Source: Pseudomonadota bacterium (GTDB lineage: Bacteria; Pseudomonadota; Alphaproteobacteria; Caulobacterales; Hyphomonadaceae). Taken from it: a DNA stretch of 64,000 nucleotides. The translations under genes and the position numbers were made by a program. Within the stretch, counting starts at the first letter, position 1, and the number at the start of each line of letters is the position of its first letter. The stretch covers positions 5,631 to 69,630 of the forward strand of contig JBCCMB010000001.1 in assembly GCA_039026555.1 (NCBI GenBank). Reading direction: 5' to 3'. Positions 1 to 64,000 of the stretch are shown here, one piece after another. Below the pieces are notes generated by a model, which was not told the origin of the DNA, did not search any database, and was given only the letters and a program-made list of their open reading frames with translations.

Positions 1-972
1 GGCGGAGCAGGCTATATCGGCTCGCATGTGGCCTGGGCCTGCGTAGATGAAGGCCGCCCCGTCGTCGTGCTTGACAGTCTCGCCAACGGTCGGCGCGAGA
101 ACATACCGCCGCAAGCTGTTTTCGTGCAGGCGGACATTGCGGATTATGCGGCCGTCGTTGATGCGCTTCGGGCGAATGATGTGACATCCGTCATGCATTT
201 CGCCGGCAGCATCATCGTTCCTGAATCCGTTGAGAAGCCGCTCGAGTATTATGAGAACAACACGGGCAAGACTGTACAGTTGCTGCAGGCCTGTCGCGAC
301 GCCGGCGTGGCGCGTTTTGTGTTCTCCTCCACCGCGGCCGTTTATGGCCCAACCTTAGCGGATTGCATTGGCGAGGACGCCGACAAGGCGCCCGCCAGCC
401 CCTATGGCGCATCCAAGCTGATGACGGAAACCATTTTGCGCGACATGTCGGCTGCGACGGGGCTGGATTACGCGGTGCTGCGCTATTTCAATGTCGCAGG
501 CGCCGATCCTCTAGGTCGGACGGGTCAATCCATGCGCAACGCGACGCATTTGATTAAAGTTGCGTCGCAGGCGGCGCTTGGCGATCGTCCCGTCTTGGAC
601 ATTTTCGGCGATGATTATCCGACCGCCGACGGCACATGCGTGCGCGATTACATCCATGTCAGTGATTTGGCCGACGCACATTTGCGCGCGCTCGATCATC
701 TGGCGGGACATGGCGGTTGCCTGACGCTGAATTGCGGCTATGGCCGCGGGGCGTCTGTGAAGGAGATCGTCCGAGCGTTTGGCGATTATCTCGGCCGTGA
801 TTTGCCTGTAAGAATAGCGCCGCGGCGCGCTGGCGACCCTCCAAGATTGGTTGCAGACACAACACAGATTACACAGAAACTCCCCGCGTGGACGCCGCGC
901 CTAAAGGCGTATTCCGACATTATCGGGACGGCGTTCGAATGGGAGAAAAAGCTGCGCGCTTCTGTGGATTAG
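1..972 (+). CDS. galE: UDP-glucose 4-epimerase, 5' end truncated by the window edge
   Basis: The frame is open from nt 1 and reads GGAGYIGSHV (Rossmann GxxGxxG). Downstream come SSTAAVYG, the PYGASK catalytic YxxxK and YFNVAGA. The listed ORF 28..972 is only the part after an internal Met. Confidence 0.9.
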   Translation, partial: GGAGYIGSHVAWACVDEGRPVVVLDSLANGRRENIPPQAVFVQADIADYAAVVDALRANDVTSVMHFAGSIIVPESVEKPLEYYENNTGKTVQLLQACRDAGVARFVFSSTAAVYGPTLADCIGEDADKAPASPYGASKLMTETILRDMSAATGLDYAVLRYFNVAGADPLGRTGQSMRNATHLIKVASQAALGDRPVLDIFGDDYPTADGTCVRDYIHVSDLADAHLRALDHLAGHGGCLTLNCGYGRGASVKEIVRAFGDYLGRDLPVRIAPRRAGDPPRLVADTTQITQKLPAWTPRLKAYSDIIGTAFEWEKKLRASVD

Positions 973-1205
973 GCGAAGCTTTACCGTCGTGGCTGGTCTT
1001 CGGGATGCCATGTAATGGCGGCGCCGGTCGCGCGCATTAACTATTAATCACTCGCAATCGGCCGTTTTGCAGTTCAAACACTGGGCGATGGGTCAGATTA
1101 TTAACACTTTTTCTGTTGTATAGCCCCAGCATAACGTGTGTGCGAGGCCTGGGCGTCGGACAGTGTTGATTGGCCATTTGGCTTACTTCGGGTGGTGAAA
1201 CACCG

Positions 1206-2492
1206 ATGACGAATAGAATTGTTTTGGGCCTTTTGGGCTCGTGTGCGGCCGTTAGTTTTGCGGCGCCAGCATTGGCGCAGGACGGCGATGACAGCTATTT
1301 CCGGCGTGACCGCAACGTCTCTGTTCAAGAACGCCCGCGTCCGGAGTACCAGGTGCCGCCCATCCAGGCCGGCGCTTTCCTCTATCAACCGCGTCTCGCG
1401 ATCGACGCTGATTCCACCGACAATGTTTTCGCGACGGAGAATGACGAAGAAAGCGACGTCATCCTCAGCATCGTGCCGTCATTGAACATGTCGACGGCGT
1501 GGTTGCGTCACGCTTTATCAGGACGCGCGTCGGTTAATCACCGCGAATATCTAGATTTCGGCGATGAGAGCGTGACGGATTTCGACATAGGGGCGAACGG
1601 ACGTTTGGATTTTGCGTCGAATACGGAAGTCGACGGCGGTCTAAACTACGCTTTATTACATGAGCCGCGGACGTCCGCGGGCGCGGCGACCCGCTCGCTT
1701 GAGCCGATTGAGTATCAAGCCTTGGGCGCTTATGTCGGCGCGGAGCGAGAGTTTGGCCGCACGCGGTTCGGCGGAACTTTCGACATAAGATCGTTTGATT
1801 TTGACGACGGTGAATTGCTTGGCGGCGTTGAAATCGACCAAGACAACCGCGACCGCGAGGATTACAGCCTTGAGCTTCGCGGCGACTATGCTCTTAGCTC
1901 GGACACTGCAATTTTCACGCGCGCGCGCTATCTGGCGCGAGAGTATGATTCGGTTTTTGACGATGCATCCGGCGATGATTTTACGCGGAATTCGAGTGGT
2001 TACACATTCGATGTGGGCGCTGATTTCGATCTGTCGAATTTGGTCCGCGGACAAGTCGGCGTCGGCTATCTGACGCGTTCATTTGACGACAATGACCTAG
2101 CCGAAGTCGACGGACTAAGCGTGGATGGGTTGCTCGAATGGTTCGCAACCCCGCTAATGACTGCGACCTTCCGCGCGGGTCGGGCGCTGCAGCCATCCGC
2201 AATTATCGGATCGGGCGTATACACGGGAACCGCAGCGTCTGCGGAGCTCGATTACGAATTGCTCGACAACGTTGTTCTCAACGGTGGCCTCAGCTACGCG
2301 GAAGATGATTATGAAGGCATTGATCGTGCGGACGAGCGCATAGGCGCGAATTTCGGCGGCACGTATCTGTTGAGCCGAAATGTCGGCGTCTCGGCGAATT
2401 ACTATTATTCCGACCAAGATTCGACCGGTCTGGCGGGTCAGCAAGATTATAGCGTCAATCGCTTTGTGGTCAGTTTGACGCTGCAGCGCTAG
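1206..2492 (+). CDS. Outer-membrane beta-barrel family protein (uncharacterised)
   Basis: Start moved to ATG 1206, giving the signal peptide MTNRIVLGLLGSCAAVSFAAPALAQ. The protein is Asp/Gly/Tyr-rich with alternating beta-strand-like segments over ~430 aa. Confidence 0.5.
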   Translation: MTNRIVLGLLGSCAAVSFAAPALAQDGDDSYFRRDRNVSVQERPRPEYQVPPIQAGAFLYQPRLAIDADSTDNVFATENDEESDVILSIVPSLNMSTAWLRHALSGRASVNHREYLDFGDESVTDFDIGANGRLDFASNTEVDGGLNYALLHEPRTSAGAATRSLEPIEYQALGAYVGAEREFGRTRFGGTFDIRSFDFDDGELLGGVEIDQDNRDREDYSLELRGDYALSSDTAIFTRARYLAREYDSVFDDASGDDFTRNSSGYTFDVGADFDLSNLVRGQVGVGYLTRSFDDNDLAEVDGLSVDGLLEWFATPLMTATFRAGRALQPSAIIGSGVYTGTAASAELDYELLDNVVLNGGLSYAEDDYEGIDRADERIGANFGGTYLLSRNVGVSANYYYSDQDSTGLAGQQDYSVNRFVVSLTLQR

Positions 2493-2537
2493 GTTTCAGT
2501 AGGACCGCAGCGGCGGTCCGACATTTGTCATCCAACG

Positions 2538-2589
2538 AAAAAAACAGAAGGGTGCCGCCTACGTATCTGGAGGCGGCGCCTTTTTGTTT
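2538..2589. terminator. Bidirectional rho-independent terminator between convergent genes
   Basis: Stem GGTGCCGCCT / AGGCGGCGCC (one G-U pair) is flanked by an A-run upstream and TTTTTGTTT downstream. It lies between the ORF ending at 2492 (+) and the ORF ending at 2643 (-). Confidence 0.55.
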
Positions 2590-2642
2590 GGATGAAACGG
2601 GATCATCGCTTCGAAGATAGCGTCCGTAGGCGTTTGCTTCGG

Positions 2643-3095
2643 CTATTGTGCGGTCGGTGGGACGATCTCGCATTCGTCGACGGCGAGAGTCAAAGCGGCG
2701 CTGCAAGCCTCTACGGCAGCTTCTTGGGTGGCCCAAGCGCCCAGCTGAACGCGATAATAATCCTGTCCGACCGCTCGCGTCGTGGTGATCTCGGCGTGGC
2801 CAAGTTCGCCAAGCTTCTCATAGGCCGCTTCAGCGTCCGCAATCTGCTCAAACGCGCCTGCTTGGAGCAGGTAGCCGGCACGGCCTTCCGGCAGCGGCGA
2901 TGGGGCCGAAGTCGGAGGCGCCGATTTCATAATCGTGTAGACAAGCGTTTGCTTGCGCCGTTTTTCCGATTTCGGGCGTATCGAAAGAGACGCTTCCTTG
3001 ATCGGTTTAACGGTCGATTCCGCACGCGCGGTCGGCGTTTCAATCACAAATGTTGCGGCGACCGCGGCGAGGCCAAATTTCAAAAGCGGCGGCAA
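2643..3095 (-). CDS. SPOR domain-containing protein
   Basis: N-terminal signal-like MPPLLKFGLAAVAATFVIETPTARA. The C-terminus reads YLLQAGAFEQIADAEAAYEKL...DYYRVQLGAWATQEAA, typical of a SPOR repeat. Confidence 0.7.
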   Translation of the reverse strand: MPPLLKFGLAAVAATFVIETPTARAESTVKPIKEASLSIRPKSEKRRKQTLVYTIMKSAPPTSAPSPLPEGRAGYLLQAGAFEQIADAEAAYEKLGELGHAEITTTRAVGQDYYRVQLGAWATQEAAVEACSAALTLAVDECEIVPPTAQ

Positions 3096-3212
3096 AGTTC
3101 CAGCTCCTAAGCTGCAAATATCTATCCCTGGACACAGAGATTGGCGCTAATCGGTCAATGAGGCATTAACCTGACGAAATTCGTGCATGAAACGGGCTGA
3201 TTGGAGCTCATT

Positions 3213-3719
3213 ATGGAAATTGGCGCAGAGACTGCGGGAGCTGAGGCCGCCTTCGAAAGGGCGACGCGTTATCGCGAGTTAAAAGTTGAGATCGAATCGA
3301 TTGTAAGAGGAGAACCGTCGCACACGGCGCGCTATGCTTCCGCGGCCTGCTTGCTCGCGCACGCATTTGCGCCACGCTTCTTTTGGACCGGGTTTTACGT
3401 TGTCGACCCCAACAGGCCCGACGAATTAGTGGTGGGCCCCTATCAAGGAACGTTGGGGTGTTTGCGGATTCCCTTTGGCAAGGGCGTATGCGGAACAGCC
3501 GCTGCGCGCCGAGAGACGCAATTGGTCGCCAATGTTCATGAGTTTCCCGGCCACATCGCCTGCGACGCGCGGTCGCAATCTGAAATCGTGGCGCCCGTCT
3601 TTGATGCGGAAGGGCGCTTGGCGGCCGTTCTGGATGTAGATTCTGAACGCCTCAACGCGTTCGACGCGGTCGATCAAGCCGGTCTTGAGGCGATTTGCGG
3701 TGATCTGCTGACCGTTTAA
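3213..3719 (+). CDS. GAF domain protein, free methionine-(R)-sulfoxide reductase-like
   Basis: FWTGFYVV...LVVGPYQG..GC.RIPFGKGVCGTAA...V.NVHEFPGHIACD..S.SEIV.PV matches the YebR/fRMsr family. ATG 3213 is preceded by GGAG; TTG 3201 is an alternative start. Confidence 0.75.
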   Translation: MEIGAETAGAEAAFERATRYRELKVEIESIVRGEPSHTARYASAACLLAHAFAPRFFWTGFYVVDPNRPDELVVGPYQGTLGCLRIPFGKGVCGTAAARRETQLVANVHEFPGHIACDARSQSEIVAPVFDAEGRLAAVLDVDSERLNAFDAVDQAGLEAICGDLLTV

Positions 3720-4276
3720 GCGCGTCCGCCCGAAACCTGCAGCTGATGCGGGGAAACGCCTATGCGGGCGAGCGCGCGGCTCCATTTCGTGTCGAAGGAT
3801 CGATCGAACACAATCTCCATGTCTGGATCGCCGACCAGCCAGACATTGCCGGCGAGCTCCTCTTCCAATTGCCCGGCGCCCCAACCGGAATAGCCTAAGG
3901 CCAAGACCGCGCGTTCCGGCGGCAAATCAGACGCCATTGCGTGAAGCACGTCTTTGGTGGCGGTAAGGCACACGCCTTCTATGACGGGAAGCGTGGCGCC
4001 CTCGCTGTCGAAATCCTCTGAATGGAGAACAAAGCCGCGATCCCGACCGACCGGACCGCCCACGAGGATGGGGTCTTCTTCGCTGGCGCCCTCGCCGTCC
4101 ACGCCGAGCTGATCCAGCAAATCGGGCAGGGTCAAATCATCCATTGTGTGATTGAGCACAATGCCCATCGCGTGCTCTTCATTGTGAGCGCATAGCAAAA
4201 TCACCGCCCGCTTAAATCGCGGATCCTCGATCGAGGGCAGCGCAATTAGCAGTTTACCGGCGAGTGATTGGTCCAA
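3716..4276 (-). CDS. YqgE/AlgH family protein (UPF0301)
   Basis: LAGKLLIALPSIEDPRFKRAVILLCAHNEEHAMGIVLN and GYSGWGAGQLEEEL are signature stretches of this family. Confidence 0.85.
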   Translation of the reverse strand: MDQSLAGKLLIALPSIEDPRFKRAVILLCAHNEEHAMGIVLNHTMDDLTLPDLLDQLGVDGEGASEEDPILVGGPVGRDRGFVLHSEDFDSEGATLPVIEGVCLTATKDVLHAMASDLPPERAVLALGYSGWGAGQLEEELAGNVWLVGDPDMEIVFDRSFDTKWSRALARIGVSPHQLQVSGGRA

Positions 4277-4482
4277 GCGAATGTCTCCTTCGCATGTCGC
4301 TTATGGTTGACCCAATCATGATGACGCGCAAGGGCGTCATTCGCCTTCTAGGCGATTGCGTCGCGGATTTTATTGTTCCTATCATCGTTTTGGGGGTCGA
4401 TTTATCCGGCTGCGCCCTTAGGTTTCCCTGCAACGTCAAAGCACAACGCGGCGCCAAGCGCCGCAGGGAGAGGATAAGATCC

Positions 4483-4965
4483 ATGGCGATACAAAAAGGC
4501 GATAAACTGCCCGAAGCGGTTTTCATGACCATGACAGCGGACGGCCCAGGCCCGATCAGCATTGCCGACCTCACCGGCGGCAAGACTGTCGCGCTTTTCG
4601 CAGTGCCGGGCGCGTTTACGCCGACCTGTTCGGCCAAACATCTGCCGGGGTTCAAAGAAAAGGCCGATGAGTTTCGCGCGAAGGGCGTCGACACCATCGC
4701 CTGCACCTCCGTGAATGATGTGTTCGTCATGGACGCCTGGGGCAAGGATCAGGGCGTCGGCGAGGATGTGGTCATGCTGGCGGACGGCAATGGCGACTTC
4801 GCGAAGGCCATTGGTCTAGAGATGGATGGGAAAGGTTTTGGCATGGGATCTCGCTCCCAGCGTTATTCAATGGTCGTCAAAGACGGCGTCGTCCAGGAAC
4901 TCAATGTCGAAGACGGTGGAGAGTTTAAAGTTTCATCTGCAGAATACATGCTCGAGCAGCTTTAG
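4483..4965 (+). CDS. Peroxiredoxin (Prx5-like, atypical 2-Cys type)
   Basis: Start moved to ATG 4483 (MAIQKGDKLPE) behind GGGAGAGG. It carries FAVPGAFTPTCSAKHLPGF, the PxxxTxxC peroxidatic motif. Confidence 0.85.
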   Translation: MAIQKGDKLPEAVFMTMTADGPGPISIADLTGGKTVALFAVPGAFTPTCSAKHLPGFKEKADEFRAKGVDTIACTSVNDVFVMDAWGKDQGVGEDVVMLADGNGDFAKAIGLEMDGKGFGMGSRSQRYSMVVKDGVVQELNVEDGGEFKVSSAEYMLEQL

Positions 4966-4997
4966 TCTGGCGCTAAATACAGAATAGTATGCAAAAA

Positions 4998-5037
4998 GAC
5001 GCCGCTCAGTTTTCTAGACTGGGTGGCGTTTTTGTGT
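4998..5037 (+). terminator. Rho-independent terminator after the peroxiredoxin gene
   Basis: ~12-bp stem GACGCCGCTCAG / CTGGGTGGCGTT (with wobbles) followed by TTTTGTGTT. Confidence 0.5.
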
Positions 5038-5074
5038 TAAAATACATGACACTATATGAGGGAGTTTTGAGAAT

Positions 5075-6046
5075 ATGGAATATGCGGTTCCAATTATTGT
5101 ATTTGTACTGGCGTTATTTTTCATTTCGAGCGCCGTTAAGGTCGTTCCGCAAGGTTATCAGTTTACGGTTGAGCGGTTTGGTCGCTTTACGCGGATCCTT
5201 CAGCCCGGTCTTGCGTTCTTAATCCCGTTTTTCGATCGGGTCGGCCGCAAGATGAATATGATGGAGACGGTGCTGGACGTGCCGCGCCAAGAAGTGATCA
5301 CAAAAGACAATGCGATGGTCTCGTGCGACGCTGTTGTCTTTATCCAAGTGGTAGACCCCGTCCCCGCGGCGTATGAGGTGAATGATTTAGAGCGCGCGAT
5401 CACCAATTTGGCGCTGACGAATATTCGGACAGTCGTCGGCTCGATGGATCTGGACGAGGTTTTGTCCAATCGGGACGATATTAATGCGCGGCTTTTGTCC
5501 GTTATAGACGCGGCGACCAATCCTTGGGGCGTGAAGGTCACGCGTATTGAGATCGCGGATTTGTCTCCGCCGGCGGATATCACAGAAGCCATGGCCCGCC
5601 AGATGAAGGCGGAACGGGAAAAGCGCGCGGAAATCTTATCGGCCGAAGGCGAAAAGCAATCGGCGATTCTTCGCGCGGAAGGCGAAAAGCAATCCCAAAT
5701 TCTGGAAGCTGAAGGCCGGCGAGAAGCAGCGTTCCGCGACGCTGAAGCGCGTGAGCGGGAGGCGGAAGCCGAAGCGAAAGCCACTGAAGCCGTCTCTGAA
5801 GCCGTCGCACGCGGCGACGTCAGCGCTATCAACTACTTTTTGGGACAAGGCTATATCGAGGCGTTCAAGGCGTTGGCGACGTCGAAGCAACAGAAAACCG
5901 TCATTATTCCGGCCGAATTCTCCGGCATTGCTGGTGCGATTGAAGGCATTCGCGCGCTGACGGAGGATTTCAAGCCCAAGGGCGATGGTGACGGTCCTAA
6001 CGGGTCCACGCCGCCCAGCGCCAACCCCTGGGGAGGATCGCGATGA
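5075..6046 (+). CDS. SPFH/band 7 (stomatin-like) membrane protein
   Basis: N-terminal TM segment, then VVPQGYQFTVERFGRF...PGLAFLIPFFDRV and a Glu/Ala-rich coiled coil (EGEKQSAILRAEGEKQS). Confidence 0.85.
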   Translation: MEYAVPIIVFVLALFFISSAVKVVPQGYQFTVERFGRFTRILQPGLAFLIPFFDRVGRKMNMMETVLDVPRQEVITKDNAMVSCDAVVFIQVVDPVPAAYEVNDLERAITNLALTNIRTVVGSMDLDEVLSNRDDINARLLSVIDAATNPWGVKVTRIEIADLSPPADITEAMARQMKAEREKRAEILSAEGEKQSAILRAEGEKQSQILEAEGRREAAFRDAEAREREAEAEAKATEAVSEAVARGDVSAINYFLGQGYIEAFKALATSKQQKTVIIPAEFSGIAGAIEGIRALTEDFKPKGDGDGPNGSTPPSANPWGGSR

Positions 6047-6507
6047 TCGACGTTTTAGGCGGATTGACGGCATGGCATTGGTTGGCGCTGGCGTTGGCGC
6101 TGCTGGTTATTGAAGTCTCCGCCGGCACGTTCGATCTGTTGTGGATCGCCATCGCCGCCGCGCTCACATCTGTGTACGCAGCGATCGCGCCCAGCGGCAT
6201 GGATGGATGGCAAGCGCAATTCGCGGTTTTCGCGGTCATCGCGGTGATCTTGGTGATTATGGGCCGCACCGTGTTCGCCGGTATTCGTAGACCGCCGGAG
6301 ACCCACCCCAATCTCAACAATCGCGCGGCTCAAATGGTCGGCAAGCGCGGGCACGCCGCCGCGGCTTTCGATGGCGGCGTCGGCCGGGTGAAGTTGGGCG
6401 ACAGCGAATGGCGCGCTGAAGCGGACGCGGACGCCGTCTTGCTGGAAGGCGCTGAAGTCGTCGTTGAAAGCGCCAAGGGTACAATCCTGAAAGTACGCCC
6501 GACTTAG
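6043..6507 (+). CDS. NfeD family membrane protein
   Basis: 4-nt overlap with the stomatin gene (the classic stomatin-NfeD pair). It has multiple TM helices and a C-terminal OB-like GRVKLGDSEWRAEAD. Confidence 0.8.
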   Translation: MIDVLGGLTAWHWLALALALLVIEVSAGTFDLLWIAIAAALTSVYAAIAPSGMDGWQAQFAVFAVIAVILVIMGRTVFAGIRRPPETHPNLNNRAAQMVGKRGHAAAAFDGGVGRVKLGDSEWRAEADADAVLLEGAEVVVESAKGTILKVRPT

Positions 6508-6601
6508 TTTAAGCCGCCTTCGTCCATCCAAGCGCGATCAGCTCCATTGACGAGGGCGGTGCCCGCCGCTACGCCCCCGTCATCTTTGTCAGGAGCATTA
6601 C

Positions 6602-8209
6602 ATGACCGACGCGGCGATCGCCGATCTTGTCTCTATGGCGGAGGCCGCCAGGGCGTGGCCTTTTGAGCAGGCGCGGGCGCTGAAGAAGAAGCTCGAGATC
6701 GCGGAAAAGCGCGGAAACCCCAAGACCGGGCCAGTGATTTTCGAAACAGGCTACGGACCGTCTGGACTGCCGCACATCGGCACATTCGGCGAAGTGGTAC
6801 GCACAACCATGGTGCGTAATGCGTTTCGCGCGCTGACGGATGATAAGATCCCGACCAAGCTGATCTGCGTTTCGGACGATATGGATGGCATGCGCAAAGT
6901 TCCGGACAACATGCCCAACGCCGACATGCTGACGGAGCATCTGCAAAAGCCGCTGACGGATGTGCCAGATCCCTTCGGTACGCATGAGAGCTATGGCGCG
7001 CACATGAATGCGCGGCTTCAAAGCTTTTTGGACAGTTTCGGGTTTGACTATGAATTCCGCTCCGCGACGGAGCTTTATAAATCCGGCGCGTATGATGCGG
7101 CTTTGCAGCGCGCGCTTGAAAAATTCGACGCCATTATGGACGTCATGCTGCCCACGCTAGGCGAAGAGCGCCGTCAGACCTACAGCCCTTTCCTGCCCAT
7201 CTCACCGAAAACTGGACGCGTTCTCTACGTGCCGACGAAGTCTGTGAAGGCGTCGGACGGGACGATTGTTTTCGATGATGAGGATGGGACTGAAACCGAA
7301 CTTCCGGTTACCGGCGGGCATGTCAAACTACAATGGAAGCCGGATTTCGGCATGCGTTGGGCCGCGCTGGGCGTGGATTTTGAGATGTTCGGCAAGGATC
7401 ATCAGGCCAACGCCGCGATCTATTCGAAAATCTGCCGGATCTTGGGCGCCGAGCCGCCGGTGCAATACGTCTATGAATTATTCTTGGACGATAAGGGCGA
7501 GAAAATCTCCAAATCGAAAGGCAATGGCATTTCGGTCGAGGATTGGCTGGCTTATGCGCCGCAGGAAAGCTTGGCGCTGTTCCAGTTCCAAAAGCCCCGT
7601 ACGGCGAAACGCTTGCATTTCGACGTCATTCCGAAAGCCGTGGACGAGTATTTGACCTTCCTCGACAAATACCATCAGGAGACGGCGGACAAACAGCTCG
7701 AAAACCCAGCCTGGCACATTCATGGCGGCCAACCTCCGACATGGGGAACGCCGCTGTCTTTCGCGTTGTTGTTGAACCTTGTAAGTGTCGCCAACGCCGA
7801 AACAAAAGACGTATTGTGGGGCTTCATCTCGCGTTATGCGCCCGAAGCAACGCCTGAGAACGCGCCCTATCTGGATCAAATGGCGGGCTATGCGATCCGC
7901 TATTATGCGGATTTTGTGAAGCCGCAAAAATCCTATCGAACGCCTGATGAAAAAGAGCGCGCGGCCCTTGCCGATCTCGCCGAACGTCTTGCAGCCTTTG
8001 ATGGTGAGGTGACCGGCGAGGCGTTGCAGACCCTGGTGTTTGAGGTCGGTAAAGCGCATGAATTCGAGCCGCTACGCGACTGGTTCAAAGCGATCTACGA
8101 GGTTTTGCTCGGCCAATCGCAGGGACCGCGCTTTGGCGGCTTCATGGCGCTTTACGGTGTGGAGGAGACACGCGCCCTGATCGAAACGCGTCTCGCAAGC
8201 GGCGCCTAA
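6602..8209 (+). CDS. lysK: Lysine--tRNA ligase, class I
   Basis: [14 protein letters not shown] (HIGH-like) and KISKSKGNG (KMSKS) in a 535-aa class I LysRS layout. Confidence 0.9.
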
Positions 8210-8289
8210 GCTGCAATTTGCTGTGCGGACGCGGTCACATTTCGGTGCGTAGGGTAAACTTCGTCGCATTATGACCTAGGTTTTGATTC

Positions 8290-9087
8290 GTGATGGGACT
8301 CACGAATTGGACGGAGGCTTGGATGAGACAAATTCGGGCGCGAGCAACAGCCGTCATTCTCGCGGCGAGCGTCTGGGCGGCGCCCGCGCTGTCAGAAACG
8401 CCTTATGAGTATTTTTCGGTCGGCGCGTATGAAGACGCCGCGGGTGCGGCGGACGCGCTGGAAACTGCGGACGGACACGCGTTCGCCGCTCGGGCGTTGC
8501 TGGCGGAATACGCCACGGCGGACGAACCCGCATCCGGCGAATTGCTTAGGCGCGCGCAAGCGTCCGCGGAGGCGGCGTTGGCGTTAGAGCCCGACCACGC
8601 CGAGGGACTGATGCAATTGGCGATCTCCTTGTCCATGCAAGCGCGTCCGATGAGCGTTCGCGAAGCTATGGCCAGCGGCAATGGCGAGCGGGCGCGCGAA
8701 TTGGCGGAGATGGTGTTGGACGCAGATCCCAACAATTACTACGCCCACGGATTTCTGGCCGTTTGGCATGTCGAGGTGCGCCGACGCGGCGGCGCGCTGG
8801 GCGCATCGGTGATGGGCGCAAGCGTCAAAAAAGGGCGCGCGCATTATGAGCGGTGCGCTTACCTTGCGCCCGACAACGCCTCTTTGCATTGGCAATACGG
8901 GCGCGCCCTGATTGCGCACAATCCCCAGAAGTTCGGCGCAGAGGCGCAAGAAGCTTTGGACCGCGCGTTGGCGGCGAACACCGACGATCATTTGGAGGCG
9001 ACGTCTCAGGCGCGCGCCGCCTTGATCGCTGATTTGCTGGCGTCTGATGTCAGGTCGGCGTCTGAGCGCGCGGCGGAGATGCTCTAA
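8290..9087 (+). CDS. Secreted hypothetical protein, helical/TPR-like
   Basis: Signal-like AVILAASVWAAPALSE followed by Ala/Leu/Glu-rich helical repeats. I recognise no family motif. Confidence 0.35.
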   Translation: MMGLTNWTEAWMRQIRARATAVILAASVWAAPALSETPYEYFSVGAYEDAAGAADALETADGHAFAARALLAEYATADEPASGELLRRAQASAEAALALEPDHAEGLMQLAISLSMQARPMSVREAMASGNGERARELAEMVLDADPNNYYAHGFLAVWHVEVRRRGGALGASVMGASVKKGRAHYERCAYLAPDNASLHWQYGRALIAHNPQKFGAEAQEALDRALAANTDDHLEATSQARAALIADLLASDVRSASERAAEML

Positions 9088-10250
9088 AGCGTCTTATCGT
9101 CGGTCGGCAGGCCGAATAGGACCCGACCGGTCAATTCATAGGTCGGCGGAGCGATCATCATATGCTGCGTCGCCGTATGCGCATCCCGAAAGCGGCGTTG
9201 AAGAGGGCTGTCCAAGAAGACCGACGAGCCTCCGCCCATATCATAAGCGGCGCGGCACACCTCAGCGCCGGTTCGGGTCATATGAGTCGCCGCAAGTCTA
9301 AGATCCGCCTTAAGCTCGATATCGATTTGACCCGTTTCCTCGGCGCGGTCCCACGCTGCGCCGACTGCGTCGAACAGATATGCGCGCGCGGACCTTAAGG
9401 ACGCTTCCGCCTTCGCAAGATCGATTTGCGCGGCCGCGCGTTCGGCCTGGCTTTTCTTAGCGCCCGGCGCTTTCTTGCTGGTCGCGAGGGTTTTAACGTC
9501 CTCAAGCGCGGCGCGCGCATTGCCCGCGGCGACCGCTGCGATCCCCAACGCTAATAGGCCGAACACCGGAAACGCGTAGAGCGCGCCTTCGACGGTTGGT
9601 TTGTCGACGATGAGGGAGACTGACCGGGCTTTAGGAACCCGCGCGGCCTTCACAGCGATGTCGCCTGACCCCGTGCCTTTGAGTCCCGCGACATTCCAGG
9701 TGTCGATCAGCTCCACATCTTCGCGCGGGAAGATCATCATCCGGTGATTGGGCGATCCATCAGGAAATGTCAGTAGTGTTCCGTCTTCAATCACCACCGA
9801 CCCTCCGACGAGCCAGCTGCAATTGGCCGAACCTGAGGCCCATTTCCACTGGCCGTCGACAATGTACTCGTCACCCTTCGACACGGCTTTGCCCATCGGC
9901 GCGAATACGCCGCCGGTGATTGTGTCCGGGTCGGCGAAGATTTCCGATGCGACGTCGTGCGGCAAATAGGCGCCGTTGAGCGCGGTCGTCGAGCCGATCA
10001 TCAAGCACCAGCCGACAGATGCGTCGGCTCGCGCCAGAATTTCGATTGTTTGCAGCAATTCGGCTGGAGGCGTCTGCAGGCCGCCCAGAGTTTCAGGCAG
10101 AACCATCCGGAAAAGGCCGGCGGAGGCCATTGTACTGGCTATATCCGCGGGCAAGCGGCGCGCATCTTCAATCTCATCCGCGCGCGCGGCGATATCCGGG
10201 GCCAAGTTTTTCGCAACGCTGATTGGGCTATTCGGCGCAAGTCCGTCCAT
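9084..10250 (-). CDS. Acyl-CoA dehydrogenase family protein
   Basis: 388 aa with the ACAD layout: N-terminal helical domain, middle beta domain (WKWASGS, NVAGLKGTGS) and C-terminal helical bundle. Confidence 0.75.
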   Translation of the reverse strand: MDGLAPNSPISVAKNLAPDIAARADEIEDARRLPADIASTMASAGLFRMVLPETLGGLQTPPAELLQTIEILARADASVGWCLMIGSTTALNGAYLPHDVASEIFADPDTITGGVFAPMGKAVSKGDEYIVDGQWKWASGSANCSWLVGGSVVIEDGTLLTFPDGSPNHRMMIFPREDVELIDTWNVAGLKGTGSGDIAVKAARVPKARSVSLIVDKPTVEGALYAFPVFGLLALGIAAVAAGNARAALEDVKTLATSKKAPGAKKSQAERAAAQIDLAKAEASLRSARAYLFDAVGAAWDRAEETGQIDIELKADLRLAATHMTRTGAEVCRAAYDMGGGSSVFLDSPLQRRFRDAHTATQHMMIAPPTYELTGRVLFGLPTDDKTL

Positions 10251-10389
10251 GGCGAATTCCTCCTATTCGACAGAATAGCGACAGCGATTGCGTTTGTCCC
10301 CAACCGTAAGCTGTGACCGCTCGCCCCTAGCCAATTCCCATTTGGACCGTTAGGGCTCAATTTCGCTTATCACGCAAAGGATTGCCGCC

Positions 10390-11616
10390 GTGACTCGTTT
10401 GACGTCGCACCTAGATGCGATTGGGTCCGCAGACGCCCGTATCGCAGAGACTTTAACCGCTTGGTCCAATGTCAATTCCGGTTCCGGCAATCTGCCGGGC
10501 ATAGAACGCATGGCGGATCTGGCGACAGCGGCGTTCGGCGCGCTGAACTATGATGTGCGCAAACTTGTGTCGAACCCGGTGGCGTCGATCGATCCGGCGG
10601 GTCGAGAGGTCATGTCGCCGCGCGGGCCGATGCTGCATTTTTCCACGCGTCCGAACGCGTCGAAACGCATCATGTTGGCGGGACATTTGGATACGGTATT
10701 CCCCGAAACCTCAGCTTTTCAATCCGTGGCGAAGCGTCCGGACGGCACGCTGCACGGACCCGGCGTGGCGGACATGAAGGGTGGACTCTTAATTATGCTT
10801 GAGGCCTTGAAGTGTTTTGAGGCTTCGCCCTTCGCGGCGGATGTAGGGATAGACGTTGTTTTGAACTCCGACGAGGAGATCGCCTCTCACGCGTCTCACG
10901 AGTACATGGAAAAGATCGCGACCGGTGCGGATGCCGGATTTGTTTTCGAGCCGGCCCTTGCGGATGGCACGCTTGCGGGCGCGCGTGCGGGCTCCGGCAA
11001 TTATGACGTTGTCGTGCGCGGGCGCGCCGCCCATGCCGGCCGGGAATTCCTGGCCGGGCGCAACGCGATCGCGGGCGCGGCGCGGGTTATCGGCGCGCTG
11101 GATGCGCTCAACGGTCAGCGTAAAGACGTGACGCTGAACATCGGATTAGTGTCGGGCGGCGTCGCCCTGAATGTGGTGCCGGACACTGCAGTGGTGCGAT
11201 TGAACATACGGGCGCGCACGCCGGAGGATTTGGCGTGGATCGACGCCGCCATCCGCGACACCATCGCGAAGGGCGTGTTTGGTCCCGACATTGAGACCAG
11301 CCTACATGGCCGCATCCACCGGCCGGCTAAACCCATGACGGGCTCTTTGCAAGCTTTGTTCGAGACTGTGAAAGCCGCGGGCGCGGATATCGGCCAGCCG
11401 ATCGCCTGGGCGCCGACGGGGGGATGCTGCGACGGCAATAATCTGTCAGCCGCCGGCCTGCCGAATGTCGACACGATGGGGGTTCGGGGCGCCTATATTC
11501 ACTCCGACGAGGAATACGCCGTTATTGAGAGCTTCACCGAGCGCGCGCGCTTGGCGGCCTTGAGCATGCTGATGTTAGCGTCGGGCGAAGCGCGTTGGCC
11601 GAAGGAGCTGGCGTGA
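10390..11616 (+). CDS. M20 family metallo-hydrolase (ArgE/DapE/CPG2-like)
   Basis: LAGHLDTVFP, GPGVADMKGG and NSDEEIAS are the M20 metal-ligand motifs. Its stop overlaps the astA start. Confidence 0.75.
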   Translation: MTRLTSHLDAIGSADARIAETLTAWSNVNSGSGNLPGIERMADLATAAFGALNYDVRKLVSNPVASIDPAGREVMSPRGPMLHFSTRPNASKRIMLAGHLDTVFPETSAFQSVAKRPDGTLHGPGVADMKGGLLIMLEALKCFEASPFAADVGIDVVLNSDEEIASHASHEYMEKIATGADAGFVFEPALADGTLAGARAGSGNYDVVVRGRAAHAGREFLAGRNAIAGAARVIGALDALNGQRKDVTLNIGLVSGGVALNVVPDTAVVRLNIRARTPEDLAWIDAAIRDTIAKGVFGPDIETSLHGRIHRPAKPMTGSLQALFETVKAAGADIGQPIAWAPTGGCCDGNNLSAAGLPNVDTMGVRGAYIHSDEEYAVIESFTERARLAALSMLMLASGEARWPKELA

Positions 11617-12629
11617 CCGCAGCCTCTGAAAAACCGGTCGTTCGTCCTGCGCGCGAAAGCGATTTGCCCCAATTGGTGGATATGCTCGACAAGGTCGATC
11701 CGGGCATGGTGACGATGCCGCAAACCGAAGCGGATATGGCCGCGCGGATTGAACAATCCCTTGGAGCTTTCGAAAAACCGTCCGGGACGCCGGAGGGCGA
11801 GGCTTACTTCCTAGTGTTAGACGAAGATGGACGTCTTGCGGGAACGTCCAGCATTTTCACCAATCTTGGCGCAACCCGCCCCTTTTACAGCTATCGCATA
11901 TCGCGCCAGTCCAAATTATCGCCGGAAACCTCGTCCAAGGTGGAGTTGGATATTCTTCATCTGGTCAATGATTATCATGGCGACAGCGAGCTTGGGACCT
12001 TGTTCCTTGTGCCGGAAGCGCGGGGCGGCGGACGCGGGAGGCTCCTGTCCTTCGCCCGCTTAATGTTGATCGCCGCAGATCCGATCCGCTTTGGGCCGCG
12101 CGTGATGGCGGAAATCAGGGGCTGGGTGGACGAGACGGGAAAGCCGCCCTTTTGGGAGGCTGTCGGCCGGCATTTTTTCGGTATGGATTTCAATGACGCG
12201 GATGGGCTAAGCGCCCGCGACAGCCGCTTTATCGCCGATCTAATGCCGCGCTATCCGATCTATGTCGACTTGCTGCCGGACGAGGCGCGGGCTGCGATCG
12301 CTCGCCCAAATACGGGCGCCGCGCCTGCGAAAGCGCTGCTGGAAAGCCAGGGTTTTCGCTATAATTCGCAGGTCGATATTTTCGACGGCGGCCCCGATAT
12401 CGACGCCTACACGGAGACCATTTCCATCGTTCGGGATGCGGAACGTGCAAGCGCCGGCGAATGGGCGGGCGGCGATCCGGCAAAGGGCTTATTGTCGTTC
12501 GCGGATTTTAAAAGGTTCGCCGTGGTGCAGACCGGCGATGATGAGGCGCGCGGCGCGGCGCTAGAACGCTTGGGCGCTGGCGCGTCCGACGAGATCTTAT
12601 TTTATCCACTCGGGAGCAAGTCGGCATGA
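11613..12629 (+). CDS. astA: Arginine N-succinyltransferase
   Basis: VVRPARESDL..L, ...SIFTNLG..RPFYSY and LFL.PE.RGGG.GRLLS match the AstA family. GTG 11613 overlaps the upstream TGA and follows GAAGGAG; TTG 11595 is an alternative start. Confidence 0.8.
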   Translation: MTAASEKPVVRPARESDLPQLVDMLDKVDPGMVTMPQTEADMAARIEQSLGAFEKPSGTPEGEAYFLVLDEDGRLAGTSSIFTNLGATRPFYSYRISRQSKLSPETSSKVELDILHLVNDYHGDSELGTLFLVPEARGGGRGRLLSFARLMLIAADPIRFGPRVMAEIRGWVDETGKPPFWEAVGRHFFGMDFNDADGLSARDSRFIADLMPRYPIYVDLLPDEARAAIARPNTGAAPAKALLESQGFRYNSQVDIFDGGPDIDAYTETISIVRDAERASAGEWAGGDPAKGLLSFADFKRFAVVQTGDDEARGAALERLGAGASDEILFYPLGSKSA

Positions 12630-14104
12630 CGAGCCTGACAGGCGAGCATTTCATCGACGGCGCCTGGCGCTGTGAGGGCGCACGGTCGTTTGCGTCCGCG
12701 AGCCCTGTGACGGACGATGTCGTGTGGTCCGGCTATGAAGCGACGGATGAGGAGGTCGACGCGGCGGTTGCGGCGGCTCGCAAAGCCTTTGAAACCTGGT
12801 CCCGCCTGTCTTTCGACGAGCGCTTGAGTTTTATCAACGCCTATTCGGAGATCGCGCTGGCGAAGAAGGAGGATTTGGCCGCCATCATCTCCAAAGAGAG
12901 CGGGAAGGCACTCTGGGACGCCAGAACTGAAGCCGGCGCGGTGGCCGGAAAGGCCGGCTTATCGGTCAAAGCCTACCATGAGCGTACGCCGACAAAAGAA
13001 GCGCCGTCTGGCGCGGCCACTTTGCGTATCAGCCATCATCCGCATGGCGTGATGGCGGTGCTGGGACCGTTTAATTTTCCGGCGCATTTGCCGAACGGAC
13101 ATATCGTTCCGGCGCTCATCGCCGGCAATACGGTGGTCTTTAAACCCAGCGAGCAAACGCCGGCCACGGCCGAGTTTATGGTGCGGATGTGGGAAGAGGC
13201 CGGACTGCCCGCAGGCGTGGTCAATCTGGTGCAGGGCGCGCGGACGCCGGCCGAACAGCTCGTCAGCCATGATGATGTCGACGGCGTTTTGTTCACCGGC
13301 GGCGTCAATGCGGGCCGAGCGATCCACAAAGCGATGGCCGGAAAGCCGGAGAAGATCGTCGCGTTGGAATTGGGCGGCAATAACCCGCTGGTGGCATGGG
13401 ACGTTGAAGACGTCGCGTCGGCCGCGCGGATCATTGTGAAGTCCGCCTTTATCTCGGCGGGGCAGCGCTGCACATGCGCGCGCCGATTGATCGTGCCGGA
13501 CGGCGCAGAGGGCGATCGGATCGTCGCCGCCGTCGTTGAAATGTCGAAGCGTTTAAGCGTCGGCGCCCCGGACGCCGACCCGCAGCCCTTCATCGGATCC
13601 TTGGTGTCGGCGACCGCGGCGCAAAGTGTTCTGACCGCGCAAGAGGGGCTGATCCGCGACGGCGGCGAGGCGTTGAAACCGGTCGAAGCGTTAGATGTTG
13701 GACCCGCCTTCCTCACGCCTGGACTTATCGACGTAACACCGATTGTTGATCGCAAGGATGAGGAGATTTTCGGGCCGCTTTTGCAGGTGATCCGTGTTCC
13801 AAATTTCGAAGCGGCGATCTCGGAGGCCAACGACACCCGCTTTGGCTTGGCGGCGGGATTGATCTCAGATGACGCGGCGCTGTTTGAACAATTTTCCAGC
13901 CAGGTCCGCGCGGGCGTTTTGAACTGGAACCGCCAGACGACAGGGGCGTCGGGCGCCGCGCCGTTTGGCGGTCCGGGCCTTTCGGGCAATCACCGACCGG
14001 CGGGCTATTACGCGGCGGATTATGCGGCGTGGCCGATGGCGAGCTTAATCGCGCCGGGCCCCGCGAAAGATGAAGATCCTATTCCTGGGCTGTTGGACGG
14101 TTGA
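12626..14104 (+). CDS. astD: Succinylglutamate-semialdehyde dehydrogenase
   Basis: Aldehyde dehydrogenase motifs FKPSEQTP, ELGGNNP and GQRCTC. It lies between astA and astB with a 4-nt overlap to astA. Confidence 0.85.
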   Translation: MTSLTGEHFIDGAWRCEGARSFASASPVTDDVVWSGYEATDEEVDAAVAAARKAFETWSRLSFDERLSFINAYSEIALAKKEDLAAIISKESGKALWDARTEAGAVAGKAGLSVKAYHERTPTKEAPSGAATLRISHHPHGVMAVLGPFNFPAHLPNGHIVPALIAGNTVVFKPSEQTPATAEFMVRMWEEAGLPAGVVNLVQGARTPAEQLVSHDDVDGVLFTGGVNAGRAIHKAMAGKPEKIVALELGGNNPLVAWDVEDVASAARIIVKSAFISAGQRCTCARRLIVPDGAEGDRIVAAVVEMSKRLSVGAPDADPQPFIGSLVSATAAQSVLTAQEGLIRDGGEALKPVEALDVGPAFLTPGLIDVTPIVDRKDEEIFGPLLQVIRVPNFEAAISEANDTRFGLAAGLISDDAALFEQFSSQVRAGVLNWNRQTTGASGAAPFGGPGLSGNHRPAGYYAADYAAWPMASLIAPGPAKDEDPIPGLLDG

Positions 14105-14108
14105 GACG

Positions 14109-15446
14109 ATGACGCGCGAGGTTAATTTCGATGGGCTAGTCGGCCCTAGCCACAATTATGGCGGCTTGTCGCAGGGCAATATCGCTTCGATGAGCCATGG
14201 CGGCGGCGTCTCCAATCCCAAATCCGCCGCGAAGCAAGGTCTGGCGAAGATGCGCCGCTTGATCTCGCTGGGTTTGACGCAGGCGGTTTTGCCCCCGCAT
14301 GAACGGCCGCATATCCCGACACTGCATCGCCTGGGGTTTGCAGGGTCGGATCGCGAGATTATCGAACATGCGGCGAAAACGGCTCCCGCGCTGCTGGCGA
14401 ACGTCACCTCCGCATCCTGTATGTGGACCGCGAATGCCGCGACGGTGAGCCCAAGTGCGGACACCGCCGATGGCCGGGTGCATTTCACCCCCGCCAGTCT
14501 GTCCGCCATGTTTCATCGATCGATCGAGCATCCCGTAACCGGGCGCGTTCTGAAGGCGATTTTCGCGGATGATGCACGCTTTGCGCACCACGTCGCTGTT
14601 CCCGCCGGCGGGCGCATGGGGGATGAAGGCGCCGCGAACCATGGACGCATGGGCGCGGCGCATGGCGACGCCTCGCTGGAATTATTCGTCTATGGCCGCT
14701 CCGCGTTCGAGCGCGATGAAGGCGCAAAACGCTTTGATGCGCGGCAGGCCTTGGAATGCAGCGAGGCGGTGGCGTATCAACATCAGCTCAAGCCTGAACA
14801 AACGCTGTTTATTCGCCAGGCGGCCAAAGCGATCGACGCCGGCGCTTTCCACAATGATGTGGTGAGCGTGGCGAACGGACCGGCTCTGATGTTTCACGAA
14901 CATGCGTTTGAAGATCGCGAGGGGACGCTGGACGCCATTCGCGCGGCCGCGGAGCCGCTGGGATTTGAACCGGTTTTCCTAGAAGCGCGCGCCGACGATG
15001 TGTCTTTGGACGACGCCATCACATCTTATCTCTTCAATTCGCAATTGGTGACGCTCCTTGATGGCGGGATGGCGTTAATCCTGCCGACGGAAGCCGAAGA
15101 GACGGCCTCCACAAAGGCTTGGGTCGACGCGCAGATTGCAGCGAACGGTCCTATCAACGAGGCGCATTATCTCGATCTCAAGCAATCTATGAGCAATGGC
15201 GGGGGGCCTGCTTGCCTGCGTTTGCGGGTAGCGCTCAGCGATGAAGAGCTTGATGCCTTAGGCGCGGCGGTGATTTTGGACGATGCCAAGATAAGCGTTT
15301 TAGAAGATTGGGTGGAGCGCCATTATCGCGACCGGCTGGAACCCGCCGATATCTCGGATCCAGATTTATTGGACGAGTGCCGCGCGTCGCTGGACGAGCT
15401 GACGCAGATCCTCGATCTAGGTTCGGTCTACGATTTCCAGCTTTAG
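14109..15446 (+). CDS. astB: N-succinylarginine dihydrolase
   Basis: Start moved to ATG 14109: MTREVNFDGLVGPSHNYGGLS is the canonical AstB N-terminus. GGGPACLRLRV lies near the C-terminus. Confidence 0.85.
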   Translation: MTREVNFDGLVGPSHNYGGLSQGNIASMSHGGGVSNPKSAAKQGLAKMRRLISLGLTQAVLPPHERPHIPTLHRLGFAGSDREIIEHAAKTAPALLANVTSASCMWTANAATVSPSADTADGRVHFTPASLSAMFHRSIEHPVTGRVLKAIFADDARFAHHVAVPAGGRMGDEGAANHGRMGAAHGDASLELFVYGRSAFERDEGAKRFDARQALECSEAVAYQHQLKPEQTLFIRQAAKAIDAGAFHNDVVSVANGPALMFHEHAFEDREGTLDAIRAAAEPLGFEPVFLEARADDVSLDDAITSYLFNSQLVTLLDGGMALILPTEAEETASTKAWVDAQIAANGPINEAHYLDLKQSMSNGGGPACLRLRVALSDEELDALGAAVILDDAKISVLEDWVERHYRDRLEPADISDPDLLDECRASLDELTQILDLGSVYDFQL

Positions 15447-15522
15447 CGCTACATTCCGAATTCCATCCTTTCGCGTCGGCAAGGCTTGGAAGACGGCAGT
15501 CTGCACCTTAGCATCTACGCCA

Positions 15523-16761
15523 ATGACGAGGCCGCAAGACGGCGTCGCAAGCGAATTCGGGCCGGAGGGAAATGGGGTGAGCGGAGCGCTATCCGGATTG
15601 CGCGTTGTGGAGATGGGCCAATTGATCGCCGGCCCGTTTTGCGGCCAGCTCATGGGCGATATGGGCGCAGAGGTCATCAAGCTGGAAGCACCCGGCGCCG
15701 GCGATCCGATGCGTGGCTGGGGTCAGGGGGAAACGCCCGTCTGGTGGCAGGTCATCGCCCGCAACAAAAAATCGGTCTCCGTCAATTTGCGAACGTCCCA
15801 AGGTCAGGCGATCGCGCGGCGATTGATAGCTGAAGCCGACATTTTGATTGAGAATTTTCGACCCGGAACATTGGAAAAATGGGAGATGTCGCCGGAGAGG
15901 CTGCAGCGGGAGAACCCAGGACTGATCATTGTGCGCGTCTCGGGATACGGCCAGGACGGCCCCTACGCACAGCGCGCGGGATTTGGCGGTATTGGCGAAG
16001 CGATGGGAGGCTGGCGCGCCATTGTTGGCGATCCGGACAGACCGCCGTCGCGCATGGGCGTGTCCATCGGCGACACGCTAGCGGCGACCTATGGATGCTT
16101 AGGCGCGCTTGCGGCGCTCAATCATCGCCACCAAACGGGGCGCGGGCAGGTCGTCGACAGCGCGCTTTACGAAGCGGTGTTGCAGGTGATGGAAAGCTCG
16201 GTGGTCGACTATGGCGTCAACGGCGTGGTGCGCCAACGGACGGGGCCGATCCTGCCCAAGATTGCGCCCTCGAATGTTTATCCTTGCAAGGATGGAGAGT
16301 ATCTGATTGGCGCTAATCAAGATGGCGTTTTCGCCCGATTGTGCGAGGCTATGGGTCGGCCGGAATTGGCGGAAGATCCGCGCTACGCCGACCATCACGC
16401 CCGCGGCGAGCGACAGGCTGAGCTTGACGCACTGATCGCGGATTGGACCAGAACGCTGACGATTGATGAGCTCGAAGCGTTGATGACCGAATATGCCGTT
16501 CCGGCCGGGAAAATCTATACGCCGCCGGATATGTTGGAGGACCCGCATTTCAGAGCGCGGGACGCTCTGATCAAAGTGCCGCATCCTCAACATGGCGAAA
16601 TGTCCATGCAGGGCGTTTTTCCAAAGCTCTCAGAAACGCCGGGTCACGTGCGAACGACCGCCCCCGAAACCGTCGGCGCGCACAATGAGGATGTTTTGTC
16701 CGGCCTTCTCGGACTCGGACGCGAGGATCTGGCGGCGCTGAAAAAGGACGGCGTGATTTAG
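15523..16761 (+). CDS. CaiB/BaiF family III CoA-transferase
   Basis: LSGLRVVEMGQLIAGPFCGQLMGDMGAEVIKLE, ENFRPGTLEKW and GYGQDGPY are family III CoA-transferase motifs. Confidence 0.8.
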   Translation: MTRPQDGVASEFGPEGNGVSGALSGLRVVEMGQLIAGPFCGQLMGDMGAEVIKLEAPGAGDPMRGWGQGETPVWWQVIARNKKSVSVNLRTSQGQAIARRLIAEADILIENFRPGTLEKWEMSPERLQRENPGLIIVRVSGYGQDGPYAQRAGFGGIGEAMGGWRAIVGDPDRPPSRMGVSIGDTLAATYGCLGALAALNHRHQTGRGQVVDSALYEAVLQVMESSVVDYGVNGVVRQRTGPILPKIAPSNVYPCKDGEYLIGANQDGVFARLCEAMGRPELAEDPRYADHHARGERQAELDALIADWTRTLTIDELEALMTEYAVPAGKIYTPPDMLEDPHFRARDALIKVPHPQHGEMSMQGVFPKLSETPGHVRTTAPETVGAHNEDVLSGLLGLGREDLAALKKDGVI

Positions 16762-16770
16762 GTCGACGCG

Positions 16771-17514
16771 CTAATCGTCCAGATAATAGGTCACAGTCGT
16801 CACCACACGGACTTTTTTGTTGATCTGCTGTTCTGGGCCGACGCCTGGAATTTCATCTCGCCCTGATACCGAGAAATAGCCCTGGTTGGCGGTTTTGATG
16901 CCGCCAAGCGTCGCGCCGGAATCATTGGCGAATTGTTCGCCCGCCGCACGTGCGTCTTGTGTGGCTTCGGCGATCATGCCCGGCTTGATTTCGTTGAGGC
17001 CGGTGAAAATGAAGCTTGCGCCTTGGGCCGCCCAATCCTCAAACACGACAATGCCCTGCTTGACCAAATCCCCGGTCTTCCGGCTGGTGTCGGCGACAAG
17101 ATCGACGTTTTCCGAGCGCACTAGGAGCGTCTGAATAACGGTATAGCGCTCCACGGGACGGTTATTGCCATAGCCGGGACCTTCATCGCGGACCTCCAGC
17201 TTTTGCGGTTCGATTTCCGATGCGTTGAAGCCCTGATCGATCAGATAGCGGCGTACGGTGACGATGTCGGCGTCGACCGCTTCTTGGGCGGCGACAAGAT
17301 TATTGCCGCGGCGCGCAAACTTTAAAGGCCACATCGCGAGATCGGCTTTCACTTCGCGTTCGGCTAAGCCTTTCACCGTGACAGAGCGGTCGCCCAGGCG
17401 GCTTTCGACAAAGCCTTGGCCGACCTGCATGCCCGCGAATACGAGGCCGATCGCGAGCGCCAGCGCGCCGACAAATCCCCCAAGAATTCCTGGTCCGTTG
17501 TTCATCTCATCCAC
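16771..17514 (-). CDS. SIMPL (DUF541) domain protein
   Basis: N-terminal TM segment, then the RSVTVKGLAEREVKADLA opening and the ...KKVRVVTTVTYYLD ending, both typical of SIMPL proteins. Confidence 0.7.
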   Translation of the reverse strand: MDEMNNGPGILGGFVGALALAIGLVFAGMQVGQGFVESRLGDRSVTVKGLAEREVKADLAMWPLKFARRGNNLVAAQEAVDADIVTVRRYLIDQGFNASEIEPQKLEVRDEGPGYGNNRPVERYTVIQTLLVRSENVDLVADTSRKTGDLVKQGIVVFEDWAAQGASFIFTGLNEIKPGMIAEATQDARAAGEQFANDSGATLGGIKTANQGYFSVSGRDEIPGVGPEQQINKKVRVVTTVTYYLDD

Positions 17515-17597
17515 CCCTTCATGGCCGGTTCATCACCGATGTGAGAGCTTACCCCATATAAGCTGGCGCGCGATAACGGTTTTCCCGTGACGGGATC

Positions 17598-18491
17598 TTG
17601 TTTAAGCTAGGATGGCGCGCCAGGGGAGATGTAATTATGTGCGATTTGCACGAAACTCTAAATGCGGCGGACGGTGAAATGCCGACCTTGCATCGACGCG
17701 ACGTTGTACGCGGTCTGTGGTCGGGTACGATGGTGGCCTATGCGGGTGCGGCGGCCGGTTGCACGACCAACCCAGCGACAGGTCGATCCCAATTGATCAT
17801 GTTCTCCGAAGGGGAATTGGTGCAAATGGCCTCCCAAGCGTGGGCGCAAACCAAGCAAGAAACCCCAATTTCGCGGGATCGCGCGGCGAATGCGAGGCTA
17901 CAGCGCATCGGTAAGAAGATTGCCGCGAACGCCACCGCCCGCTCGCCGCAATTGCAGGGCACGCAATGGGAATTCGTCGTTTTTGACACGGATGACAAAA
18001 ACGCCTTCGTTCTGCCGGGCGGAAAAGTCGGATTCTACAAAGGCCTGATGGATTTTTCGGAGAATGACGACCAAATGGCGGCCGTTCTTGGCCATGAGGT
18101 CGGTCATGTCACCGGACGGCATTCCTCTGAACGCATGAGCCAACAAATGTTGGGGCAGGTCGGTATGGTGGCGGCCGGCGTCGCGGCGGCTTCATCGGAT
18201 TTATCGACGGAACAACAACAATTGCTCCTAGCGCTCGGCGGGGCGGGGCTGACAATGGGCGTGATCTTGCCGTATTCGCGCAAGCATGAGTTAGAGGCGG
18301 ATCTCCTGGGCGTCGATTACATGTATGACAGCGGATACGACGTAACCGAAAGCGTTCGGCTTTGGGAACGAATGGGCGGGGAGAGCCGGTCTTCAACGCC
18401 TGAATGGATGTCGACCCATCCCAGCCCAAATACGCGTGTGCGCGAGCTTAAGAGCTACATCAACTCCCGCGGCTATGCGCTGATGGCTTAG
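17598..18491 (+). CDS. M48 family metallopeptidase, probable lipoprotein
   Basis: HEVGHVTGRH zinc motif with downstream E..AD. A lipobox-like AGAAAGC is present. The start codon is uncertain (17598 or 17637). Confidence 0.8.
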   Translation: MFKLGWRARGDVIMCDLHETLNAADGEMPTLHRRDVVRGLWSGTMVAYAGAAAGCTTNPATGRSQLIMFSEGELVQMASQAWAQTKQETPISRDRAANARLQRIGKKIAANATARSPQLQGTQWEFVVFDTDDKNAFVLPGGKVGFYKGLMDFSENDDQMAAVLGHEVGHVTGRHSSERMSQQMLGQVGMVAAGVAAASSDLSTEQQQLLLALGGAGLTMGVILPYSRKHELEADLLGVDYMYDSGYDVTESVRLWERMGGESRSSTPEWMSTHPSPNTRVRELKSYINSRGYALMA

Positions 18492-18614
18492 CCGACATTT
18501 GGCGCAATCCAACTGTCTGTTCGCATATGCTGTGTCTCACCGCCGAAGCGACTTGCCGCGCTTGCGCGATCAACGTATACCGGCGGCCCTGAAACTGCTT
18601 TTCAACGCCGGTTC

Positions 18615-18691
18615 GCCGCCTTAGCTCAGTTGGTTAGAGCGCTTGATTGTGGATCAAGAGGTCTCCCGTTCGAACCGGGAAGGCGGTACCA
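18615..18691 (+). tRNA. tRNA-His (anticodon GTG)
   Basis: Hand-folded cloverleaf: acceptor GCCGCCT/AGGCGGT, D arm GCTC..GAGC, anticodon arm CTTGA-TTGTGGA-TCAAG, T arm TCCCG-TTCGAAC-CGGGA, A73 and an encoded CCA. Confidence 0.85.
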
Positions 18692-18721
18692 TCCAAGACG
18701 TTGAAAACGTTTCAAAAATTT

Positions 18722-20005
18722 ATGAACCAAAATCCTGAAATTGACAGTTTTTGGCGATTTGGTTCACAATTTGGTTCATTCTCAGGAGTGGACCCATTGC
18801 CTAAGCTCGCCTTTTCCGACCGCTGGATCGCCAATGTGCGGAGCGCGTCCGGGACGACGGAATACGTAGATGCTGCGTGTCCGAATTTGCGGCTCCGCGT
18901 CGGCGCGAGGACGAAAACATTCTCCGTGATGGTGGGCGACGCCGCCAGCAGACGCAGGTTGCGGCTCGGCAAATATCCGGAAATTTCTCTAGCGGATGCG
19001 CGTAAGCGCGCTGAAACGGCGGACGACAGTCCTTCGGTTAAACGTGTTGTTCAGCGCGAAAGCCGTTTCGGAACGGTCCGCGAGCTTTTCGAGTTTGTCG
19101 TTGACCAGATGGAAGCGGAGGGAAAGAACGCCGGCCCGAACCGCACCTATTTGCTTACGGGGCCGCGCGCAGCCGTCGATGCGTTTGGCGAGAACACGTT
19201 AGCGAGAAATGTAACGGCGGAAGACGTCGCTGATTGGCTTCGCGATATCTATCGCTCCGGCGTGCAGACAATTCATCCGCGATCGTTCGTATCGTCGGCG
19301 TTTAGGCGCGGCATGCTAGCAGACAATGATCCGACGAAAGATATCGGTGACGTGTTATTCGGAATTGAAACGAACCCCGTAACAAATGTCGGCGGGGGAG
19401 GCGCGTCGCGTGCGCGTCATCGGAAACTAAGTTTAGATGAGCTGAGAACGCTGTGGTCAGGCTTGCCGACATACGTATCGGCTCAAACAACTTGCGCCAT
19501 CCGGCTCATAATCAGTCTTGGCGGAGTGCGGATCACTGAAGTTCTTCGAAGCGAGAAGGCATGGTGGATAGATGGCGAACCTGTCTGGCTAAAGATCCCG
19601 GCGACGAAGAATGAAACGGAGCACGCGCTGCCGCTCCCGGAGATGGCCGCAGCGCAGCTGAGCGTCGCAAAATTGCTCGCGCATCCCGAAGCGCCTTTCC
19701 TGTTTCCGCACCGCTTTCGGCAGACCGAGATGCACGTGACGCCAAACACCCTGAGCCAGGCGATCCGTCGTTATTGTGACGAGACGGGAATTGAGCGGTT
19801 CCAGCCTCGGGACCTTCGACGCACGATGAAGTCCCATTTGCTCGACAGCAATGACGATCTGCAAGAGGCGTGGTTGGACATCTGGCACAATCACGGACGC
19901 AACGCGACTGTTGCGCGCAAACACTATGATCGCGCCGAATACAGACGTGTAAAAAAGCGGGTCGCTGACGCGATCGATCGGTTGCTGGAGTCAGTCGTGA
20001 AATAA
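18722..20005 (+). CDS. int: Tyrosine-type site-specific integrase
   Basis: Immediately 3' of tRNA-His. The N-terminus reads LSDRWIANV...LRLRVGARTKTFSV, as in an integrase arm-binding domain. The C-terminus has RDLRRTMKSHL and HNHGRNATVARKHYDR (R..H..R..Y). The start is uncertain, because the listed ORF begins inside the tRNA. Confidence 0.85.
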   Translation: MNQNPEIDSFWRFGSQFGSFSGVDPLPKLAFSDRWIANVRSASGTTEYVDAACPNLRLRVGARTKTFSVMVGDAASRRRLRLGKYPEISLADARKRAETADDSPSVKRVVQRESRFGTVRELFEFVVDQMEAEGKNAGPNRTYLLTGPRAAVDAFGENTLARNVTAEDVADWLRDIYRSGVQTIHPRSFVSSAFRRGMLADNDPTKDIGDVLFGIETNPVTNVGGGGASRARHRKLSLDELRTLWSGLPTYVSAQTTCAIRLIISLGGVRITEVLRSEKAWWIDGEPVWLKIPATKNETEHALPLPEMAAAQLSVAKLLAHPEAPFLFPHRFRQTEMHVTPNTLSQAIRRYCDETGIERFQPRDLRRTMKSHLLDSNDDLQEAWLDIWHNHGRNATVARKHYDRAEYRRVKKRVADAIDRLLESVVK

Positions 20006-20067
20006 CCAACTGCGGCTCGCCGTTTGGTTTGCGCCGAATTCATGCTGCGATCGGCGTTTGAACAATC

Positions 20068-20115
20068 TGTCTCCAAAACCGAGGGTCGGGGGTTCGATTC
20101 CCTCTGCCCCTGCCA
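20068..20115 (+). pseudogene. 3' fragment of a tRNA-Trp gene (anticodon loop to CCA)
   Basis: GTCTCCAAAACCGAGGGTCGGGGGTTCGATTCCCTCTGCCCCTGCCA parallels the 3' half of bacterial tRNA-Trp(CCA): CUCCAAA loop, T arm, acceptor 3' strand, G73 and CCA. No matching 5' acceptor strand or D arm lies upstream. Confidence 0.6.
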
Positions 20116-20617
20116 GGCGGAAATATAAGAAAAACAAGGCCTTTGGCCGATCGGCTCGTGCCTTTGAAGAGTCTCGATTTTGTTCGTGGGTCCAATGTGG
20201 GTCCAAACTGAACGCCGTTGTCGGTGTTGGGGGGAGATTCGCGATCACAATTTCGTATCTGTTGTCCACTCGCCAACCTGCCCCGCCGGAGGATAGAGTT
20301 TTTCGGCTCTTTCACATTAACTGGCTGGCTGCGCCGGGAGGTTAGGCGACCAACCTGAAGAAAAACGTCGAATATGCAATTGGCTAGGTCGGCAGGTCCG
20401 CAATAGGACGCAGAAGCGTCGTGTGAGAGCCAAACTCCCGTCTCCTGTTTCGATCGTCCCCGGATTCACCCGACCTCACGCTTGACGCTAAGCCAGCCGC
20501 GCCGGGCCGCAACCCCCGCTGCGCGCCTGCGGTAAAGGGGTTGCGCCCCGCCACGCCCGTCTCCTGCGGCGCGTATCGGCACGGATATCCCGCGCCGATC
20601 GACATAGGAGAAGACCA

Positions 20618-21145
20618 ATGACAGCAACATCCCAATCCGATGCAGCAGAAATTCGCATCTACGTCGCCTGCCTGGCCAGCTACAATAACGCCATGCTTCA
20701 CGGCGCGTGGATCAGTGCAAACCAAGACGAGGCGAACATCCTCGCGGCCATCCGAGCAATGCTCGCCAATTCGCCGATCCCTGACGCAGAGGAATACGCG
20801 ATCCATGATTACGAAGGCTTTGGCCCGCTGAGAATCGGCGAGTATCAGGGTGTCGCCGAAATCGCTGACATCGCCGCATTCATCGCCCAAAAGGGCGATC
20901 TCGCCGCTGAACTTGTCTTTCACTACGGCGATGTCGGGGCCGCACGCGATGCGTTGGAAAACCGATATGCCGGGTCGTACGAAGACCTTGAAGCGTTCGC
21001 GCAGGAATTGACCGAGCAGACAACGCAGATCCCTGAGCCGCTGCAATACTATATCGACTGGCGCGCCATGGCGCGCGATCTCGCAATCAGCGATGCCGAG
21101 ACCTTCGAAATCGCCGGCGAGGTCCATGTGTTTTGGCATCGGTGA
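20618..21145 (+). CDS. ardA: ArdA-like antirestriction protein
   Basis: IRIYVACLASYNNAMLHGAWI followed by an acidic C-terminal half, with AGGAGA upstream of the ATG. This is a typical leading-region gene of ICEs. Confidence 0.65.
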   Translation: MTATSQSDAAEIRIYVACLASYNNAMLHGAWISANQDEANILAAIRAMLANSPIPDAEEYAIHDYEGFGPLRIGEYQGVAEIADIAAFIAQKGDLAAELVFHYGDVGAARDALENRYAGSYEDLEAFAQELTEQTTQIPEPLQYYIDWRAMARDLAISDAETFEIAGEVHVFWHR

Positions 21146-21230
21146 CGGCAGTTACGACGTCGGAGTCAACGACGTAGTCCTCGAAGCCGAAGATGTCGGC
21201 GTTATCTAAAAAAACTGCCAAGCAGCTTCC

Positions 21231-22136
21231 TTGAGCGTATCGCTCTGCTTTCGCCGGCGCGGATTTTGCGTGGAGCCCAAGTGTTTGAAGCGCCGTCTTA
21301 AAGGCGCCGCTTCGTTTGGGGTTGGGGCGATAAACGTGATGCTGACGAGATCGCCGTTTCCGGCGATGCCGAACGCGGCTTGGGCCTGGGAGGGTCTTCG
21401 GCGCAACAACACCTACCGATCGGACTGGCGAGCCGCCTGCGAGCGCGCGCCTAAAGCCGAAACTCTGACGACCGGAGCGCGCCTTCTTCGTCAGGACGGC
21501 CCAGCGCCCCATCCGGAAGAATGGGGCCTTCTCTGTTTTGCAGACCCCGACAAATCCGCCGTCGATGCAGATGTCTTTTGGCGGCCCGATCTGCTCGCCG
21601 GAGCCTTGCAGGTCAGCTTGTCGCCCGTTTCGGATGAGGGCTTCGCAGACGAGGGTGAAATCGTGTTGTCCCGCCTGCAGACGCGGCGAACCTTGCTGAT
21701 GGTCGGAGACGATCTTCTTCATATCCGTCTTGCCGGCCGTCGGTTTTGGATTCAGCTTTTCGCAAAAACGCCGCGGCCTTTGAACGAACACACACGCGTG
21801 GGCATTCGTATCGATGGCGCGCGGTACGCCCGGCGTCGCCTTGATACGGCGACACAATTGCTGTCGCTCCATCGCGCGCAGGGCGGCAAGTTGTCGCTCA
21901 TCGGACGCCGACGGAATACCGAGCCGCTTGCAAACGCGCTGACCGCTTTCGACATTTATGCTTCTGGCGGCGGCCTTAGAGACATCGCAATCACGCTCTA
22001 TGGCGAGGATCGCGTTTCGGAAGCCTGGACAGGTCCGCGCAATTACCTCAAAGACCGAGCGCGTCGCGCACGCAACAAAGGCCGGGCCTTTGTAGACGGC
22101 GGATATCGCGACCTTCTTGCGCAACGTGCGCTCTAG
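21231..22136 (+). CDS. DUF6499/DUF2285 domain protein (FseA-like ICE regulator family)
   Basis: AWAWEGLRRNNTYRSDWRAA is the W-E-x-L-R-R-N motif of this family. Size and position in the ICE backbone fit. The start may be internal (about 21339). Confidence 0.6.
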   Translation: MSVSLCFRRRGFCVEPKCLKRRLKGAASFGVGAINVMLTRSPFPAMPNAAWAWEGLRRNNTYRSDWRAACERAPKAETLTTGARLLRQDGPAPHPEEWGLLCFADPDKSAVDADVFWRPDLLAGALQVSLSPVSDEGFADEGEIVLSRLQTRRTLLMVGDDLLHIRLAGRRFWIQLFAKTPRPLNEHTRVGIRIDGARYARRRLDTATQLLSLHRAQGGKLSLIGRRRNTEPLANALTAFDIYASGGGLRDIAITLYGEDRVSEAWTGPRNYLKDRARRARNKGRAFVDGGYRDLLAQRAL

Positions 22137-22275
22137 CCGGGTTTTTCAACCCCCAAGACGTGGCGATATGGCGACGTCGCGATTTCGCCACTCGCTAAAG
22201 CCTTGAAACCAAAGCTGAATGATCCAGCGCGGGCGCAATCGCCCGGCGCCTAATTCCAAGTGTCGGGGGGACAGT

Positions 22276-22494
22276 ATGGAGCACTTTCGGAGAAGTCCGT
22301 ATCTCACGTCGGAGGAGGCTGGCGACTATTTGCGCCTTGAGCCGCGAACACTCAAAAACATGCGTTGCTGAGGAGAGGGGCCGCGTTATCGCAAGCATGG
22401 CGGCAAAGTCATCTATCATATCGACGATCTAATCGCGTGGTCGCGCCGCCGAAGTTTCGGAACCGATCCGGGTGCGCCTAGCAATGATGGCTGA
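22276..22494 (+). pseudogene. MerR/AlpA-type HTH (excisionase-like) gene interrupted by an in-frame TGA
   Basis: Reads MEHFRRSPYLTSEEAGDYLRLEPRTLKNMRC-TGA-GEGPRYRKHGGKVIYHIDDLIAWSRRR. The stop at 22369-22371 sits where the family has Arg (CGA), and the frame is unchanged after it. Confidence 0.6.
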
Positions 22495-22936
22495 TCGCGA
22501 GCGTCGGTTCACGATCATTGTCTGCGCCTATCGGAAAAACCGTCTCAACAGACGTCTACTGTTCGGGCGGCCCGCATTCGACATACGTCGCGGCTGGCGA
22601 CGGAAATTCGTTTGTTTCGAGCCCGGCGAGATCTTCGCCTACGAAGCGTGGCGCGCTGATCGTTATGGAACCCAGGATTGGCGGCTTGTCGTCGCCCAGA
22701 CCGTTCACGCCGGACCACTCGCGCGATTGCCCGGTGTTTTCCCCGGCGCCGACCCGCTCTTATACGCCTCGGGCGTGACGCAAGTCCGGACTGCGTTGAA
22801 GGCGCTGGACCAGCTTAGACAAAGCGCAGGGGGATTAACGGCAATAACGCCCGCCTATTGGCGGCATCTCCAAAATCGCCTTCAGACGAAGCAAGAGCCG
22901 CACGACTTCACGAGACTGCAGGCCGCGGCCCGGTGA
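22472..22936 (+). CDS. DUF2840-like ICE backbone protein
   Basis: 154 aa between the HTH gene and the S26 peptidase, as in related alphaproteobacterial ICEs. The call rests on synteny and loose sequence memory only. Confidence 0.5.
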   Translation: MRLAMMADRERRFTIIVCAYRKNRLNRRLLFGRPAFDIRRGWRRKFVCFEPGEIFAYEAWRADRYGTQDWRLVVAQTVHAGPLARLPGVFPGADPLLYASGVTQVRTALKALDQLRQSAGGLTAITPAYWRHLQNRLQTKQEPHDFTRLQAAAR

Positions 22937-23697
22937 AACGGTCAAAGCGTATTCGATATGGTTTCGCGTTCGCTGCGGCGGCCGCGGTCTCCGCGGGCGC
23001 AGTCTTTCAGATCATGGCGCCCCCGGTCCCGCGTGTAATCTACAATGCGAGCGAAAGCGCTCCGCGCGGATGGTATTGGCTTAACCCCTCCGGTGAGATC
23101 GTGCCCGGCGTACGGGTCGCAGCCTTCGCGACGCCGGAGGCTCAGGCGTTGGCCGAAGCGCGCGGCTACCTCCCATCCGGCGCGCCGCTTCTCAAAACTG
23201 TTTGGGCGGTCGGTGGAGATAGGATTTGTATCGAGAACCAAACCGTTCGCGCGCCAAACCATCCCGACATCCACGCCTTAGCGCGGGACGGAGCGGGACG
23301 CGACCTGCCGCAATTGTCCCGATGTTTCGAGCTCGCCCCCAACGAGATCTTCCTTGTCTCAAACGATGTGCAGGCCTCTTTCGACAGCCGATATTTCGGT
23401 CCGGTTCACAGAGATCTCGTTTTGGGAACCGTCCGTTATCTCGGCGGCGCGAGGAAGAAGCAGAACAGCGATGGCGTTTCAGACCAGGGCGGGGCGCGGG
23501 GTTTTGGCGCGGAGGGCAAGATAAAAACGAGGAGGCCTCCTAAGGCCTTATCCCCTTGTCTGCACATCTTTTTTGGGAGGGCTCCGCATAAGGCGGGCAG
23601 GCCCGGTAGATGCGTTGTAAGCCCAACATTCGCAGGCGAAAGTGGGAGGCCTCCCAGCCCGCAAAGTCACCTGATGGTCCGGAACGTCACGCCGTGA
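22933..23697 (+). CDS. traF: S26 family signal peptidase, TraF-like
   Basis: NASESAPRGWYWL (catalytic Ser region) and SNDVQASFDSRYFGPV (S26 box E). GTG 22933 overlaps the upstream TGA. The last ~75 codons look non-homologous and may be a read-through extension. Confidence 0.65.
   Translation: MKRSKRIRYGFAFAAAAAVSAGAVFQIMAPPVPRVIYNASESAPRGWYWLNPSGEIVPGVRVAAFATPEAQALAEARGYLPSGAPLLKTVWAVGGDRICIENQTVRAPNHPDIHALARDGAGRDLPQLSRCFELAPNEIFLVSNDVQASFDSRYFGPVHRDLVLGTVRYLGGARKKQNSDGVSDQGGARGFGAEGKIKTRRPPKALSPCLHIFFGRAPHKAGRPGRCVVSPTFAGESGRPPSPQSHLMVRNVTP
23525..23660. promoter_or_regulatory. Palindrome cluster upstream of the relaxase (candidate oriT region)
   Basis: GGAGGCCTCC (23531-23540) abuts TAAGGCCTTA (23541-23550). 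GGGAGGCCTCCC lies at 23644-23655. All are within ~170 nt upstream of the relaxase start. Confidence 0.3.
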
Positions 23698-25613
23698 GCG
23701 AGGGCGATGACGGCTTCGAAATCAGGCTCGGCCGCATCCGCTCCCCCGCCGGCGTTCAGAAATCGCAGCGTTTCTTACGACAGGCCGCCCGCGGCGCAGG
23801 CCGGCTCGCCGGCGTCGGCAAGGGGCGCAATCGCCTGCCACGGTCTTCAGGGCGCGCGCTTCACTTTTATCGCCGCGTCTTGGTCAAAGCCCGTATCGTG
23901 CGCATGGTCGGGCGCGGCGCCGGCGCTCAACGGCTCCATCTCTCCTATATCGCGCGGGACGGCGCCGGACGCGATGGCGGGCGCGCCGGTCTGTTCGATG
24001 CGGCTGGCGAGGCCGACGCTAATGCGTTCTTGGACCGCGGCGCCGGCGACCGCCATCAATTCCGTTTCGTGATTTCGCCGGAGGACGCCGCCGATATGGC
24101 GGACCTTCCAGCCTTCACGCGGGACTTCGTCGCTCAGATGGAGGTTGATCTGGAGACGAGGCTCGATTGGGTCGCCGCAGATCATTACGACACCGACCAC
24201 CCCCATATTCACCTCGTGGTCGCCGGACGGCGCGAGGATGGCCGTGACCTCGTCATGCCTCGCGCCTACATCGCGCATGGCGTACGCGAACGCGCCCAAG
24301 CGCTCGTCGATCTCGAGCTTGGTCCGGTCAGTGAATTCGACGGCAAGCGCCGCCTCGCGCGCATGGTCGGTCAAGACCGCTTAACGGAGATCGATCGAAG
24401 TTTGATTCGTCGCGCGGAGGGCGGCGTTGCTGATCTGAAGGCGACTGGTCGTCCCGGCGAGCACTGGCTTAGACGTATCGAGCGCGCGCGCCTTCGAAAA
24501 CTTGAGCGCTTCGGTCTCGCCGAGGCGCTGGACAGCGATCGCTGGCGGCTTCGGACCGATACGCGCGCGACGCTCGAACGTATGGGCGCGCGCGGAGATG
24601 TCGTCAAAGCGATCAATTGCGGTCTGGCGCGCGCGGGACGGGCGCACACCGTCGACAGCGCGTCAATCTATGATGCGGCCGCTAAAGACGCCTCGGCGAT
24701 GACAGGACGGGTTGTGGCGCTCGGCGTCGCAGACGACGTCGAAGATCGCGCCTACGTCCTGATCGATCGGGAAGACGGGCGCGTCGTCTATGTCGACATT
24801 GGCGGCTCCGATCGCCTCGCTGAGGTTGAGGCGGGCTTCATCGTAACTGTGACGCCCTCGGCGGCGGAGCCGCGACTATCCGACAAAACAATCGCGCGCA
24901 TCGCCGATGAGAATAATGGCCGCTATAGCGCGCAGCTTCATCGCGCCGCCGATCCGGGCGCACGGGCGGAATTTATCAGCGCCCATGTCCGGCGCTTGGA
25001 AGCGATGCGGCGCGTCGGCTGCGCCGTCCGCAGCAGCAACGGCGAATGGACCATTCCCGGCGACTACCTCGCCCGCGCCGCCGCGATCGAACAGGCGAGG
25101 GCGGTTCGACGGCCGGTGGAGATAGACATCCGATCCAAACTCTCCCTGGGCGCCATGAAGACGGCGATCGGCGCGACCTGGTTGGACCGACATCTCAGGG
25201 ATTATGACATCGACGAATCAGCGAGGGGCTTTGGCGGCGACGTCGCAAGGGCGAGGCGGGAGCGCTTGGCGTTTCTGGAACACGGGGGATTTATTAAGCT
25301 AGGGACGAAGAGATTAGCGCCGGAAATTCTCGACGCGCTCAAAGCGCGCGATCTTGAAGAGGCTGGCGCAGACCTCTCAAAGCGCCTGCAGAAACCCTAC
25401 GTCGCCGCGCCAGACGTGGGAGAGGTTCACGGTGTTTACGCAGAGGCGATCGAACGTCCGAGCGGTCGATACGCCCTGATCGAATGGACTAAGGATTTCA
25501 CGCTGGTTCCATGGCGCGATGTGCTTGAGCGCGGTAGGGGCAAAGCGGTGTCGGGTGTCGTGCGCGGCGGAGGGATTTCTTGGAAGCTGACGAAGGGCAG
25601 AAGCGTTTCATAA
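23694..25613 (+). CDS. Conjugative relaxase/mobilisation nuclease (VirD2-like plus DUF3363-like C-terminus)
   Basis: DDGFEIRLGRIRS N-terminus. YIARDG, the Tyr-containing stretch, lies upstream of DHYDTDHPHIHLVV, the relaxase histidine triad. GTG 23694 overlaps the upstream TGA. Confidence 0.8.
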   Translation: MSEGDDGFEIRLGRIRSPAGVQKSQRFLRQAARGAGRLAGVGKGRNRLPRSSGRALHFYRRVLVKARIVRMVGRGAGAQRLHLSYIARDGAGRDGGRAGLFDAAGEADANAFLDRGAGDRHQFRFVISPEDAADMADLPAFTRDFVAQMEVDLETRLDWVAADHYDTDHPHIHLVVAGRREDGRDLVMPRAYIAHGVRERAQALVDLELGPVSEFDGKRRLARMVGQDRLTEIDRSLIRRAEGGVADLKATGRPGEHWLRRIERARLRKLERFGLAEALDSDRWRLRTDTRATLERMGARGDVVKAINCGLARAGRAHTVDSASIYDAAAKDASAMTGRVVALGVADDVEDRAYVLIDREDGRVVYVDIGGSDRLAEVEAGFIVTVTPSAAEPRLSDKTIARIADENNGRYSAQLHRAADPGARAEFISAHVRRLEAMRRVGCAVRSSNGEWTIPGDYLARAAAIEQARAVRRPVEIDIRSKLSLGAMKTAIGATWLDRHLRDYDIDESARGFGGDVARARRERLAFLEHGGFIKLGTKRLAPEILDALKARDLEEAGADLSKRLQKPYVAAPDVGEVHGVYAEAIERPSGRYALIEWTKDFTLVPWRDVLERGRGKAVSGVVRGGGISWKLTKGRSVS

Positions 25614-25953
25614 GCAAGTAGGGGAACGCAGATAAGCCTGGCTCGAGAGGGTATGTGCGGCTATCGCGTCTTTGCGCCGTCGATCTTGTCTGCATGGTTT
25701 ACTTATAGGCGCCTGCGATTTGTTTTAACTACGATGCATTTAGCCGTAACGCTCCAGCTACTATCCAAACCGCGTTGGGGCGGGCTTCAACTATGCGAAG
25801 CCCGCCGCCGTCCCGGCTCGCAGGTCCGGCAAGACGGCGGCGGGGTCTTGACGGCGCGGATCCTACTCCGCGCCCGCTCATCATGCGCGGTCCTGGACGC
25901 ACTCCGGGCGCACCCGGCGGTCCCTTAGGATCGCCGGCTCCGGCCCATTTGTG

Positions 25954-26079
25954 GAGCGTGCTGGCCACACGGAAACCGACATTGTTGTTTCGGTTCGTGG
26001 TGGTGTTCCTGTTGCGGTTCGCCGAGCGAAGGTTCTGCGGATTGTTGTTCCAGGAACCACCGCGGAGAACACGACGCGA
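25954..26079 (-). repeat. DGR template repeat (TR), 126 nt
   Basis: Collinear with the terminal 126 nt of four FGE-domain genes. It is AAY-rich (reads NNNPQNLRSANRNRNTTTNRNNN). By hand alignment, all mismatches to VR1, VR3 and VR4 lie at its adenines. The 3' end (GGCCAGCACGCTCCAC) differs from the VR ends (GGCCAGGACGCTTTRA). Confidence 0.85.
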
Positions 26080-26194
26080 GGGGACCGTGCAGGGATGACG
26101 GCCGACCGCACCGAAGCGCGGGCGTGAAGCAGGCGAAACGCGTTCGAGGCTGCAACCATCATCAATATTGAGATTGATCGGAGTCGCCCGGCAG

Positions 26195-26246
26195 AGCAAA
26201 AAAATCGAACCGGCTTCGCCGGTACAAGACGCGGGCTCTCGCCCGC
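26195..26246 (-). terminator. Post-VR1 module: GNRA-loop hairpin plus rho-independent terminator
   Basis: Coding sense: GCGGGC-GAGA-GCCCGC (26231-26246), then ACCGGCGAAGCCGGT (26209-26223) followed by TCGATTTTTTT. Confidence 0.6.
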
Positions 26247-26263
26247 GCTAAAGGAAAAAGGGG

Positions 26264-28648
26264 TCAAAGCGTCCTGGCCACACGGAAACCGACAAGGCTG
26301 CCTCGGTCCGCGGTGGTGCCCCTGAGGCGGTTCGCCGAGCGAAGGCTCTGCGGAATGTGGCTCCAGGAACCACCGCGGAGAACACGACGCGAACATTCTC
26401 CGATTGTCCAAGCAGAGCCGTTCGACGGACCCCCTGAATAACTGGCGTTCCAGCAATCTTGCGTCCATTCCCAGACATTGCCGATCATATCGTGAAGGCC
26501 AAAAGCGTTTGCCTGATATCTGCCAACCAGCGCTGTTTTTTTGCCTACGCCGTCGTCGCAAGTTGAAGTCGTCCAATTACTATCTTCTCGTTTCGCCGTG
26601 ATGTCGGCCGCATTCGAATACGCGCACCCCCCATTCCTATCGTTTCCCCAAGGATAGGCGCTCGTCGTCCCCGCACGCGCCGCATACTCCCATTCCGCCT
26701 CAGACAGAAGGCGATAGGTCTTACCCGTCTTGCGAGACAGCCAACCCGCATAGGCCTGAGCATCGTTCCAATCGACATTGATCACAGGACGCGATCCGCG
26801 ACCCCAGCCTTCATCCCCGCCTGTGCTCGCCGGCCCCGCATCATCGCACGTCCCGTCGGCGACGCATGCGCCCCATTCCGCCCAAGTCACCTCGTATTTG
26901 CCCACCGCGAACTGGTAGTCGATCCGCACAGTCCGGACCGGGCCTTCATCATCGTCGCGGCCTTCCTCCGACGACGGCGAGCCCATCACAAAACGGCCCG
27001 AGGGGATCACGACCATTTCGGGGCCTTGCCCGCCGCCCGAGAGCGCATCGCGGAACACCTGGCCGGGCGTTGAGGGGCGCTCTATCGCTTTGAGTTTCGC
27101 GCGCGCGGCGGCTGCGTTGGCGCCGGATGCGTGGGACGCTAAATACCGCTCATACCCAGCCTTGGTATCCGTGCGCTGCGCCAGCGCCCAGGCTTGCGCC
27201 TCCGCCTCCCGCGCCGCTTGCGCGCGTTGCTTCGCTGCGGCCGCCTCGGCTTCCGCTTTCAGGGCCGCCAGCCGCGTCCGCGCCCGCGCCGCATTCGGAC
27301 CGTTCGGATAGTCGGACAGGAAGCTCTCAATCGCACGGACGGTGTCGGTGCGTTCGGCGACCATCCACGCAGCGTTTTCAGAGATCTCAAATTCTCGCGC
27401 CGCGCGTTCGGCCCGGTCCGCAAACGCGGCGATGTCGTCCAACGCTCCCGTGGCCAGGTCCGGCGCCGTAAGGCCGGCGTCGCTCGCAAAGCTTGCGGCG
27501 GCGGCGATCGTGCCGCGTCCCGCTGCGCCGTCGACGCTGCTGGTGTAGAGGCCGAGACGCTTTAGCGCCGTCTGAACGCGCCGGATCGCTGACGCTCGCG
27601 CGGCGGGGGCGTCCGCAGAGGCCGCTAGCTCTTCGGTTCCGAGCGCAGTTGTTGATGTTTGCGAAGTTGACGACAGGCGATTAAGCGTTTCGAGCGCCTT
27701 GTCGATATTGTCCTTTAGCGTTTGGTCCGTCGTCTGCCGATCAAGCTGTTGCAGCAGCATCGCCGCTCTTTCCGACGACCTCGACGAGATTGGCGTATCA
27801 AGACGGCTGACGACGTTCGCCACGCCCAACTGCTCGTAGTAAACTTGGCTCTCAACACCCCATTCGACAAATTCCAGAATTGCGGATTCGTCCTCATCGC
27901 CATTGATGTTCTCGGCGATTTTTTCGCGCGCCCGCCTTCGAACAGCAGAAATATCAGACGTCAGATCAGAGATCAGCGCGGGGTCTAATCCAGCCACGGT
28001 TTCGCCGGCTGCGGTGGCTGTAGGTGCGCTCGTCGTCGTATCGCGCCAGCCGAAAGGGTCAAACGTCCAAAGGCCGCCGCCTAGACTGACCAAAAGTAGG
28101 GCGACAACAGCGGCGACAACACCGCCAGGACTCGCCTTCGTATCCGCCCCGGGACTACGACTTGGTTTGTCCGCCGGGACCTGTTGGCCGATGTTCAAGC
28201 CGCGGATCAAAACGCCGACATCATTGTCGAAACTGTCCGCGCGCAGCTTGACGCCGTGGCGCATGGAGAGTTCGCGGATGTCTTCGGGCAGCTCGTCCGC
28301 CTCCGGCACGGCGACGCCGTCCAGCAACACCGGGACGACGGGGATGTCGCGTTTCAACGCCGCCGCGATTTCCGCGCGCACGAAATCACGCGGATCGTCC
28401 AAGCGGCGCTTGCCGGTGTCGGGGTCGGCCGCGTTTAGCCAATTACGGCCGATCATGGCGAGGACCATGTCGCACTGGGCGACCGTCATATCGATCTGTT
28501 GCTTGAAGTTCAGCCCGACCGTCATGGAGTCCAGGTCGTAGAAAATGTCGACCTTGGGATCGTCGACTACCTTGGCCAACGCCTCATAAACCGACTTCGT
28601 CTGCCACTGGCTGTCGTCGCGCCTGTAAGAGATGAAGATCTTCGACAT
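26264..28648 (-). CDS. TIR - TM - PG-binding-like/helical repeats - FGE-sulfatase (C-type lectin fold) protein; DGR target 1
   Basis: Start at ATG 28648: MSKIFISYRRDDS (TIR). TM segment VVAAVVALLLVSLGGGLWTF. RRVQTALKRLGLYTSSVDGAAG is PG_binding_1-like. The C-terminal FGE domain has MVVIPSGRFVMGS, VNVDWNDAQAY, LLSEAEWEYAARAG, GLHDMIGNVWEW and RVLRGGSW. Confidence 0.85.
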   Translation of the reverse strand: MSKIFISYRRDDSQWQTKSVYEALAKVVDDPKVDIFYDLDSMTVGLNFKQQIDMTVAQCDMVLAMIGRNWLNAADPDTGKRRLDDPRDFVRAEIAAALKRDIPVVPVLLDGVAVPEADELPEDIRELSMRHGVKLRADSFDNDVGVLIRGLNIGQQVPADKPSRSPGADTKASPGGVVAAVVALLLVSLGGGLWTFDPFGWRDTTTSAPTATAAGETVAGLDPALISDLTSDISAVRRRAREKIAENINGDEDESAILEFVEWGVESQVYYEQLGVANVVSRLDTPISSRSSERAAMLLQQLDRQTTDQTLKDNIDKALETLNRLSSTSQTSTTALGTEELAASADAPAARASAIRRVQTALKRLGLYTSSVDGAAGRGTIAAAASFASDAGLTAPDLATGALDDIAAFADRAERAAREFEISENAAWMVAERTDTVRAIESFLSDYPNGPNAARARTRLAALKAEAEAAAAKQRAQAAREAEAQAWALAQRTDTKAGYERYLASHASGANAAAARAKLKAIERPSTPGQVFRDALSGGGQGPEMVVIPSGRFVMGSPSSEEGRDDDEGPVRTVRIDYQFAVGKYEVTWAEWGACVADGTCDDAGPASTGGDEGWGRGSRPVINVDWNDAQAYAGWLSRKTGKTYRLLSEAEWEYAARAGTTSAYPWGNDRNGGCAYSNAADITAKREDSNWTTSTCDDGVGKKTALVGRYQANAFGLHDMIGNVWEWTQDCWNASYSGGPSNGSAWTIGECSRRVLRGGSWSHIPQSLRSANRLRGTTADRGSLVGFRVARTL
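26267..26392 (-). repeat. DGR variable repeat VR1
   Basis: Last 42 codons of the gene. I count 15 mismatches to the TR, all at TR adenines, for example AAC AAC AAT to AGC CAC ATT. Confidence 0.85.
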
Positions 28649-28702
28649 ACGTCGTCCCCGCCGAACTCTAGAGAACACGCTAGTCCATCCATGAACGCAA
28701 TG

Positions 28703-29773
28703 TCACCCTAGAATGCGTTTGCCGTACTTTCGTTCGCCTAGAACTGCATTTCGCAGCTTGCGCGTGTGGGCGAAGTTGGCATGAGCCTCCCAGGCCTCGA
28801 TGCGGACGTGAGCGTCAGCCTCTGTCGTGGTTCCGGCGCTCAATTGGTCGCGGAGGCTGCGCAGGCGGTGACGGAAGCGCCGGATAGTCGCCTCGGGCAA
28901 GCGACGTACGCCTTTAGGCGCCAAGACATAGCACAGGAACTCCGCGGGCTCCGCTGTCGGCGCGACCCAAGTCTTCTGCGTATGAAGCTTTAACCGTCGC
29001 CCCTCCAGGAACCGAGCGATCCGATCCCGCCAATCTGCAAGGATTGCAGGATCGTCGTGAAACAATGCGAAATCGTCGACATATCGCACATAGGGCGCGC
29101 GGAGCACTTCAGTACAAAAATGGTCCAGCGGGTCTAGATAGAGATTGGCGAAAAATTGGCTGGTGAGATTTCCGATCGGCAGGCCGCGCCGGCGGGCGAC
29201 TGGCGCGAATAGATCGTCGCCTGGGAAATGTAGCTCCACCAGCTCTTGGCGGTTTGAAGCGTCGATGATGCAGTCCAGTAGGCCGAGCGTGCGCTCGCAT
29301 GCGAGACGCCGACGCAAATCGCGCTTGAGGATGGCGTGGTCGATGGCTGGGAAATAACGAAAGATGTCGCAGCGCAAGACGTAAGCGCAGCGATCACGAT
29401 AGCGCTCATACGCCTCCACCGCCCGGTGTGCGCCCTTGCCCCGCCGGTTGGCGAAGGTGTGAGCGATGAAGCCGCGTTCGAAAATTGGTTCTACGACGGC
29501 GCATACGGCGTGGTGAACCACGCGGTCGCGAAACGGGGCCGCGGAAACGATACGGTGCTTGGGATCGAAAAGTTCGATCTTCACATACCGGCCGGGGCGG
29601 TACTCGCCGCTTAACAGCGCGCGCTCAAGCGCCAAGCATTCCTTCTCTCGATCAGCCAGGAAAGCGGCGGCGCCAGGTTTCGTCTTTTTGCCGAGAGCTG
29701 CGCGGCGCGTCGCCGATACAAGCGCGCTGAAATTAGCGATCTGCGGACAAAGATTACGTTCACGCTTGGGCAT
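28703..29773 (-). CDS. DGR-type reverse transcriptase
   Basis: DPKHRIVSAAPFRDRVVHHAV, RRGLPIGNLTSQFFANLYL (the DGR hallmark I/LGxxxSQ) and YVRYVDDFALF (YxDD). 356 aa. No maturase or endonuclease domain and no intron-like flanks. Confidence 0.9.
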   Translation of the reverse strand: MPKRERNLCPQIANFSALVSATRRAALGKKTKPGAAAFLADREKECLALERALLSGEYRPGRYVKIELFDPKHRIVSAAPFRDRVVHHAVCAVVEPIFERGFIAHTFANRRGKGAHRAVEAYERYRDRCAYVLRCDIFRYFPAIDHAILKRDLRRRLACERTLGLLDCIIDASNRQELVELHFPGDDLFAPVARRRGLPIGNLTSQFFANLYLDPLDHFCTEVLRAPYVRYVDDFALFHDDPAILADWRDRIARFLEGRRLKLHTQKTWVAPTAEPAEFLCYVLAPKGVRRLPEATIRRFRHRLRSLRDQLSAGTTTEADAHVRIEAWEAHANFAHTRKLRNAVLGERKYGKRILG

Positions 29774-30143
29774 GACGCGCGGACGACGCTTTTAGCCAAC
29801 CTCCGATCAGACGTCCGACCTTGTCAATTTCACGAGCAGCGAATTCATAGCGGCGCGGGTCTAAATGGCGGAGATCATAGGCCAAGCGGAAGAGGTGGCG
29901 CAGTTTCTCCAGGCCGAGATTGGCGGCTTTCAGAGCTGGCGCGCGCTCGCGCGAATAGGTCGCGTCGATCAGGCGTTCCAGCACGTCTAGCGCGGTTCCC
30001 TGAATACGGTCGCCGAGGAGGAATTTCTGGCTGCGTGGAAACTTTTCGACCGCGGGGATCAGCCAGCGTAGGAAGCCGTTCATCGCTTCGAGCGCAGGAC
30101 CGATTTTCCGTTGCCCGGATTCATATTTCAGCGCCCCAAACAT
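29760..30143 (-). CDS. avd: Avd-like accessory variability determinant (four-helix-bundle protein)
   Basis: 127 aa, basic and helical (FPRSQKFLLGDRIQGTALDVLERLIDA...). Its 3' end overlaps the RT start by 14 nt. Confidence 0.75.
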   Translation of the reverse strand: MFGALKYESGQRKIGPALEAMNGFLRWLIPAVEKFPRSQKFLLGDRIQGTALDVLERLIDATYSRERAPALKAANLGLEKLRHLFRLAYDLRHLDPRRYEFAAREIDKVGRLIGGWLKASSARHAQA

Positions 30144-30221
30144 GGCGTTATGAAGCCGCGAGTCGCCGATTGCGTCGAGCCCCTATGCGTCGCGAATGTC
30201 CCCGAACATTGGCGGGGACAC

Positions 30222-30551
30222 TCAGGAGATTTCCATCACATCGCCGTCGCCAGATAGTAAGGCTCTTATCGCATCGGCGTGCAGCCGGAGCGACAGAGCG
30301 ATCTGTTGCGTGGCTGCGTTTCCGAGCTTTACCCAGACCAGCCTGGGCGGCGCGCCGCGGGTCTCTACCAGCGCTCGCATGTGGTCGTCTTTCGACAAGA
30401 GGGACAGACCGTTAGCACGGGCGTAGCTCCAGACTACGACGTCGTCCGCGCGCTCCAATCCGCACGCCGTGACATGACGACAGTCCGGAAACTCCACCTC
30501 AAGTATCCCTCCAAGGCGCCAGGAGAGATTTTCGTCGATCAAGAAGGTCAA
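30222..30551 (-). CDS. DUF5615 family PIN-like putative toxin
   Basis: MTFLIDENLS...VVVWSYARANGLSLLSKDDH. 4-nt overlap with the upstream DUF433 gene. Confidence 0.6.
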   Translation of the reverse strand: MTFLIDENLSWRLGGILEVEFPDCRHVTACGLERADDVVVWSYARANGLSLLSKDDHMRALVETRGAPPRLVWVKLGNAATQQIALSLRLHADAIRALLSGDGDVMEIS

Positions 30552-30772
30552 GCAGCGCTGTCCGCCAGTCGCCGCTCCCTGTCGGCCGCATAGGCGAGCG
30601 CCGCGCGAATATCCGCTATTTCGATTTCAGGAAAATCTCCGACGATTTCTTCCGGCGTCATTCCGGCCGAAAGATATTCAAGGATATCGTAGACCGTAAT
30701 CCGCAAATTCCGGATGCAGGGCTTGCCTGAGCGTTTGTCCGCTTCGAAGGTAATAACGTCTCGCCAAGACAT
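30548..30772 (-). CDS. DUF433 domain putative antitoxin
   Basis: GKPCIRNLRITVYDILEYLSAGMTPEEIVGDFPEIEIADIRAALAYA is the DUF433 signature. Confidence 0.75.
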   Translation of the reverse strand: MSWRDVITFEADKRSGKPCIRNLRITVYDILEYLSAGMTPEEIVGDFPEIEIADIRAALAYAADRERRLADSAA

Positions 30773-30849
30773 GGTTGATTATCGCCAGACCCTTGCGCCA
30801 GGTCAATGTCGGCGCGATCTAACCTGCTGAATCGATCGGGCCGCCCTTT

Positions 30850-30901
30850 TTCAAAAAAATCGAACCGGCTTCGCCGGTACAAGGCGCGGGCTTGCGCCCG
30901 C
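30850..30901 (-). terminator. Post-VR2 module: GNRA-loop hairpin plus terminator
   Basis: Coding sense: GCGGGC-GCAA-GCCCGC (30886-30901), then ACCGGCGAAGCCGGT (30864-30878) followed by TCGATTTTTTT. Confidence 0.6.
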
Positions 30902-30918
30902 TATTAAGGAAAAAGGGC

Positions 30919-33858
30919 TTAAAGCGTCCTGGCCACACGGAAACCGACAAGGTTGAACCGGTCGCCTGTGTCGTTCCTGTCGCGGAACGCCGAGCGGAGG
31001 AGCTGCGGATCGTTGAGCCAGGAACCGCCGCGGAGAACACGACGCGAGCAGTCACCGGCCGTGTGCGGAGCACCGTCGGGAGGCTGAGAAGCAAGCGTGT
31101 CACGATAGCAATCCTCCACCCATTCCCAGACATTGCCATGCATGTCGTAAACGCCGAATGCGTTAGGCTTAAAGCTGCCGATGGGTGCGGTCTCCAAGTA
31201 ATTGCCTTCGCAATCCACGACATCCCACGACAAATTGTATTTTTGTTGTGTGTCGGGATTTGCGAGGTTGGCGTAGGTGCATATCTCTGCGGCGTCGTCC
31301 CCCCAGGAATACGCCGTTTGCGTCCCCGCCCTAGCGGCATATTCCCATTCGGCTTCCGTTAACAGGCGATAGGGGCCGCCGCCCGCGTCCTTCGAAATCA
31401 TCCAATTAAGCCAGCGCACATACCCCTGCGCGTCGTTCCAGTTCAGATTGATGGCGGGATAGGTTCCCGTCCCGAAGCCTGCATCGCTGAGCGGCGCGCA
31501 GCCGATTATTGCTTCGCCATCCTCGGCCGCTAACAAGGCCGCTTGATCTGTGAAGGCGACGCATCGCGCCCATTCCTGATGAGTGATCTCGAACTGGCCG
31601 ACGGCGAAACGTTGGATCTCGATCTCTTTCTGCGGCCCCTCATCGCGAAAGCGGCCGGTTTCGTCGTCAGGTGATCCCATGACGAAACTGCCTGCGGGAA
31701 TAACGACCATTTCCGGGCATTGGGCCTCGGCGGCGCACTCTCGGAATGTCGCGCGAGCGTCAAGATCGGCTAAATCCTGAGATGACAGCGCGTAGCGCGC
31801 ATAATCGAAACGCTGCACCCATTCTCGCTTCAGTTCGAACTCAAACGCGTATCCCATACTGCCAAGCACGACCAAAAGGCCCAACGCGCCGACCGTTGCG
31901 CCAAGAAGCCGCCGGCGAGTCTTAGACCGGTTCTCCGACTTCTGCGCAGCAGACAAATAGTTCTGCTCGACCTCCCCAAGCTGGGGGCCATAGCGGGGAT
32001 GGTCCGCCAGCGCCGAGGCCGCCTTCAGCCGTTCGCCGAAATGGGTGAGGTATTCGCCTCTACGCTCCTGGCGCGCCCAGATCGCGGCGGCCTGTTTCAA
32101 CCCGCGCAAGGCTTCCAGCCGGGCTTTTTCGGGCTCCAGCCAAGCCTCCAGGCGCGGCCATTTGCGGAACAAGGCTTCATGCGCGACTTCGACGGTCCCG
32201 CCTTCGTCTCCGCTTTCCTTACGCACCACCAGCCGCCAGCGGTCGAAGCGCTCCAACAACTCCCGCTCTTCCGGCCCGAACGCGCGCCACGCCGCCACGC
32301 GCCGGATCGCTTCGCCGTCGTCATTCACATCCGCCAGCGGCGGCACGAAGACGGCTGCGCCGAGCTTTGTCTGGTGCGCCTTCGCCCCGCCTGCAGGCAG
32401 GGCTGCGTCGCGCTGTTCCGGATCGATCCCGCACAAAGCGCGCTCGGCCGCGTCCTCGATCAGGCCCGAAAGCCCCCCCATGGAGGCGTAGTCCGCATGG
32501 GCGAGCTTGCCCGACACGGCGAACTGGTCCCACAACCTTTGCAGCGCGAAGGCGAGCAGCGGCAGCGCATCCTTGCCCGGCGCATCCTCCATCAGCGCGT
32601 CGGTGAGCGCGGGATCCACCTCCACGCCATAGCGCGCCGCCGGGTCCTCGGCGACGTCGTCGAAGCGGAAGACGGGCAGCGTGCGCAAATCATATCCGCG
32701 CGCCTCCAACCCCTGAAAACGCGGATGCGCCTGCAGCTCCGGAAAGCTGTCTGTCCGGATGGTGAAGGCGAGCCGGATTGGCGAGGCCGCCTCCATAGCG
32801 GCGCGCAGATAATCAGCGAGCGCCTGGCCGTTCTCCCCGTCGGCCCGGGCGATCTCCTCCGCCTGGTCGACGCTGATGAGGAGGGTCGCGCCCGGGCGAT
32901 TGGCGCGCGTGCGCAGGCGGGCGGCTTGATCCTCCAGTGTTGCAACTAGGGCGGCGCGCCCGTCCTCCGTCAGCTCGGCCTTGTCGTCGCGCGGGGCCTG
33001 GCGCCAAGCCTCCAGCAGCGTTCGCTTCAGCGCGCCATGGGCTTCGCGCGTTCCGAAATCCGCCAGCGTCCCAGTGATCGCCTCCGCGAAGTTAAGCAGA
33101 GGGTCCGCCCCCGGCCGGAAGGCGCGCAAGGGCAGCCAGGCCGGCGCTTCTCGCCGCAAACGCGGAATGATCCCAGCCTTCAAGAGCGAGGATTTCCCGG
33201 CGCCAGACGCGCCGAGAATCACCAGGGGACGTTTGTCCGCGGCCGCCCGCATGGCGCGTAATTCTTCAAGCGCTTCGGCGATCTCCCGCGAGCGGCCGAA
33301 GAACAGCGCGGCGTCCGCATCGTCATCGCCAAAACTCTGCAGCCCTGGAAAGGGCGAGGGCCGCGCTGCGCGGTCTATCTCGAACGCCGCTGGATCGAGG
33401 CCCACAGCCGACAGCGCCCCCGCCTCGCGTAGGCCCCGTTTCAGCGTCTCAGCGCGGTCTTCGTCGCGAGCGAGGCTCAAGCCCTCAGGCGTCAGGAAGG
33501 GCGTCAGATCCAGCCCCTGGGCCTCGGCGCGCACGCGGCCCAGCTCGGCGCGCTGTTTCTCGTCCAGCGTCGCCTCTTCGCCCAGCAGGAAAAGCGGAAT
33601 AATCCGCTTGCCCATATACCAGGCGGCCTTGAACTCGGACGGGCATTCGCCTGAGGCGAGCCAATTGGGCGTTACCAGGCACAAGACCACGCGGCAGGCG
33701 CCCGCGTTCGCTCTCAGCGCATCGGCCCACGCTTCGCCGCCGGAAATGCTCGAATGGTCGATAAAAAGATCGGTAAAGCCTTCGGCTCTCAGCCAGGCCT
33801 CAAGCCGGCTGGCCAAATCGTCATCCCGACTGGAATGGGAAATGAAAATCGTCGCCAC
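30919..33858 (-). CDS. TIR - STAND P-loop NTPase - TM - FGE-sulfatase (C-type lectin fold) protein; DGR target 2
   Basis: MATIFISHSSRDDD (TIR). FFGRSREI...RPLVILGASGAGKSSLLKAG (Walker A) and TLLISVDQAEE (Walker B), followed by a long helical region. TM segment LLGATVGALGLLVVLGSMGYAF preceded by KTRRR. The FGE domain has MVVIPAGSFVMGS, INLNWNDAQGY, LLTEAEWEYAARAG and GVYDMHGNVWEW. Confidence 0.85.
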   Translation of the reverse strand: MATIFISHSSRDDDLASRLEAWLRAEGFTDLFIDHSSISGGEAWADALRANAGACRVVLCLVTPNWLASGECPSEFKAAWYMGKRIIPLFLLGEEATLDEKQRAELGRVRAEAQGLDLTPFLTPEGLSLARDEDRAETLKRGLREAGALSAVGLDPAAFEIDRAARPSPFPGLQSFGDDDADAALFFGRSREIAEALEELRAMRAAADKRPLVILGASGAGKSSLLKAGIIPRLRREAPAWLPLRAFRPGADPLLNFAEAITGTLADFGTREAHGALKRTLLEAWRQAPRDDKAELTEDGRAALVATLEDQAARLRTRANRPGATLLISVDQAEEIARADGENGQALADYLRAAMEAASPIRLAFTIRTDSFPELQAHPRFQGLEARGYDLRTLPVFRFDDVAEDPAARYGVEVDPALTDALMEDAPGKDALPLLAFALQRLWDQFAVSGKLAHADYASMGGLSGLIEDAAERALCGIDPEQRDAALPAGGAKAHQTKLGAAVFVPPLADVNDDGEAIRRVAAWRAFGPEERELLERFDRWRLVVRKESGDEGGTVEVAHEALFRKWPRLEAWLEPEKARLEALRGLKQAAAIWARQERRGEYLTHFGERLKAASALADHPRYGPQLGEVEQNYLSAAQKSENRSKTRRRLLGATVGALGLLVVLGSMGYAFEFELKREWVQRFDYARYALSSQDLADLDARATFRECAAEAQCPEMVVIPAGSFVMGSPDDETGRFRDEGPQKEIEIQRFAVGQFEITHQEWARCVAFTDQAALLAAEDGEAIIGCAPLSDAGFGTGTYPAINLNWNDAQGYVRWLNWMISKDAGGGPYRLLTEAEWEYAARAGTQTAYSWGDDAAEICTYANLANPDTQQKYNLSWDVVDCEGNYLETAPIGSFKPNAFGVYDMHGNVWEWVEDCYRDTLASQPPDGAPHTAGDCSRRVLRGGSWLNDPQLLRSAFRDRNDTGDRFNLVGFRVARTL
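30922..31047 (-). repeat. DGR variable repeat VR2 (divergent)
   Basis: Same length and flanks as the other VRs. By my count ~16 mismatches lie at TR adenines and 6 at non-adenine positions (GGT to GGC, CTT to CTC, and within ACC ACC ACG to GAC ACA GGC). Confidence 0.65.
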
Positions 33859-34077
33859 TGGATCGTGTCCCCGCCTTACAATGTCGACATTTTAAGCGGG
33901 CGGTCGAGGCAATGTCCAATCTCGAGAGTTGCTAGCCGACGACTGCTCAAACACATCGCATGATCACTCAATTCGATGCATTAACAGTCATGTCGTCGTC
34001 TCCGCGCTGTTCGCCAGCGCGGAAGAAATGATACGCTGCCGGGGGCAGACGGACCAACAACGCCAAGAAGGACGCCA

Positions 34078-34461
34078 ATGGTTGGGGGAAAGCGCAGCGC
34101 TGCGGAGATCGAAGAGGCCATTGGGCGGCAGATCAGACACGCCCGCCGAAAGCGCAAATTATCGCAAGAGGACTTGGCGGAAGCTCTGGAGCTGATCCAT
34201 CAACAGATCCAGAAATATGAGAAAGGGGTCAACCGGATTGCTTCAGGAACGTTGTTCGATATCGCGCGAATCCTGGACAAACCGATCAGCTATTTCTACG
34301 GCGAATACATCATGGACCCGGTGCTCGAAGACCGAGAGCGAAAAACGCCGGGCTGCCAGGCGTGCTTGACCTTGTTGCAGCAGTTTGAGCGGCCCGCGTC
34401 TTACGCCTTCATCGAAGAATTCCTACACGCTGCTCTGCTGCGCGAGGGCGGCAAGCGTTAA
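34078..34461 (+). CDS. XRE family helix-turn-helix transcriptional regulator
   Basis: IGRQIRHARRKRKLSQEDLAEALELIHQQIQKYEKGVNRIASGTLFDIARIL is a canonical Cro/C1 HTH. Confidence 0.8.
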   Translation: MVGGKRSAAEIEEAIGRQIRHARRKRKLSQEDLAEALELIHQQIQKYEKGVNRIASGTLFDIARILDKPISYFYGEYIMDPVLEDRERKTPGCQACLTLLQQFERPASYAFIEEFLHAALLREGGKR

Positions 34462-34682
34462 CCCTTTTTGTCTTCGTTCAGGATCAGCGCACCGGCGTTC
34501 AACCCCTGCGCCACACGCCACCGCAAGAGTTCGCTTTCTCCAATCGCTAGCGCGCGTTCAACCGCTTCGCGGGTTTCTTCCTCATAGATCTCCGCCGCAT
34601 CCAATATCCAGCGAACGCCCTCAAGATATCTGGCGGCCTCAGCCGCCAGAAGGAGTTTATCGGCGGTGGAATAGGCCATCAT
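34458..34682 (-). CDS. Hypothetical small protein (74 aa)
   Basis: ATGA overlap with the upstream dioxygenase gene suggests translational coupling. No recognisable motif. Confidence 0.3.
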   Translation of the reverse strand: MMAYSTADKLLLAAEAARYLEGVRWILDAAEIYEEETREAVERALAIGESELLRWRVAQGLNAGALILNEDKKG

Positions 34683-35695
34683 GCGGCCCGTTTTGCTGGC
34701 GGCGCGTTCTGCAGGTCATAGAGGTCCGCGATGGACGCATCAGGCCATGGGCGCGGCCAGACCACTGGGTGATCGGGCGAGAGCAACCGATCACCGGGTT
34801 TGAGGAGATTTTGCCCATAGGTCCGCGGCGAAGCGCCCGGACGGTCGACATAACGAACGTCGTCGCCGCAGTAATGGATGGAAAGCGCGCGGCGCATCTG
34901 GTCGGTTGGGTTACCGCCAGCGCCGTGCACGGTGAGGACATGGTGCGCGATTACATCCCCCGGATAAACATCGAAGCTCACAATGTCATAATCGTCTTCA
35001 TTGGCTTCGATATCGGGGCAACGCGGCGCTTGCGCGCCGGGCATGGGGGTCTGCGATACGAACATGTTGGGTGCGTATTCCTTCCCCCATTTGTGCGAGC
35101 CGCGGACATAACGCGTAACGCCGTTCGCAAGCGTGGCGGGATCAAGCGGCACCCAGAAAATAACGCTCTGATCGCCCTCAAACTGGTTATAGCCAAGGTC
35201 CTGATGGAAGGCGGTTTTCTGGCGTGTGTGCGGCGCTTTAACGAAGCTGCCGTCCTCCCAGAAATTGACAACGGATGCGTCCATCAACTGAGCGGCGATA
35301 CGTGGCAGATGCGAGTCGAAGGCGACCTCGCGGATCTCCCGGTGGCGTCGCCAACCTGACGTTTCATAGACAAACGCCCCATTTTGGTCGGCGTCCTGCC
35401 GGGTGTCTAACAAAGGCCGCGCCTCCGGATCGCTCTTGATGACGGCGGCGAAATGATCGATGGCGAAACGTGCCGCATCGCCGATATCGACATTGTTTTT
35501 GCGGGTTTCCCAGACCTGTTCGGCGATGCTTTCCAGATCATAGGCGGTCGGCGATTGACCGACGGAGGCGATTTGTTGATCGACCGCGTTTTGCAAGCCG
35601 ACAAGTTCGGTCATGCCGAGCACATCGCGCAGGCAGACGACGCCGTCGCGGTCGAAAATGGCTTTGTCTTCAGCAGAGAGCTTGAAATTGGTCAT
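34679..35695 (-). CDS. Phytanoyl-CoA dioxygenase (PhyH) family Fe(II)/2-oxoglutarate oxygenase
   Basis: TAFHQDLGY (HxD), RYVRGSHKWG and HHVLTVHGAGGN (distal His) in a 338-aa PhyH-like layout. Confidence 0.7.
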   Translation of the reverse strand: MTNFKLSAEDKAIFDRDGVVCLRDVLGMTELVGLQNAVDQQIASVGQSPTAYDLESIAEQVWETRKNNVDIGDAARFAIDHFAAVIKSDPEARPLLDTRQDADQNGAFVYETSGWRRHREIREVAFDSHLPRIAAQLMDASVVNFWEDGSFVKAPHTRQKTAFHQDLGYNQFEGDQSVIFWVPLDPATLANGVTRYVRGSHKWGKEYAPNMFVSQTPMPGAQAPRCPDIEANEDDYDIVSFDVYPGDVIAHHVLTVHGAGGNPTDQMRRALSIHYCGDDVRYVDRPGASPRTYGQNLLKPGDRLLSPDHPVVWPRPWPDASIADLYDLQNAPPAKRAA

Positions 35696-35697
35696 GA

Positions 35698-36368
35698 TTA
35701 GGCGGCCTCCTGATTGGAACGCAGGGATTCAGGGATGAAGTTGAAGATTGGGGCGAGCGCGAAGGTTATGTGCTCTTGCGGGTCGTTGAGCCGCGCCCGC
35801 ATGGCCGCGAGCGAGGCTTCATCAACTCGTGATAAGGCGGCGATGTAGGTTTCATCATCGTTCTCGTCGTGGCGCGGCAGCCCAAGCGGTTCGATTTGCA
35901 TCACCCGCTTGATGGTCGCGTAAAAGCTGGGGCCGGTGTACCAGGCGATATGGTTGACGCCCGCGGCCAAGCCGTACTCGTTCACGCCGATGCCGATGCG
36001 CCACATCACATCATAGTGCTGCTGGCGCGAGGCCAATCCCGCGACACGACGAACCGCGAGGCTTCCCAAATCGTTCGATCGCGAGGGACCGCCTGAAGGT
36101 CGCATGCGTCTTCAAACAAGTCCGACAACATGGTCGGGCCGGTCGTGGGGTTGAGTCGGCAGCAGCCCAACACTTTCCGCCGGCCTTCATCAAGGTGCAG
36201 GATGTAAACGGTTTCGTCGGTGTCGAACTGGTCTTTGTCGCGACCAGGCGTTGCACCGGGCACCCGCCATCCCCATTTTTTGACGACGACGTCGTACCGC
36301 ATGCGGTACATGTCCTCGATCAGGGGCGCATAACAGCGCCGGTTTCCCGGGGTTACGATTTCGATCAT
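35698..36368 (-). pseudogene. luxI: LuxI-family acyl-homoserine-lactone synthase, apparently frameshifted
   Basis: ORF 36006-36368 gives the N-terminal two thirds (EDMYRMRYDVVVKKWGWRV...DQFD...RLNPTTGPTMLSD...IWEASRFVV). ORF 35698-36105, in another frame, gives the C-terminal part (EYGLAAGVNHIAWYTGPSFYATIKRV...PLGLP). The two ORFs overlap by 100 nt. Confidence 0.65.
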
Positions 36369-36449
36369 GTGCTCCCTCCAAATCGCGAGAGCTGCACAAT
36401 GGTTAATGATCTGAAAATTGGGTATCTAGCCGATCGATGGCTTGACCCG

Positions 36450-37178
36450 TCAGGGTACGATTAAATCTCGCGCAATCGCCCGGGAGACGGCTTGGGTAGT
36501 GTTGACGCAATTCAGTTTACGTCGTGCGCGCACCAGCGCGTCTTTCACCGCCGCCTCGCTGATCGACATAATCACGCTCATCTCCCAGACGGTTTTGCCG
36601 ACTGCGGCGTATTGGAGAACGTCGCGTTCACGAGGCGCGAGCTTTACATCCGGGACGACCGGTACCGGCGGCTGCATATCCTCGAGCCGATAGTAGAAAT
36701 GCATGCTCACCAGCTGCAGCGCCGCAAAATCATCTTTCGAGATATCCACTTTGTTGGTGGCTAAGGAGACCCCGCCATCAACGCTGCCAGGCCTGCGCAT
36801 GGGTAGCATGATCCCGTCATTCAGGTCAAAGTCGCGCGCAATCTGCTGCACCGGACCATTGCCGTATCTTCGCTCGAACTTAAAGGCCTCCGCCCAACTA
36901 AACGGCCGCCGCGAGCGCATGGCGTAGATAATGACGGGGTCGCGGAGCAGATGCCCCTTTTCGAGCTGATACTCGACGATCTGACCTGGAAAATTGGAAT
37001 AGCTCATCGCCTTGTGCAGCTTCGGATTAAGCGGATTGACGAGTTGGCTGACGAAGAAGCGCTCGAACCCAAGCTTTCGGATAAAGCTGGAAAACACCCC
37101 GAGCACGCCATCGGTGGTCCGCGCGTCGTCAATCTCAGCTAAGGTGTCGAGCACCTCAATGCGTTGGCGTACATCCAT
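36450..37178 (-). CDS. luxR: LuxR family transcriptional regulator (autoinducer-binding plus HTH)
   Basis: N-terminal autoinducer-binding-like domain. The C-terminal LAPRERDVLQYAAVGKTVWEMSVIMSISEAAVKDALVRARRKL is a LuxR/GerE HTH. Confidence 0.85.
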   Translation of the reverse strand: MDVRQRIEVLDTLAEIDDARTTDGVLGVFSSFIRKLGFERFFVSQLVNPLNPKLHKAMSYSNFPGQIVEYQLEKGHLLRDPVIIYAMRSRRPFSWAEAFKFERRYGNGPVQQIARDFDLNDGIMLPMRRPGSVDGGVSLATNKVDISKDDFAALQLVSMHFYYRLEDMQPPVPVVPDVKLAPRERDVLQYAAVGKTVWEMSVIMSISEAAVKDALVRARRKLNCVNTTQAVSRAIARDLIVP

Positions 37179-37553
37179 CCGTCATCATAGGCGGCCAAGA
37201 ACGGACGCCGTTCTCCTTAAACATCAGCGCTAACTCACGCCGCCCAGCGAACCGGACGGCGTGAGGCCGCCCCAGCTCCTGGGTTGGGGGATGGAGCCGA
37301 GACGACGCTAAATCTTAACAAAGGCGTCCGATCGCCGGGATTAACCACTGGTTGCAAATTGCCCAATCACTCGCCATGAGAGAATAGCCGAACCGCAGAG
37401 AGTATCCTCCCGGTCGTCGGCAGGCCGGCGTCCAATCATGTCTCAAACTAATTACAGCACGTCCGAAAGCGTCGCTGCGAACGAGACAAATCCTAACATC
37501 AACTGGACTTGCCTCACTTTGATGAAGAGCCTCTGATCAGATGAACGGAGTCA

Positions 37554-38723
37554 ATGATGACAGGACGGAACCGACATTTCATGGATGCGTTCAAGGCTGA
37601 GGCGATGCGGTTTAGCCACGAGAGCGGGCGAACGGTCTACCAGGTGGCGCAGGATTTGGGGGGGGGAATCGACGCTGACGGCTTAGCGGCGACAATTGCG
37701 GGATAAGGTGCAGGCCGGACCTTTTAACAATCCAAAGAAGGAATTTGCTCGGCGCCACCGTGAGCTTGAGACGGTTCGTTAAAAGCGTGACTTATTAAAG
37801 TGAGGCGGACCGTTTGCGGAGCAAACGCAGCCGACGAACGCAACGGCCTTCTTCGCAACTGAGACAAAGAGATGACGTTTCGGTTCATCGCCGAGTCGAA
37901 GACCAGTGCAACGGTTTCCAGAGCCTGCCGGCTGTTCGGCCTCTCGCAGAGCGGATTCTACGCGCGGAAGCATCGTCCCGCCACTGCGCGTCGGCGACAA
38001 GATATGATCCTGCTGGTGCATATCCGAAACGCCTTTTCGCTCTCGAACGAGACTTGTGGCAGTCCACGGATGGCTGCTAACTTGAAAGAGGAAGGGTCTG
38101 CCGTCGGCCGCCGGTGAGCGGCGCGTCTCATGCGTCTCAATTGCCTGCAAGCGCATCGAAAGCCGCGCGTGAAACGCACGACTGACAGTCATTATGCATG
38201 GCCGGTCGCCAGGAAAGTTATTGACCTGGACTTCGCCGCAAGTGCTCCAGATTATAAAAAGGCCGTCGATATCAGCTATGTCTGGACGGCAGAAGTGGGG
38301 CTCTACCTCGCAATCGTAATAGACCCCTTCTCCCTGCGCATAGCCGGCTGGTAGACGTTGGATCGATTGAAACGCGACCTGGCTATCGAAGCCCTGCGCC
38401 GGGCAGTCGCGCTGCGGCGGCCGCCCCCGGGGGCTTATTCACCATTCGGATCGCGGATCGCAGTATTGCTCCGTCGATTACCGAACCGAGCTCGGGCGTA
38501 TGGGGACGACCGCCTCCTTGTCTGTCAAAGGAAGCTGCTACGACAACGCGGTCTTCGAAACATTCTTCAAGACCATCAAGTCGGAACTCGTCTAGCCAAC
38601 GAGCTTTGCAACACACGTCGAAGCAACGAAGTAAATCGCTCAATACATCTACGGCTATTTATAATCCCGTCAGACGACATACAGCGTTCGGCTATCAATC
38701 GACGATCGCTTATGAAAAAATAG
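37554..38723 (+). mobile_element. Degenerate IS3-family insertion sequence (orfA/orfB remnants with multiple frame breaks)
   Basis: An orfA-like HTH stretch (FKAEAMRFSHESGRTVYQVAQDLG) is followed by orfB pieces in different frames: RACRLFGLSQSGFYARK, GSPRMAANLKEEG, DISYVWTAEVGLYLAIVID and KGSCYDNAVFETFFKTIKSELV. Confidence 0.7.
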
Positions 38724-38874
38724 CTGCGTAGTAAAAAAAGGCTCTCCACTAAACCGTAGCAATTCCACTCAGGCGAGGTCTTAAAATAGCGGAAAGGAGA
38801 GGCGGTCACGTCCCGAGGCTAGAGGAAGTCGTAAAATCGGTCAGTTCCGCTGACATTGCCCTTCTCCCTTTTTC

Positions 38875-40776
38875 CTATTTGATAGCAGCCTGCCACAACT
38901 GATCCGCAACTTCCGCCGCCGATTGTGGGCGAAGGTCAGGCTGAAAGCTCGTAAGTTGGAACACAAGACGTCGAATTTCGGTTGCACCGAACCAGCTGTT
39001 GTTTGAAAGCACGCGCCACCGCAACCGCGCCAGGTCTCTAAAACCGGGCAATGTGGCGTTGGGCGCAGCTCTACCTGTTAGGGCGTACCCAAGCATTGAA
39101 CCCGCATAGAAGAGATCTGTGGACTCGGACCCGTTTCCGCGCCGCGTTTCAGGTGCGATGAAAGCTTGTTCAAAGGCGTGCGGATCGCCAAGATCACTGT
39201 CGGCGGCGGAAGCGATCGATATCACGGACGGTTTTTTGAGGCCGATCTGCCCAGCGCGGAGTTCGATAGGCGACTGGCCGGCGCCATGTCGCCTGGCGAG
39301 CTCGTCGAACAGAGCCGCATAGGCCACGTAAACATCCTTAACGTCGGTATTTTTCTCACGAGGTTTAAACGCGAAGATAAGCGGTTCGAAACTGTCCGCT
39401 AAACCTTTTTTTTCAATCGCCTCTTGAGGAGACAGTCGATGTTCTGCCTGACCCAAGGCGTCGATGATGCGTTTTGCTTGGGGATCGTCCATCGTGACGC
39501 CTAGCGCGGCTGCGGCGCGGTCGACGCGGTTAGCCTGATCGTGCGCCGCGCCGAGCGCCAGGGCGCCTTTATGGCCGTCGGGGTCGAGTTCAAACGCGGC
39601 AAGATAAGCTTCGACCGCATAGAGCCGAGCATCCAGCTCGTGCGGCCGTTCGTTGTAGTTAGACAGGTACTTCGCCGCTAAACGTACAAGCGCGTCGCCT
39701 GCGAGAAGCGCATCATCTACGGATTTGGAAGACGCCGCCAAATGTGCGTTCACGAGAAGGTCGGCCGCGTTGCGCCGATAACCAGTGTTGTCTTTGGCGT
39801 CAATATTCGCGCGTAGAGCATACTCGCCGGCATCTTTCAGCGCGTCAGCTTGTGCTTTTCCGGCTGCCGCCAGCCCAGCGAGACCGAGGTCGCGGCGGAT
39901 GATGAACGAACGATAGCGGTCGCTGACGTCCGGATTGCCGCCCGACGCCATGCGAAGGATGTCCATTGCCTCTTGCAGTCGGCGTTCGCCTTCGTCAATG
40001 CGGCCAGCCCTGAAGTGGGCGCTGCCGCTAGAGGCGAGCGCGCGCGCCCTTTTCTTTGCAGATACCTTTGTGACACGCTCAAATGCGTCGACGACGCCGT
40101 CAAATCCGCTGGCTGCGGTGTCGTACCGACGGAGATCGTGGTCTTGCATCGCACGCTCATACTCGATATCCGCTTTGAGCAGCGCGTTGTTTCTAACCGC
40201 CCGAAGCGCCTCGTCCAGATAGGCGCGCGCCAACCCAGAGGCGCCGATCCAGCCGTGCAGTCGGCCGAGCTCTTTGGCGGCCATGCCGCGCGTAAGGTCA
40301 TCACCCTTGCCCGAGTTACGGGCATCCAGGAGCAATTTCTCGGCGCGACTAAAACTTCGATCTTCAGTCAACTTAGCGCCCAAGTGCAGCGCCGCACGCG
40401 CCTGCGCCAACTCAACAAATTCCGACTGTTCTCTTTCTTTCAAATCGTCCAAAATATTTTGCAGACCGGCCCGGTCGGGTTCTCTTTCGATTTTCGCGAG
40501 CGTCTGCCCCCTAGGGTCTTCGTTCTGCGTAAGCCAATCGAGGAGTATATCCACCTGGATGGGCCGCTCGGCGTCCTCGCGTATTTCGGGGCCGTCGATC
40601 GAGGTTCTCCAGCCGAGATGCTTTAACCCAAGGACAGCGAAATAGAGGTCAGCCGCCGGTGAATCGGGCGCGAGGGATTGAGCCTTCGTAATCAGAGCAG
40701 CGTAATCGCCGTTCATCAGCGGTGTTGCAAATTGGCTCTTCGAACGATTTGCAATGAAGTCTGCGGCTTCCGTCAT
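38875..40776 (-). CDS. TPR-like helical repeat protein with a C-terminal protein-kinase C-lobe-like remnant
   Basis: Long Ala/Leu-rich repeats. The C-terminal DLFYAGSMLGYALTGRAAP...DLRPQSAAEV resembles kinase subdomains IX-XI, but I see no VAIK/HRD/DFG. ATGA overlap with the upstream protease gene. Confidence 0.45.
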   Translation of the reverse strand: MTEAADFIANRSKSQFATPLMNGDYAALITKAQSLAPDSPAADLYFAVLGLKHLGWRTSIDGPEIREDAERPIQVDILLDWLTQNEDPRGQTLAKIEREPDRAGLQNILDDLKEREQSEFVELAQARAALHLGAKLTEDRSFSRAEKLLLDARNSGKGDDLTRGMAAKELGRLHGWIGASGLARAYLDEALRAVRNNALLKADIEYERAMQDHDLRRYDTAASGFDGVVDAFERVTKVSAKKRARALASSGSAHFRAGRIDEGERRLQEAMDILRMASGGNPDVSDRYRSFIIRRDLGLAGLAAAGKAQADALKDAGEYALRANIDAKDNTGYRRNAADLLVNAHLAASSKSVDDALLAGDALVRLAAKYLSNYNERPHELDARLYAVEAYLAAFELDPDGHKGALALGAAHDQANRVDRAAAALGVTMDDPQAKRIIDALGQAEHRLSPQEAIEKKGLADSFEPLIFAFKPREKNTDVKDVYVAYAALFDELARRHGAGQSPIELRAGQIGLKKPSVISIASAADSDLGDPHAFEQAFIAPETRRGNGSESTDLFYAGSMLGYALTGRAAPNATLPGFRDLARLRWRVLSNNSWFGATEIRRLVFQLTSFQPDLRPQSAAEVADQLWQAAIK

Positions 40777-42641
40777 AGGGTTTGGTCGAGATCAGAACAG
40801 GCGAACACGCGATATTCGAGCTCGACGTCTGGCGCGCCTTCGGCGGCCAGGTGGGCGTTTCCACTTTCCGTCAGCGTCGTGCTCAGGAATCCCTTACTAA
40901 CCGTCGCCATAAACTGACTTTTTCGTCTTTCCACGCCGTTCAGCGCCACGCCGAACGAGAAGTGACCTGCGGCGTCGCCGCGGTGCTCCATGAGAATGGA
41001 AATGGGTTGGTCGACTGGCAGATTTATAGGCGCTTGCGCATAGCCGTCGCCGTCTAGCCGGAGACGGGCGTCGATAATGGGCGGTCGAGCTACGGCACCG
41101 TTGCATACATCGAGGCGCCATTGGTGCACTGCAAATTCGGCCGGATCGTCGCCGGTGTAGTCTACGAACAGATCACCCCAACGCGCCAACCGATCTGCGC
41201 GCGTCTCTGGGTCCTGACGGAGTTCGTCAATGACGTCGGCGCGGATTGCGTATGTAAAGCCCAAAGGTAAGCGTAGGTTATCCGCATCGCCAACGCGGCA
41301 CGCGCTCGCGGTTAGATAGCCGTTTCGTGGCGCGCACAGCGTGTCGCCGCCGCTGACCATGCCCACGACGCGACCTTCGCGGTTGAGAAGAGGGCTACCG
41401 CTGGACCCGCCTGTCGCCGACAGATCCATTGTCAACATGTGGCGGCGCGCGGGCAGCGCGCCGCCGACGCCAAATTCGTTCGAGACCTTGGCGACGACGC
41501 CGCGCACATAAACAGCTGTGGGCGCTTGTGGTTGGGGCGAGGCGGGCCCGAGATTCTCAAATGGAAAGCCGACATAGCCCAATTCATCGCCGCCGGTGAC
41601 GGCATAGAGGTCCTCCCGCGCGGCGATCTGGAGTCCCTGGCCGAGGCGCACATTGTCTGTCTCCTCAACCGCCGAGAGAAGAGCGACGTCGTATGCGTTG
41701 TAAACGGCGCCGAGCTGGCCCTTTTCCTTCTCCGACAATCCAGATTCCCAGGTTTTCAGCGCGCGATAGTCTGGATGAACAAGAGGGGGCGAGCCCATGT
41801 CGCCGCCGCTCACGCGTATCGGTATCGAGATTGGCCGCTCATCGTCGACGCGGCGGGCGCAGGCGATCTCGCCTGGTCTGGCCAACTGACCTTCGACATG
41901 GGCGTTTGTGACAAGCCGGATGCCGTCGCCGGTGTTTAGCGCCCAACCCGTTCCGACGCGTGTGAGAGACTCGCTTTCGCAAGCTTTTTCGTCGGCCTCT
42001 TGCACTGTGCCGAGTAGCCAAACCTGCGCGGCCGCCATATCCAGGTTTGCCGGCTCCACATAGTTTGGCAGAGCCGCGATGCCGAGCTGTAAAGCCTGAA
42101 GGCGTTCTTGAATGTCTCGCTGGCCTTCGAGTATTTTGCCGTCATTTTCCAGCACCTGATCGATGGCCGCGTCGGCCTCGTAGAAAAATGAGATTATAAT
42201 CCAATAGAGCGGCGCGATCGATATAGCCAAGGCGACGATGCCCGCGACCGCAGCCCCCCAATTGTCCCGTCGCCGGACTTTGTTCTGAGCCAATCGGCGC
42301 GCCGATTGGCGAGGTGATTCGGATAGGCTGCGCCTTCGGCGGCTGATATGTAGGCGCGCCGCAGACAATCGCGCTTCCGTGTTATCGTCTTCGCCTGGTT
42401 GGGCTAGTTTCGCGCCGAGATCGAGCCAGATTTCGTTCTCCTCGTCCTCCAATAGAGGTCGACGCTTCGTTATTTCGTCCGCCTTTTCCGCGCTTGGCCG
42501 CCACAAGAAGGCAGGTTGGTCTTCTCGTGGTTCGAACGCTGCTCCGTCTTGATCAAAGACCAGAGAGCCATGCTCCAATCCAACCGCCTCGGCGTGCAGG
42601 AAGAGCGGCTCCGAACCGTCAGAGTGCGGCGCGGCGCGCAT
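40773..42641 (-). CDS. Membrane-anchored trypsin-like (S1/DegP-type fold) serine protease with a ~130-aa cytoplasmic N-terminal domain
   Basis: TM segment GAAVAGIVALAISIAPLYWIIISFF. The catalytic triad context is LVTNAHV (His), YDVALLS (Asp) and TGGSSGSPLLNREGRVVGMVSGG (Ser). Confidence 0.75.
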   Translation of the reverse strand: MRAAPHSDGSEPLFLHAEAVGLEHGSLVFDQDGAAFEPREDQPAFLWRPSAEKADEITKRRPLLEDEENEIWLDLGAKLAQPGEDDNTEARLSAARLHISRRRRSLSESPRQSARRLAQNKVRRRDNWGAAVAGIVALAISIAPLYWIIISFFYEADAAIDQVLENDGKILEGQRDIQERLQALQLGIAALPNYVEPANLDMAAAQVWLLGTVQEADEKACESESLTRVGTGWALNTGDGIRLVTNAHVEGQLARPGEIACARRVDDERPISIPIRVSGGDMGSPPLVHPDYRALKTWESGLSEKEKGQLGAVYNAYDVALLSAVEETDNVRLGQGLQIAAREDLYAVTGGDELGYVGFPFENLGPASPQPQAPTAVYVRGVVAKVSNEFGVGGALPARRHMLTMDLSATGGSSGSPLLNREGRVVGMVSGGDTLCAPRNGYLTASACRVGDADNLRLPLGFTYAIRADVIDELRQDPETRADRLARWGDLFVDYTGDDPAEFAVHQWRLDVCNGAVARPPIIDARLRLDGDGYAQAPINLPVDQPISILMEHRGDAAGHFSFGVALNGVERRKSQFMATVSKGFLSTTLTESGNAHLAAEGAPDVELEYRVFACSDLDQTL

Positions 42642-42775
42642 AGGGATTGCGCGGCCGATTCGGATCTCTTTCGCTTCGCCGGCATCTATCTTGATCCGCC
42701 GAGCATCGTCGACGCCGCCGTCGACTGTGACAATGAAACCGCCATCGGCGCGCTTTGTGCTCGCTTTGAACAGCG

Positions 42776-44170
42776 TTAGCCTCCAAGTCGCGATAGCAGA
42801 TCGCGGTCGATTATACCGTCTGTCGGCAGGCCTCTATTCTCCTGCCATCTCAAGACGGCGGCGAACGTCTTCAATCCCAAAACGCCCGCTTCGCGCCCGG
42901 CGGGATCATGCAGGGTGGAAAGTTTTGACTGAATGGTTGCGATATCTTCGCCAGACGACCCGAAGCGCCAACGACGCGCATCGGCGATATTCCATCCTTG
43001 GGCGTGCAGCCGCGCTTCGCGGCCCGTGAGGAGCATATAGAAAAAACGTCGGCCTTTATTGAAGCCGCACGTGAGTCCCAATTGATCTTGGAACGGGACG
43101 ATGCTGTCTCTGTAGGGTATCTTGCATACGCCGCCCTCATCTGTCGTCATACAGCCGCCGCCATGTATCACATTGCACCCCGCCGACCCGTGACGAATGC
43201 CGTCTCTGGAGGGCCAGGCTGGGTGAATATTGTCGTTGACGAGTTCGAAATCCCTGTCCCAATCGGTCAAGCGATATCCAAGCCCATCTTTTGCGCGCAG
43301 CACGGGACCATACCAGTTTGCGTCCTGCCGCAATAGGTTTGGGGATGCAGCGTGACGCCCGCAATGCATAACGTGAAGACCTAGACCAAGCTGGTTCGTG
43401 CGCCAATCCAAGATCGCACGGTTTACAACATCGGGATTTGCGCGATCCTCTGATCTTACGGTGGGGTCGGAAAGTTGCAGCAGACCTTTCAAGAAAAGCC
43501 CAATCCGGTATATCTGCATGTTCATTAGATTTGGTGTGGTTGAGGCCGAAAAAGCGCTAACTGTATGCGCTTTGCGGTCCCACACGCCGATGACGCAGTT
43601 AAGCTCCTGGTGATCAATCGCCGCTTCGATGAGGTCGATGCGCTCGGACGGCTGGCCGGCGGCTGATCGGTTTTGGGCGATCCGGCATCCGCGCAATCCG
43701 AAAACGACCTTATCGGCGTTGATCCGCAGTCCGGGAGCGGTCCCTAGGAAGGTTGCATCATACGCGTTCGAGGCCGCCATCGCCTCCAACGTAGCAGATG
43801 TCAGAGGAAAGACGCTTGCTTCTGCGCCCTCTCCGACATGACGCAGATCCGGCGACTGGGCGTCTTCCACGCGCGCTGCGGAGATCTGTCTGTTTTTCAT
43901 CGCCGGAACGACCCGCTTATCGCGAAGCTCCTTGCGCAGAGTTTTATCCGTTTCGAAATCCTCGAACGTAAAATTGCCGACCGCCGAGGCTTGGGGTTCA
44001 TTAACGAGCGCGTCCAATTGCGCATCGATCGCGTCGTCGTCATAGACGAAATCATCGGCGTCGTAATCGGGTAGCAGTCCTGCCGTAACGTCCTGGGCGC
44101 GCGCGCTCAAACTCCCGAGCGCCGCCGCGCTAAGGCCTAGACTAAGCGCTCTTCGTCGATTGATTATCAT
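42776..44170 (-). CDS. Tat-signal exported protein with a C-terminal peptidoglycan-binding domain
   Basis: ATG 44170 gives MIINRRRALSLGLSAAALGSLSARA (twin-arginine) behind GGGAGGGGA. The C-terminal IQSKLSTL...LGLKTFAAVLRWQENRGLPTDGIIDRDLLSRLG is PG_binding_1-like. The central region is unassigned (HGSAGCNVIHG). Confidence 0.6.
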   Translation of the reverse strand: MIINRRRALSLGLSAAALGSLSARAQDVTAGLLPDYDADDFVYDDDAIDAQLDALVNEPQASAVGNFTFEDFETDKTLRKELRDKRVVPAMKNRQISAARVEDAQSPDLRHVGEGAEASVFPLTSATLEAMAASNAYDATFLGTAPGLRINADKVVFGLRGCRIAQNRSAAGQPSERIDLIEAAIDHQELNCVIGVWDRKAHTVSAFSASTTPNLMNMQIYRIGLFLKGLLQLSDPTVRSEDRANPDVVNRAILDWRTNQLGLGLHVMHCGRHAASPNLLRQDANWYGPVLRAKDGLGYRLTDWDRDFELVNDNIHPAWPSRDGIRHGSAGCNVIHGGGCMTTDEGGVCKIPYRDSIVPFQDQLGLTCGFNKGRRFFYMLLTGREARLHAQGWNIADARRWRFGSSGEDIATIQSKLSTLHDPAGREAGVLGLKTFAAVLRWQENRGLPTDGIIDRDLLSRLGG

Positions 44171-44339
44171 GAGCTCCCCTCCCAACCTGCTGCTAAACGT
44201 TAACGGACGGTCCCGCATTGCTCAAGCTTTCAGCTGCGACCCGTTCGGTCGCGGGCGGACAGCCTTGTTCGCCCTGGCGCATCCGCTAGGGTTCTGTATT
44301 GTCGCGTGAAGTGTTCAGCGTGTTGGGGACGAACGAAGC

Positions 44340-45704
44340 GTGGGATGGCTTCTTAGAGCTTTGGTCTGGTCTGTGGCGCTTGTTTGCTGCGCAGGGTTGG
44401 TCGGATGGTTTCTCATCGCCGGGCATAAACATGTTGCGGGTCTAGACGGGCCGGGGCGGCAATTAGAGACCGCGGTGATCTCCGCTGATGGTAGATACGT
44501 CGCTATTTTGCTCAATGATGGGGCGGCGGATGTTCAAACGATTGAGGGGGAGACGCTCGGGCTTATTCGCGGGCACGACGCGCCGTTGGCGGCGGCGCAT
44601 TTTTCGCCCGACGGCGAGATACTGATCACGATTGACGACGCGGGCAGTGTCCGCCGAACGCGGCTGGAGGGGCTCTTTTTTCGAGAAAGGGGGCATGGCG
44701 CCGATATGTCGGCGGCGGTCGAGCAGGCGGTTTGGGGCGATGCGTTGGCCGCACCGGCGGCGCTATTATGGGAGACAAGCGCGATCCATGCGCCCTGGAA
44801 GGCGTCGTCGCAGATTATGGATGCAGACACGCGCGCGCCTGTTTTGCCAAAGGGCGCAGTCCCGCCGCCGAGGAGCATGTTTCGAGATTGCGCAGATTGC
44901 CCGGAAATGCTGGTTGTTCCGCCGGGCGCATTCCTTATGGGCTCTCCTGAAGATGAAGAGGGGCGTGATCCCGATGAGGGCCCGCAGCGAGACGTGCGGA
45001 TCGATTATCCTTTCGCCGCGGCGCGGTTTGAGACGACGCTCGCGGAGTTTCAACGCTTCATGAAAGAGACTGGCCATGCGCCGGCGGGCGGGTGCGTCGC
45101 CGATTCCAACGGCGATGGGTTGTTGTCCGATGAGCCTGAGGCTAATTGGTCAAACACGGGGTTTGAACAAAGCGACGCCCAGCCCGCAGCCTGCGTTTCG
45201 TGGAACGACGCGCAGGCCTATGTGCATTGGCTGTCGCGCAAAACGGGCGAGACGTATCGTCTGCTTTCGGAAGCGGAATGGGAGTATGCGGCTCGGGCTG
45301 GGACGACGAGCGCCTATTTCTGGGGCTCAAGCGCAGATGCCGGCTGCGCTTATATGAACGGAGCGGACGCGACGGCGAAGCGCTCCTATCCTGGCTGGAC
45401 GACCGTGAGTTGCGATGACGGCTATTTGAATACGTCGCCCGTAGGCTCGTTCAACGCGAATGCATTTGGTCTTTACGACATGACGGGCAATGTTTCGGAG
45501 TGGACTGAGGATTGCTGGAATGAGAGCTATTCCGGTGCGCCGATAAATGGCTCGGCGTGGATAAGCGGCGAGTGCTCGCGTCGTGTTCTCCGCGGTGGTT
45601 CCTGGAGCGGCTATCCGCGGAGCCTTCGCTCGGCGCTCCGCGGCTGGAACTCCACCTCGGACCGGTACGACCATGTCGGTTTCCGTGTGGCCAGGACGCT
45701 TTAA
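44340..45704 (+). CDS. N-terminal TM anchor - short WD40-like segment - FGE-sulfatase (C-type lectin fold) protein; DGR target 3
   Basis: GTG start. TM segment LVWSVALVCCAGLVGWFLIAG. The FGE domain has MLVVPPGAFLMGS, VSWNDAQAYVHWLSRKTGETYRLLSEAEWEYAARAG, GLYDMTGNVSEW and RVLRGGSW. Confidence 0.8.
   Translation: MGWLLRALVWSVALVCCAGLVGWFLIAGHKHVAGLDGPGRQLETAVISADGRYVAILLNDGAADVQTIEGETLGLIRGHDAPLAAAHFSPDGEILITIDDAGSVRRTRLEGLFFRERGHGADMSAAVEQAVWGDALAAPAALLWETSAIHAPWKASSQIMDADTRAPVLPKGAVPPPRSMFRDCADCPEMLVVPPGAFLMGSPEDEEGRDPDEGPQRDVRIDYPFAAARFETTLAEFQRFMKETGHAPAGGCVADSNGDGLLSDEPEANWSNTGFEQSDAQPAACVSWNDAQAYVHWLSRKTGETYRLLSEAEWEYAARAGTTSAYFWGSSADAGCAYMNGADATAKRSYPGWTTVSCDDGYLNTSPVGSFNANAFGLYDMTGNVSEWTEDCWNESYSGAPINGSAWISGECSRRVLRGGSWSGYPRSLRSALRGWNSTSDRYDHVGFRVARTL
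45576..45701 (+). repeat. DGR variable repeat VR3
   Basis: I count 18 mismatches to the TR, all at TR adenines. It is on the opposite strand and ~19.5 kb from the TR. Confidence 0.85.
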
Positions 45705-45723
45705 CCCCCTTTTTCCTTTAACA

Positions 45724-45770
45724 GCGGGCGAGAGCCCGCGTCTTGTACCGGCGAAGCCGGTTCGGTTTTC
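45724..45770 (+). terminator. Post-VR3 module: GNRA-loop hairpin plus terminator-like hairpin
   Basis: GCGGGC-GAGA-GCCCGC (45724-45739), then ACCGGCGAAGCCGGT (45747-45761) followed by TCGGTTTTCG. Nearly identical to the module after VR1. Confidence 0.6.
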
Positions 45771-45965
45771 GATCCTCGGACACACACAGCTGAATGGATC
45801 GAAGCGCTTGATCTATTGAAATATTTTGAGATGCGGTTGGGTGTCCCCAGGCGATATCAAACATGGATTATCTCATTTTTTAATTTCAAGGCCGCCGGAA
45901 CGGAGGGCTAGCGTCCAGAGCACGCCGTGTGTAACGTGAAGTTGCGGGGAATGTGGAGCTAGGAC

Positions 45966-47306
45966 GTGTCTTCGGGGACAAGACAACATCAATTTGTTTT
46001 TGTCAGTCATGCGCGGACAGACAAACCCAAAATCAAGGCGATCGTAGACGCCCTTATTTCTGGCGACGATCCAATAAAGGTCTGGCTCGATAACCCATCT
46101 GTCATGGGCTATTCCCAAGCCGAAATCGAAGCATCTTTTATCGATTTGCACGGCGGCGGTCGCTGGGACGACCAAATCAATGATGCGCTGGAAGCCTCCA
46201 TGTGCGTTTTAGCGTGCGCCTCGCACAGCTTCACTAAGCGCTATCATGACGATACGGACAGCAAGAAGGGCAGCGTTATCCGCAAAGAGGTCACGGCCGG
46301 CGAGACGGGCGATAAGCTGGTCTCGTGTCGTATCGACGATCTTCCGTTCGGGAATCTGCCGGGCGCGCTGTCGGAGGCGCAGACGGTCGATTTGCATGAG
46401 ACGCCGGACAAGCTGTCCGCCTTGGTGCGCGATGTCCGCCGAAAGATTAAGACGGTCAATGAGCGCAAGGAAGCCGGCGGATTGCGCAGCGACGCAAAAC
46501 TTTATCTCGTCGACCGCACGCCGCAGGAAAACGCGGCGAAGAAAAGTATTGAAGCTGCAAGCGACGGCGGCGTCCACGCGCTGTTCGTAAAGGCGCCGCA
46601 AAATGAATGCCTAGATCTTTTTCAAGAGCGCCTGCGCGAGGAGACCAGTCGGATTAGCAACCATACCAGATGCGTTTGGCAGGAATTGCACGTGGAGTGG
46701 CCGTCGCTGGCCGCCTCGCGAGATGAGTTTGCAGACGCCTATTTGAGCAATTTGGCGAGCAAACTGGGTGCGCGCGTGTCCGACTTGACTGCAAACCTCT
46801 CCAAGCCTCGCCAGGCGCCGCTGGCGGCTGTTTCCTTCATGAGTATGAGCGAGTGGGGACGGAGCCGGTTGCAAAAGGATCGGTTGCGCGAGTGGCTGGC
46901 CTTATGGCGGCGATTGCAGGAGGATACACGCGAGCTAAAGGCGGTGCCGGTGCTCGCTGTCGAGTTGCCGGAAGCGGCGCCCAAATGGAAAACCACGCCC
47001 AAAGTCAGCGACGGAGGCGTGTCCTCCCTACAGATTTTGAGAGACGTGCGTGCGGTTGAGAAAGAAGCGAAGCGCTCTGACGATTATGTGCCCCTGCGCC
47101 GATTGGACACGCTCCATCCTGTAACGCACCCGGACGCCGTTCGATGGCTGAAACAATGCGGGTACAGCGAATCGAGCAAGCAATGGGACGAGTTGCGGTC
47201 GGCAATTGACGGCGCCTTCGCGCAGGGCCGCAAGCGGCTGAAGCGCATCGCTATGCTGACATTTAAAAGGCGTATGGACGCACTCGTTCGTGATGGGACG
47301 ATATAG
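45966..47306 (+). CDS. TIR-like domain protein with an uncharacterised ~300-aa C-terminal region
   Basis: GTG start. QHQFVFVSHARTDKPKIKAIVDAL...VWLD...CVLACASHSF fits a TIR/TIR_2 N-terminal domain. I recognise no P-loop or other motif in the rest. Confidence 0.6.
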   Translation: MSSGTRQHQFVFVSHARTDKPKIKAIVDALISGDDPIKVWLDNPSVMGYSQAEIEASFIDLHGGGRWDDQINDALEASMCVLACASHSFTKRYHDDTDSKKGSVIRKEVTAGETGDKLVSCRIDDLPFGNLPGALSEAQTVDLHETPDKLSALVRDVRRKIKTVNERKEAGGLRSDAKLYLVDRTPQENAAKKSIEAASDGGVHALFVKAPQNECLDLFQERLREETSRISNHTRCVWQELHVEWPSLAASRDEFADAYLSNLASKLGARVSDLTANLSKPRQAPLAAVSFMSMSEWGRSRLQKDRLREWLALWRRLQEDTRELKAVPVLAVELPEAAPKWKTTPKVSDGGVSSLQILRDVRAVEKEAKRSDDYVPLRRLDTLHPVTHPDAVRWLKQCGYSESSKQWDELRSAIDGAFAQGRKRLKRIAMLTFKRRMDALVRDGTI

Positions 47307-47314
47307 GGGACACA

Positions 47315-48388
47315 ATGATGACCGAACAACGCGCCGCTTATCCCTATTTCAAGCGAGGCATTGCGGGGTATGAGCAGGAGCCCGCGCCGCGAGCGGAAGA
47401 GGCGCGCCCTTATGATCGCAGAAAAGCGGAAGCGTCCGCCGACTATATCCCCCATGAGGATTTGTCTCACGCCGTCAATGTCGCCTTGGCGCTCGGCATG
47501 CCGCTCTTGCTCACCGGCGATCCCGGGACCGGCAAGACCCAACTCGCTTACGCCGTAGCGCATGACCTTCAATGCCCGGTTCACAAATTTGAAACCAAGT
47601 CGACGAGCGCCGCGAAGGATTTGTTCTACACCTATGACGCGCTAACCGCGTTCAAGATTAAGGAGGCGGCCGATCCGCGTCAGTTCATTCGCTACCAAGC
47701 GTTGGGCCGCGCCATATTAGAGGCGTTTCCCTCAAACCATCCCGCCGTCGAAAAGCTATTGCCTCCAGCGGGATCGCCCAACCACACGCATCCAGGGCGA
47801 CCGCGTCGCGCGGTCGTACTCATCGACGAGATCGACAAAGCGCCGCGGGATTTTCCCAATGACTTGCTCAACGAAATAGACCGTCTGCACTTCCGAGTGC
47901 CGGAGCTTCAAAATATCGGGTCCCCCGGAGCGGACGCCGCCGAACGAGGTGAAGACGAAAGCGAGCAAGGCGTGTCGCCGGAATTTCGGCCCATCGTCAT
48001 CCTAACGTCGAACTCCGAAAAGGGATTGCCCGATCCGTTCCTACGCCGCTGCGTTTACTATGACATTCCCTTCCCGGAAGGCGATCAGATGGCGAAAATC
48101 GTAGCGGCGCGCGTGAAAGGCGTGGACGCCGGCGACCCCATGCTCGCGGATGCGCTGGATCTCTTTTATTCGCTGCGCCACGACAAAGGGCTGACCAAGC
48201 TGGCCAAAGAGCCGTCGACGGCCGAATTGCTGAATTGGCTGCATTTGCTGCTTCATCGCGGCGTTGCTGGGGGTAAGTCCCTTAAGACCCAGCCGGATCT
48301 GGTGAAGCAGACAATCTCCACGCTCGTGAAGAATTCGCGCGATCGGGAAGAGGCGATCGCTTTTGTCGATAATTGGAAAGCCGGCTGA
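47315..48388 (+). CDS. MoxR-like AAA+ ATPase
   Basis: PLLLTGDPGTGKTQLAYAVA (Walker A), AVVLIDEIDKAPRDFPNDLLNEID (Walker B and the MoxR-typical stretch) and ILTSN (sensor 1). Confidence 0.85.
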   Translation: MMTEQRAAYPYFKRGIAGYEQEPAPRAEEARPYDRRKAEASADYIPHEDLSHAVNVALALGMPLLLTGDPGTGKTQLAYAVAHDLQCPVHKFETKSTSAAKDLFYTYDALTAFKIKEAADPRQFIRYQALGRAILEAFPSNHPAVEKLLPPAGSPNHTHPGRPRRAVVLIDEIDKAPRDFPNDLLNEIDRLHFRVPELQNIGSPGADAAERGEDESEQGVSPEFRPIVILTSNSEKGLPDPFLRRCVYYDIPFPEGDQMAKIVAARVKGVDAGDPMLADALDLFYSLRHDKGLTKLAKEPSTAELLNWLHLLLHRGVAGGKSLKTQPDLVKQTISTLVKNSRDREEAIAFVDNWKAG

Positions 48389-48412
48389 ACGGGGTAGGGC
48401 GGGATTTGCGCC

Positions 48413-51400
48413 ATGGCCGATGGAGCATCAGCAGCAGAGTTCGAGGACGAAGAGGTCGCGCGCCTTTTGGGCGACGAGCTGGAGCGGCTTTTTGATCGCC
48501 TAGACGAGGCGGGGCTTTTGGTGGGGCCGCGTGAGCGGTCGGCGGCTTACGCCATCGCGTTTCAATGGCTTGGCGGAACGCGCGCGCCGCCCGCCCGCGC
48601 ATCTGAGGCGATGTGGCGGCTTCGCCCGATGCTGGCGCCCGTTCTCGCCCGAACGCAAAATGATCGGGCAGTTTTCTTCCATGTGTTCGACACAAATTAC
48701 GAACCTCAGCCTATTAACCCGCCCGATGAGCCGGACCCACCCTTAAAGGGTTGGCCTTGGCGGCGGATCGTGCTGGGTATCGCGGCCACGATCATGCTCA
48801 GCGGATTGGCAAGCGTTGTCTATCATCGAACTCAGAATGAGGCCGACGTGGTCGTCGTCGAGGACGGCCCAAGCGGCGTCGCCAAAATCGAGCCAATTCA
48901 GACGGATGGCGATGCGCCGGTCGCGACTGAGAGGAGAGCCGCGCCATTGGCGGACCAAACGGCGAATGATTTTCTCAACCGCATTCGCGATGCCGCAACG
49001 GCAATCGATGGCGACGTCTACAGGTACGGCCTTGCTCCCACGCTGGAGGAAGTCGCCAAGGAGCTGATCGACGACTCCAGGTCGTTGCGAAACGCGACGC
49101 CGGCGGATGGTGGAGGCGTCGCGCTATCGTCTCAAACGACTATTTTAGCCGGCGGCGTATTAAGTGGCGCGGCGTTCTCAAATGATGAAACACGCATCCT
49201 CTCATGGAGCTCGGACAACACCGTCAGACTCTGGGACGCGCAGACCGGAGACCAGATCGGGCCGTCCATGCAACATAACTTCATCGTCCGGGGCGCGGTG
49301 TTCTCAAAGGATGACACACGCATCCTCTCATGGAGTGTGGACAACACCGTCAGGCTCTGGGACGCACAGACCGGAGACCAGATCGGACCGTCCATGCAGC
49401 ATGAGGACGCCGTCGGGGGCGCGGCGTTCTCAAATGATGAAACACGCATCCTCTCATGGAGCGACGACGCCACTGTCAGGCTTTGGAACGCACAGACCGG
49501 AAACCAGATCGGGACACTTATGGGACATGGACGCGACGTCTATGGCGCGGCGTTCTCAAAGGATGAGACGCGCATCCTCTCATGGAGCCGGGACGCCACC
49601 GTCAGGCTCTGGGACGCGCAGACCGGAGACCAGATCGGACCGTCCCTGCAACACGAGCACGTCGTCCTGGGCGCGGCGTTTTCAAAAGATGAGACACGCA
49701 TCCTCTCATGGAGCGACGACGCCACCGTGCGGCTTTGGGACGCCAACACAGGCGATCAGATCGGACGGCCAATGGTACATAAGGGCAGGGTATCTGGCGC
49801 AGCGCTCTCAAAGGACGAAAGCCGCATTCTGACTTGGAGTGAAGATGGAAGGATAAGCTCTTGGAGCGACCCGGGGGCCTCTTTAGACGCGGAGTGGAGC
49901 GCCGACGCCTATGCGCGCCGGCTGAGCGACCTTACCGGCTTGCCGGGCGGGGCGCCGTTATCGATTTTTGCGAACAATGGCGCGCTCTGGGCGCGCCTGG
50001 CCCATGCGCTGTCGCGGATGGAGCAGCCGGGTCGAGAGACGTCCTTGTCCCAACTTCGCGCCGACGCTGCCAAATCTCTGGAGGACGTCCAACCCTCGCG
50101 CGTAGATCGGATCGCCGAAAAGCTGCGCGCCCTAGACGCCCCGCCGACGGATCGCGCCGCGCTCTTTGACGCCGTTTTCGCCCTCGATGAAGCAGCCGCG
50201 TCCGATGCGCCCAGCATAGATCAAAACATCGGTTTTGGTCCGGCCTCCGACGTGCTGCGCGCCGCCGCGATCGCCGGCTTGGATGCGGCGCGATATGGCG
50301 ATCCGCCGTGGCTGAACCTTAAGCCGCCGGCGCGTCCGGCCGCTTCGCCCGCGCCGGCCTGGCTGTGGCCTCTTTCTGTTTTGATACCGCTGGCGTTCGC
50401 GTTTTGGGTGGCGTCGTCGCTCGCTTTGAAGCGCGCCTATCTTCGCCGCCGCGCGCCGCGCGTCCCGCCGCTTCATACCAAATTCGTCAGCGAGGCCGGC
50501 CGGAACGTCGCCTATCAAGCGGGTCTCTTCCAGCGCGCCGCGCAGCAATTGCTCACGCGAACGCCCCGCGCCAGCGCCGCAATCGACATTCCTGCGACGG
50601 TCTCGGCGACGCTTGCGGAAGGCGGCGAGATTATCGCGCCGGTTTTTAAGGATGCGCGTCTGCGTCCCGAATATCTGGTGCTGATTGAAGCGAACGCCGC
50701 CGGCGACCAGGAGGCGCGCCGGTTGAGGCGGATGGCCGAGCGTCTAGAGGACATCGTCGATTTAGACGTCTTTTACTATCAGACCGATCCTGGCGAGTTG
50801 GAGAGTGAGGACGGCGCGAACCGCATCACAATTGAACAAGCCCAGTCGCGCTATCCGGACCATCGATTGATCATTCTCGGGACGGGCGGAGGCTTTCTTG
50901 ATGCCGTGGATTTGTCTCTTCGTCCCCCAGCGCAGAAGCTTTTCTATTGGGAGCGGCGCGCGCTGCTGACGCCTATTCCTCTCGCGGAGTGGAGCAAAGA
51001 GGATTACGCGCTGGCCAAAGCGCTAGAGATGCCCATCGGGCGTGCGACGCCTGAGGGTCTGCTCACGCTCGCCGAACTGCTCGGGTTAGAAGGCGCTGAA
51101 GCTGGGACCGAACCCAACCCGAGCGGAGACGGCTTGGCGCGCCCGCTGCCGGACTTGTTTCGCAATCGCTCGCAGCGCTTTTTGTTCAACGCGCCGCCCG
51201 ACCAAGCAACAATAGCCGATCTTCTACGTGAATTGCGCAATTATCTAGATCCGTCGGCGTTCGATTGGTTCGCGTCATTAGCGGTTTATCCGAATGTTCA
51301 ATGGGATTTGACGCTGCTTCTGGGAGTCAAGCTGCCCCGTGCGCCGGGAGAGGACTTTGCCACTAATCCGCTTTATGATGAACGTCGGCTGGCCGCGATC

Positions 51401-54400
51401 ACGCAGTTGCCTTGGCTGCGGTCGGGCCGCATGCCCAACTGGCTCAGACGCACTTTAATTAGCAAGCTGTCGCCCGAGCGGCGCGAGGAGATCAAGGCCG
51501 TTCTGGACGAGCTGCTTGAAAATGCGCGACCTAAGAACAAACACGAAGTCGACGCGATCGAACTCAGTATCCGTCGCGATAAGCCTAAAGACACAACACG
51601 AACTGACCGTTTGCTAGACGACGAAGTCCTGCTCGACTTTCTCGCCTCCGGCCAACGAGAGGATTTTGCGTTGGCGCGGTTCTCACGGTTCGCTGAATTG
51701 TTCGATCGCGGGTTTTGGGATCGGATAGGCGGGCCCGAAGGCGTTGCGGGCGCAGCAGCGCTAGCCTTCTCATTGACCGCGTTTGTCGTTACCCCGCGCG
51801 CCGCAGACGGCGCTGTTGTGACCGGTGCTTATGCGCCGCTATGGCTTTTGGGCGTCGGGGGGCTGCTGGTCTTTGCATTCTGGAAGCCCGACATTGCGGC
51901 GGCTCGTCTCGGCGCCGCGTTCGAGCGCGCCGCGCCTGGCGCTTTGGCTTTGTTCTTGGCGACGCTGGGCCCGCTCGCGGCGGCGTACGTCAGCGCTCGA
52001 TCAGGTGTAGATCCGCTGTCTATAGTCGCGACGTCGAATACCACGTCATTTTGGATCTGGGGCGCGTATATCGCTCAATTTGGTCTTCTCGTCGGCGGGC
52101 TTTGGGTCTCACGTTCGATCTGCACGCGCTTTGGCCTTCGCATCTACGTCGCTGCATCGCTGCCTGATTGGGCCGAGTTGTCGATCAAAGCTGCGGGGCT
52201 GGGCGCGTTCGCTTTGGCGATAACAGCGCTCGCCGGAAATGTTCCCGGCCTAGCCGAGTTTTCGCGCTCGCCACTTGTTGACCCAGACCAATTGGACGCG
52301 TCGGCGATGCTTTGGCTCGGCGGTTGTCTCGCCGTATTTTTGTTGGGCTGGCTGGCTGCGCAGTTCGCGCCGGATATGCAGACGATCCGGGCGGCGAGCG
52401 CCGGCCGCAGCGCAAAGCCCGCACTATTCGCGATTGTCGCACGCGCCCTCGCCGCACTTGTTCCCGTTGTAGCGTCATTGGCGGCCTATTGGCATGTGTC
52501 CTTGACCTCGTCGCGATCAGACCTCGCTATGGATGAGACGGTTTTCCGACCCGCTCTGACCGCAATATCGCCGGACGGCGAGACGCTCGCAGCGGTCGAC
52601 ATCGCCGGGCGGCTTGTCGTTTCGCATGCCAACGCCGCCGCGCCTTACCGCGCCGACCCGACGCAATTGAGCGACGCGCGCGCGCCGTTCACGGCGTTGG
52701 CGGTTGGCGGCGAAGGTGAAGCCGTCATCGCTTTCGCAGATGCAGACGGACGAGTCTTTGAGGCGACGCCGTATCGCGACGCCGTCGCGCCCGTCGTTGA
52801 TCCGTCGGAAAATTCCGGTCGGGCGCGTAGCGACGGCGCGCCGGCCCAACTCGCGTTCGGCCCCAACGCGCAACTCTGGACGGCGATAGAGACAGCGGAA
52901 GTCGGTGTTCGCGTTATCACCGCAGGCCGAGCTTGGAACGACGCGGAGCAGAGCGGCCCGCCACAAGCACTTATTGCTGTGAGTGGAGGCCGAGCGGCCT
53001 TAGCGACACTGGACGGCCGTATTCGTTTGGTGACGCCCACAAGCGACGGTCTCGCCGTTCAGCTGATTGGCGCCAGCGGGTCTCTCGCGCCGTCGCGTCA
53101 GCTCAGTTTCGATCCGGACACGATGACACTTCGCGCTGGTCTGATCGATGGCGAGATATGGGAAGCAAATTTGGTCGACAGCGGCGCTTCGTTCGAATTT
53201 GTAGGCCGCGCCAACGCCATGGCGCTCGGGCCGGCGCCTCTCTACACGACATCTTCTGAGATCTCACCATTTGTTGGGCCCGCCACGCCCTCGGGCAGGC
53301 GGCTCGCGCTTGTAATTGGAAACGCCGAGTACGAGCAATTACCAGACCTGAAGAATCCCTTGAACGATGCGCGCCTCATTTCTGAGTCGTTGGAAAGTTT
53401 AGGTTTCGAAGTATCCCGGCTACAAAACGCGTCGCGCAACGAAATGCTTCAAGCGGTGCGTCAACATGCTCAGAATGTCGCGGCCGCCGGGCGTAATTCT
53501 GTGAGTTTTGTTTATTTTGGGGGACAAGGCGTTGAGATAGACGGTCAAAACTATTTGATTCCAACTGACTTGAGTGCGCACGAGCCAGCCACCGTCCGAA
53601 GCGATTCACTACTTCTCAATGATGTAATAAGTGAAATCGATACGGTCGGGCCAGCGGCTAGCCTTTTCGTACTGGATACCTGCCGAAACGATCCATTTTC
53701 TGGCCAACGCGGATCAATCGGCCAAGGTTTTGCTCCCGCGAACGCGCCGACAAACACCTTCATCGCCTTTGCGGTCGAACCAGGAGGGATAGCGCTCGAC
53801 AGTTTGGATGCGAGGGACAATAACAGTCCTTACACCTCGACGTTGGCGGAGACCTTGCTTATTCCGGGGTTATCTGTGCAGGATGCGTTTGCCGAGGTTC
53901 GCCGCAAGGTGACGGCTGCGACATCAGGCGAACAAGTGCCATGGATATCGGACCGTTTAGCGAGCGAATTTTGTTTCGCTGGCTGCGAGGTGCAAACGCC
54001 CGAGCCGGCCGCCATCCCCTCGGCGCTCCCACCTCGCCTCTATATCCAGATCGCTTCAGAGGCGCAGCGCGAAGACGCGTTACGTGTTCGCGAGGCGTTG
54101 TCGCCGCTCGACGTAGACGTGCCGGAGTTTGAGGTGCGTAGCGCGAGCATGCCGGACCGGGGGGAGTTTCGCTATTTCCGGCGCTCGGAAGAGGGGCTGG
54201 CGCGTGAAACGTACAACGCGCTGCCGGATCTCGACGCCGGCGGTGCCGCCTTTGTCTACGTGTCCGGCTATGAGGACTCCGAGGACATCCGAGACAATCA
54301 TTTCGAGCTTTGGCTGCCCGGTCCTACGATGTTGGAGGACGATTTCCAGCCGGGTTTCGAGTTTCGCGATGTGATTGAGGGCGCGCCGGAGATCGCGACA

Positions 54401-55135
54401 CCCGAGATGGTCGTGATTCCGTCGGGTCGGTTCCTGATGGGTTCGCCGGCGTCTGAGGCCGCGCGCGACGATGATGAAGGCCCGGTTCGGACGGTTCGGA
54501 TCGATTATCAGTTTGCGGTCGGCAAGTATGAAGTGACCTGGGCGGAATGGGAGGCGTGCGTCGCCGACGGCGCGTGCGATGACGCCGGTCCGGTCGGCGC
54601 AGACGGGGATGAAGGCTGGGGGCGCGGGTCGCGTCCTGTGATCAATGTGGATTGGAACGATGCGCAGGCCTATGTGCGCTGGCTGTCGCGCAAAACGGGC
54701 AAGACGTATCGTCTGCTGTCTGAAGCGGAATGGGAGTATGCGGCTCGCGGGGTGACGACCACAGAAGCCGTCTCGACGCGTTTCAGCTGGGGAGACGAGG
54801 ATCCGGTTTGCGAACGCGGCGCGCCGAACGGGGCGGTGTTTAGTCGATGCGAAGGCGGGGGAACGCGGCCCGTTGGGTTTTCGGCTCCGAACGCCTTTGG
54901 TCTTTACGATATGCACGGCAATGTTTGGGAATGGGTGGAGGATTGCTGGAATGACAGCTATTCTGGCGCGCCATCGAACGGCTCAGCTTGGACGCGCGGC
55001 GGATGTTCGCGTCGTGTTCTCCGCGGTGGTTCCTGGGGCAACGATCCGCAGCTCCTTCGCTCGGCGGACCGCCTCAGGAGCACCACCGCGAACCGACTCG
55101 ACTATGTCGGTTTCCGTGTGGCCAGGACGCTTTAA
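48413..55135 (+). CDS. Giant 2240-aa multidomain protein: N-terminal domain - TM - WD40 repeats - TM - large unassigned region - ~7 TM helices - propeller-like region - caspase-like (C14) domain - FGE-sulfatase domain; DGR target 4
   Basis: Six 42-aa WD40 repeats (TRILSWSxDxTVRLWDAQTGDQIG). Hydrophobic helices at about aa 115, 650 and 1130-1400. Caspase-like RRLALVIGNAEYEQLPDLKNPLNDA...VYFGGQG...NYLIPTD...FVLDTCRND. The FGE domain has MVVIPSGRFLMGS...RVLRGGSW. Confidence 0.85.
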   Translation: MADGASAAEFEDEEVARLLGDELERLFDRLDEAGLLVGPRERSAAYAIAFQWLGGTRAPPARASEAMWRLRPMLAPVLARTQNDRAVFFHVFDTNYEPQPINPPDEPDPPLKGWPWRRIVLGIAATIMLSGLASVVYHRTQNEADVVVVEDGPSGVAKIEPIQTDGDAPVATERRAAPLADQTANDFLNRIRDAATAIDGDVYRYGLAPTLEEVAKELIDDSRSLRNATPADGGGVALSSQTTILAGGVLSGAAFSNDETRILSWSSDNTVRLWDAQTGDQIGPSMQHNFIVRGAVFSKDDTRILSWSVDNTVRLWDAQTGDQIGPSMQHEDAVGGAAFSNDETRILSWSDDATVRLWNAQTGNQIGTLMGHGRDVYGAAFSKDETRILSWSRDATVRLWDAQTGDQIGPSLQHEHVVLGAAFSKDETRILSWSDDATVRLWDANTGDQIGRPMVHKGRVSGAALSKDESRILTWSEDGRISSWSDPGASLDAEWSADAYARRLSDLTGLPGGAPLSIFANNGALWARLAHALSRMEQPGRETSLSQLRADAAKSLEDVQPSRVDRIAEKLRALDAPPTDRAALFDAVFALDEAAASDAPSIDQNIGFGPASDVLRAAAIAGLDAARYGDPPWLNLKPPARPAASPAPAWLWPLSVLIPLAFAFWVASSLALKRAYLRRRAPRVPPLHTKFVSEAGRNVAYQAGLFQRAAQQLLTRTPRASAAIDIPATVSATLAEGGEIIAPVFKDARLRPEYLVLIEANAAGDQEARRLRRMAERLEDIVDLDVFYYQTDPGELESEDGANRITIEQAQSRYPDHRLIILGTGGGFLDAVDLSLRPPAQKLFYWERRALLTPIPLAEWSKEDYALAKALEMPIGRATPEGLLTLAELLGLEGAEAGTEPNPSGDGLARPLPDLFRNRSQRFLFNAPPDQATIADLLRELRNYLDPSAFDWFASLAVYPNVQWDLTLLLGVKLPRAPGEDFATNPLYDERRLAAITQLPWLRSGRMPNWLRRTLISKLSPERREEIKAVLDELLENARPKNKHEVDAIELSIRRDKPKDTTRTDRLLDDEVLLDFLASGQREDFALARFSRFAELFDRGFWDRIGGPEGVAGAAALAFSLTAFVVTPRAADGAVVTGAYAPLWLLGVGGLLVFAFWKPDIAAARLGAAFERAAPGALALFLATLGPLAAAYVSARSGVDPLSIVATSNTTSFWIWGAYIAQFGLLVGGLWVSRSICTRFGLRIYVAASLPDWAELSIKAAGLGAFALAITALAGNVPGLAEFSRSPLVDPDQLDASAMLWLGGCLAVFLLGWLAAQFAPDMQTIRAASAGRSAKPALFAIVARALAALVPVVASLAAYWHVSLTSSRSDLAMDETVFRPALTAISPDGETLAAVDIAGRLVVSHANAAAPYRADPTQLSDARAPFTALAVGGEGEAVIAFADADGRVFEATPYRDAVAPVVDPSENSGRARSDGAPAQLAFGPNAQLWTAIETAEVGVRVITAGRAWNDAEQSGPPQALIAVSGGRAALATLDGRIRLVTPTSDGLAVQLIGASGSLAPSRQLSFDPDTMTLRAGLIDGEIWEANLVDSGASFEFVGRANAMALGPAPLYTTSSEISPFVGPATPSGRRLALVIGNAEYEQLPDLKNPLNDARLISESLESLGFEVSRLQNASRNEMLQAVRQHAQNVAAAGRNSVSFVYFGGQGVEIDGQNYLIPTDLSAHEPATVRSDSLLLNDVISEIDTVGPAASLFVLDTCRNDPFSGQRGSIGQGFAPANAPTNTFIAFAVEPGGIALDSLDARDNNSPYTSTLAETLLIPGLSVQDAFAEVRRKVTAATSGEQVPWISDRLASEFCFAGCEVQTPEPAAIPSALPPRLYIQIASEAQREDALRVREALSPLDVDVPEFEVRSASMPDRGEFRYFRRSEEGLARETYNALPDLDAGGAAFVYVSGYEDSEDIRDNHFELWLPGPTMLEDDFQPGFEFRDVIEGAPEIATPEMVVIPSGRFLMGSPASEAARDDDEGPVRTVRIDYQFAVGKYEVTWAEWEACVADGACDDAGPVGADGDEGWGRGSRPVINVDWNDAQAYVRWLSRKTGKTYRLLSEAEWEYAARGVTTTEAVSTRFSWGDEDPVCERGAPNGAVFSRCEGGGTRPVGFSAPNAFGLYDMHGNVWEWVEDCWNDSYSGAPSNGSAWTRGGCSRRVLRGGSWGNDPQLLRSADRLRSTTANRLDYVGFRVARTL
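49150..49900 (+). repeat. Tandem 126-bp in-frame repeats encoding WD40 blades
   Basis: Period 126 nt (units start at 49166, 49292, 49418 and so on). Units 1 and 3 share an identical 45-nt string, GGCGCGGCGTTCTCAAATGATGAAACACGCATCCTCTCATGGAGC. The sixth unit is degenerate. Confidence 0.85.
55007..55132 (+). repeat. DGR variable repeat VR4
   Basis: I count 14 mismatches to the TR, all at TR adenines. It is on the opposite strand and ~29 kb from the TR. Confidence 0.85.
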
Positions 55136-55156
55136 CCCTCTTTTCCTTATGGCTTA

Positions 55157-55206
55157 GCCGCGCAAGCGGCGGGGCTAGAACTCGCGAAGCGGGTCAAGAT
55201 TTTTTT
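55157..55206 (+). terminator. Post-VR4 module: GNRA-loop hairpin plus rho-independent terminator
   Basis: GCCGC-GCAA-GCGGC (55157-55170), then ACTCGC-GAA-GCGGGT (55180-55194) followed by CAAGATTTTTTT. Confidence 0.55.
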
Positions 55207-55249
55207 GGGTGCGTTTTGGCTTCTGGCTCAGTCTGCAATGCCGCCGATT

Positions 55250-55560
55250 GTTTTGAAAAAGTCTGACTGCGACGCCTGCGCTCTCAAGTCGAAATACCGC
55301 TCGGACCTGCCGGTGCGCCGCGTCCTGCGCTCGTTGCACAAAGATGCTCGCGACATCGCCGGACGGAACACGGCGTCTGACGCCTACCTGGTCTCTACGC
55401 GGGAGCGGAATAAAGTGGAGATGCCGTTCGCCCACCTTAAACGCATCCAAAAGTTCGATCGTTTGCGCCTTAGCGGACCAAACGGTGCCAAGGACGAGTT
55501 CTTCCTCGCCGCAACCGCCCAAAACCTCTGAAAACTTGGGAAGCTGTCTATCCGCAGCGT
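55250..55560 (+). pseudogene. C-terminal remnant of an IS5/IS1182-family transposase
   Basis: RERNKVEMPFAHLKRIQKFDRLRLSGPNGAKDEFFLAATAQNL matches the conserved C-terminus of this family. No N-terminal part is present. A TGA sits where the family continues with RKLAK. Confidence 0.65.
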
Positions 55561-55783
55561 CATCCCAGAACCCGCCTGAGGCATGGGGAGCCGATCAGCC
55601 GAAATCAGAGGCGCGGAGAAACCGCCTCGGCAGCCGGTTTTTTCAACACTATCGGCCTGAAGCAGTACTAGTGACAGCTATAGATCATAATCCCGCCATT
55701 CGATGTCTTTCAACGACTGTCCGGTTTCGGCATTTTGAGATGCTCGCGTATAGCGTTTACTGACGGCCATTGGCCCCTCGCGG

Positions 55784-58675
55784 TCATCGGGGCCTCTCGT
55801 CTAGGTCTGGCGGCGTCGCGAAGTCCGAGGGCGAGATTAATCGAGAAGACGGACCCGGAGGAACGCCATCCCAAGCGCTGAAGAATGAAGGCAGCGTGGC
55901 GAGCGGCGGAAGGCCGTTGTCAGATGCGCGATCTGGCGATTTACTCAACTGCTCAAAGGCTGCGCAGTAGTTTCGCCCAAGCGCGACCGTGTGGCTTACG
56001 TCAAGAAGACGAATAGACCCATCTTCCAACGCTAAGCCAAGCGTTGCGCCATCGGTCAAAAATCTGGCGCTCCATACCGGTCGATCATGCTCGACGCTCC
56101 AAAACAAGGTCTTGGCGTCTAGCGGGTCAAACACGCCCACTTCACCCCCGCGCGTCGCGGCAGCGACACGATTGTCTCCTGCCGCGATACAAACACTGGT
56201 GATTGCGTGGCTGGAAATGACTAATCTTCTTTCGATGACTTTTTCATCGCGATTCCACGTGACTACAGCGCCATCGGAGCAACCACCGACGCATGTTATC
56301 CCGTCGGCCGATACGGCTAGCGACGTAAGCGCAACATCTGCAATTACCGTCCGACTAGAAACGTTCAGCGACCGCCCATCCAAGCGGACATCAAAAGCTT
56401 GGCCAGTATCACTGGTAACCAAAAATTCGGTTTCGTTCATTGCCACGACAGCGAGGAGGCTCCCTGCACGAAGGTCTAGCGTTGCGATCCTTTCTCCGTT
56501 TCGCGCGTCTACAACGCTCACGACGCTGTAGCCCGAGACGACCACCACCGCGCGTCCCCGTTCAAGCCAAGCACCGCACCACTGGACAGCGTCGCCTAAA
56601 GCACGCGTGAAGCGCCATGCGTACCGCGACAAATCCAAGACGCCAAGTGAGCCTTTGCCAAAACAAACAAGCGCCGCCTCGCTTCCGGGAGAAATTGTTA
56701 TGTGAGTTGCAACGGCATCAATTCCTGACTCTACAGTGCGACCACATCCTTTGGAGGACGTTGCGCCGACAGAACCATTTCGAAATGCTGCGACCAACGT
56801 TTGGCCGTCTTCGCTGAAATCCAAAGACGTGACACCACCGCCTTGGCACCAGAGTCCCTGCCGCATCACGCTGCGCCGTCCAGCGGTGGCGCGAGCTTGC
56901 CCAAGTGAGACTGGTTGATACCCCTTCGGATCCAAGGTGTCGCGACGCCAAACATCAATCGAGCCTGCCGCCGTCAAACCGACCAAAACAGATCCGTTGC
57001 TTCTAAGAGCGATCTGTTGATATTCCAATCCTGAAGGGACTGTGGCAGCGAGCGTGCCATCAGACGTTTGGACGACGGCAATGCTTTGATCGCCGCGCTG
57101 CAGGGCGAGATAATTTCCGTCTGCCGAAAACGTAAACGCGCGGCCCTCAACAGCCTCAGACGGCAAATCAACAAGCCACTCCAATTCGTGCCGATCCGCA
57201 CCTCTCTTCAGATGATACAGTGAACGCGGCACAAGTGCGTGTGCATGAGGTCTATAACCTTCAACGAAAACAAATCGGCCAGAAGGATCAAAGCGCGCAG
57301 CCCTCACCTCCGGGTTTTGATACCATGGCCTAATTTTTACTGAGCGATCGCTTCCAGCCCTCGAGATTTCTTGAGTCTCGCCTTCTCGCCATTGACGAAG
57401 CACGCCAAAGCCCGACATCGCAACGATCCGACGGGCTACTTCATCGAAATAGGCGTCAACAAACGACGTAAAGCCAGCTTCCGCGTGCGCGATCCGTTGT
57501 CCAGTCTTGGTATCCCAAACCCTCCCATGATTGATCAATTCCATCGTCAGCACCGTCGATCCGCCAGACGTAAACTTGGCGACCTGGGTGATGATCGGTT
57601 TGGTGATAACATGTGTGCCCGTTTGCTTGGACTGTGCATCCCACACAAACACGGCGCCGTCCTCAAACGTGATCAACACGTTCATAGACTCACCAGCTAA
57701 GTCAAACGCTGCGATTGGCCGGTCGAACGTAACAAATTCACGTAGTGATAAATCTACAGAACTGCGAAAGGTGAGTGTAGAATCAGCTGCCGTGACGATG
57801 AGGTCCGCGCTCTCGACGATACCGAGTTTCGCGCCGTCGCTGGCGGCTGCCTTAAATTGATCAAACGGCAATCCAAGGGTCGAAAGCGCCTGAGAGGCCG
57901 CCGCTGTCAGCTGTGGCGCCCACGTGAGCGCCTCATAGCCACGCGCTTCGCCGAACTCGCGCATCCGCCTCAACGCGTCGGCGTATCGTCCGCGCTGCAT
58001 ATCGAGCTGAGCCTCGCCAGCAATTCGCCGGGCTTGGTCCACTTGCGCGCGCAACCGACTTTCCGCGACGAAGGCCATAAGTGTTTCAGTCAGGGGCGCT
58101 GCTGCGCCCGGCACCGTTTTTATGACCGCGTCCGCGTCATCGACGAGTAGGTCTGGCAAGAGCAGGCCGTCCTCGCGACTCGCGCGATCCCATTCTGCTG
58201 CACGAGCGGTGAGATCGGAATGCGCGCGCACCCACTTGATATCGGTGTCGATAGCTCCGCAAAGCTTCTTTAGCGCCATCTCGCTCATCATTGGCGGGTG
58301 GCTATGACCGTTGAGCGGGTCGTCTGAGAAGACCCAATTCAGTTGCCCGAGTAGCGATGGAGCCACAAGCTTCCGCTTGCCGTGCGCAACAGGAAGCAAC
58401 CGCTTGCCGAGCGACGTTGCTCTCTCAACCTCCCATCCACAATGCTCCGAGGAGAGAGAGGCGTCTGTTACAACAAAAACGACGACGTCAGCCCTGAGGA
58501 TCAGGTTCTCCAGCCGCGTCCTCCACGCTTCACCGGCGCCAATGTCCTCCCTATCGATCCAAGCATCATAACCACGGCTGATTAGAGAAGTTCGCAAGCT
58601 GTCCGTGAAGGCGCTGTCCGCTCGGCTGTACGAGATAAAGACACTGATCCGCCGTGTATCGTCGTTGTCGGGCAT
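55784..58675 (-). CDS. TIR domain - helical linker - divergent beta-propeller (WD40-like) repeat protein
   Basis: ATG 58675: MPDNDDTRRISVFISYSRADSAFTDSL...DAWIDREDIGAGEAW...VVVFVVTDASLSSEHCGWEVERA (TIR). About 650 aa of irregular repeats follow (ITSVCIAAGDNRVAAATRGGEVGVFD and similar). No FGE domain and no VR. Confidence 0.75.
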   Translation of the reverse strand: MPDNDDTRRISVFISYSRADSAFTDSLRTSLISRGYDAWIDREDIGAGEAWRTRLENLILRADVVVFVVTDASLSSEHCGWEVERATSLGKRLLPVAHGKRKLVAPSLLGQLNWVFSDDPLNGHSHPPMMSEMALKKLCGAIDTDIKWVRAHSDLTARAAEWDRASREDGLLLPDLLVDDADAVIKTVPGAAAPLTETLMAFVAESRLRAQVDQARRIAGEAQLDMQRGRYADALRRMREFGEARGYEALTWAPQLTAAASQALSTLGLPFDQFKAAASDGAKLGIVESADLIVTAADSTLTFRSSVDLSLREFVTFDRPIAAFDLAGESMNVLITFEDGAVFVWDAQSKQTGTHVITKPIITQVAKFTSGGSTVLTMELINHGRVWDTKTGQRIAHAEAGFTSFVDAYFDEVARRIVAMSGFGVLRQWREGETQEISRAGSDRSVKIRPWYQNPEVRAARFDPSGRFVFVEGYRPHAHALVPRSLYHLKRGADRHELEWLVDLPSEAVEGRAFTFSADGNYLALQRGDQSIAVVQTSDGTLAATVPSGLEYQQIALRSNGSVLVGLTAAGSIDVWRRDTLDPKGYQPVSLGQARATAGRRSVMRQGLWCQGGGVTSLDFSEDGQTLVAAFRNGSVGATSSKGCGRTVESGIDAVATHITISPGSEAALVCFGKGSLGVLDLSRYAWRFTRALGDAVQWCGAWLERGRAVVVVSGYSVVSVVDARNGERIATLDLRAGSLLAVVAMNETEFLVTSDTGQAFDVRLDGRSLNVSSRTVIADVALTSLAVSADGITCVGGCSDGAVVTWNRDEKVIERRLVISSHAITSVCIAAGDNRVAAATRGGEVGVFDPLDAKTLFWSVEHDRPVWSARFLTDGATLGLALEDGSIRLLDVSHTVALGRNYCAAFEQLSKSPDRASDNGLPPLATLPSFFSAWDGVPPGPSSRLISPSDFATPPDLDERPR

Positions 58676-59017
58676 CCAATCTCCCCCAAGTCCGAAATGC
58701 ACGCCAGTCCATTGCATTGGGAGACTAAACACCGATAGCAGATATCGTCCACACGGGACGGTCGTGAACGGCGGGAGCGCGCGTGCGGGAGGGCCGCGCT
58801 GTGTCCGCTCCGCGATTAATCACGGCCGGCGCCGAGGCATCGTCTCAGACGCCTGTTCCGTTGTTCGATGTCCCTCAACGTCACCCAAAGGGCTATGACG
58901 CGACTGGACTGGTCTCGAATTACCTGAATTAAAACAATTTTGACCCGCTTCTTGATCTGGCCGGCGCCGCCTCTCACCCGCACGCTTGCGCTCGTTAGAT
59001 TTAAGGAGCGCCTAGGC

Positions 59018-61036
59018 ATGTCGCCGCAATCCATTCTTGTCGGTCAGATCATCCTCGTCTTTGCGACGATCATCGCCGGCGTATGGTTTGCGACCCAATG
59101 GACGGCGGGACAATTCGCTTACGACGCTCGCCTGGGCCCGGCATGGTTTACCGCCGGCGAAACGCCGATCTACTACCCCTGGCGCTTCTTTGAATGGTGG
59201 TACGCGTTCGACGCCTACGCGCCGGACGTCTTTTCCAAAGGCGGCTACATCGCCGCCGGGAGCGGATTTCTCGGAGCGTTCGTCGCGGCCATCGGATCCG
59301 TTTGGCGCGGTCGACAAGCCAAGCGTCTCACTACTTATGGCTCGTCGCGATGGGCGACGGCGCGCGACATCGCGTCAGCCGGCCTCTTTAAGCCCGCCGG
59401 CGTCTTTCTCGGCCGCTTGAGAGACGCCTATCTCCGCCATGACGGGCCGGAACACGTGATGGCGTTTGCGCCGACGCGTTCCGGGAAGGGCGTCGGCTTG
59501 GTCGTTCCAACGCTTTTGAGCTGGCGCGAGAGCGCCGTCATCCACGACATCAAAGGCGAAAATTGGACGCTGACGGCCGGCTGGCGCGCGCGTTTCTCCC
59601 ATTGCCTGTTTTTCAATCCGACAGATCCAAGCAGCGCCAGATACAATCCGCTTCTGGAGGTTCGGAAAGGCCTGAACGAAGTCCGTGACGTCCAGAATAT
59701 CGCCGACATATTGGTCGATCCCGAAGGCGCCCTGGAGCAGTGCAACCATTGGGAAAAGACAAGTCATTCGCTGCTCGTCGGCGCAATCCTGCACATTCTC
59801 TATGCGGAAGACGAAAAAACACTCGCGCGCGTGGCGTCTTTCTTGTCCGACCCGTCGCGCAGTTTCGAACAGACGCTTTGGGTGATGATGAACACCAATC
59901 ACCTTGGCGACGAGCGCGCCGCCGAAGTTCATCCGGTCGTTGCGCAGGCCGCACGCGAACTCCTCAATAAATCTGAAAATGAACGCTCCGGGGTCCTGTC
60001 GACCGCCATGAGCTTTTTGGGACTTTATCGCGATCCGACGGTCGCGGCGGCCACATCCGCTAGCGATTGGCGGATCGAGGACCTGGTCGGTGGTGAGAAA
60101 CCGTTGTCTCTTTATCTTGTTGTGCCGCCGTCGGATATTTCGCGGACAAAACCGTTGGTACGGCTAATCCTCAATCAGATCGGGCGCCGTCTGACGGAGA
60201 CGCTCGACGACGGTGTCGACGGTCCGCGCCGCCGAGTTCTGCTAATGCTAGACGAGTTTCCGGCACTAGGGCGGCTCGATTTCTTTGAAAGCGCGCTCGC
60301 CTTCATGGCGGGATACGGCTTGCGCGCCTTTCTGATCGCGCAATCGCTTAATCAGATCGAAAAGGCCTATGGGCCGAACAACTCGATCCTGGACAATTGT
60401 CATGTCCGGGTCGCGTTCGCCACAAATGACGAGCGCACGGCCAAACGCATATCCGACGCGCTCGGGACGGCAACGCAAATGCGCGCCATGCGCAATTACG
60501 CGGGCCATCGCCTGGCGCCCTGGCTGTCGCATGTCATGGTCTCGCGCCAGGAAACCGCACGCCAGCTATTGACGCCGGGCGAAGTGATGCAATTGCCTGC
60601 CGAAGACGAGCTCGTGCTTGTTTCGGGCGCGCCGCCGATCCGCGCCAAGAAGCTTCGCTATTTCGAAGATCAGAATTTCACGTCGCGCGTCTCGGGGCCG
60701 CCGGTGTTGCAGGACGCAGATGGAGCGATCCCCTGTGCGCCGGCGCCTCGGCCGAATGATTGGGCCGGCGCCGTTTGCGATGTCGACGATGGCCTGGCGT
60801 TCAACGCCGCGCCGGTCGCCGACGACGCGGAGGAGGGCGGCAAGGAGCTCAAGCCCGAACTTCAAGTCGAACCGCGCACGCACGAGAGCGAAGACGACGC
60901 GCCGACGCCGGACATTGAAAGCGACGACCCAGAAACAGCCGCAAAGCGCGCCGCCGATCTCGCGAAAGCCGACACGATCCGCCGCGCCTATGGCGTCGAG
61001 CGCGCCGCGCCCGACCGCGACCTATTGGATTTTTGA
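59018..61036 (+). CDS. traG: Type IV secretion coupling protein TraG/VirD4
   Basis: ATG 59018 behind AAGGAG. Two N-terminal TM helices, APTRSGKGVGLVVP (Walker A), VLLMLDEFPALG (Walker B) and an acidic C-terminal tail. Confidence 0.9.
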   Translation: MSPQSILVGQIILVFATIIAGVWFATQWTAGQFAYDARLGPAWFTAGETPIYYPWRFFEWWYAFDAYAPDVFSKGGYIAAGSGFLGAFVAAIGSVWRGRQAKRLTTYGSSRWATARDIASAGLFKPAGVFLGRLRDAYLRHDGPEHVMAFAPTRSGKGVGLVVPTLLSWRESAVIHDIKGENWTLTAGWRARFSHCLFFNPTDPSSARYNPLLEVRKGLNEVRDVQNIADILVDPEGALEQCNHWEKTSHSLLVGAILHILYAEDEKTLARVASFLSDPSRSFEQTLWVMMNTNHLGDERAAEVHPVVAQAARELLNKSENERSGVLSTAMSFLGLYRDPTVAAATSASDWRIEDLVGGEKPLSLYLVVPPSDISRTKPLVRLILNQIGRRLTETLDDGVDGPRRRVLLMLDEFPALGRLDFFESALAFMAGYGLRAFLIAQSLNQIEKAYGPNNSILDNCHVRVAFATNDERTAKRISDALGTATQMRAMRNYAGHRLAPWLSHVMVSRQETARQLLTPGEVMQLPAEDELVLVSGAPPIRAKKLRYFEDQNFTSRVSGPPVLQDADGAIPCAPAPRPNDWAGAVCDVDDGLAFNAAPVADDAEEGGKELKPELQVEPRTHESEDDAPTPDIESDDPETAAKRAADLAKADTIRRAYGVERAAPDRDLLDF

Positions 61037-61039
61037 GCC

Positions 61040-61537
61040 ATGCCGTCGACCAACCCCCGCATCCGTCCTTACATTTCGCCCGACAACCATGTTCGGCTTA
61101 AAGCGCTCGCCGAACTGCCCGGCCGCGGCGAAAGTGAGATTGTCGACAAAGCGCTGGCCGCCTTTTTCAGTCATGAACATGACGACAAACGGGACGGCGC
61201 GCTGATCCGGCGCCTCGATCGCATGACACGTCAGATGGAGGGTTTGAAGCGCAACCAGATCATTTACGCCGAGGCGTTCGCGCTCTTCATGCGGTATTTT
61301 CTGACGGTCATTCCGCCTGTGAGCGAGGCGGATAAAGCCGCGGCCCAAGCCCAAGGCGCCGACCGTTACGAAAAATACCTCAAAAGCCTGCGGACCGTCC
61401 TCGCCGACGGGGAACGCATCCTCTTCGATGTTGTCGACGATCTCATCGTCGATGAGAGCGCCTTCTTCACGGCCGAAGAACTCGCCCGGCTCCATGAGCC
61501 GGCGCCGAGCGCGCAGAAGGAGGCGGCCGATGCATAA
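61040..61537 (+). CDS. Ribbon-helix-helix (CopG-like) protein of the Trb operon
   Basis: The position between traG and trbB is typical for this ICE family. The N-terminal PRIRPYISPDNHVRLKALAE fits an RHH beta-strand plus helix. Confidence 0.55.
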   Translation: MPSTNPRIRPYISPDNHVRLKALAELPGRGESEIVDKALAAFFSHEHDDKRDGALIRRLDRMTRQMEGLKRNQIIYAEAFALFMRYFLTVIPPVSEADKAAAQAQGADRYEKYLKSLRTVLADGERILFDVVDDLIVDESAFFTAEELARLHEPAPSAQKEAADA

Positions 61538-62516
61538 TCGCGAGACGACGCTGCGCACGCTCTCCATGCTGAAAACGGCGATGGGGCCGCTCATCGCTAA
61601 TGCGCTCACCGATCCGTCGGTCATTGAGATCATGGTCAATCCCGACGGCCGGCTCTGGATCGAGCGCCACGGCGAAGGCCGAACGCAAGCGTCTAGCGGC
61701 TTGAGCGCCGAACAGGCCGAACGGGTCGTCCGCTTGGTCGCAAGCCATTTGGGACGCGAAGCAAATTCGTCTCAGCCCATTGTCAGTGCGGAATTGCCCG
61801 GCGGCGGAGAACGCTTTGAAGGCGTCTTGCCGCCTGTTTCACAGCGTCCTTGCTTTTCTATTCGCAAGGCCGCCGCGCGGGTGTTCACACTGGACGATTA
61901 TGTGGACGCCGGGATTTTGTCCCGCGCGGGCGCGCTCGCGCTTCGCCAAGCGGTGCAATCCAAGCTCAACATCATGATCGTCGGTGGAACAAGTTCCGGA
62001 AAGACGACGCTCGCCAATGCGCTCTTGCACGAGATCGCCGATCTGGGCGATCGCGTCGTCATCCTGGAGGATACGCGCGAACTGCAATGCGCTGCGCCCG
62101 ACCACGTAGCGCTGCGAACGCAGGCCGGGTCCGTCAGCCTGTCGGATCTTGTCCGGTCAACGCTTCGTTTGCGGCCCGACCGCATCATTATCGGCGAAGT
62201 GCGCGGGCCCGAAGCGCTTGATCTTCTTAAGGCTTGGAACACCGGCCATCCCGGCGGGATTGCGACCATCCACGCCAATTCGGCGCTCGGCGGCCTTCAC
62301 CGTTTGGAACAGCTGATCGGCGAAAAGAGCCTTCGTATCCCCGACGTTCTCATCGCCGAGGCCGTCGATTTGGTCGTCTTCATTTCGGGGCGCAACGCCG
62401 CCCGGAAAGTCGAAACCATCGCCCAATTGAGGGGGCATGACGGTGAGGATTACGTCCTCAGCGATTTTGCGCCCCAAGGCCCCAAGCTCATCCAACTCAA
62501 TGGAGACACCGCATGA
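61530..62516 (+). CDS. trbB: P-type conjugative transfer ATPase TrbB (VirB11 family)
   Basis: ATG 61530 behind GAAGGAGG. IMIVGGTSSGKTTLANAL (Walker A), RVVILEDTREL (Walker B) and RPDRIIIGEVRG..A...L.AWNTGHPG.I.T.HAN. Confidence 0.9.
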   Translation: MHNRETTLRTLSMLKTAMGPLIANALTDPSVIEIMVNPDGRLWIERHGEGRTQASSGLSAEQAERVVRLVASHLGREANSSQPIVSAELPGGGERFEGVLPPVSQRPCFSIRKAAARVFTLDDYVDAGILSRAGALALRQAVQSKLNIMIVGGTSSGKTTLANALLHEIADLGDRVVILEDTRELQCAAPDHVALRTQAGSVSLSDLVRSTLRLRPDRIIIGEVRGPEALDLLKAWNTGHPGGIATIHANSALGGLHRLEQLIGEKSLRIPDVLIAEAVDLVVFISGRNAARKVETIAQLRGHDGEDYVLSDFAPQGPKLIQLNGDTA

Positions 62517-62830
62517 TGAAATCATCTCATGTCGCGCGCGCCGTCGTGCTGGCAGGCATGGCTGCAATGATCGTCGCGCCAGCCTACGCCGCAGGATCCG
62601 GCATGCCCTGGGAAGGGCCGCTCGATCAAATCCTGCAATCGGTCGAAGGGCCGGTCGCCAAGATCATCGGGACGTTGGCGATCATCATAACCGGCCTCAC
62701 GCTGGCGTTCGGCGATAGCGGCGGCGGTTTCCGCAAGCTGATCCAGATCGTGTTGGGCCTGTCGATCGCCTTCACAGCGACCAGCTTCTTTTTATCCTTC
62801 TTCTCCTTCGGCGGTGGCGCGACGCTATGA
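62513..62830 (+). CDS. trbC: TrbC/VirB2 family pilin
   Basis: Signal-like N-terminus ending AYAAG, followed by two hydrophobic helices. 4-nt overlaps on both sides. Confidence 0.75.
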   Translation: MMKSSHVARAVVLAGMAAMIVAPAYAAGSGMPWEGPLDQILQSVEGPVAKIIGTLAIIITGLTLAFGDSGGGFRKLIQIVLGLSIAFTATSFFLSFFSFGGGATL

Positions 62831-63081
62831 CGCCCGAAGGCTTTGTCATCCCCGTCCACCGGGCGCTCACCGAACCGATTCTGCTCGGCGGCGCGCCAAG
62901 GAACGCCGCCATCTTAAATGGAACAATCGCGGCGGCTTTAGGGTTAGGACTCCAGCTTTGGGCGGTTGGCGTTGTCTACTGGATTATCGCCCATGGCGCG
63001 TGCGTCTTTATGACCAAGCGCGATCCGCAATTCTTGGACGTTCTGATCCGACATGTCCGGCACAAGGCGTATCTATCATGA
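62827..63081 (+). CDS. trbD: TrbD/VirB3 family protein
   Basis: PVHRALTEPILLGGAPR and a hydrophobic hairpin. Located between trbC and trbE. Confidence 0.7.
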   Translation: MTPEGFVIPVHRALTEPILLGGAPRNAAILNGTIAAALGLGLQLWAVGVVYWIIAHGACVFMTKRDPQFLDVLIRHVRHKAYLS

Positions 63082-64000
63082 TGCGCCTCGCTGAATATCA
63101 AAAGCGGCCGACGCGGCTCGCCGACTATCTGCCATGGGCGGCCTTGGTCGCGCCGGGCGTCGTGCTCAACAAGGATGGAAGCTTTCAGCGGACGGCGGCC
63201 TATCGCGGACCGGATCTCGAAAGTTCGACGCGCGACGAACTCGTCTCGCTTTGCGCGCGCGTCAATAACGTGCTGCGCCGCTTCGGTTCGGGATGGGCGC
63301 TCTTTTTCGAGGCGGCGCGTCATCCGGCGCCTGATTACCCTCACAGCGCTTGGCGCGAACCCGTCGCTTGGCTGATCGATGAAGAAAGGCGCGGCGTGTT
63401 CGAAGACGCCGACGCGCTGTTCGAGAGCGCCTATTATCTCACCTTCTCCTATCTGCCGCCGGCCGATGCGGTCCACACGCTCGAAGACATGCTCTTGGAA
63501 CGCGCCGAGGATGGAGAGCATCCCGCGGGCGCTGACCAACTCGCAGTCTTCCTCGAAACGACGGATCGAAGCCTGGACTTGCTGGCGAATCTTCTGCCGA
63601 GCGCGCGGTTTTTGGACGACGACGAAACGCTAACCTATCTGCAAAGCTGCGTGTCGCCGAAACCCCATATCGTGCGCGCCCCCGAATTTCCCGCATATCT
63701 CGACGCCGTTCTGGGCGGCGCTGATCTTGTCGGCGGATTGGAGCCCATATTGGGCGGGTCGAATTTGCGCGTCCTTTCCATCCAAGGCTTTCCGAATGGG
63801 ACCGAACCGGGGCTGCTCGACGAGCTCAACAGCCTTGGGTTTTCTTATCGCTGGTGCACGCGGTTCCTGCCGATGGATAAGGCGGAAGCAGTCAGAACGC
63901 TGACGCGCTATCGCCGGCAATGGTTCGCCAAGCGTAAATCCGTCCTCGCCGTCTTGAAAGAAGCGATGACGCAGGAGGGGACTGCGCTCGTCGATGCGGA
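63078..64000 (+). CDS. trbE: TrbE/VirB4 conjugal transfer ATPase, 3' end truncated by the window edge
   Basis: ATG 63078 overlaps the trbD stop. My translation (MMRLAEYQKRPTRLADYLPWAALVAPGVVLNKDGSFQRTAAYRGPDLES...FSYRWCTRF) matches the TrbE N-terminal region. The ORF is open to the end of the window, so it is absent from the track. Confidence 0.85.
   Translation, partial: MMRLAEYQKRPTRLADYLPWAALVAPGVVLNKDGSFQRTAAYRGPDLESSTRDELVSLCARVNNVLRRFGSGWALFFEAARHPAPDYPHSAWREPVAWLIDEERRGVFEDADALFESAYYLTFSYLPPADAVHTLEDMLLERAEDGEHPAGADQLAVFLETTDRSLDLLANLLPSARFLDDDETLTYLQSCVSPKPHIVRAPEFPAYLDAVLGGADLVGGLEPILGGSNLRVLSIQGFPNGTEPGLLDELNSLGFSYRWCTRFLPMDKAEAVRTLTRYRRQWFAKRKSVLAVLKEAMTQEGTALVDA

What the first reader, a model, noticed from the sequence alone, without database searches (positions are those of the whole stretch)
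45576..45770. Remote DGR target VR3: opposite strand, ~19.5 kb from the TR
The last 126 nt of gene 44340-45704 align colinearly with the TR. I count 18 mismatches, every one at a TR adenine. Examples are AAC AAC AAT to AGC GGC TAT, CAG to CGG, AGG to TGG and ACC to TCC. The first 30 nt (TCGCGTCGTGTTCTCCGCGGTGGTTCCTGG) and the last ~27 nt (GTCGGTTTCCGTGTGGCCAGGACGCTT) are invariant. The downstream hairpin module is almost identical to the one after VR1. A single TR/RT therefore appears to service targets far from the cassette and in inverted orientation.
Basis: seen in the sequence. Interest (0 to 1): 0.85.

Follow-up and report, generated by a model that had tools for sequence, protein, structure and literature searches.

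The report
Distant inverted DGR hypermutation target
The last 126 bases of gene 44340-45704 are a genuine extra target of a retroelement 19.5 kb away that rewrites protein tips by error-prone reverse transcription; it is a clean example, but distant and inverted targets of this kind are already documented.

Summary
Window 45576-45701 (+) aligns without gaps to a 126-nt template repeat (TR) at 25954-26079 (-). There are 20 mismatches. Eighteen lie at TR adenines and account for every mismatch in the variable core. The other two, C>G at 45695 and C>T at 45701, are shared by all four variable repeats (VRs) in the window and mark the IMH/IMH* distinction.

The window holds one DGR core: bAvd 29760-30143, RT 28703-29773 and the TR with a conserved 3' RNA element. 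It has four FGE-sulfatase (C-type-lectin fold) targets, two on each strand.

Between the paralogous targets, third-codon-position identity is 40-55% just before the VR and 41/41 inside it. Identity at A-templated sites is about 29%. This shows that TR-derived cDNA overwrote VR3 after the paralogues diverged.

VR3 also carries the expected cis elements: a GC hairpin with a GAGA loop 22 nt downstream, then a terminator-like hairpin.

Non-adjacent targets (45 of 372 surveyed DGRs) and orientation-independent homing are published. This is therefore a new member of a known kind. Ongoing activity could not be tested, because no second VR3 allele exists in the public data searched.

The island is cargo of an integrative conjugative element and encodes TIR, STAND, caspase and WD40 conflict-system proteins.

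The parts
45576..45701 (+). VR3: variable repeat, the last 42 codons of the target gene. The variable core is 45606-45673.
   Evidence: Gapless 126-nt alignment to the TR. There are 20 mismatches and 18 are at TR adenines.
45675..45701 (+). IMH-like 3' end of VR3. It is identical in all four VRs and differs from the TR (IMH*) at 45695 (G vs C) and 45701 (T vs C).
   Evidence: The same G/C difference separates VRs from the TR in relative L020.
44340..45704 (+). Target gene 3. It has a short N-terminal region (a possible membrane anchor and a WD40-like fragment) plus an FGE-sulfatase / C-type-lectin-fold domain. The start codon is uncertain: GTG at 44340, or residue 46 of this ORF (44475), as implied by the NCBI product being 409 aa.
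   Evidence: PF03781 E=1.1e-63 over residues 187-452. PDB hits are PvdO at 6.8e-68 and Treponema variable protein 2y3c at 1.2e-5.
45705..45719 (+). Pyrimidine tract CCCCCTTTTTCCTTT between the stop codon and the hairpin. It is present after all four VRs and absent after the TR.
   Evidence: A related YCTTTAC motif follows the VR in 29 of 33 relatives' VRs, against 2% of random windows.
45724..45739 (+). GC-rich hairpin/cruciform GCGGGC-GAGA-GCCCGC, 22 nt after the VR. It is the presumed target-recognition element.
   Evidence: DNA fold (z = -3.3 for the 74-nt module) and hairpin scan. It fits the GRNA loop and the 4-34 bp spacing reported in PMC3240598.
45747..45770 (+). Second hairpin ACCGGC-GAA-GCCGGT followed by a short T run. 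It looks like an intrinsic terminator for the target gene.
   Evidence: The same element follows VR1 and VR2.
25954..26079 (-). Template repeat (TR). It has 30 A, of which 29 sit at codon positions 1 or 2, and is rich in AAC/AAT.
25878..25953 (-). Conserved RNA element immediately 3' of the TR. It has a 10-bp hairpin, pairing between TR positions 121-124 (ACGC) and GCGT at 25897-25900, and the motif GCGTCCAGG-N6-CATGATGA. It is presumed to be the Sp-like cis-acting part of the DGR RNA.
   Evidence: Twelve of 16 predicted pairs show compensatory changes across 20 sequences.
28703..29773 (-). DGR reverse transcriptase, with IGNLTSQ and YVDD motifs.
   Evidence: Translation. RVT_1 hit. The best PDB match is 8ub7 at E=1.6e-41 over the full length. 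It is the only RT in the window.
29760..30143 (-). Accessory variability determinant (bAvd).
   Evidence: PF22296 E=2.6e-17. NF033474 scores 102.4 bits against a cutoff of 80.
26267..26392 (-). VR1, at the end of the TIR + FGE gene 26264-28678.
   Evidence: There are 15 A mismatches plus the 2 IMH differences.
30922..31047 (-). VR2, at the end of the TIR + nSTAND1 + FGE gene 30919-33858.
   Evidence: There are 16 A mismatches and 8 non-A mismatches.
55007..55132 (+). VR4, at the end of the 2240-aa WD40 + caspase + FGE gene 48413-55135. It is the second inverted, non-adjacent target.
   Evidence: There are 14 A mismatches plus the 2 IMH differences.

Best explanation
VR3 is a non-adjacent target, in inverted orientation, of the single diversity-generating retroelement in the window. 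The mechanism below is inferred from the Bordetella phage paradigm.

1. The TR and its conserved 3' RNA element (26079 to about 25878, minus strand) are transcribed.
2. The RT-Avd complex copies the TR into cDNA, misincorporating opposite template adenines.
3. The diffusible cDNA (or its ribonucleoprotein) finds any DNA site that carries the IMH and a nearby GC hairpin with a 4-nt loop.
4. The cDNA replaces the homologous 126 nt.

The intermediate acts in trans and recognition uses local cis elements. Distance and strand therefore do not matter, and VR1-VR4 are all rewritten from one template.

The result is randomisation of up to 16 codons in the ligand-binding tip of an FGE-type C-type-lectin domain (a 17th A-bearing codon, CGA, changes only synonymously). 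That gives about 7e16 DNA variants and about 7e15 protein variants, and no A-bearing codon can mutate to a stop.

The protein is probably a hypervariable sensor that works with the adjacent TIR-iSTAND, AAA+ ATPase and WD40-caspase genes in a conflict or immunity-like system. The whole island is carried on an integrative conjugative element.

Shown here: the sequence signature of past retrohoming into VR3 and the presence of all known cis and trans components. Inferred: current activity, the integration mechanism and the sensor function.
For: (1) Adenine specificity. In the core, 18 of 18 mismatches are at TR adenines, P = 1e-9.

(2) Step change at the VR boundary. Between VR3 and its paralogues, third-codon-position identity is 17/42 (VR1) and 23/42 (VR4) in the 42 codons before the VR. 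It is 41/41 inside the VR, with Fisher P = 2e-10 and 2e-7. Identity at A-templated sites is only 8/28. This pattern means DNA-level copying from the TR, not protein-level conservation and not VR-to-VR gene conversion.

(3) The IMH is identical in all four VRs and differs from the TR at the same two bases. The same G/C discriminator is seen in relative L020.

(4) Hairpin GCGGGC-GAGA-GCCCGC lies 22 nt after the VR. This fits the published GRNA loop and 4-34 bp spacing (PMC3240598). VR4 keeps the hairpin with a different stem sequence.

(5) The trans-acting machinery is intact. The RT carries IGNLTSQ and YVDD and its best PDB hit is 8ub7 at 1.6e-41. Avd scores above the NCBIfam equivalog cutoff.

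(6) The TR carries a clade-conserved 3' RNA structure with covariation. This element occurs once in the window, and there is only one RT.

(7) TR design is typical of DGRs. Twenty-nine of 30 A are at codon positions 1 or 2, and no stop codon is reachable.

(8) Precedent within the same RT clade. L020 (RT 65% identical) has an inverted VR about 11 kb from its TR, at the end of a short 469-aa gene, with the same downstream module as its adjacent VR.

(9) Literature. Forty-five of 372 DGRs have non-adjacent targets (PMC5758913). Inverting the BPP-1 target does not impair homing (PMC3240598).
Against: There is no direct evidence of ongoing diversification.
- Only one VR3 allele exists in the data searched. 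Its 90%-identity cluster has one member.
- Two exact-pattern scans of JGI metagenomes found nothing.
- The plasmid collection gave no match.

The hairpin stem is 6 bp, slightly shorter than the 7-10 bp reported for phage DGRs.

The VR2 and VR4 loops are GCAA, which departs from the GRNA consensus, so the loop rule may differ in this clade.

VR2 carries six non-A differences beyond the two shared IMH/IMH* positions. Not every VR of this element is therefore refreshed often.

The part of the source contig outside the window was not examined for a second DGR.
Confidence: 0.85

Rival explanations
1. VR3 is a fossil target. It was rewritten by the DGR in the past but is no longer diversified, for example because the RT is not expressed or this site is no longer recognised. 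The A-specific differences are then a frozen record.
For: No population variation could be found. VR2 in the same element has accumulated six extra non-A changes, two of them synonymous third-position transitions. This shows that some VRs here go long periods without being overwritten. The T run after VR3's second hairpin is shorter than after VR1 and VR2.
Against: VR3 has no non-A substitutions outside the two IMH/IMH* positions. Its 96 non-A positions are identical to those of VR1 and VR4. The IMH, hairpin, RT motifs, Avd and TR-3' RNA element are all intact.
Confidence: 0.12
2. VR3 and VR4 are serviced by a second DGR core (avd-RT-TR) with a near-identical TR that lies outside the 64-kb window, not by the TR at 25954-26079.
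For: The unit formed by the short CLec-only gene, the AAA ATPase and the long target (VR3...VR4) resembles the cassette in L020, where that unit is followed directly by its own avd-RT-TR. Two near-identical TRs in one locus do occur in a relative, L045. The rest of the source contig was not seen.
Against: No RT, Avd remnant or TR-3' element lies next to VR4. ORF 55344-55763 has no Pfam hit, there is a single RT by tblastn and a single TR-3' motif. VR3 and VR4 share exactly the same non-A sequence and the same IMH as VR1, which sits next to the TR.
Confidence: 0.03
3. The similarity is ordinary paralogue conservation or RecA-type gene conversion among the 3' ends of FGE-domain genes, with no retroelement involved.
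For: The four genes are paralogues, 46-73% identical at the protein level in the upstream 200 codons. Their non-templated 75-nt downstream modules are also unusually similar (49-66/75), which needs an explanation other than the TR.
Against: Gene conversion would homogenise A-templated sites as well, yet those are only 8-14/28 identical between VRs while non-A sites are 96/96. Protein-level selection cannot explain 41/41 identical synonymous third positions next to 40-55% just upstream. The fifth copy is non-coding, A-rich, and lies beside an RT and Avd.
Confidence: 0.01

Closest known systems
Bordetella phage BPP-1 DGR (mtd-avd-TR-brt)
   Same: It uses an Avd plus RT core and adenine-specific TR-to-VR differences. 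The VR sits at the 3' end of a C-type-lectin-fold gene. IMH and IMH* differ. A GC hairpin with a 4-nt GRNA-type loop lies downstream of the VR. The target works when inverted and the core works in trans (PMC3240598, PMC5758913). The window's RT best matches PDB 8ub7, which from my own knowledge is bRT.
   Different: BPP-1 has one adjacent target and is phage-borne, with gene order avd-TR-brt. Here there are four targets on two strands, up to 29 kb from the TR. The order is target-avd-RT-target-TR. The targets are FGE-type rather than Mtd-type lectin folds, and the host is an integrative conjugative element.
Treponema denticola DGR with remote TvpA-family targets
   Same: One TR/RT serves several FGE-type (TvpA-like) targets away from the cassette. 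PMC5758913 counts seven non-adjacent targets. The VR3 protein matches TvpA (2y3c) at E=1.2e-5.
   Different: The Treponema element uses an HRDC accessory gene (architecture C) and its targets are lipoproteins scattered across the chromosome. Here the accessory gene is Avd and the targets are clustered in one mobile island next to conflict-system genes.
DGR-diversified putative antigen sensors of conflict systems (Thiohalocapsa PB-PSB1 clade 5 DGRs, PMC10907252; ternary and STAND systems, PMC7159879)
   Same: C-terminal FGE/CLec VRs are fused to TIR, nSTAND1 or caspase, or sit beside a MoxR-like AAA ATPase. A short CLec-only target is paired with a long target. Neighbouring genes encode TIR, trypsin and caspase effectors. 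Some loci are diversified in trans.
   Different: Here one core serves both a STAND-type pair (VR1/VR2) and an AAA/iSTAND-type pair (VR3/VR4). The island sits between the relaxase and the coupling protein of a conjugative element in an alphaproteobacterial MAG. A vWA domain could not be confirmed.
Cyanobacterial remote variable proteins (PMC7517822)
   Same: Paralogous CLec genes away from the RT (defined there as more than 5 kb away) carry 3'-terminal VRs matching the genome's TR. Seventy-six remote targets are reported.
   Different: That work used a looser criterion (at least 50% identity to the TR). VR3 here meets the strict A-only criterion and retains an identical IMH and hairpin.
Relative L020 (Hyphomonadaceae MAG JBEIHX010000024.1)
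   Same: It belongs to the same RT clade (65% identity). An inverted VR lies about 11 kb from the TR, at the end of a short gene upstream of an AAA ATPase and a long target. It uses the same IMH/IMH* G/C discriminator.
   Different: Its avd-RT-TR directly follows the long target. Its post-VR module is G/T-rich rather than a pyrimidine tract followed by a GAGA hairpin.

Membership tests
DGR variable repeat (target of mutagenic retrohoming) | A TR/VR near-repeat whose differences fall overwhelmingly at TR adenines | tested here: met
   Eighteen of 20 mismatches are at A, and 18 of 18 in the core, P = 1e-9.
DGR variable repeat (target of mutagenic retrohoming) | A DGR-type reverse transcriptase on the same replicon | tested here: met
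   ORF 28703-29773(-) hits RVT_1 and carries IGNLTSQ and YVDD. Its best PDB hit is 8ub7 at E=1.6e-41. No DGR-specific RT model was available. The NCBIfam group II RT model scored below its cutoff.
DGR variable repeat (target of mutagenic retrohoming) | An accessory protein (Avd, HRDC or similar) next to the RT | tested here: met
   NF033474 (DGR Avd equivalog) scores 102.4 bits against a cutoff of 80. PF22296 gives 2.6e-17.
DGR variable repeat (target of mutagenic retrohoming) | The VR lies at the 3' end of an ORF encoding a C-type-lectin-fold (here FGE-sulfatase subtype) or Ig-like domain | tested here: met
   The VR is the last 42 codons. PF03781 E=1.1e-63 and TvpA 2y3c E=1.2e-5.
DGR variable repeat (target of mutagenic retrohoming) | TR adenines sit at codon positions 1 and 2 (AAC-rich), with no stop codons reachable | tested here: met
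   Twenty-nine of 30 A are at positions 1 or 2. There are 11 AAC/AAT codons. No stop is reachable.
DGR variable repeat (target of mutagenic retrohoming) | An IMH at the VR 3' end that is not identical to IMH* at the TR 3' end | tested here: met
   Two differences (45695 and 45701) are shared by all four VRs and conserved in L020.
DGR variable repeat (target of mutagenic retrohoming) | A GC-rich inverted repeat with a 4-nt GRNA loop 4-34 bp after the VR. This is found in only 34% of DGRs, so it is supportive rather than obligatory. | tested here: met
   45724-45739, loop GAGA, 22 nt after the VR. The stem is 6 bp against the 7-10 bp reported.
DGR variable repeat (target of mutagenic retrohoming) | Observed diversification: VR polymorphism at A-templated sites within a population or between strains | not testable with these tools
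   No second allele was found. The cluster has one member. Metagenome scans gave 0 hits, the plasmid collection gave none and the contig look-up failed.
'Remote' DGR target in the sense of Wu et al. 2018 (PMC5758913) | More than 100 kb from the RT gene | tested here: not met
   VR3 is 15.8 kb from the RT and 19.5 kb from the TR. By that paper's usage it is a 'non-adjacent' target.
Non-adjacent DGR target in the sense of Wu et al. 2018 | Only A-to-N differences from the TR (minor exceptions allowed), and not part of another DGR | tested here: met
   There is no second RT or TR element in the window. The region outside the window was not seen.
iSTAND / MoxR-vWA ternary conflict system (PMC7159879), as the context of VR3/VR4 | [quoted passage not shown] | tested here: inconclusive
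   AAA_5 gives 3.7e-10 for 47315-48388. iSTAND PF19995 scores 29.7 bits against a cutoff of 24 for 45966-47306. vWA appears only as a sub-threshold hint, VWA_CoxE E=0.042.

The most novel reading that the evidence does not exclude
One avd-RT-TR core, carried as cargo on a conjugative element, co-diversifies four sensors from two different classes of NTPase-based conflict system, on both strands.

Targets may be recruited through a portable cassette of about 200 bp: VR, IMH, pyrimidine tract, GNRA-loop hairpin and terminator. The 75-nt non-templated part of this cassette is kept 83-88% identical among VR1-VR3 and 65-75% against VR4, beside saturated synonymous sites.

The pyrimidine tract would then be a previously undescribed, clade-specific cis element for target recognition. 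Its YCTTTAC form follows 29 of 33 VRs in relatives.
Probability: 0.2. Interest if true: 0.55.

Novelty: new member of a known kind. Interest (0 to 1): 0.3.

Why it matters
This is a clean natural example of a single DGR template servicing targets in both orientations, up to 29 kb away, inside a mobile island. It agrees with the experimental finding that IMH plus hairpin are sufficient and that orientation is irrelevant.

The find offers three practical uses:
- A compact four-target system for testing how a DGR chooses among targets. VR2 looks neglected, while VR1, VR3 and VR4 look freshly written.
- A candidate extra cis motif.
- A conserved TR-3' RNA structure for this alphaproteobacterial DGR clade.

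Biologically, it adds a case where hypervariable lectin-fold sensors of TIR, STAND and caspase systems travel together on a conjugative element. It does not change current understanding of DGRs.

Tried and rejected
- **Other VR3 alleles, to test for A-site polymorphism.**
  - The protein search found only the identical NCBI MAG protein. The next relative is about 52% identical and covers the FGE domain only.
  - Exact scans of JGI metagenomes with a VR3-specific flank and with the common IMH found nothing.
  - Megablast against plasmids found nothing.
  - The contig look-up for the NCBI protein was not on record.
- **A second RT, TR or degenerate VR in the window.** None was found.
- **Rfam.** It gave only tRNA-His, so no curated family covers the TR-3' element.
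- **PADLOC.** It gave only generic TIR, RT and AAA domain hits, and no known defence system.
- **Pairing between the pyrimidine tract and the DGR RNA.** I tested whether the tract could pair with a complementary purine motif near the TR. No such motif occurs near the TRs of relatives, so I rejected the idea.
- **A vWA domain in the 2240-aa target.** Only a sub-threshold hint was found.
- **Gene conversion or ordinary conservation.** I rejected these on the A-site versus non-A-site contrast.
Full report
**1. Observation**

- One copy, at 25954-26079 on the minus strand, is A-rich: 30 A in 126 nt. It lies outside any credible gene and is the template repeat (TR).
- The other four are the last 42 codons of long ORFs. 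They are VR1 26267-26392(-), VR2 30922-31047(-), VR3 45576-45701(+) and VR4 55007-55132(+).

VR3 aligns to the TR without gaps and has 20 mismatches.
- Eighteen are at TR adenines. They are the only mismatches in the core, TR positions 31-98, which contains 28 A among 68 bases. The hypergeometric P is 1e-9.
- The other two are TR C120>G (window 45695) and C126>T (window 45701). All four VRs share them.
This is the IMH versus IMH* distinction described for DGRs (PMC5758913).

**2. What is there**

The window holds one DGR core on the minus strand.
- bAvd lies at 29760-30143. It hits PF22296, and NF033474 scores 102 bits against a cutoff of 80.
- The reverse transcriptase lies at 28703-29773. 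It carries IGNLTSQ and YVDD. Its best solved-structure match is 8ub7 at E=1.6e-41 over the full length. From my own knowledge that entry is the Bordetella phage bRT.
- The gene order is target2(VR2)-avd-RT-target1(VR1)-TR. Relatives L007, L019, L025 and L041 place the TR the same way, beyond a target that follows the RT, and L019 and L025 also have the second target upstream.

A tblastn search with the RT finds no second RT. A tblastn search with the FGE domain finds exactly the four targets plus the TR.

All four targets end in an FGE-sulfatase domain, the C-type-lectin-fold subtype of the Treponema variable protein TvpA.
- Target 1 is TIR + FGE.
- Target 2 is TIR + nSTAND1 + FGE.
- Target 3, the VR3 gene, is short. 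It has a possible N-terminal membrane anchor if the GTG at 44340 is the true start, then a WD40-like fragment, then FGE.
- Target 4 is a 2240-aa WD40 + caspase + FGE protein.

A TIR-iSTAND gene and an AAA_5 ATPase lie between VR3 and target 4. Upstream are a trypsin-like protein and a protein with a peptidoglycan-binding domain, and a TIR-WD40 gene lies downstream of target 4.

The whole region is cargo of an integrative conjugative element. The supporting features are tRNA-His at 18615-18691 next to a tyrosine integrase, ArdA, DUF2840, a DUF3363 relaxase at 23610-25613, a TraG-type coupling protein at 58940-61036 and a VirB11-like ATPase.

The identical protein in the databases comes from an NCBI MAG labelled Pseudomonadota. 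The closest RTs are from Hyphomonadaceae and Caulobacterales MAGs, at 74-79% identity.

**3. Evidence that VR3 was really written from this TR**

The four targets are old paralogues.
- In the 200 codons before the VR they are 46-73% identical in protein.
- Identity at third codon positions there is only 44-59%.
- In the 42 codons immediately before the VR, third-position identity of VR3 is 17/42 with VR1 and 23/42 with VR4.

Inside the VR the pattern reverses.
- All 41 third positions not templated by A are identical, with Fisher P = 2e-10 and 2e-7.
- All 96 non-A positions are identical among VR1, VR3 and VR4.
- A-templated sites are only 8/28 identical, which is close to random.

The switch occurs exactly at TR position 1. 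Protein-level selection cannot produce identical synonymous sites. Gene conversion between VRs would also homogenise the A sites. Copying from the TR with randomisation at adenines explains both features. This is the signature of mutagenic retrohoming, and it must have acted on VR3 after the paralogues diverged.

**4. Cis elements**

After the TAA stop, VR3 has three elements.
- A pyrimidine tract at 45705-45719.
- A hairpin GCGGGC-GAGA-GCCCGC at 45724-45739.
- A second hairpin ACCGGC-GAA-GCCGGT with a short T run at 45747-45770, which scores as terminator-like.

For phage BPP-1, Guo et al. (PMC3240598) showed four relevant points.
- A GC-rich hairpin or cruciform downstream of the VR is needed for efficient homing.
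- Stem sequence is free but the 4-nt loop (consensus GRNA) matters.
- Natural spacings from the VR range from 4 to 34 bp.
- IMH plus hairpin are enough to redirect the DGR to a foreign gene.

VR3's hairpin has a GAGA loop and a 22-nt spacing, so it fits, although its stem is 6 bp rather than 7-10 bp. VR4 keeps a hairpin at the same place with a different stem (GCCGC/GCGGC) and a GCAA loop. VR2 also has a GCAA loop.

On the donor side, the TR is followed by an RNA element conserved across the RT clade.
- It has a 10-bp hairpin.
- TR positions 121-124 pair with a GCGT that precedes CCAGG-N6-CATGATGA.
- Twelve of 16 predicted pairs show compensatory changes in 20 sequences.
- The element occurs once in the window, right after the TR.

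**5. Mechanism**

I infer the standard pathway.
1. The TR-containing RNA is transcribed.
2. RT-Avd synthesises adenine-mutagenised cDNA.
3. The cDNA replaces any VR that carries the IMH and the hairpin.

The intermediate is diffusible and recognition is local. This accounts for targets on both strands, 0.2 to 29 kb from the TR.

Published experiments support both properties.
- The avd-TR-brt core works in trans from a plasmid (PMC5758913).
- Inverting the BPP-1 target leaves homing unchanged, so replication polarity is irrelevant (PMC3240598).

The TR allows 4^28, about 7e16, DNA variants and about 7e15 protein variants. No stop codon is reachable.

What remains unproven is current activity. 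No second VR3 allele exists in any collection I could search.

**6. Comparison with known systems**

Non-adjacent targets were assigned to 45 of 372 DGRs in the Wu et al. survey, at distances from a few kb to megabases. Treponema denticola has seven (PMC5758913). Seventy-six remote CLec targets were reported in cyanobacteria (PMC7517822). Trans diversification was inferred in Thiohalocapsa (PMC10907252).

The functional context is also described in PMC7159879 and PMC10907252.
- FGE/CLec sensors are fused to TIR, nSTAND1 or caspase, or sit next to MoxR-like ATPases and iSTAND proteins.
- A short CLec-only target is paired with a long one.

Within the same RT clade, L020 has an inverted VR about 11 kb from its TR, at the end of a short gene.

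By Wu et al.'s usage VR3 is 'non-adjacent', not 'remote' (>100 kb).

**7. Verdict**

The feature is a new member of a well-known kind and is of modest interest.

Three aspects are more unusual.
- One core serves two classes of conflict-system sensors on a conjugative element.
- The non-templated post-VR module is conserved.
- A YCTTTAC-type pyrimidine motif follows VRs throughout this clade: 29 of 33 VRs against 2% background. I found no mention of it in the searchable literature.

These aspects are recorded as leads, not conclusions.

Noticed in passing
window 30922-31047 (-), VR2: VR2 differs from the TR at six non-A positions beyond the two IMH positions: T21C, T51C, C77A, C81A, C83G and G84C. 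Three of the six (T21C, T51C, C81A) are synonymous third-position changes. VR1, VR3 and VR4 have none. VR2 therefore looks rarely overwritten, no longer overwritten, or subject to non-canonical mutagenesis.
   Followed up: partly
window 45705-45719 and equivalents after VR1, VR2 and VR4; loci L006-L050, within 75 nt after each VR: A pyrimidine tract lies between the stop codon and the hairpin. In relatives it is a tandem YCTTTAC motif (for example TCTTTACCTCTTTAC), present after 29 of 33 VRs against 2% of random 75-nt windows. It is absent after TRs, and no complementary motif occurs near TRs. I found no description of it in the searchable literature. It may be a clade-specific cis element.
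   Followed up: partly
window 25878-25953 (-); 3' flanks of the TRs in L006-L050: A conserved structured RNA element lies immediately 3' of the TR. It has a 10-bp hairpin with abundant covariation, pairing of the TR 3' end (ACGC) with a downstream GCGT, and the invariant motif CCAGG-N6-CATGATGA. It has no Rfam family. It is probably the Sp-like priming and RT-binding part of the DGR RNA for this clade.
   Followed up: partly
window 45702-45776 compared with 26192-26266 (-), 30847-30921 (-) and 55133-55207: The 75 nt after the VRs are not templated by the TR, yet they are 62-66/75 identical among VR1-VR3 and 49-56/75 with VR4. The next 75 nt drop to about 43/75. Homology ends at the terminator T run. 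This implies either strong selection on the module or spread of a VR-to-terminator cassette between genes.
   Followed up: partly
window 18615-25613 and 58940-62516: The DGR and all four targets lie inside an integrative conjugative element. It is integrated beside tRNA-His (18615-18691). It carries an integrase (18647-20005), ArdA, DUF2840, a DUF3363 relaxase, a TraG coupling protein and a VirB11-like ATPase.
   Followed up: partly
window 44340-44475: The start of the VR3 gene is ambiguous. The longest ORF (GTG at 44340, with GGGGA upstream) adds a hydrophobic N-terminal helix. The NCBI product is 409 aa, which implies a start 45 codons downstream. Whether the sensor is membrane-anchored depends on which start is real.
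   Followed up: no
window 44340-55135 compared with L020:27-11206: The VR3...VR4 unit (short CLec-only gene, TIR-iSTAND, AAA ATPase, giant WD40-caspase target) mirrors the L020 cassette, except that in L020 avd-RT-TR directly follows the long target. The window's unit may have lost its own core and become dependent on the neighbouring one.
   Followed up: no
window 55157-55170 and 30886-30901 (-): The hairpin loops after VR4 and VR2 are GCAA. This is a GNRA loop but not the published GRNA consensus. The VR4 stem sequence is changed while pairing is kept.
   Followed up: no
window 34679-37178 and 38875-44218: The genes between the DGR core and VR3 include a PhyH dioxygenase, a LuxR-type autoinducer-binding regulator, an unannotated 633-aa protein with a weak TPR hit, a 622-aa trypsin-like protein and a 480-aa protein with a peptidoglycan-binding domain. 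None matched a known defence system in PADLOC.
   Followed up: partly

What the first reader, a model, noticed from the sequence alone, without database searches (positions are those of the whole stretch)
47315..55135. MoxR ATPase coupled to a 2240-aa WD40 / multi-TM / caspase-like / DGR-diversified protein
A MoxR-type AAA+ gene ends 24 nt before a giant ORF. That ORF combines an N-terminal ~110-aa domain, a TM helix, six WD40 blades, a second TM helix, a ~480-aa unassigned region, about seven TM helices, a propeller-like region, a caspase-like domain and the VR4-bearing FGE domain. MoxR ATPases usually partner with a vWA protein. I cannot see a DxSxS MIDAS motif by eye in the giant ORF, so the partner domain is either degenerate (possibly around LVLIEANAAGDQ...HRLIILGTGGG) or absent. 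This looks like a chaperone-regulated sensor-effector in which the ATPase gates the giant protein.
Basis: inference. Interest (0 to 1): 0.85.

Follow-up and report, generated by a model that had tools for sequence, protein, structure and literature searches.

The report
DGR-diversified membrane sensor with MoxR and TIR-iSTAND

Summary
A 357-aa AAA+ gene (47315-48388) ends 24 nt before an intact 2240-aa ORF (48413-55135).

The pair is not a stand-alone novelty. A TIR-iSTAND gene (45966-47306) ends 8 nt before the ATPase. The trio matches the "iSTAND MoxR-vWA ternary system" of Kaur et al. 2020. It also matches the MoxR-plus-DGR-target loci of Doré et al. 2024.

Among related genomes, 66 of 72 ATPase loci carry the same conserved module directly downstream. 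In 44 of 68 loci the upstream gene has an iSTAND domain.

The "unassigned" region is a large conserved family (3909 representative clusters). It folds confidently into an α/β domain (pLDDT 93.6). Its only recurrent Pfam signal is CoxE-type vWA (15 of 43 members). Foldseek and HHalign did not confirm a vWA fold.

The caspase-like domain lacks its catalytic His. Charge distribution places the WD40 loop and the C-terminal caspase-like and FGE domains in the periplasm.

Verdict: a variant of a known, still untested system; moderate interest.

The parts
45966..47306 (+). TIR-iSTAND protein (446 aa). This is the third component and the likely effector/adaptor. It ends 8 nt before the ATPase start.
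   Evidence: Pfam TIR_2 E 2e-10 and iSTAND PF19995 E 9.7e-7, both above the curated cutoffs. The upstream gene has iSTAND in 44 of 68 related loci. No hydrophobic segment.
47315..48388 (+). MoxR-like AAA+ ATPase (357 aa), predicted active and cytoplasmic.
   Evidence: AAA_5 E 3.7e-10. Walker A GDPGTGKT, Walker B VVLIDEIDK, TSNSE and FLRRC are invariant in 27 homologs. The best PDB profile hits are midasin, E ~2e-10. NCBI names the identical protein 'MoxR family ATPase'.
48413..55135 (+). Giant 2240-aa polytopic membrane protein. It is the 'vWA component' of the system and a DGR target.
   Evidence: Intact ORF. Orthologous single ORFs occur in L001, L002, L003 and P0147.
48413..48760 (+). N-terminal helical domain (aa 1-116), predicted cytoplasmic.
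   Evidence: Conserved in 71 of 72 downstream proteins by local jackhmmer and in P0003, P0009 and P0010. No Pfam hit. Kaur et al. describe a CoxE-type 4-helix N-domain at this position; I did not test that identity.
48761..48826 (+). TM1 (aa 117-138).
   Evidence: Kyte-Doolittle 19-aa window maximum 2.13. RR lies on the N-terminal side.
49160..49882 (+). Six WD40 repeats (42-aa, 126-nt period) in the TM1-TM2 loop, predicted periplasmic.
   Evidence: Pfam WD40 and beta-propeller families, E down to 2.6e-40. Five in-register 126-nt DNA copies at 80-84% identity. Charge distribution of the loop.
50360..50428 (+). TM2 (aa 650-672), followed by KRAYLRRRAPR.
50534..51118 (+). Conserved alpha/beta module (aa 708-902), a probable divergent CoxE-type vWA domain. 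Both metal-site Asp residues are replaced (E759 at the beta1 end, T824 at the beta4 end). Predicted cytoplasmic.
   Evidence: The surrounding aa 673-1108 region is a family of 3909 representative clusters. AF2 pLDDT 93.6, pTM 0.85. PF05762 VWA_CoxE is hit by 15 of 43 members, best E 5.8e-5, while every other family is hit by one member at most. The beta1/beta4 residues co-vary: D,D in 74; E,S in 21; E,T in 16. Foldseek and HHalign were inconclusive.
51149..51532 (+). Conserved helical domain (aa ~913-1040; motifs ALAVYPxxQWDLTLYLG and LPWLRxGxMPNWLR).
   Evidence: Invariant W, P and G columns in alignments A2 and A3. Helices in the AF2 model have pLDDT 70-89.
51734..52492 (+). Seven-TM block (aa 1108-1360).
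   Evidence: Hydropathy. K+R counts alternate 3/1/3/1/3 between loops, which fits N-in, C-out. The block is conserved in P0001, P0005 and P0147.
52505..53296 (+). Beta-rich 'propeller-like' region (aa 1365-1628), unassigned, predicted periplasmic.
   Evidence: No Pfam hit at E<=10. A homologous stretch exists in P0147. Recurring DG-x-hydrophobic strands. 'Propeller' is inference only.
53297..53971 (+). Caspase-like (C14) domain, probably catalytically dead: Gln1705 replaces the catalytic His and Cys1757 is kept.
   Evidence: Peptidase_C14 E 4.9e-34. Aligned to MALT1, YYAGHGYE corresponds to VYFGGQGVE and LLDMCRK to VLDTCRN.
54398..55126 (+). FGE-sulfatase / C-type-lectin-fold domain that carries VR4.
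   Evidence: PF03781 E 1e-55.
55007..55131 (+). VR4, the DGR variable region.
   Evidence: Fourteen of 15 mismatches to the template are at template adenines, all in codon positions 1 or 2.
25955..26079 (-). DGR template repeat shared by VR1 to VR4.
28703..29773 (-). DGR reverse transcriptase.
   Evidence: RVT_1 E 2.1e-14. PADLOC RT E 3.4e-43.
29760..30143 (-). Candidate Avd accessory protein (127 aa).
   Evidence: ORF directly upstream of the RT. Assigned by eye from position, size and helical sequence; not scanned against a profile. bAvd is found in orthologous loci L001 and L087.
44340..45704 (+). Short FGE-only DGR target (VR3), directly upstream of the trio.
   Evidence: PF03781 E 1.1e-63. 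VR3 has 18 of 19 mismatches at template adenines. An FGE gene holds the same position in L001 and L003.
55180..55204 (+). Terminator-like hairpin plus T-run, 45 nt after the giant ORF's stop.
   Evidence: This is a consensus match only; the region has 19 such sites against 13.7 +/- 3.7 expected.

Best explanation
The locus 45966-55135 is one three-gene unit of the 'iSTAND MoxR-vWA ternary conflict system' type. Its parts are a cytoplasmic TIR-iSTAND protein, a cytoplasmic MoxR-like AAA+ ATPase, and a giant inner-membrane protein.

The giant protein carries the conserved core of the third component. That core is an N-terminal helical domain and a divergent, metal-site-less CoxE-type vWA-like domain, both facing the cytoplasm. 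It also carries variable sensor modules facing the periplasm: a WD40 propeller in the first loop and, at the C-terminus, a beta-rich region, a catalytically dead caspase-like domain and a C-type-lectin-fold (FGE) domain. A diversity-generating retroelement elsewhere on the same integrative element rewrites the ligand-binding surface of that FGE domain.

Proposed mechanism, all of it inferred. The hypervariable periplasmic lectin domain binds an invader-derived ligand. The change is transmitted through the seven-helix membrane block to the cytoplasmic vWA-like and N-terminal domains. These are the substrate or co-chaperone of the MoxR ATPase. ATP-driven remodelling then acts as a threshold switch that releases or assembles the TIR-iSTAND protein, whose TIR domain degrades NAD+ or makes a nucleotide signal. 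The outcome would be growth arrest or death of the infected cell.

Shown here: gene order, domain identities, the DGR relationship, conservation of the trio, and loss of the Asp pair and of the caspase His. Inferred: topology, direction of signalling, and defence function.

The confidence of 0.7 refers to the classification and anatomy. The signalling mechanism on its own I put at about 0.35-0.4.
For: Gene arrangement. The gaps are 8 nt and 24 nt, all three genes are on one strand, and no terminator-like site lies in either short gap.

Upstream gene. TIR_2 and iSTAND both score above the Pfam cutoffs.

Conservation of the trio:
- The same FGE, (Avd), TIR-iSTAND, AAA, giant order occurs in independent metagenomes L001, L002, L003, L087 and L088.
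- In 80 genome loci found with the ATPase, 66 of 72 with enough downstream DNA have the module protein directly downstream on the same strand.
- In 44 of 68 loci the upstream gene has iSTAND. Its N-termini are TIR, EAD11, DUF4062, trypsin, CHAT, caspase, kinase or a Death-like domain. Kaur et al. list TIR, peptidase, EAD and Death-like N-termini for iSTAND proteins.
- The N-terminal domain is present in 71 of 72 downstream proteins and a C-terminal FGE domain in 23 of 72. Kaur et al. report FGS in about 22% and N-terminal TM segments in about 28%.

vWA-like module. VWA_CoxE is the only Pfam family that recurs (15 of 43). The AF2 secondary-structure order beta1-alpha-beta2-beta3 hairpin-alpha-beta4-alpha-beta5-alpha-beta6 is vWA-like. 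vWA domains appear among the top Foldseek hits: Pactolus I-domain at rank 3, NorD of the NorQD complex at rank 9, ANTXR2 at rank 15. The residues at the beta1 and beta4 ends co-vary as a coupled pair.

ATPase. The catalytic motifs are invariant and the nearest solved relatives are midasin.

Topology. The positive-inside pattern fits across nine TM segments. Relatives carry periplasmic-type C-terminal domains, a PBP transpeptidase and PEGA.

DGR..

Literature. [quoted passage not shown]
Against: vWA identity is not proven:
- No Foldseek hit reaches E <= 1e-3, TM-scores are <= 0.46, and flavodoxin-like folds rank alongside vWA domains.
- HHalign against E. coli YehP, alone or as a family profile, finds nothing.
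- The Pfam CoxE hits cover only profile positions ~12-68, the pre-beta1 segment and beta1, and all are below the curated cutoff.
- A profile search of PDB sequences gives only spurious hits.

Both putative metal ligands are replaced in this protein, so a classical MIDAS peptide-capture mechanism cannot apply as such.

No bona fide MoxR, RavA, CbbQ or NorQ structure appears among the 60 listed of 70 PDB matches for the ATPase.

Topology rests on hydropathy and charge counts alone.

I found no experimental work on any iSTAND ternary system, and PADLOC holds no matching system. The TIR catalytic residue was not verified.
Confidence: 0.7

Rival explanations
1. Assembly-chaperone model. The MoxR-like ATPase is only a maturation or insertion factor for the very large polytopic protein, as CoxD/CoxE or NorQ/NorD act on their enzyme clients. 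It has no signalling role. The giant protein alone would then be a surface receptor.
For: MoxR-clade ATPases with vWA partners are classically maturation chaperones (background summarised in PMC7159879). NorD is among the Foldseek hits. The client here is a 2240-aa, nine-TM protein that plausibly needs help to fold.
Against: The ATPase is linked just as tightly to short, non-giant versions of the downstream protein, 565-900 aa. It is also linked to a third gene with effector or adaptor N-termini such as TIR, trypsin, CHAT and EADs. A pure folding helper does not explain that link.
Confidence: 0.15
2. The conserved alpha/beta module is not a vWA domain. It is a separate Rossmann-like or flavodoxin-like domain. 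The ATPase would then couple to the giant protein through another element, for example the N-terminal helical domain. That would make this a MoxR system that truly lacks a vWA partner.
For: The top Foldseek hits are flavodoxin-like, namely a cobalamin-binding domain and the SsuE FMN reductase, and no hit is significant. HHalign against YehP is negative. No DxSxS motif occurs anywhere in the family. Doré et al. also report 'no predicted domains' in place of vWA for such targets.
Against: VWA_CoxE is the only Pfam family that recurs (15 of 43). The beta2-beta3 hairpin after alpha1 in the AF2 model is a vWA feature, not a flavodoxin one. Acidic residues at the beta1 and beta4 ends are kept in about half of the family and are lost together. 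Kaur et al. assign a vWA to this component by profile-profile methods.
Confidence: 0.25
3. The system serves the mobile element rather than host defence. The DGR-diversified periplasmic lectin would recognise partner-cell or envelope ligands for the integrative conjugative element, for example in exclusion, kin discrimination or addiction.
For: The whole DGR and conflict-gene island lies between a tRNA-His-adjacent integrase and relaxase on one side and type IV secretion genes on the other. The sensor domains are predicted to face the periplasm.
Against: The same trio occurs in many genomes without visible conjugation genes nearby. The architecture is the one generally attributed to anti-invader systems.
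Confidence: 0.08
4. The giant ORF is an assembly or annotation artefact that fuses several genes.
For: It comes from a metagenome-assembled genome. A related complete-genome MAG, L005/L007, shows the region broken into several ORFs.
Against: The reading frame is uninterrupted over 6.7 kb. Single ORFs of 1984 aa (seen in two samples), 2460 aa and 2244 aa share the core and, in part, the C-terminal domains. The fragmentation in L005 is more simply explained by frameshift errors.
Confidence: 0.02

Closest known systems
iSTAND MoxR-vWA ternary conflict systems (Kaur, Burroughs, Iyer & Aravind 2020, eLife 9:e52696; PMC7159879)
   Same: The three-gene core is an iSTAND protein with an N-terminal TIR, a MoxR-like AAA+ ATPase without VMAP-type extensions, and a third protein. 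That third protein has an N-terminal helical domain, TM segments and a variable C-terminus that includes FGS/FGE, caspase-like and repeat domains. The taxonomic spread also matches: cyanobacteria, proteobacteria and Bacteroidota.
   Different: Both conserved vWA aspartates are replaced here (E759, T824), whereas the paper says most ternary-system vWA domains keep them. A WD40 propeller is inserted between TM1 and TM2, upstream of the vWA-like module. I saw that only in the closest relatives. The protein has nine TM segments with large domains predicted on both sides of the membrane. The caspase-like domain lacks its His. The locus is cargo of an integrative conjugative element.
DGR loci with a MoxR-like ATPase upstream of the target (Doré et al. 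2024, PNAS 121:e2316469121; PMC10907252; 'clade 5A', Thiohalocapsa DGR 8 and DGR 9)
   Same: A MoxR-like ATPase lies immediately upstream of a DGR target whose long N-terminal extension has no Pfam-predictable vWA. There is an additional short lectin-only target. TIR and peptidase genes are adjacent. Some targets have multiple TM segments that place the lectin domain in the periplasm.
   Different: That paper leaves the N-terminal extension unassigned. Here it is shown to be a very large conserved family with a confidently folded alpha/beta domain and recurrent CoxE-type vWA signal. I did not place this RT in their RT phylogeny.
CoxD-CoxE, NorQ-NorD and YehL-YehP type MoxR/vWA chaperone pairs
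   Same: An AAA+ ATPase of the MoxR/midasin clade is encoded next to a protein with CoxE-type sequence features before and at beta1.
   Different: There is no MIDAS. No significant profile or structure match to YehP or NorD was obtained. The partner is a membrane receptor-like protein rather than a soluble maturation factor. A third iSTAND component is present.
STAND/NLR-type DGR-diversified sensors in the same window (TIR-nSTAND1-FGE, 30919-33858)
   Same: They share the logic of a DGR-diversified FGE sensor plus an NTPase switch plus a TIR. They use the same template repeat.
   Different: In those proteins everything is fused in one soluble polypeptide with an active STAND NTPase. Here the functions are split over three genes, the switch is a MoxR-type AAA+, and the STAND domain is the inactive form.

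Membership tests
iSTAND MoxR-vWA ternary system (Kaur et al. 2020) | A MoxR-clade AAA+ ATPase in the operon | tested here: met
   AAA_5 above cutoff. Invariant Walker A/B, sensor-1 and Arg motifs. The best PDB profile hits are midasin. NCBI names the identical protein 'MoxR family ATPase'. Caveat: bpMoxR scores only E 0.013, and no bona fide MoxR structure is among the 60 listed of 70 PDB matches.
iSTAND MoxR-vWA ternary system (Kaur et al. 2020) | An adjacent third component with an inactive STAND (iSTAND) domain and an effector or adaptor N-terminus | tested here: met
   PF19995 at 29.7 bits (cutoff 24) and TIR_2 at 41.7 bits (cutoff 28) in 45966-47306. iSTAND is found in 44 of 68 upstream genes of related loci.
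iSTAND MoxR-vWA ternary system (Kaur et al. 2020) | A vWA-domain component (alpha/beta Rossmannoid, six strands) | tested here: inconclusive
   For: recurrent sub-threshold VWA_CoxE hits (15 of 43, best E 5.8e-5), a vWA-like secondary-structure order in a pLDDT 93.6 model, and vWA domains among the weak Foldseek hits. Against: no significant Foldseek, HHalign or PDB-profile match.
iSTAND MoxR-vWA ternary system (Kaur et al. 2020) | Two conserved Asp residues at the ends of strands 1 and 4 (metal/MIDAS site) | tested here: not met
   The giant protein has E759 and T824. In the family (n=150) the pair is D,D in 74 and E with S, T or A in 46. The paper allows for subsets that lack the Asp residues, but reports this for other subsystems.
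iSTAND MoxR-vWA ternary system (Kaur et al. 2020) | A CoxE-type 4-helix N-terminal domain on the vWA component, often with TM segments | tested here: inconclusive
   A conserved helical N-domain followed by a TM segment is present in 71 of 72 downstream proteins. I could not test its identity with the CoxE N-domain; there is no Pfam hit.
iSTAND MoxR-vWA ternary system (Kaur et al. 2020) | Conserved three-gene neighbourhood and a variable C-terminal effector or sensor region (FGS most common) | tested here: met
   66 of 72 loci have the module protein downstream. FGE is found in 23 of 72, WD40 in 9 and caspase-like in 2. PBP transpeptidase, PEGA and TPR also occur.
Diversity-generating retroelement target | A template/variable repeat pair with adenine-specific mismatches at the 3' end of the target gene | tested here: met
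   For VR4, 14 of 15 mismatches are at template adenines, all in codon positions 1 or 2, within the last 45 codons.
Diversity-generating retroelement target | A cognate reverse transcriptase (and Avd) in the same element | tested here: met
   RVT_1 at 28703-29773. The 127-aa candidate Avd at 29760-30143 was assigned by eye only. RT and TR lie about 19-29 kb from VR4 on the opposite strand.
Diversity-generating retroelement target | Ongoing diversification (population heterogeneity at VR4) | not testable with these tools
   This needs read-level metagenome data.
Active caspase/metacaspase (Peptidase C14) | A catalytic His-Cys dyad | tested here: not met
   In the alignment to MALT1, Gln1705 stands at the His position and Cys1757 is retained. 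The relative P0147 shows the reverse pattern: His is present and Cys is absent.
Known anti-phage defence systems (PADLOC-DB v2) | A significant match of the components to a catalogued system | tested here: not met
   Only P-loop-level or generic TIR, caspase and RT hits were found.

The most novel reading that the evidence does not exclude
This would be a true transmembrane antigen-receptor version of the ternary system. A DGR-hypermutated lectin domain and a WD40 propeller sit in the periplasm. A seven-helix bundle carries the binding signal inward. A vWA-derived domain that has lost both metal ligands works as a metal-independent handle for the MoxR ATPase, which in turn arms a cytoplasmic TIR-iSTAND executioner. 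Bacteria would then detect invaders outside the cytoplasm with a somatically diversified receptor and an ATP-gated death switch.
Probability: 0.3. Interest if true: 0.65.

Novelty: new variant of a known kind. Interest (0 to 1): 0.38.

Why it matters
None of the MoxR ternary conflict systems has been tested experimentally, to judge from the searches made here. This locus is a compact, complete example with RT, Avd, template, four targets and the three-gene switch, all on one mobile element.

The analysis gives the "domain-less" N-terminal extension of MoxR-linked DGR targets a concrete identity. It is a very large conserved family with a confidently predicted alpha/beta fold and CoxE-type sequence signal. 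The two putative metal ligands are either both kept or both lost.

The analysis also predicts a testable topology, with sensor domains in the periplasm and the switch and effector in the cytoplasm. If confirmed, that would show how hypervariable receptors are wired to a cell-death effector across the bacterial inner membrane.

None of this changes the established picture. It refines a published computational prediction.

Tried and rejected
- Whole middle region (aa 673-1108): the AF2 model was mediocre (pLDDT 62) and its Foldseek search gave no significant hit.
- Domain-only model: it was excellent, but Foldseek against the PDB still gave nothing at E <= 1e-3.
- HHalign of the family profile against E. 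coli YehP, a bona fide VWA_CoxE, found nothing. This held for YehP alone and for a 25-sequence alignment.
- The YehP homolog search returned only relatives at >= 66% identity, which are too uniform for a sensitive profile.
- A local hmmsearch of the family profile against YehP found nothing.
- Profile searches of PDB sequences with A2 and A4 gave only spurious hits.
- Pfam on weakly matching or non-matching downstream proteins of related loci showed no canonical vWA intermediates.
- The word-indexed homolog search made the middle region look rare, with 10 hits. The exhaustive search corrected that to 3909 clusters.
- NCBIfam 'MadB family AAA-type ATPase' scored 67 bits against a cutoff of 475. 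A literature search for MadB led nowhere.
- The TIR region had no usable PDB sequence match, so its catalytic Glu was not checked.
- The supplement of Kaur et al. held as text contains no architecture tables.
- The exact ATPase sequence is not in the contig index.
- Megablast of the locus found no match in the plasmid collection.
- A SPOR-like reading of aa 1860-1995 was considered and dropped because it has no Pfam hit.

Full report
**1. The observation**

ORF listing confirms a 357-aa ORF at 47315-48388 and an uninterrupted 2240-aa ORF at 48413-55135 on the + strand, 24 nt apart (translations).

Pfam assigns the short protein to AAA_5 and AAA. In the giant protein it finds WD40 and beta-propeller families (aa ~250-490), Peptidase_C14 (aa 1629-1853, E 4.9e-34) and FGE-sulfatase (aa 1996-2238, E 1e-55).

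The WD40 region is six 42-aa repeats. Their DNA copies, at a 126-nt period, are 80-84% identical to each other.

Hydropathy gives TM1 at aa 117-138, TM2 at aa 650-672 and seven further TM segments between aa 1108 and 1360.

The C-terminal 125 nt (55007-55131) align with a template repeat at 25955-26079 on the - strand and with three other variable regions in the window. For VR4, 14 of 15 mismatches lie at template adenines, all in codon positions 1 or 2. An RT gene (28703-29773) and a candidate Avd (29760-30143, assigned by eye) complete the retroelement.

So the description is correct in every checkable point. The exception is the 'propeller-like' region (aa 1365-1628), which has no profile match.

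**2.

The ORF at 45966-47306 ends 8 nt before the ATPase start. It is a TIR_2 + iSTAND protein, with both domains above Pfam's curated cutoffs.

Terminator-like hairpins lie after the preceding FGE gene (45747-45761) and after the giant ORF (55180-55194). None lies in the two short gaps (these are consensus matches only, 19 found against 13.7 expected). Purine-rich stretches precede both downstream starts.

The likely unit is therefore three genes: TIR-iSTAND, ATPase, giant protein.

**3. Co-occurrence**

Close homologs of the ATPase in independent metagenomes show the same order: FGE-only protein, (Avd), TIR-iSTAND, ATPase, then a giant WD40-containing protein of 1984 or 2460 aa (L001, L002, L003). 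Further examples are L004, L005, L087 and L088. L087 has FGE, Avd and RT directly downstream.

A scan of one genome per species found at least 562 relatives of the ATPase, and the best 80 loci were kept. I built a profile of the giant protein's conserved alpha/beta module and searched all ORFs of these loci.
- Of 72 loci with at least 2.5 kb downstream, 66 have a module-containing ORF starting right after the ATPase on the same strand. One more (L023) looks like a fusion.
- Of 68 upstream ORFs, 44 match Pfam iSTAND. Their N-termini are TIR_2 (14), TIR (7), EAD11 (10), DUF4062 (6), trypsin (5), kinase (3), CHAT (3), caspase (2), other EADs and a bacterial Death-like domain.
- The downstream proteins share the N-terminal helical domain in 71 of 72 cases. 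Their C-termini vary: FGE in 23 of 72, WD40 in 9, caspase-like in 2, and also PBP transpeptidase, PEGA and TPR.

The taxa are cyanobacteria, Beggiatoa-like gammaproteobacteria, Desulfobacterales, Saprospiraceae and other Bacteroidota, Planctomycetota, Acidobacteriota and alphaproteobacteria.

Fusion artefact: single giant ORFs recur, with P0143 47% identical over aa 1-1111 and P0147 35% identical over aa 495-1869. Lack of co-occurrence is contradicted by the counts above.

**4. The 'unassigned' region and the vWA question**

The word-indexed search found only 10 relatives of aa 673-1108. The exhaustive profile search found 3909 representative clusters at E <= 1e-3, and 2541 at E <= 1e-30. This is a very large family that Pfam does not model at E <= 1e-3.

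Alignments show two conserved parts. One is an alpha/beta part with consensus LDxxATVxAT..GG...PV....R..PEYLVLIDR....DQ ... HRL...SDG.GF ... W..RALLTP. The other is a helical part with ALAVYPxxQWDLTLYLG and LPWLRxGxMPNWLR. A multi-TM block follows.

With a 43-sequence alignment, AlphaFold2 predicts aa 708-902 at pLDDT 93.6 and pTM 0.85. The order of elements is beta1 (EYLVLIE), helix, a beta2-beta3 hairpin, helix, beta4 (RLIIL), helix, beta5, helix, beta6. That is the vWA order rather than the flavodoxin order.

Scanning the 43 domain segments against Pfam at E <= 1 gives VWA_CoxE in 15 of them (best E 5.8e-5). Every other family appears in one member at most. The matches cover only profile positions ~12-68, the segment before beta1 and beta1 itself.

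Foldseek finds nothing significant, for either the whole region or the domain alone. vWA domains (Pactolus I-domain, NorD of the NorQD complex, ANTXR2) are mixed with flavodoxin-like folds at E 0.015-0.08 and TM <= 0.46.

HHalign against E. coli YehP, a bona fide VWA_CoxE, and against a YehP family alignment is negative. The template profile was poor, with Neff about 2. PDB sequence-profile searches are also negative.

My reading is that the module is probably a strongly divergent CoxE-type vWA domain, with about 0.65 probability. That is what Kaur et al. assign to this component. It is not proven here.

**5. The metal site**

In 150 family members the residue at the end of beta1 is D in 85 and E in 55. 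The residue at the end of beta4 is D in 81, S in 27, T in 17, E in 13 and A in 9.

The two positions co-vary: D,D in 74; E,S in 21; E,T in 16; E,A in 9. They behave as one functional pair that is either kept or abandoned.

The giant protein (E759, T824) belongs to the subfamily that has abandoned it. No DxSxS motif exists anywhere in the family.

**6. Other functional residues**

The ATPase keeps Walker A, Walker B, sensor-1 and arginine motifs, all invariant in 27 homologs. Its closest solved relatives by profile are midasin AAA domains, at E about 2e-10. Midasin belongs to the MoxR/dynein helix-2-insert clade and is itself partnered with a MIDAS domain (family knowledge as summarised in PMC7159879).

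The caspase-like domain aligns to MALT1 with Gln1705 at the catalytic His position and Cys1757 retained. It is therefore probably inactive. The relative P0147 keeps the His but lacks the Cys.

The TIR catalytic residue could not be checked.

**7. Topology (inferred)**

Counts of Lys plus Arg near the membrane alternate strictly. There are 8 after TM2, then 3, 3 and 3 in the loops predicted to face inward, against 1, 1 and 1 in those predicted to face outward. RR precedes TM1.

With nine TM segments this places three regions in the cytoplasm: the N-terminal domain, the vWA-like domain and the helical domain. It places two regions in the periplasm: the WD40 loop and the whole C-terminal 880 aa, which comprise the beta-rich region, the dead caspase and the FGE domain with VR4.

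The ATPase and TIR-iSTAND have no hydrophobic segments.

Relatives with PBP-transpeptidase or PEGA C-termini fit an extracytoplasmic C-terminus. So does the statement of Kaur et al. that a subset of iSTAND systems act at the membrane or cell wall.

**8. Comparison with what is known**

Kaur et al. 2020 define the iSTAND ternary systems as MoxR, a vWA protein and an iSTAND protein.
- The iSTAND N-termini are TIR, peptidases or EADs.
- The vWA component has a CoxE-type 4-helix N-domain.
- N-terminal TM segments occur in about 28% of examples.
- The C-termini are variable, with FGS most common at about 22%, followed by caspase-like and repeat domains.
- They propose that the MoxR-vWA couple is an ATP-dependent threshold switch for effector deployment.

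Doré et al. 2024 describe DGR loci in which a MoxR-like ATPase lies immediately upstream of a target with an N-terminal extension 'without predicted domains' in place of vWA. These loci also have a short lectin-only target and nearby TIR or peptidase genes. Some targets have TM segments that place the lectin domain in the periplasm. The authors propose that the diversified target is the sensor.

The present locus fits both descriptions closely, and its statistics reproduce theirs.

It differs in these respects:
- both vWA aspartates are lost;
- a WD40 propeller is inserted between TM1 and TM2, seen only in the nearest relatives;
- the protein is extremely large, with sensor domains on the periplasmic side;
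- the caspase-like domain is inactive;
- the locus sits on an integrative conjugative element.

PADLOC has no corresponding system, and I found no experimental study.

**9. Verdict**

I file it as a new variant of a known kind. Membership in the iSTAND ternary systems is met on three of six features. It is inconclusive on the vWA fold and on the N-domain identity. It is not met on the Asp pair.

Interest is moderate at 0.38. A specialist would recognise the system at once. The new elements are modest: the size and conservation of the module family, the coupled loss of the metal ligands, and the predicted transmembrane sensor topology.

Noticed in passing
window 18615-25613 and 58940-62516: The DGR and conflict-gene island appears to be cargo of an integrative conjugative element. 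A tRNA-His (18615-18691) abuts a phage-type integrase (18647-20005). A relaxase/DUF3363 gene lies at 23610-25613. A TraG/VirD4 coupling protein (58940-61036) and a VirB11-type ATPase (61428-62516) lie at the far side.
   Followed up: partly
window 25955-33858 and 44340-45704: One template repeat serves four targets on both strands: TIR-FGE (26264-28678), TIR-nSTAND1-FGE (30919-33858), FGE-only (44340-45704) and the giant ORF. The template lies about 190 nt downstream of VR1 rather than between Avd and RT. VR2 has more non-adenine mismatches than the others (7 of 23).
   Followed up: partly
window 30222-30772 (- strand): Two small overlapping ORFs of 74 and 109 aa lie between the candidate Avd and target 2. 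By eye they look like a DUF433-type antitoxin and a PIN-like (DUF5615) toxin pair. They were not scanned against any profile.
   Followed up: no
window 49039-49842: The WD40 repeats are 126-nt units that are 80-84% identical at the DNA level. This suggests recent tandem amplification or ongoing homogenisation within the gene.
   Followed up: no
window 55784-58732 (- strand): A 982-aa TIR + WD40 protein is encoded convergently, right after the giant ORF. In the orthologous locus L001 the same position holds a TIR + TPR protein. This may be a further, variable partner of the system.
   Followed up: partly
window 38875-44218 (- strand): Three more genes lie just upstream of the FGE-only target: a 633-aa protein with no Pfam hit, a 622-aa Trypsin_2 protein, and a 480-aa protein with a C-terminal peptidoglycan-binding domain. 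They may be peptidase or adaptor partners of the kind reported next to such DGR loci.
   Followed up: no
P0147 (aligned to giant aa 1629-1869): The caspase-like domain of this 2244-aa relative keeps the catalytic His (FYFAGHAY) but has no Cys at the catalytic position (IIDSHDN). That is the reverse of the window protein. The domain seems to be inactivated in different ways in different lineages.
   Followed up: partly
L023:9955-14862; L039:10865-15028; L066:10824-13991: In a Planctomycetota MAG the ATPase and the module protein appear as one uninterrupted reading frame, a possible fusion. In Sphingomonas colocasiae the module protein ends in PBP dimerisation and transpeptidase domains. In a Haliangium MAG it ends in PEGA and TPR.
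   Followed up: no
window 47315-48388: NCBIfam's best hit for the ATPase is 'MadB family AAA-type ATPase' (NF047784, E 1.2e-18, 67 bits, far below the 475-bit cutoff). I could not find what MadB refers to.
   Followed up: partly
L005 / L007 (CP096134.1, Hyphomonadaceae MAG): In this 'complete' MAG chromosome the orthologous downstream gene is split into ORFs of 340, 120, 484 and 277 aa. This is probably due to frameshift errors or decay, and it is a caution for annotation-based surveys of this family.
   Followed up: no

What the first reader, a model, noticed from the sequence alone, without database searches (positions are those of the whole stretch)
49150..49900. Near-identical 126-bp WD40 repeats whose differences cluster at a few codons: a second, recombination-based variability mechanism?
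Six tandem 42-codon units have very high nucleotide identity; units 1 and 3 share an identical 45-nt run. The framework TRILSWSxDxTVRLWDAQTGDQIGPxxxH is conserved. The differences concentrate in the five residues after the His (NFIVR / EDAVG / GRDVY / EHVVL / KGRVS) and the x of SWSxD (S/V/D/R/D/E). In WD40 propellers these positions line the top binding face. The pattern resembles the concerted evolution plus localised diversification described for WD repeats of fungal STAND (NWD/HET-E type) proteins. The same protein may therefore carry two hypervariable sensors, one DGR-driven and one driven by repeat recombination.
Basis: partly seen in the sequence, partly recalled or inferred. Interest (0 to 1): 0.65.

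Follow-up and report, generated by a model that had tools for sequence, protein, structure and literature searches.

The report
Repetitive WD40 sensor in DGR-targeted protein
A giant bacterial membrane protein carries a run of unusually similar WD40 repeats that differ mainly at their predicted binding-surface residues; this pattern is already known from bacterial and fungal immune-like proteins, and here it reflects slow evolutionary turnover, not a second fast mutation system beside the retroelement that rewrites the protein's tail.

Summary
The repeat array is real. It has five good 126-nt units (49166-49795) and a degenerate sixth, inside a 2240-aa ORF (48413-55135). "Near-identical" overstates it: units 1-5 are 74-87% identical in DNA, with synonymous divergence of 0.17-0.5 per site.

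At positions with the same amino acid, units 1-5 use the same codon 74% of the time against 37% expected. The similarity is therefore at the DNA level, not only selection on the protein.

Differences concentrate at unit codons 16, 18, 38-40 and 42. Codons 16, 40 and 42 are the D-1, R1-2 and R1 top-face hotspots of WD40 blades. Amino-acid change there outruns synonymous change about fourfold. The same positions vary in 36 related bacterial proteins.

The same ORF's C-terminus is a genuine DGR variable region.

Active recombination in this array is not shown. Recombination tests are non-significant and no strain-level relatives were found. In an ortholog pair, 16 DGR-region residues changed while the WD40 array stayed identical. 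Across orthologs, however, arrays vary from 0 to 9 units, and in one pair the array is replaced exactly between conserved flanks.

Verdict: a new member of the known "highly repetitive / highly internally conserved" WD40 class. The context is interesting; the interest is modest.

The parts
48413..55135 (+). Host ORF of 2240 aa. Order of parts: N-terminal domain, TM1, WD40 array, helical region, TM2, conserved central domain, multi-TM region, beta-rich region, caspase domain, FGE/C-type-lectin domain ending in the DGR variable region.
   Evidence: ORF list and translation; Pfam hits; hydropathy scan.
49166..49795 (+). Five highly similar 126-nt (42-codon) WD40 units, starting at 49166, 49292, 49418, 49544 and 49670.
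   Evidence: Tandem Repeats Finder score 744. Pairwise identity 74-87% DNA and 67-81% protein. Same-codon use 74% against 37% expected. The Asp-His-Ser-Trp tetrad residues (D17, H37, S15, W23) are invariant.
49796..49900 (+). Sixth, degenerate terminal WD40 unit (GAALSKDESRILTWSEDGRISSWSDPG...). It corresponds to the last unit of the ortholog arrays.
   Evidence: 45-49% DNA identity to units 1-5 and codon sharing at background. Modelled as a four-stranded blade. The downstream motif ...RLxxLTGLP is shared with orthologs.
48767..48823 (+). Predicted transmembrane segment 1 (aa 119-137), upstream of the array.
   Evidence: Kyte-Doolittle 19-residue window, score 2.13.
50372..50428 (+). Predicted transmembrane segment 2 (aa 654-672), followed by a conserved polybasic stretch (KRAYLRRRAPR). 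By the positive-inside rule this places the WD40 array outside the cytoplasm (inference).
   Evidence: Hydropathy 2.09, with 6 K/R in the next 15 residues. R32-R34 are invariant in orthologs.
53297..53971 (+). Caspase-like peptidase C14 domain (aa 1629-1853).
   Evidence: Pfam PF00656, E = 4.9e-34; PADLOC caspase model.
54398..55126 (+). FGE-sulfatase / C-type-lectin-fold domain (aa 1996-2238).
   Evidence: Pfam PF03781, E = 1e-55.
55007..55130 (+). DGR variable region at the 3' end of the host ORF.
   Evidence: Aligned to the template repeat; 14 of 15 mismatches fall at template adenines on the coding strand.
25956..26079 (-). DGR template repeat. It serves four variable regions: 26269-26392, 30924-31047, 45576-45699 and 55007-55130.
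   Evidence: Repeat families and alignment. Mismatches at template A are 15/16, 16/23, 18/19 and 14/15.
28703..29773 (-). DGR reverse transcriptase.
   Evidence: Pfam RVT_1, E = 2.1e-14.
47315..48388 (+). AAA+ ATPase (AAA_5 type) immediately upstream of the host ORF.
   Evidence: Pfam.
45966..47306 (+). TIR + inactive-STAND (iSTAND) protein.
   Evidence: Pfam TIR_2 and PF19995 (29.7 bits, cutoff 24).
44340..45704 (+). Short FGE/C-type-lectin DGR target (454 aa), with its variable region at 45576-45699.
   Evidence: Pfam; alignment to the template repeat.

Best explanation
The array encodes a WD40 beta-propeller module of the 'highly repetitive / highly internally conserved' kind. It sits between two transmembrane segments of a giant protein that belongs to a DGR-associated conflict (immunity-like) locus.

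Each 42-residue unit is one four-stranded blade with an almost invariant scaffold that includes the Asp-His-Ser-Trp tetrad. The blades differ mainly at the residues that form the top, ligand-binding face: D-1 and D+1 in the B-C turn, and the D-A loop with R1-2 and R1. Together the blades therefore present a composite recognition surface specific to this protein.

The pattern arises on evolutionary time scales. Units are duplicated or homogenised at the DNA level by unequal recombination or gene conversion among 126-bp units, and sometimes a whole array is replaced. Selection then favours amino-acid differences at the surface codons. It is not a programmed hypermutation device. The fast, targeted diversifier of this protein is the DGR acting on the C-terminal lectin-fold domain.

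Shown: the array, its DNA-level relatedness, the positions and excess of amino-acid change, the family-wide recurrence, the DGR variable region, and array turnover among orthologs.

Inferred: the ligand-binding role, the extracytoplasmic location, and recombination as the process that produced the similarity.
For: - The array and its units are established.
- DNA-level relatedness goes beyond protein constraint. Same-codon use at identical residues is 74% (84% for units 1-4) against 37% expected, while the edge unit 6 is at background.
- The framework is under purifying selection (pN 0.02-0.12, omega about 0.26). The six surface codons have pN 0.60-0.75 against pS 0.17-0.18 in unit pairs 1/2/4 (Fisher p = 4e-4 to 7e-3).
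- Blade anatomy comes from the AlphaFold2 model (pLDDT 89): strands at unit positions 41-4, 10-15, 19-24 and 30-36. This puts codons 16-18 in the B-C turn and codons 37-40 in the D-A loop.
- Codons 16, 40 and 42 match the D-1, R1-2 and R1 top-face hotspots (PMC3419727).
- In 36 other bacterial proteins with internally similar arrays, within-protein entropy peaks at the same positions: 16, 42, 40, 39, 18 and 38 (Spearman 0.79 with the window).
- The Hyphomonas ortholog L002 has an independently homogenised array of 44-aa units (66-89% DNA identity). Its variable positions are equivalent, with pN 0.60 at the surface codons against pS 0.26.
- Unit number among orthologs is 0, about 2-3, 6, 7, 8 or 9.
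- Between L012 and L002, DNA identity is 86.7% up to 58 nt before the array. There is no alignment across the array, and identity resumes at 88.3% from 24 nt after it (protein-level mosaic).
- The DGR is the fast process. P0002 and L012 are identical over 2,291 residues, including nine WD40 units, and differ at 16 residues, all in the variable region.
- Literature: Hu 2017, Dyrka 2020, Podospora HNWD.
Against: - Only six units are present, where seven or eight blades are usual. Whether they close into a ring is unresolved. The model was built on an alignment of six-unit sub-windows taken from longer arrays, and it superposes best on 8-bladed propellers.
- The six 'hypervariable' codons were partly chosen from the window itself, and the pairwise tests are not independent. 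With five units, statistical power is low.
- Selection for diversity and gene conversion that spares the surface codons cannot be told apart.
- No ligand, expression or topology data exist.
- The window's units resemble units of nSTAND1-WD40 proteins (72-83% at framework positions) more than those of its own orthologs. This could mean the array was acquired from a paralog rather than amplified in place.
Confidence: 0.75

Rival explanations
1. One reading: the array is an actively recombining, population-level hypervariable sensor, like the fungal het-e/het-d loci. Unit number and unit order would change frequently, giving the protein a second fast diversification system beside the DGR.
For: - 126-bp units with exact runs of 32-45 nt are substrates for RecA-mediated or slipped recombination.
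- 43 of 120 informative site pairs are phylogenetically incompatible.
- There is family-level evidence of cassette replacement.
- nSTAND1-WD40 alleles with 96-99% identical N-termini show a one-unit indel and replacement of the first propeller.
- A k=31 assembly of a public run breaks exactly at the first repeated 31-mer, so variation could be hidden in short-read data.
Against: - Synonymous divergence among units is 0.17-0.5, so there has been no recent homogenisation.
- The PHI-like test gives p = 0.93 and the run test p = 0.06.
- The only near-identical ortholog pair shows zero change in the WD40 array while the DGR variable region changed at 16 residues. That array is only about 50% internally identical, however, so it is a weaker substrate.
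- No strain variants of this gene could be retrieved.
Confidence: 0.2
2. Plain recent tandem duplication followed by neutral drift. On this reading the variable codons are simply the least constrained loop residues, there is no selection for diversity, and the array has no sensor role.
For: - The variable positions are in loops.
- The array has only six units and could be a shrinking remnant.
- Hu et al. interpret high internal identity mainly as evolutionary youth.
Against: - Neutral sites should change no faster than synonymous sites. Here pN at the six codons is about 3.5-4.4 times pS in the three closest unit pairs.
- The same positions are hypervariable in 36 other proteins and in ortholog L002, and they coincide with experimentally defined binding hotspots.
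- The framework has omega of about 0.26 and an intact tetrad, which argues for a functional fold.
Confidence: 0.12
3. An assembly artefact: collapsed or chimeric repeats that make the array look shorter or more uniform than it really is.
For: - Repeats of this kind are misassembled from Illumina data in Podospora.
- A k=31 contig from SRR22824308 ends at window position 49195, exactly at the first repeated 31-mer.
Against: - Only 19 31-mers are repeated inside the array, and the longest exact run is 45 nt. Any assembler using k above 45, or reads of 100-150 nt, resolves it.
- The reading frame is intact through 2240 codons.
- The units are all distinct.
Confidence: 0.03
4. Targeted mutagenesis of the WD40 codons by the DGR or another templated system.
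For: A DGR with four targets is present in the window.
Against: - No copy of the WD40 unit exists outside the array to serve as a template.
- Differences among units involve all bases and whole codons, not adenine-specific changes.
Confidence: 0.02

Closest known systems
Prokaryotic 'Highly-Repetitive' WD40 proteins (Hu et al. 2017, Sci Rep, PMC5587647; crystal structure 2ymu of a highly repetitive propeller)
   Same: - A bacterial WD40 array with high internal identity (mean 0.75 over units 1-5).
- An intact DHSW tetrad in every good unit.
- Diversity confined to the predicted top-face hotspot sites.
- 2ymu is among the best structural matches, at 37% identity.
   Different: - There are only 5 good units plus 1 degenerate one, against typically 14 or more units forming two propellers.
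- If unit 6 is included, mean identity falls to about 0.6.
- The array is placed near the N-terminus between two transmembrane segments of a protein that lacks a STAND NTPase.
Fungal HNWD / HET-E, HET-D, NWD WD40 repeats with high internal conservation (Paoletti 2007 and Chevanne 2010, as cited in Dyrka 2020 and PMC12222747)
   Same: - 42-residue WD40 units with a conserved framework.
- A handful of hypervariable codons on the interaction surface with an excess of amino-acid change.
- Repeat number differs among relatives.
- The context is immunity or cell death (TIR, caspase).
   Different: - Fungal units are over 80-100% identical and change repeat number among alleles and even in laboratory strains. 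Here identity is 74-87% with clear synonymous divergence, and no allelic data exist.
- The fungal arrays are the C-terminal sensors of NACHT NTPases. Here no NTPase is in the same polypeptide.
- The organisms are bacteria, with no meiosis.
DGR-diversified C-type-lectin sensors of bacterial conflict systems (Kaur et al. 2020, eLife, PMC7159879; Doré et al. 2024, PNAS, PMC10907252)
   Same: - The locus layout matches: an AAA+ ATPase directly upstream of a long target with a C-terminal lectin-fold variable region, a short lectin-only target, and TIR, iSTAND, trypsin and caspase components.
- There are multiple variable regions per template repeat, some of them remote.
   Different: - The papers read do not describe a target that also carries an internally homogenised WD40 array. 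In Doré et al., WD40 appears only on a neighbouring peptidase.
- The vWA domain expected in the third component of the ternary systems is not confirmed here.

Membership tests
WD40 repeat beta-propeller | Units of about 40-44 residues with the GH...WD signature, matching the Pfam WD40 models | tested here: met
   PF00400 at 73.5 bits (cutoff 27), plus many propeller models. H37 and W23-D24 are conserved.
WD40 repeat beta-propeller | Asp-His-Ser/Thr-Trp hydrogen-bond tetrad and four-stranded blades | tested here: met
   D17, H37, S15 and W23 are invariant in units 1-5. The AlphaFold2 model has four strands per unit, pLDDT 89. Foldseek hits are all WD40 propellers.
WD40 repeat beta-propeller | Closed ring of (usually) seven or eight blades | tested here: inconclusive
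   Only six units are present. The model derives from an alignment of six-unit sub-windows and fits 8-bladed propellers best (rmsd 2.7 Å).
Highly-Repetitive WD40 (Hu et al. 2017) | Internal repeat identity of at least 0.7 | tested here: inconclusive
   Mean protein identity is 0.75 over units 1-5. It falls to about 0.6 if the degenerate sixth unit (31-33% identity) is counted.
Highly-Repetitive WD40 (Hu et al. 2017) | Diversity concentrated at the predicted top-face hotspot sites | tested here: met
   The most variable codons are 42 (R1), 16 (D-1) and 40 (R1-2).
Fungal-type high-internal-conservation NLR repeats (HNWD) | Units over 80-100% identical, maintained by concerted evolution | tested here: inconclusive
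   DNA identity is 74-87%. Codon sharing is well above expectation, but pS is 0.17-0.5 and there is no significant recombination signal.
Fungal-type high-internal-conservation NLR repeats (HNWD) | A few codons under diversifying selection on the interaction surface | tested here: met
   pN 0.60-0.75 against pS 0.17-0.18, Fisher p = 4e-4 to 7e-3 for unit pairs 1/2/4. The approach is a counting method, not a codon model.
Fungal-type high-internal-conservation NLR repeats (HNWD) | Repeat array is the sensor of a NACHT/STAND NTPase in the same polypeptide | tested here: not met
   No NTPase domain is in the 2240-aa protein. An AAA+ ATPase and a TIR-iSTAND protein are separate upstream genes.
Fungal-type high-internal-conservation NLR repeats (HNWD) | Repeat-number polymorphism among alleles of one species | not testable with these tools
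   No strain-level relatives were found in the plasmid, genome or metagenome collections. The one matching public contig stops at the array. Among distant orthologs the unit number does vary.
DGR target protein | Variable region paired with a template repeat, with mismatches at template adenines | tested here: met
   14 of 15 mismatches between 55007-55130 and template 25956-26079 are at template A. The same holds for the three other variable regions.
DGR target protein | Reverse transcriptase in the same element; variable region at the C-terminus of a C-type-lectin/FGE fold | tested here: met
   RVT_1 protein at 28703-29773. FGE-sulfatase domain at aa 1996-2238, ending at the stop codon. The accessory Avd protein was not looked for.
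iSTAND ternary conflict system (Kaur et al. 2020) | MoxR-like AAA+ ATPase plus an iSTAND protein with an N-terminal effector | tested here: met
   AAA_5/AAA hits at 47315-48388. TIR_2 plus iSTAND (PF19995, above cutoff) at 45966-47306. Assignment to the MoxR clade itself was not tested.
iSTAND ternary conflict system (Kaur et al. 2020) | Third component contains a vWA domain | tested here: inconclusive
   Only a sub-threshold VWA_CoxE hit (E = 0.061, 13.2 bits against cutoff 26.4) in the conserved central region. A profile search of PDB sequences gave nothing meaningful.

The most novel reading that the evidence does not exclude
One membrane-spanning conflict-system protein combines two recognition modules that diversify by different means and at different tempos, possibly on opposite sides of the membrane.
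- The first is an extracytoplasmic WD40 propeller. Its blades would be reshuffled, re-amplified or swapped as a cassette, perhaps with the many nSTAND1-WD40 paralogs as donors.
- The second is a C-terminal lectin-fold domain rewritten by a DGR.

If the WD40 array also turns over within populations, this would be a bacterial counterpart of fungal het-e-type repeat instability, coupled to retroelement hypermutation in a single receptor.
Probability: 0.2. Interest if true: 0.65.

Novelty: new member of a known kind. Interest (0 to 1): 0.4.

Why it matters
Internally homogenised WD40 arrays with variable top-face residues are thought to be fast-evolving recognition surfaces of fungal NLRs and, by analogy, bacterial ones. 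In bacteria this remains an inference.

This locus offers a built-in comparison. The same polypeptide carries a DGR-mutagenised lectin domain, whose diversification rate can be measured from reads. The tempo of repeat-based change can therefore be compared directly with that of retroelement-based change.

The ortholog data already suggest two tempos. DGR changes appear between otherwise identical proteins. WD40 arrays are replaced as cassettes between lineages whose flanks differ by about 12% in DNA.

The finding does not reveal a new mechanism. The WD40 pattern itself is documented in the literature.

Tried and rejected
- **Close relatives for strain comparison.** Megablast of 47000-56000 against plasmids found no match. 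The exact-protein look-up of the host ORF found nothing on record. Single-protein scans of genome and metagenome contigs found nothing. Profile scans found only distant orthologs, 45-66% identical in the central domain.
- **Neighbour-gene look-up.** Exact look-up of the neighbouring AAA and TIR-iSTAND proteins found one public short-read contig identical to the window. It ends at 49195, the first repeated 31-mer, so it says nothing about array variation.
- **Recombination tests inside the array.** A PHI-like incompatibility test and a GENECONV-like run test were both non-significant. I therefore do not use the 45-nt run as evidence of gene conversion.
- **DGR action on the WD40 units.** Rejected. 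No unit copy exists outside the array, and the changes are not adenine-specific.
- **Identifying the conserved central domain.** Pfam gave only a sub-threshold VWA_CoxE hit, a PDB profile search gave nothing, and PADLOC named no system.
- **Ring closure of six blades.** This could not be judged because model coordinates are not exposed and the alignment came from longer arrays.
- **Neighbouring TIR-WD40 protein (55784-58732).** Checked for the same repeat type. Its repeats are degenerate and unrelated at the unit level.
Full report
**1. What is at the coordinates**

Tandem Repeats Finder reports one array at 49166-49766, with period 126, 4.8 copies, 81% matches and score 744. It is the only long-period tandem repeat in the whole 64-kb window.

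The array lies in frame inside a 2240-codon ORF at 48413-55135 on the + strand. Pfam calls residues ~252-490 WD40, residues 1629-1853 a caspase (Peptidase_C14) domain, and residues 1996-2238 an FGE-sulfatase (C-type-lectin fold) domain.

In frame, the units start at 49166, 49292, 49418, 49544, 49670 and 49796.
- Framework: GAAFSKDETRILSWSxDxTVRLWDAQTGDQIGPSMQH.
- After the His: NFIVR / EDAVG / GRDVY / EHVVL / KGRVS.
- At the x of SWSxD: S/V/D/R/D/E.

**2. How similar the units are**

| Comparison | DNA identity | Protein identity |
|---|---|---|
| Units 1-5, pairwise | 74-87% | 67-81% |
| Unit 6 against units 1-5 | 45-49% | 31-33% |

There are therefore five good units plus a degenerate terminal one, and "near-identical" is too strong. 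The 45-nt identical run between units 1 and 3 is real.

Nei-Gojobori counting gives a synonymous difference of 0.17-0.18 among units 1, 2 and 4. It rises to 0.27-0.38 for pairs with unit 3 and to 0.50-0.52 for pairs with unit 5.

The similarity is nevertheless a DNA-level property. At positions where two units have the same amino acid, they use the same codon in 74% of cases (84% among units 1-4). Local codon usage predicts 37%. Unit 6 sits at background, 43% against 36% expected.

Recent common ancestry or homogenisation of units 1-5 is therefore shown, with the edge unit left out. An edge unit left out is what unequal exchange would produce, but the pattern is also compatible with a simple internal amplification.

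**3. Where the differences are**

Per-codon diversity peaks at unit codons 42, 16, 40, 38, 39 and 18. There is secondary variation at codons 33, 34 and 36, carried by units 3 and 5.

| Codon set | pN | pS | omega |
|---|---|---|---|
| 36 framework codons (one search set) | 0.09 | 0.35 | 0.26 |
| Six variable codons (16, 38-42), all unit pairs | 0.63 | 0.36 | about 1.7 |
| Six variable codons (16, 18, 38-40, 42), closest unit pairs (1/2, 1/4, 2/4) | 0.60-0.75 | 0.17-0.18 | about 3.5-4.4 |

For the three closest pairs, Fisher p is 4e-4 to 7e-3. The first two rows use the set chosen. The third uses the family-defined set.

The codon set was partly chosen on this sequence, so I checked it independently. 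An HMM of the unit found 1,341 ungapped units in 115 of the 120 best database homologs. In 36 proteins with at least 8 units and mean internal identity of at least 0.65, within-protein entropy peaks at positions 42 (2.24 bits), 16 (2.23), 40 (2.14), 39, 18 and 38. Every framework position is at about 1 bit or below. The profile correlates with the window's at Spearman 0.79.

**4. Mapping onto the fold**

An AlphaFold2 model of residues 226-512 was built with an alignment of six-unit sub-windows from homologs. It has mean pLDDT 89 and pTM 0.84, and shows six four-stranded blades.

| Element | Unit positions |
|---|---|
| Strand A | 41-42 of the preceding unit, then 1-4 |
| Strand B | 10-15 |
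| Strand C | 19-24 |
| Strand D | 30-36 |
| B-C turn | 16-18 |
| D-A loop | 37-40 |

In WD40 propellers the B-C and D-A connections form the top face. Wu et al. 2012 define three hotspot positions from sequence: D-1 (before the tetrad Asp), R1, and R1-2 at the start of strand A (PMC3419727). In this unit they are codons 16, 42 and 40, the three most variable codons. The A-B and C-D loops, on the bottom face, are conserved.

The tool does not expose coordinates, so this mapping rests on the model's secondary structure plus established WD40 topology.

Foldseek matches are all WD40 propellers. They include 2ymu, "a highly repetitive propeller structure" (37% identity), and the Thermomonospora PkwA WD40 domain.

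Whether six blades close into a ring is unresolved. The model superposes best on 8-bladed propellers (rmsd 2.7 Å). That may merely reflect the alignment I supplied.

**5. The rest of the protein and locus**

The C-terminal 124 nt of the ORF (55007-55130) is a DGR variable region. Aligned to a non-coding template repeat at 25956-26079, 14 of its 15 mismatches are at template adenines on the coding strand.

Three other FGE-domain C-termini behave the same way: 26269-26392, 30924-31047 and 45576-45699. Their mismatches at template A are 15/16, 16/23 and 18/19. A reverse transcriptase lies at 28703-29773.

Genes around the host ORF:
- a short lectin-only target (44340-45704)
- a TIR-iSTAND protein (45966-47306)
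- an AAA+ ATPase directly upstream (47315-48388)
- a TIR-WD40 protein with ordinary degenerate repeats (55784-58732)
- a trypsin-like protein (40773-42641)
- TIR-nSTAND1-FGE and TIR-FGE targets

This layout matches the DGR-associated conflict systems described by Kaur et al. 2020 and Doré et al. 2024. The vWA domain expected in the third component of the "ternary" systems is not confirmed here. The only hit is VWA_CoxE at E = 0.061, below the cutoff. PADLOC names no system.

A hydropathy scan places transmembrane segments at residues 119-137 and 654-672, on either side of the array. The second is followed by six K/R in 15 residues, and the RRR is invariant in orthologs. By the positive-inside rule, the WD40 module is predicted to face the periplasm and the conserved central domain the cytoplasm. 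This is an inference from a crude method.

**6. Is there a recombination-based variability mechanism?**

Inside the array there is no significant signal.
- 43 of 120 informative site pairs are incompatible, but the incompatibilities are not spatially structured (PHI-like p = 0.93).
- The longest concordant run is not exceptional (p = 0.06).

No strain-level relatives could be found. An independent public short-read contig (Logan, SRR22824308) is 100% identical to window 45735-49195. It stops exactly at the first 31-mer that recurs within the array. This shows why short-k assemblies cannot report on the array. It also shows that the window's array is resolvable with longer k: only 19 31-mers are repeated, and the longest exact run is 45 nt.

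**7. What relatives show**

Ten genome loci and two metagenome loci encode orthologs of the conserved central domain. All the named ones are Alphaproteobacteria: Hyphomonas, Hyphomonadaceae, Rhizomicrobium, Filomicrobium, Rhodomicrobiaceae and Micropepsaceae.

| Protein or locus | N-terminal WD40 module |
|---|---|
| L004-L008 | absent |
| L003, L009 | WD-like repeats near the C-terminus instead |
| L010 | about 2-3 units |
| Window | 6 units |
| L001 = L011 (closest relative, 66% central identity) | 7 units of an ordinary FSPDG...TGS type |
| L002, P0005 | 8 units |
| P0002, P0004 | 9 units |

L002 carries eight 44-residue units that are 66-89% identical in DNA, with variation at the equivalent positions. 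This is an independent homogenised array of a different unit type. Its pN is 0.60 at the surface codons, against pS 0.26.

Three close orthologs (P0002, P0005, L002) are 94-100% identical in the central domain and 96-100% in the first 50 residues. Across the array they are only 40-58% identical, with different unit types and numbers.

At the DNA level, L012 and L002 align at 86.7% up to 58 nt before the array. They do not align across it, and they resume at 88.3% from 24 nt after it. The array has therefore been replaced as a cassette.

A similar pattern appears in nSTAND1-WD40 proteins whose N-termini are 96-99% identical. One propeller is replaced, and there is a one-unit (42-aa) indel.

Conversely, P0002 and L012 come from different sequence collections (an ENA record and a JGI metagenome contig). 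They are identical at 2,315 of 2,331 residues. All 16 differences lie in the DGR variable region (aa 2292-2320), and none lies in the nine WD40 units.

The DGR is therefore the fast process. WD40 arrays change on a slower scale, between lineages. The caveat is that P0002's units are only about 50% identical to each other, so that array is a poorer recombination substrate than the window's.

**8. Origin of this array**

All five good units have their nearest neighbour, at framework positions, within the same protein (78-94% identity). The best outside matches (72-83%) are units of TIR- or trypsin-nSTAND1-WD40 proteins, not units of the orthologs.

Two histories fit this. The array may have been amplified or homogenised in place after the split from the orthologs. 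Alternatively, it may have been acquired from an NLR-like paralog and then diverged.

**9. Comparison with what is known**

- Hu et al. 2017 catalogued prokaryotic WD40 proteins. They found that many have high internal identity, defined "Highly-Repetitive" as at least 0.7, and noted that the predicted hotspot sites remain diverse in them.
- Dyrka et al. 2020 pointed out that bacterial NLRs share with fungal NLRs WD and TPR repeats of 80-90% internal identity. They suggested an analogous regime of rapid diversification.
- In Podospora, HNWD repeats are over 80-100% identical, with four codons under diversifying selection and frequent repeat gain, loss and shuffling.

The window's array fits this class at its less homogeneous end. 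It fails one defining feature of the fungal family: the array is not the sensor of a STAND NTPase in the same polypeptide.

In the papers I read I found no description of a DGR target that also carries such an array. This is absence from a limited search, not proof of novelty.

**10. Verdict**

The array is a bona fide, internally homogenised WD40 module. Its blade-to-blade differences sit on the binding face and show an excess of amino-acid change.

The pattern is a known one. Recombination as a current, DGR-like "mechanism" in this gene is not demonstrated. The family-level cassette turnover and the two-tempo contrast with the DGR are the most useful by-products of the analysis.

- Interest: 0.4.
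- Novelty: new member of a known kind.

Noticed in passing
window 25956-26079 (template), 26269-26392, 30924-31047, 45576-45699, 55007-55130; RT 28703-29773: One DGR template repeat serves four variable regions on both strands. Two of them are 19.5 and 29 kb from the template. All four are in FGE/lectin C-termini of conflict-type proteins: TIR-FGE, TIR-nSTAND1-FGE, a short lectin-only protein and the 2240-aa protein.
   Followed up: partly
P0002 vs L012:3706-10710: Two 2331-aa orthologs from different sequence collections (an ENA record and a JGI metagenome contig) are identical except for 16 residues. All 16 lie within the DGR variable region (aa 2292-2320). This is a natural demonstration of DGR activity with everything else, including nine WD40 units, unchanged.
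   Followed up: yes
L012:4396-5601 vs L002:5465-6601: Between two Hyphomonas-like orthologs, DNA homology (87-88%) is interrupted exactly across the WD40 array. One has nine 42-aa units. The other has eight highly similar 44-aa units. This indicates cassette-like replacement.
   Followed up: yes
window 48767-48823 and 50372-50428: The WD40 array is bracketed by two predicted transmembrane helices, and the second is followed by a conserved polybasic stretch. This predicts an extracytoplasmic WD40 propeller, which would be unusual for this fold in bacteria.
   Followed up: partly
window 49166-49900: Only six WD40 units are present, against 7-9 in orthologs. Whether six blades form a closed propeller, need a partner, or represent a shrunken array is unresolved.
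   Followed up: partly
L013 (= window 45735-49195): A public short-read (k=31) contig from SRR22824308 is 100% identical to the window and ends exactly at the first 31-mer that recurs inside the array. The same strain is present in that run, and short-k assemblies fragment at this array.
   Followed up: yes
window 23610-25613, 58940-61036, 61428-62516: A relaxase (DUF3363/MobA-like), a TraG/VirD4-type coupling protein and a VirB11-like ATPase flank the roughly 33-kb DGR/conflict island. The island therefore probably rides on a conjugative element or plasmid. No match was found in the plasmid collection for 47000-56000.
   Followed up: partly
window 55784-58732 (-): A 982-aa TIR protein with a long C-terminal region of degenerate WD40-like repeats sits directly downstream and convergent. 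Its repeats show no unit-level similarity to the homogenised array.
   Followed up: yes
P0019, P0022, P0041 (nSTAND1-WD40 proteins): These proteins have 96-99% identical N-terminal halves but differ in their arrays. The first propeller is replaced wholesale between P0019 and P0022, and P0041 has one extra 42-aa unit. This is evidence of array-level exchange in the wider protein class.
   Followed up: partly
window 50349-51740 (aa 646-1109 of the host ORF): The most conserved part of the protein family (59-66% identity to distant orthologs, 94-100% among close ones) matches no Pfam or PDB family. The only hit is a sub-threshold VWA_CoxE match. It may be the vWA-like partner of the upstream AAA+ ATPase.
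   Followed up: partly
window 36450-37178, 40773-42641, 42776-44218: A LuxR-type autoinducer-binding regulator, a trypsin-like peptidase protein and a protein with a peptidoglycan-binding domain lie between the two halves of the DGR target set.
   Followed up: no
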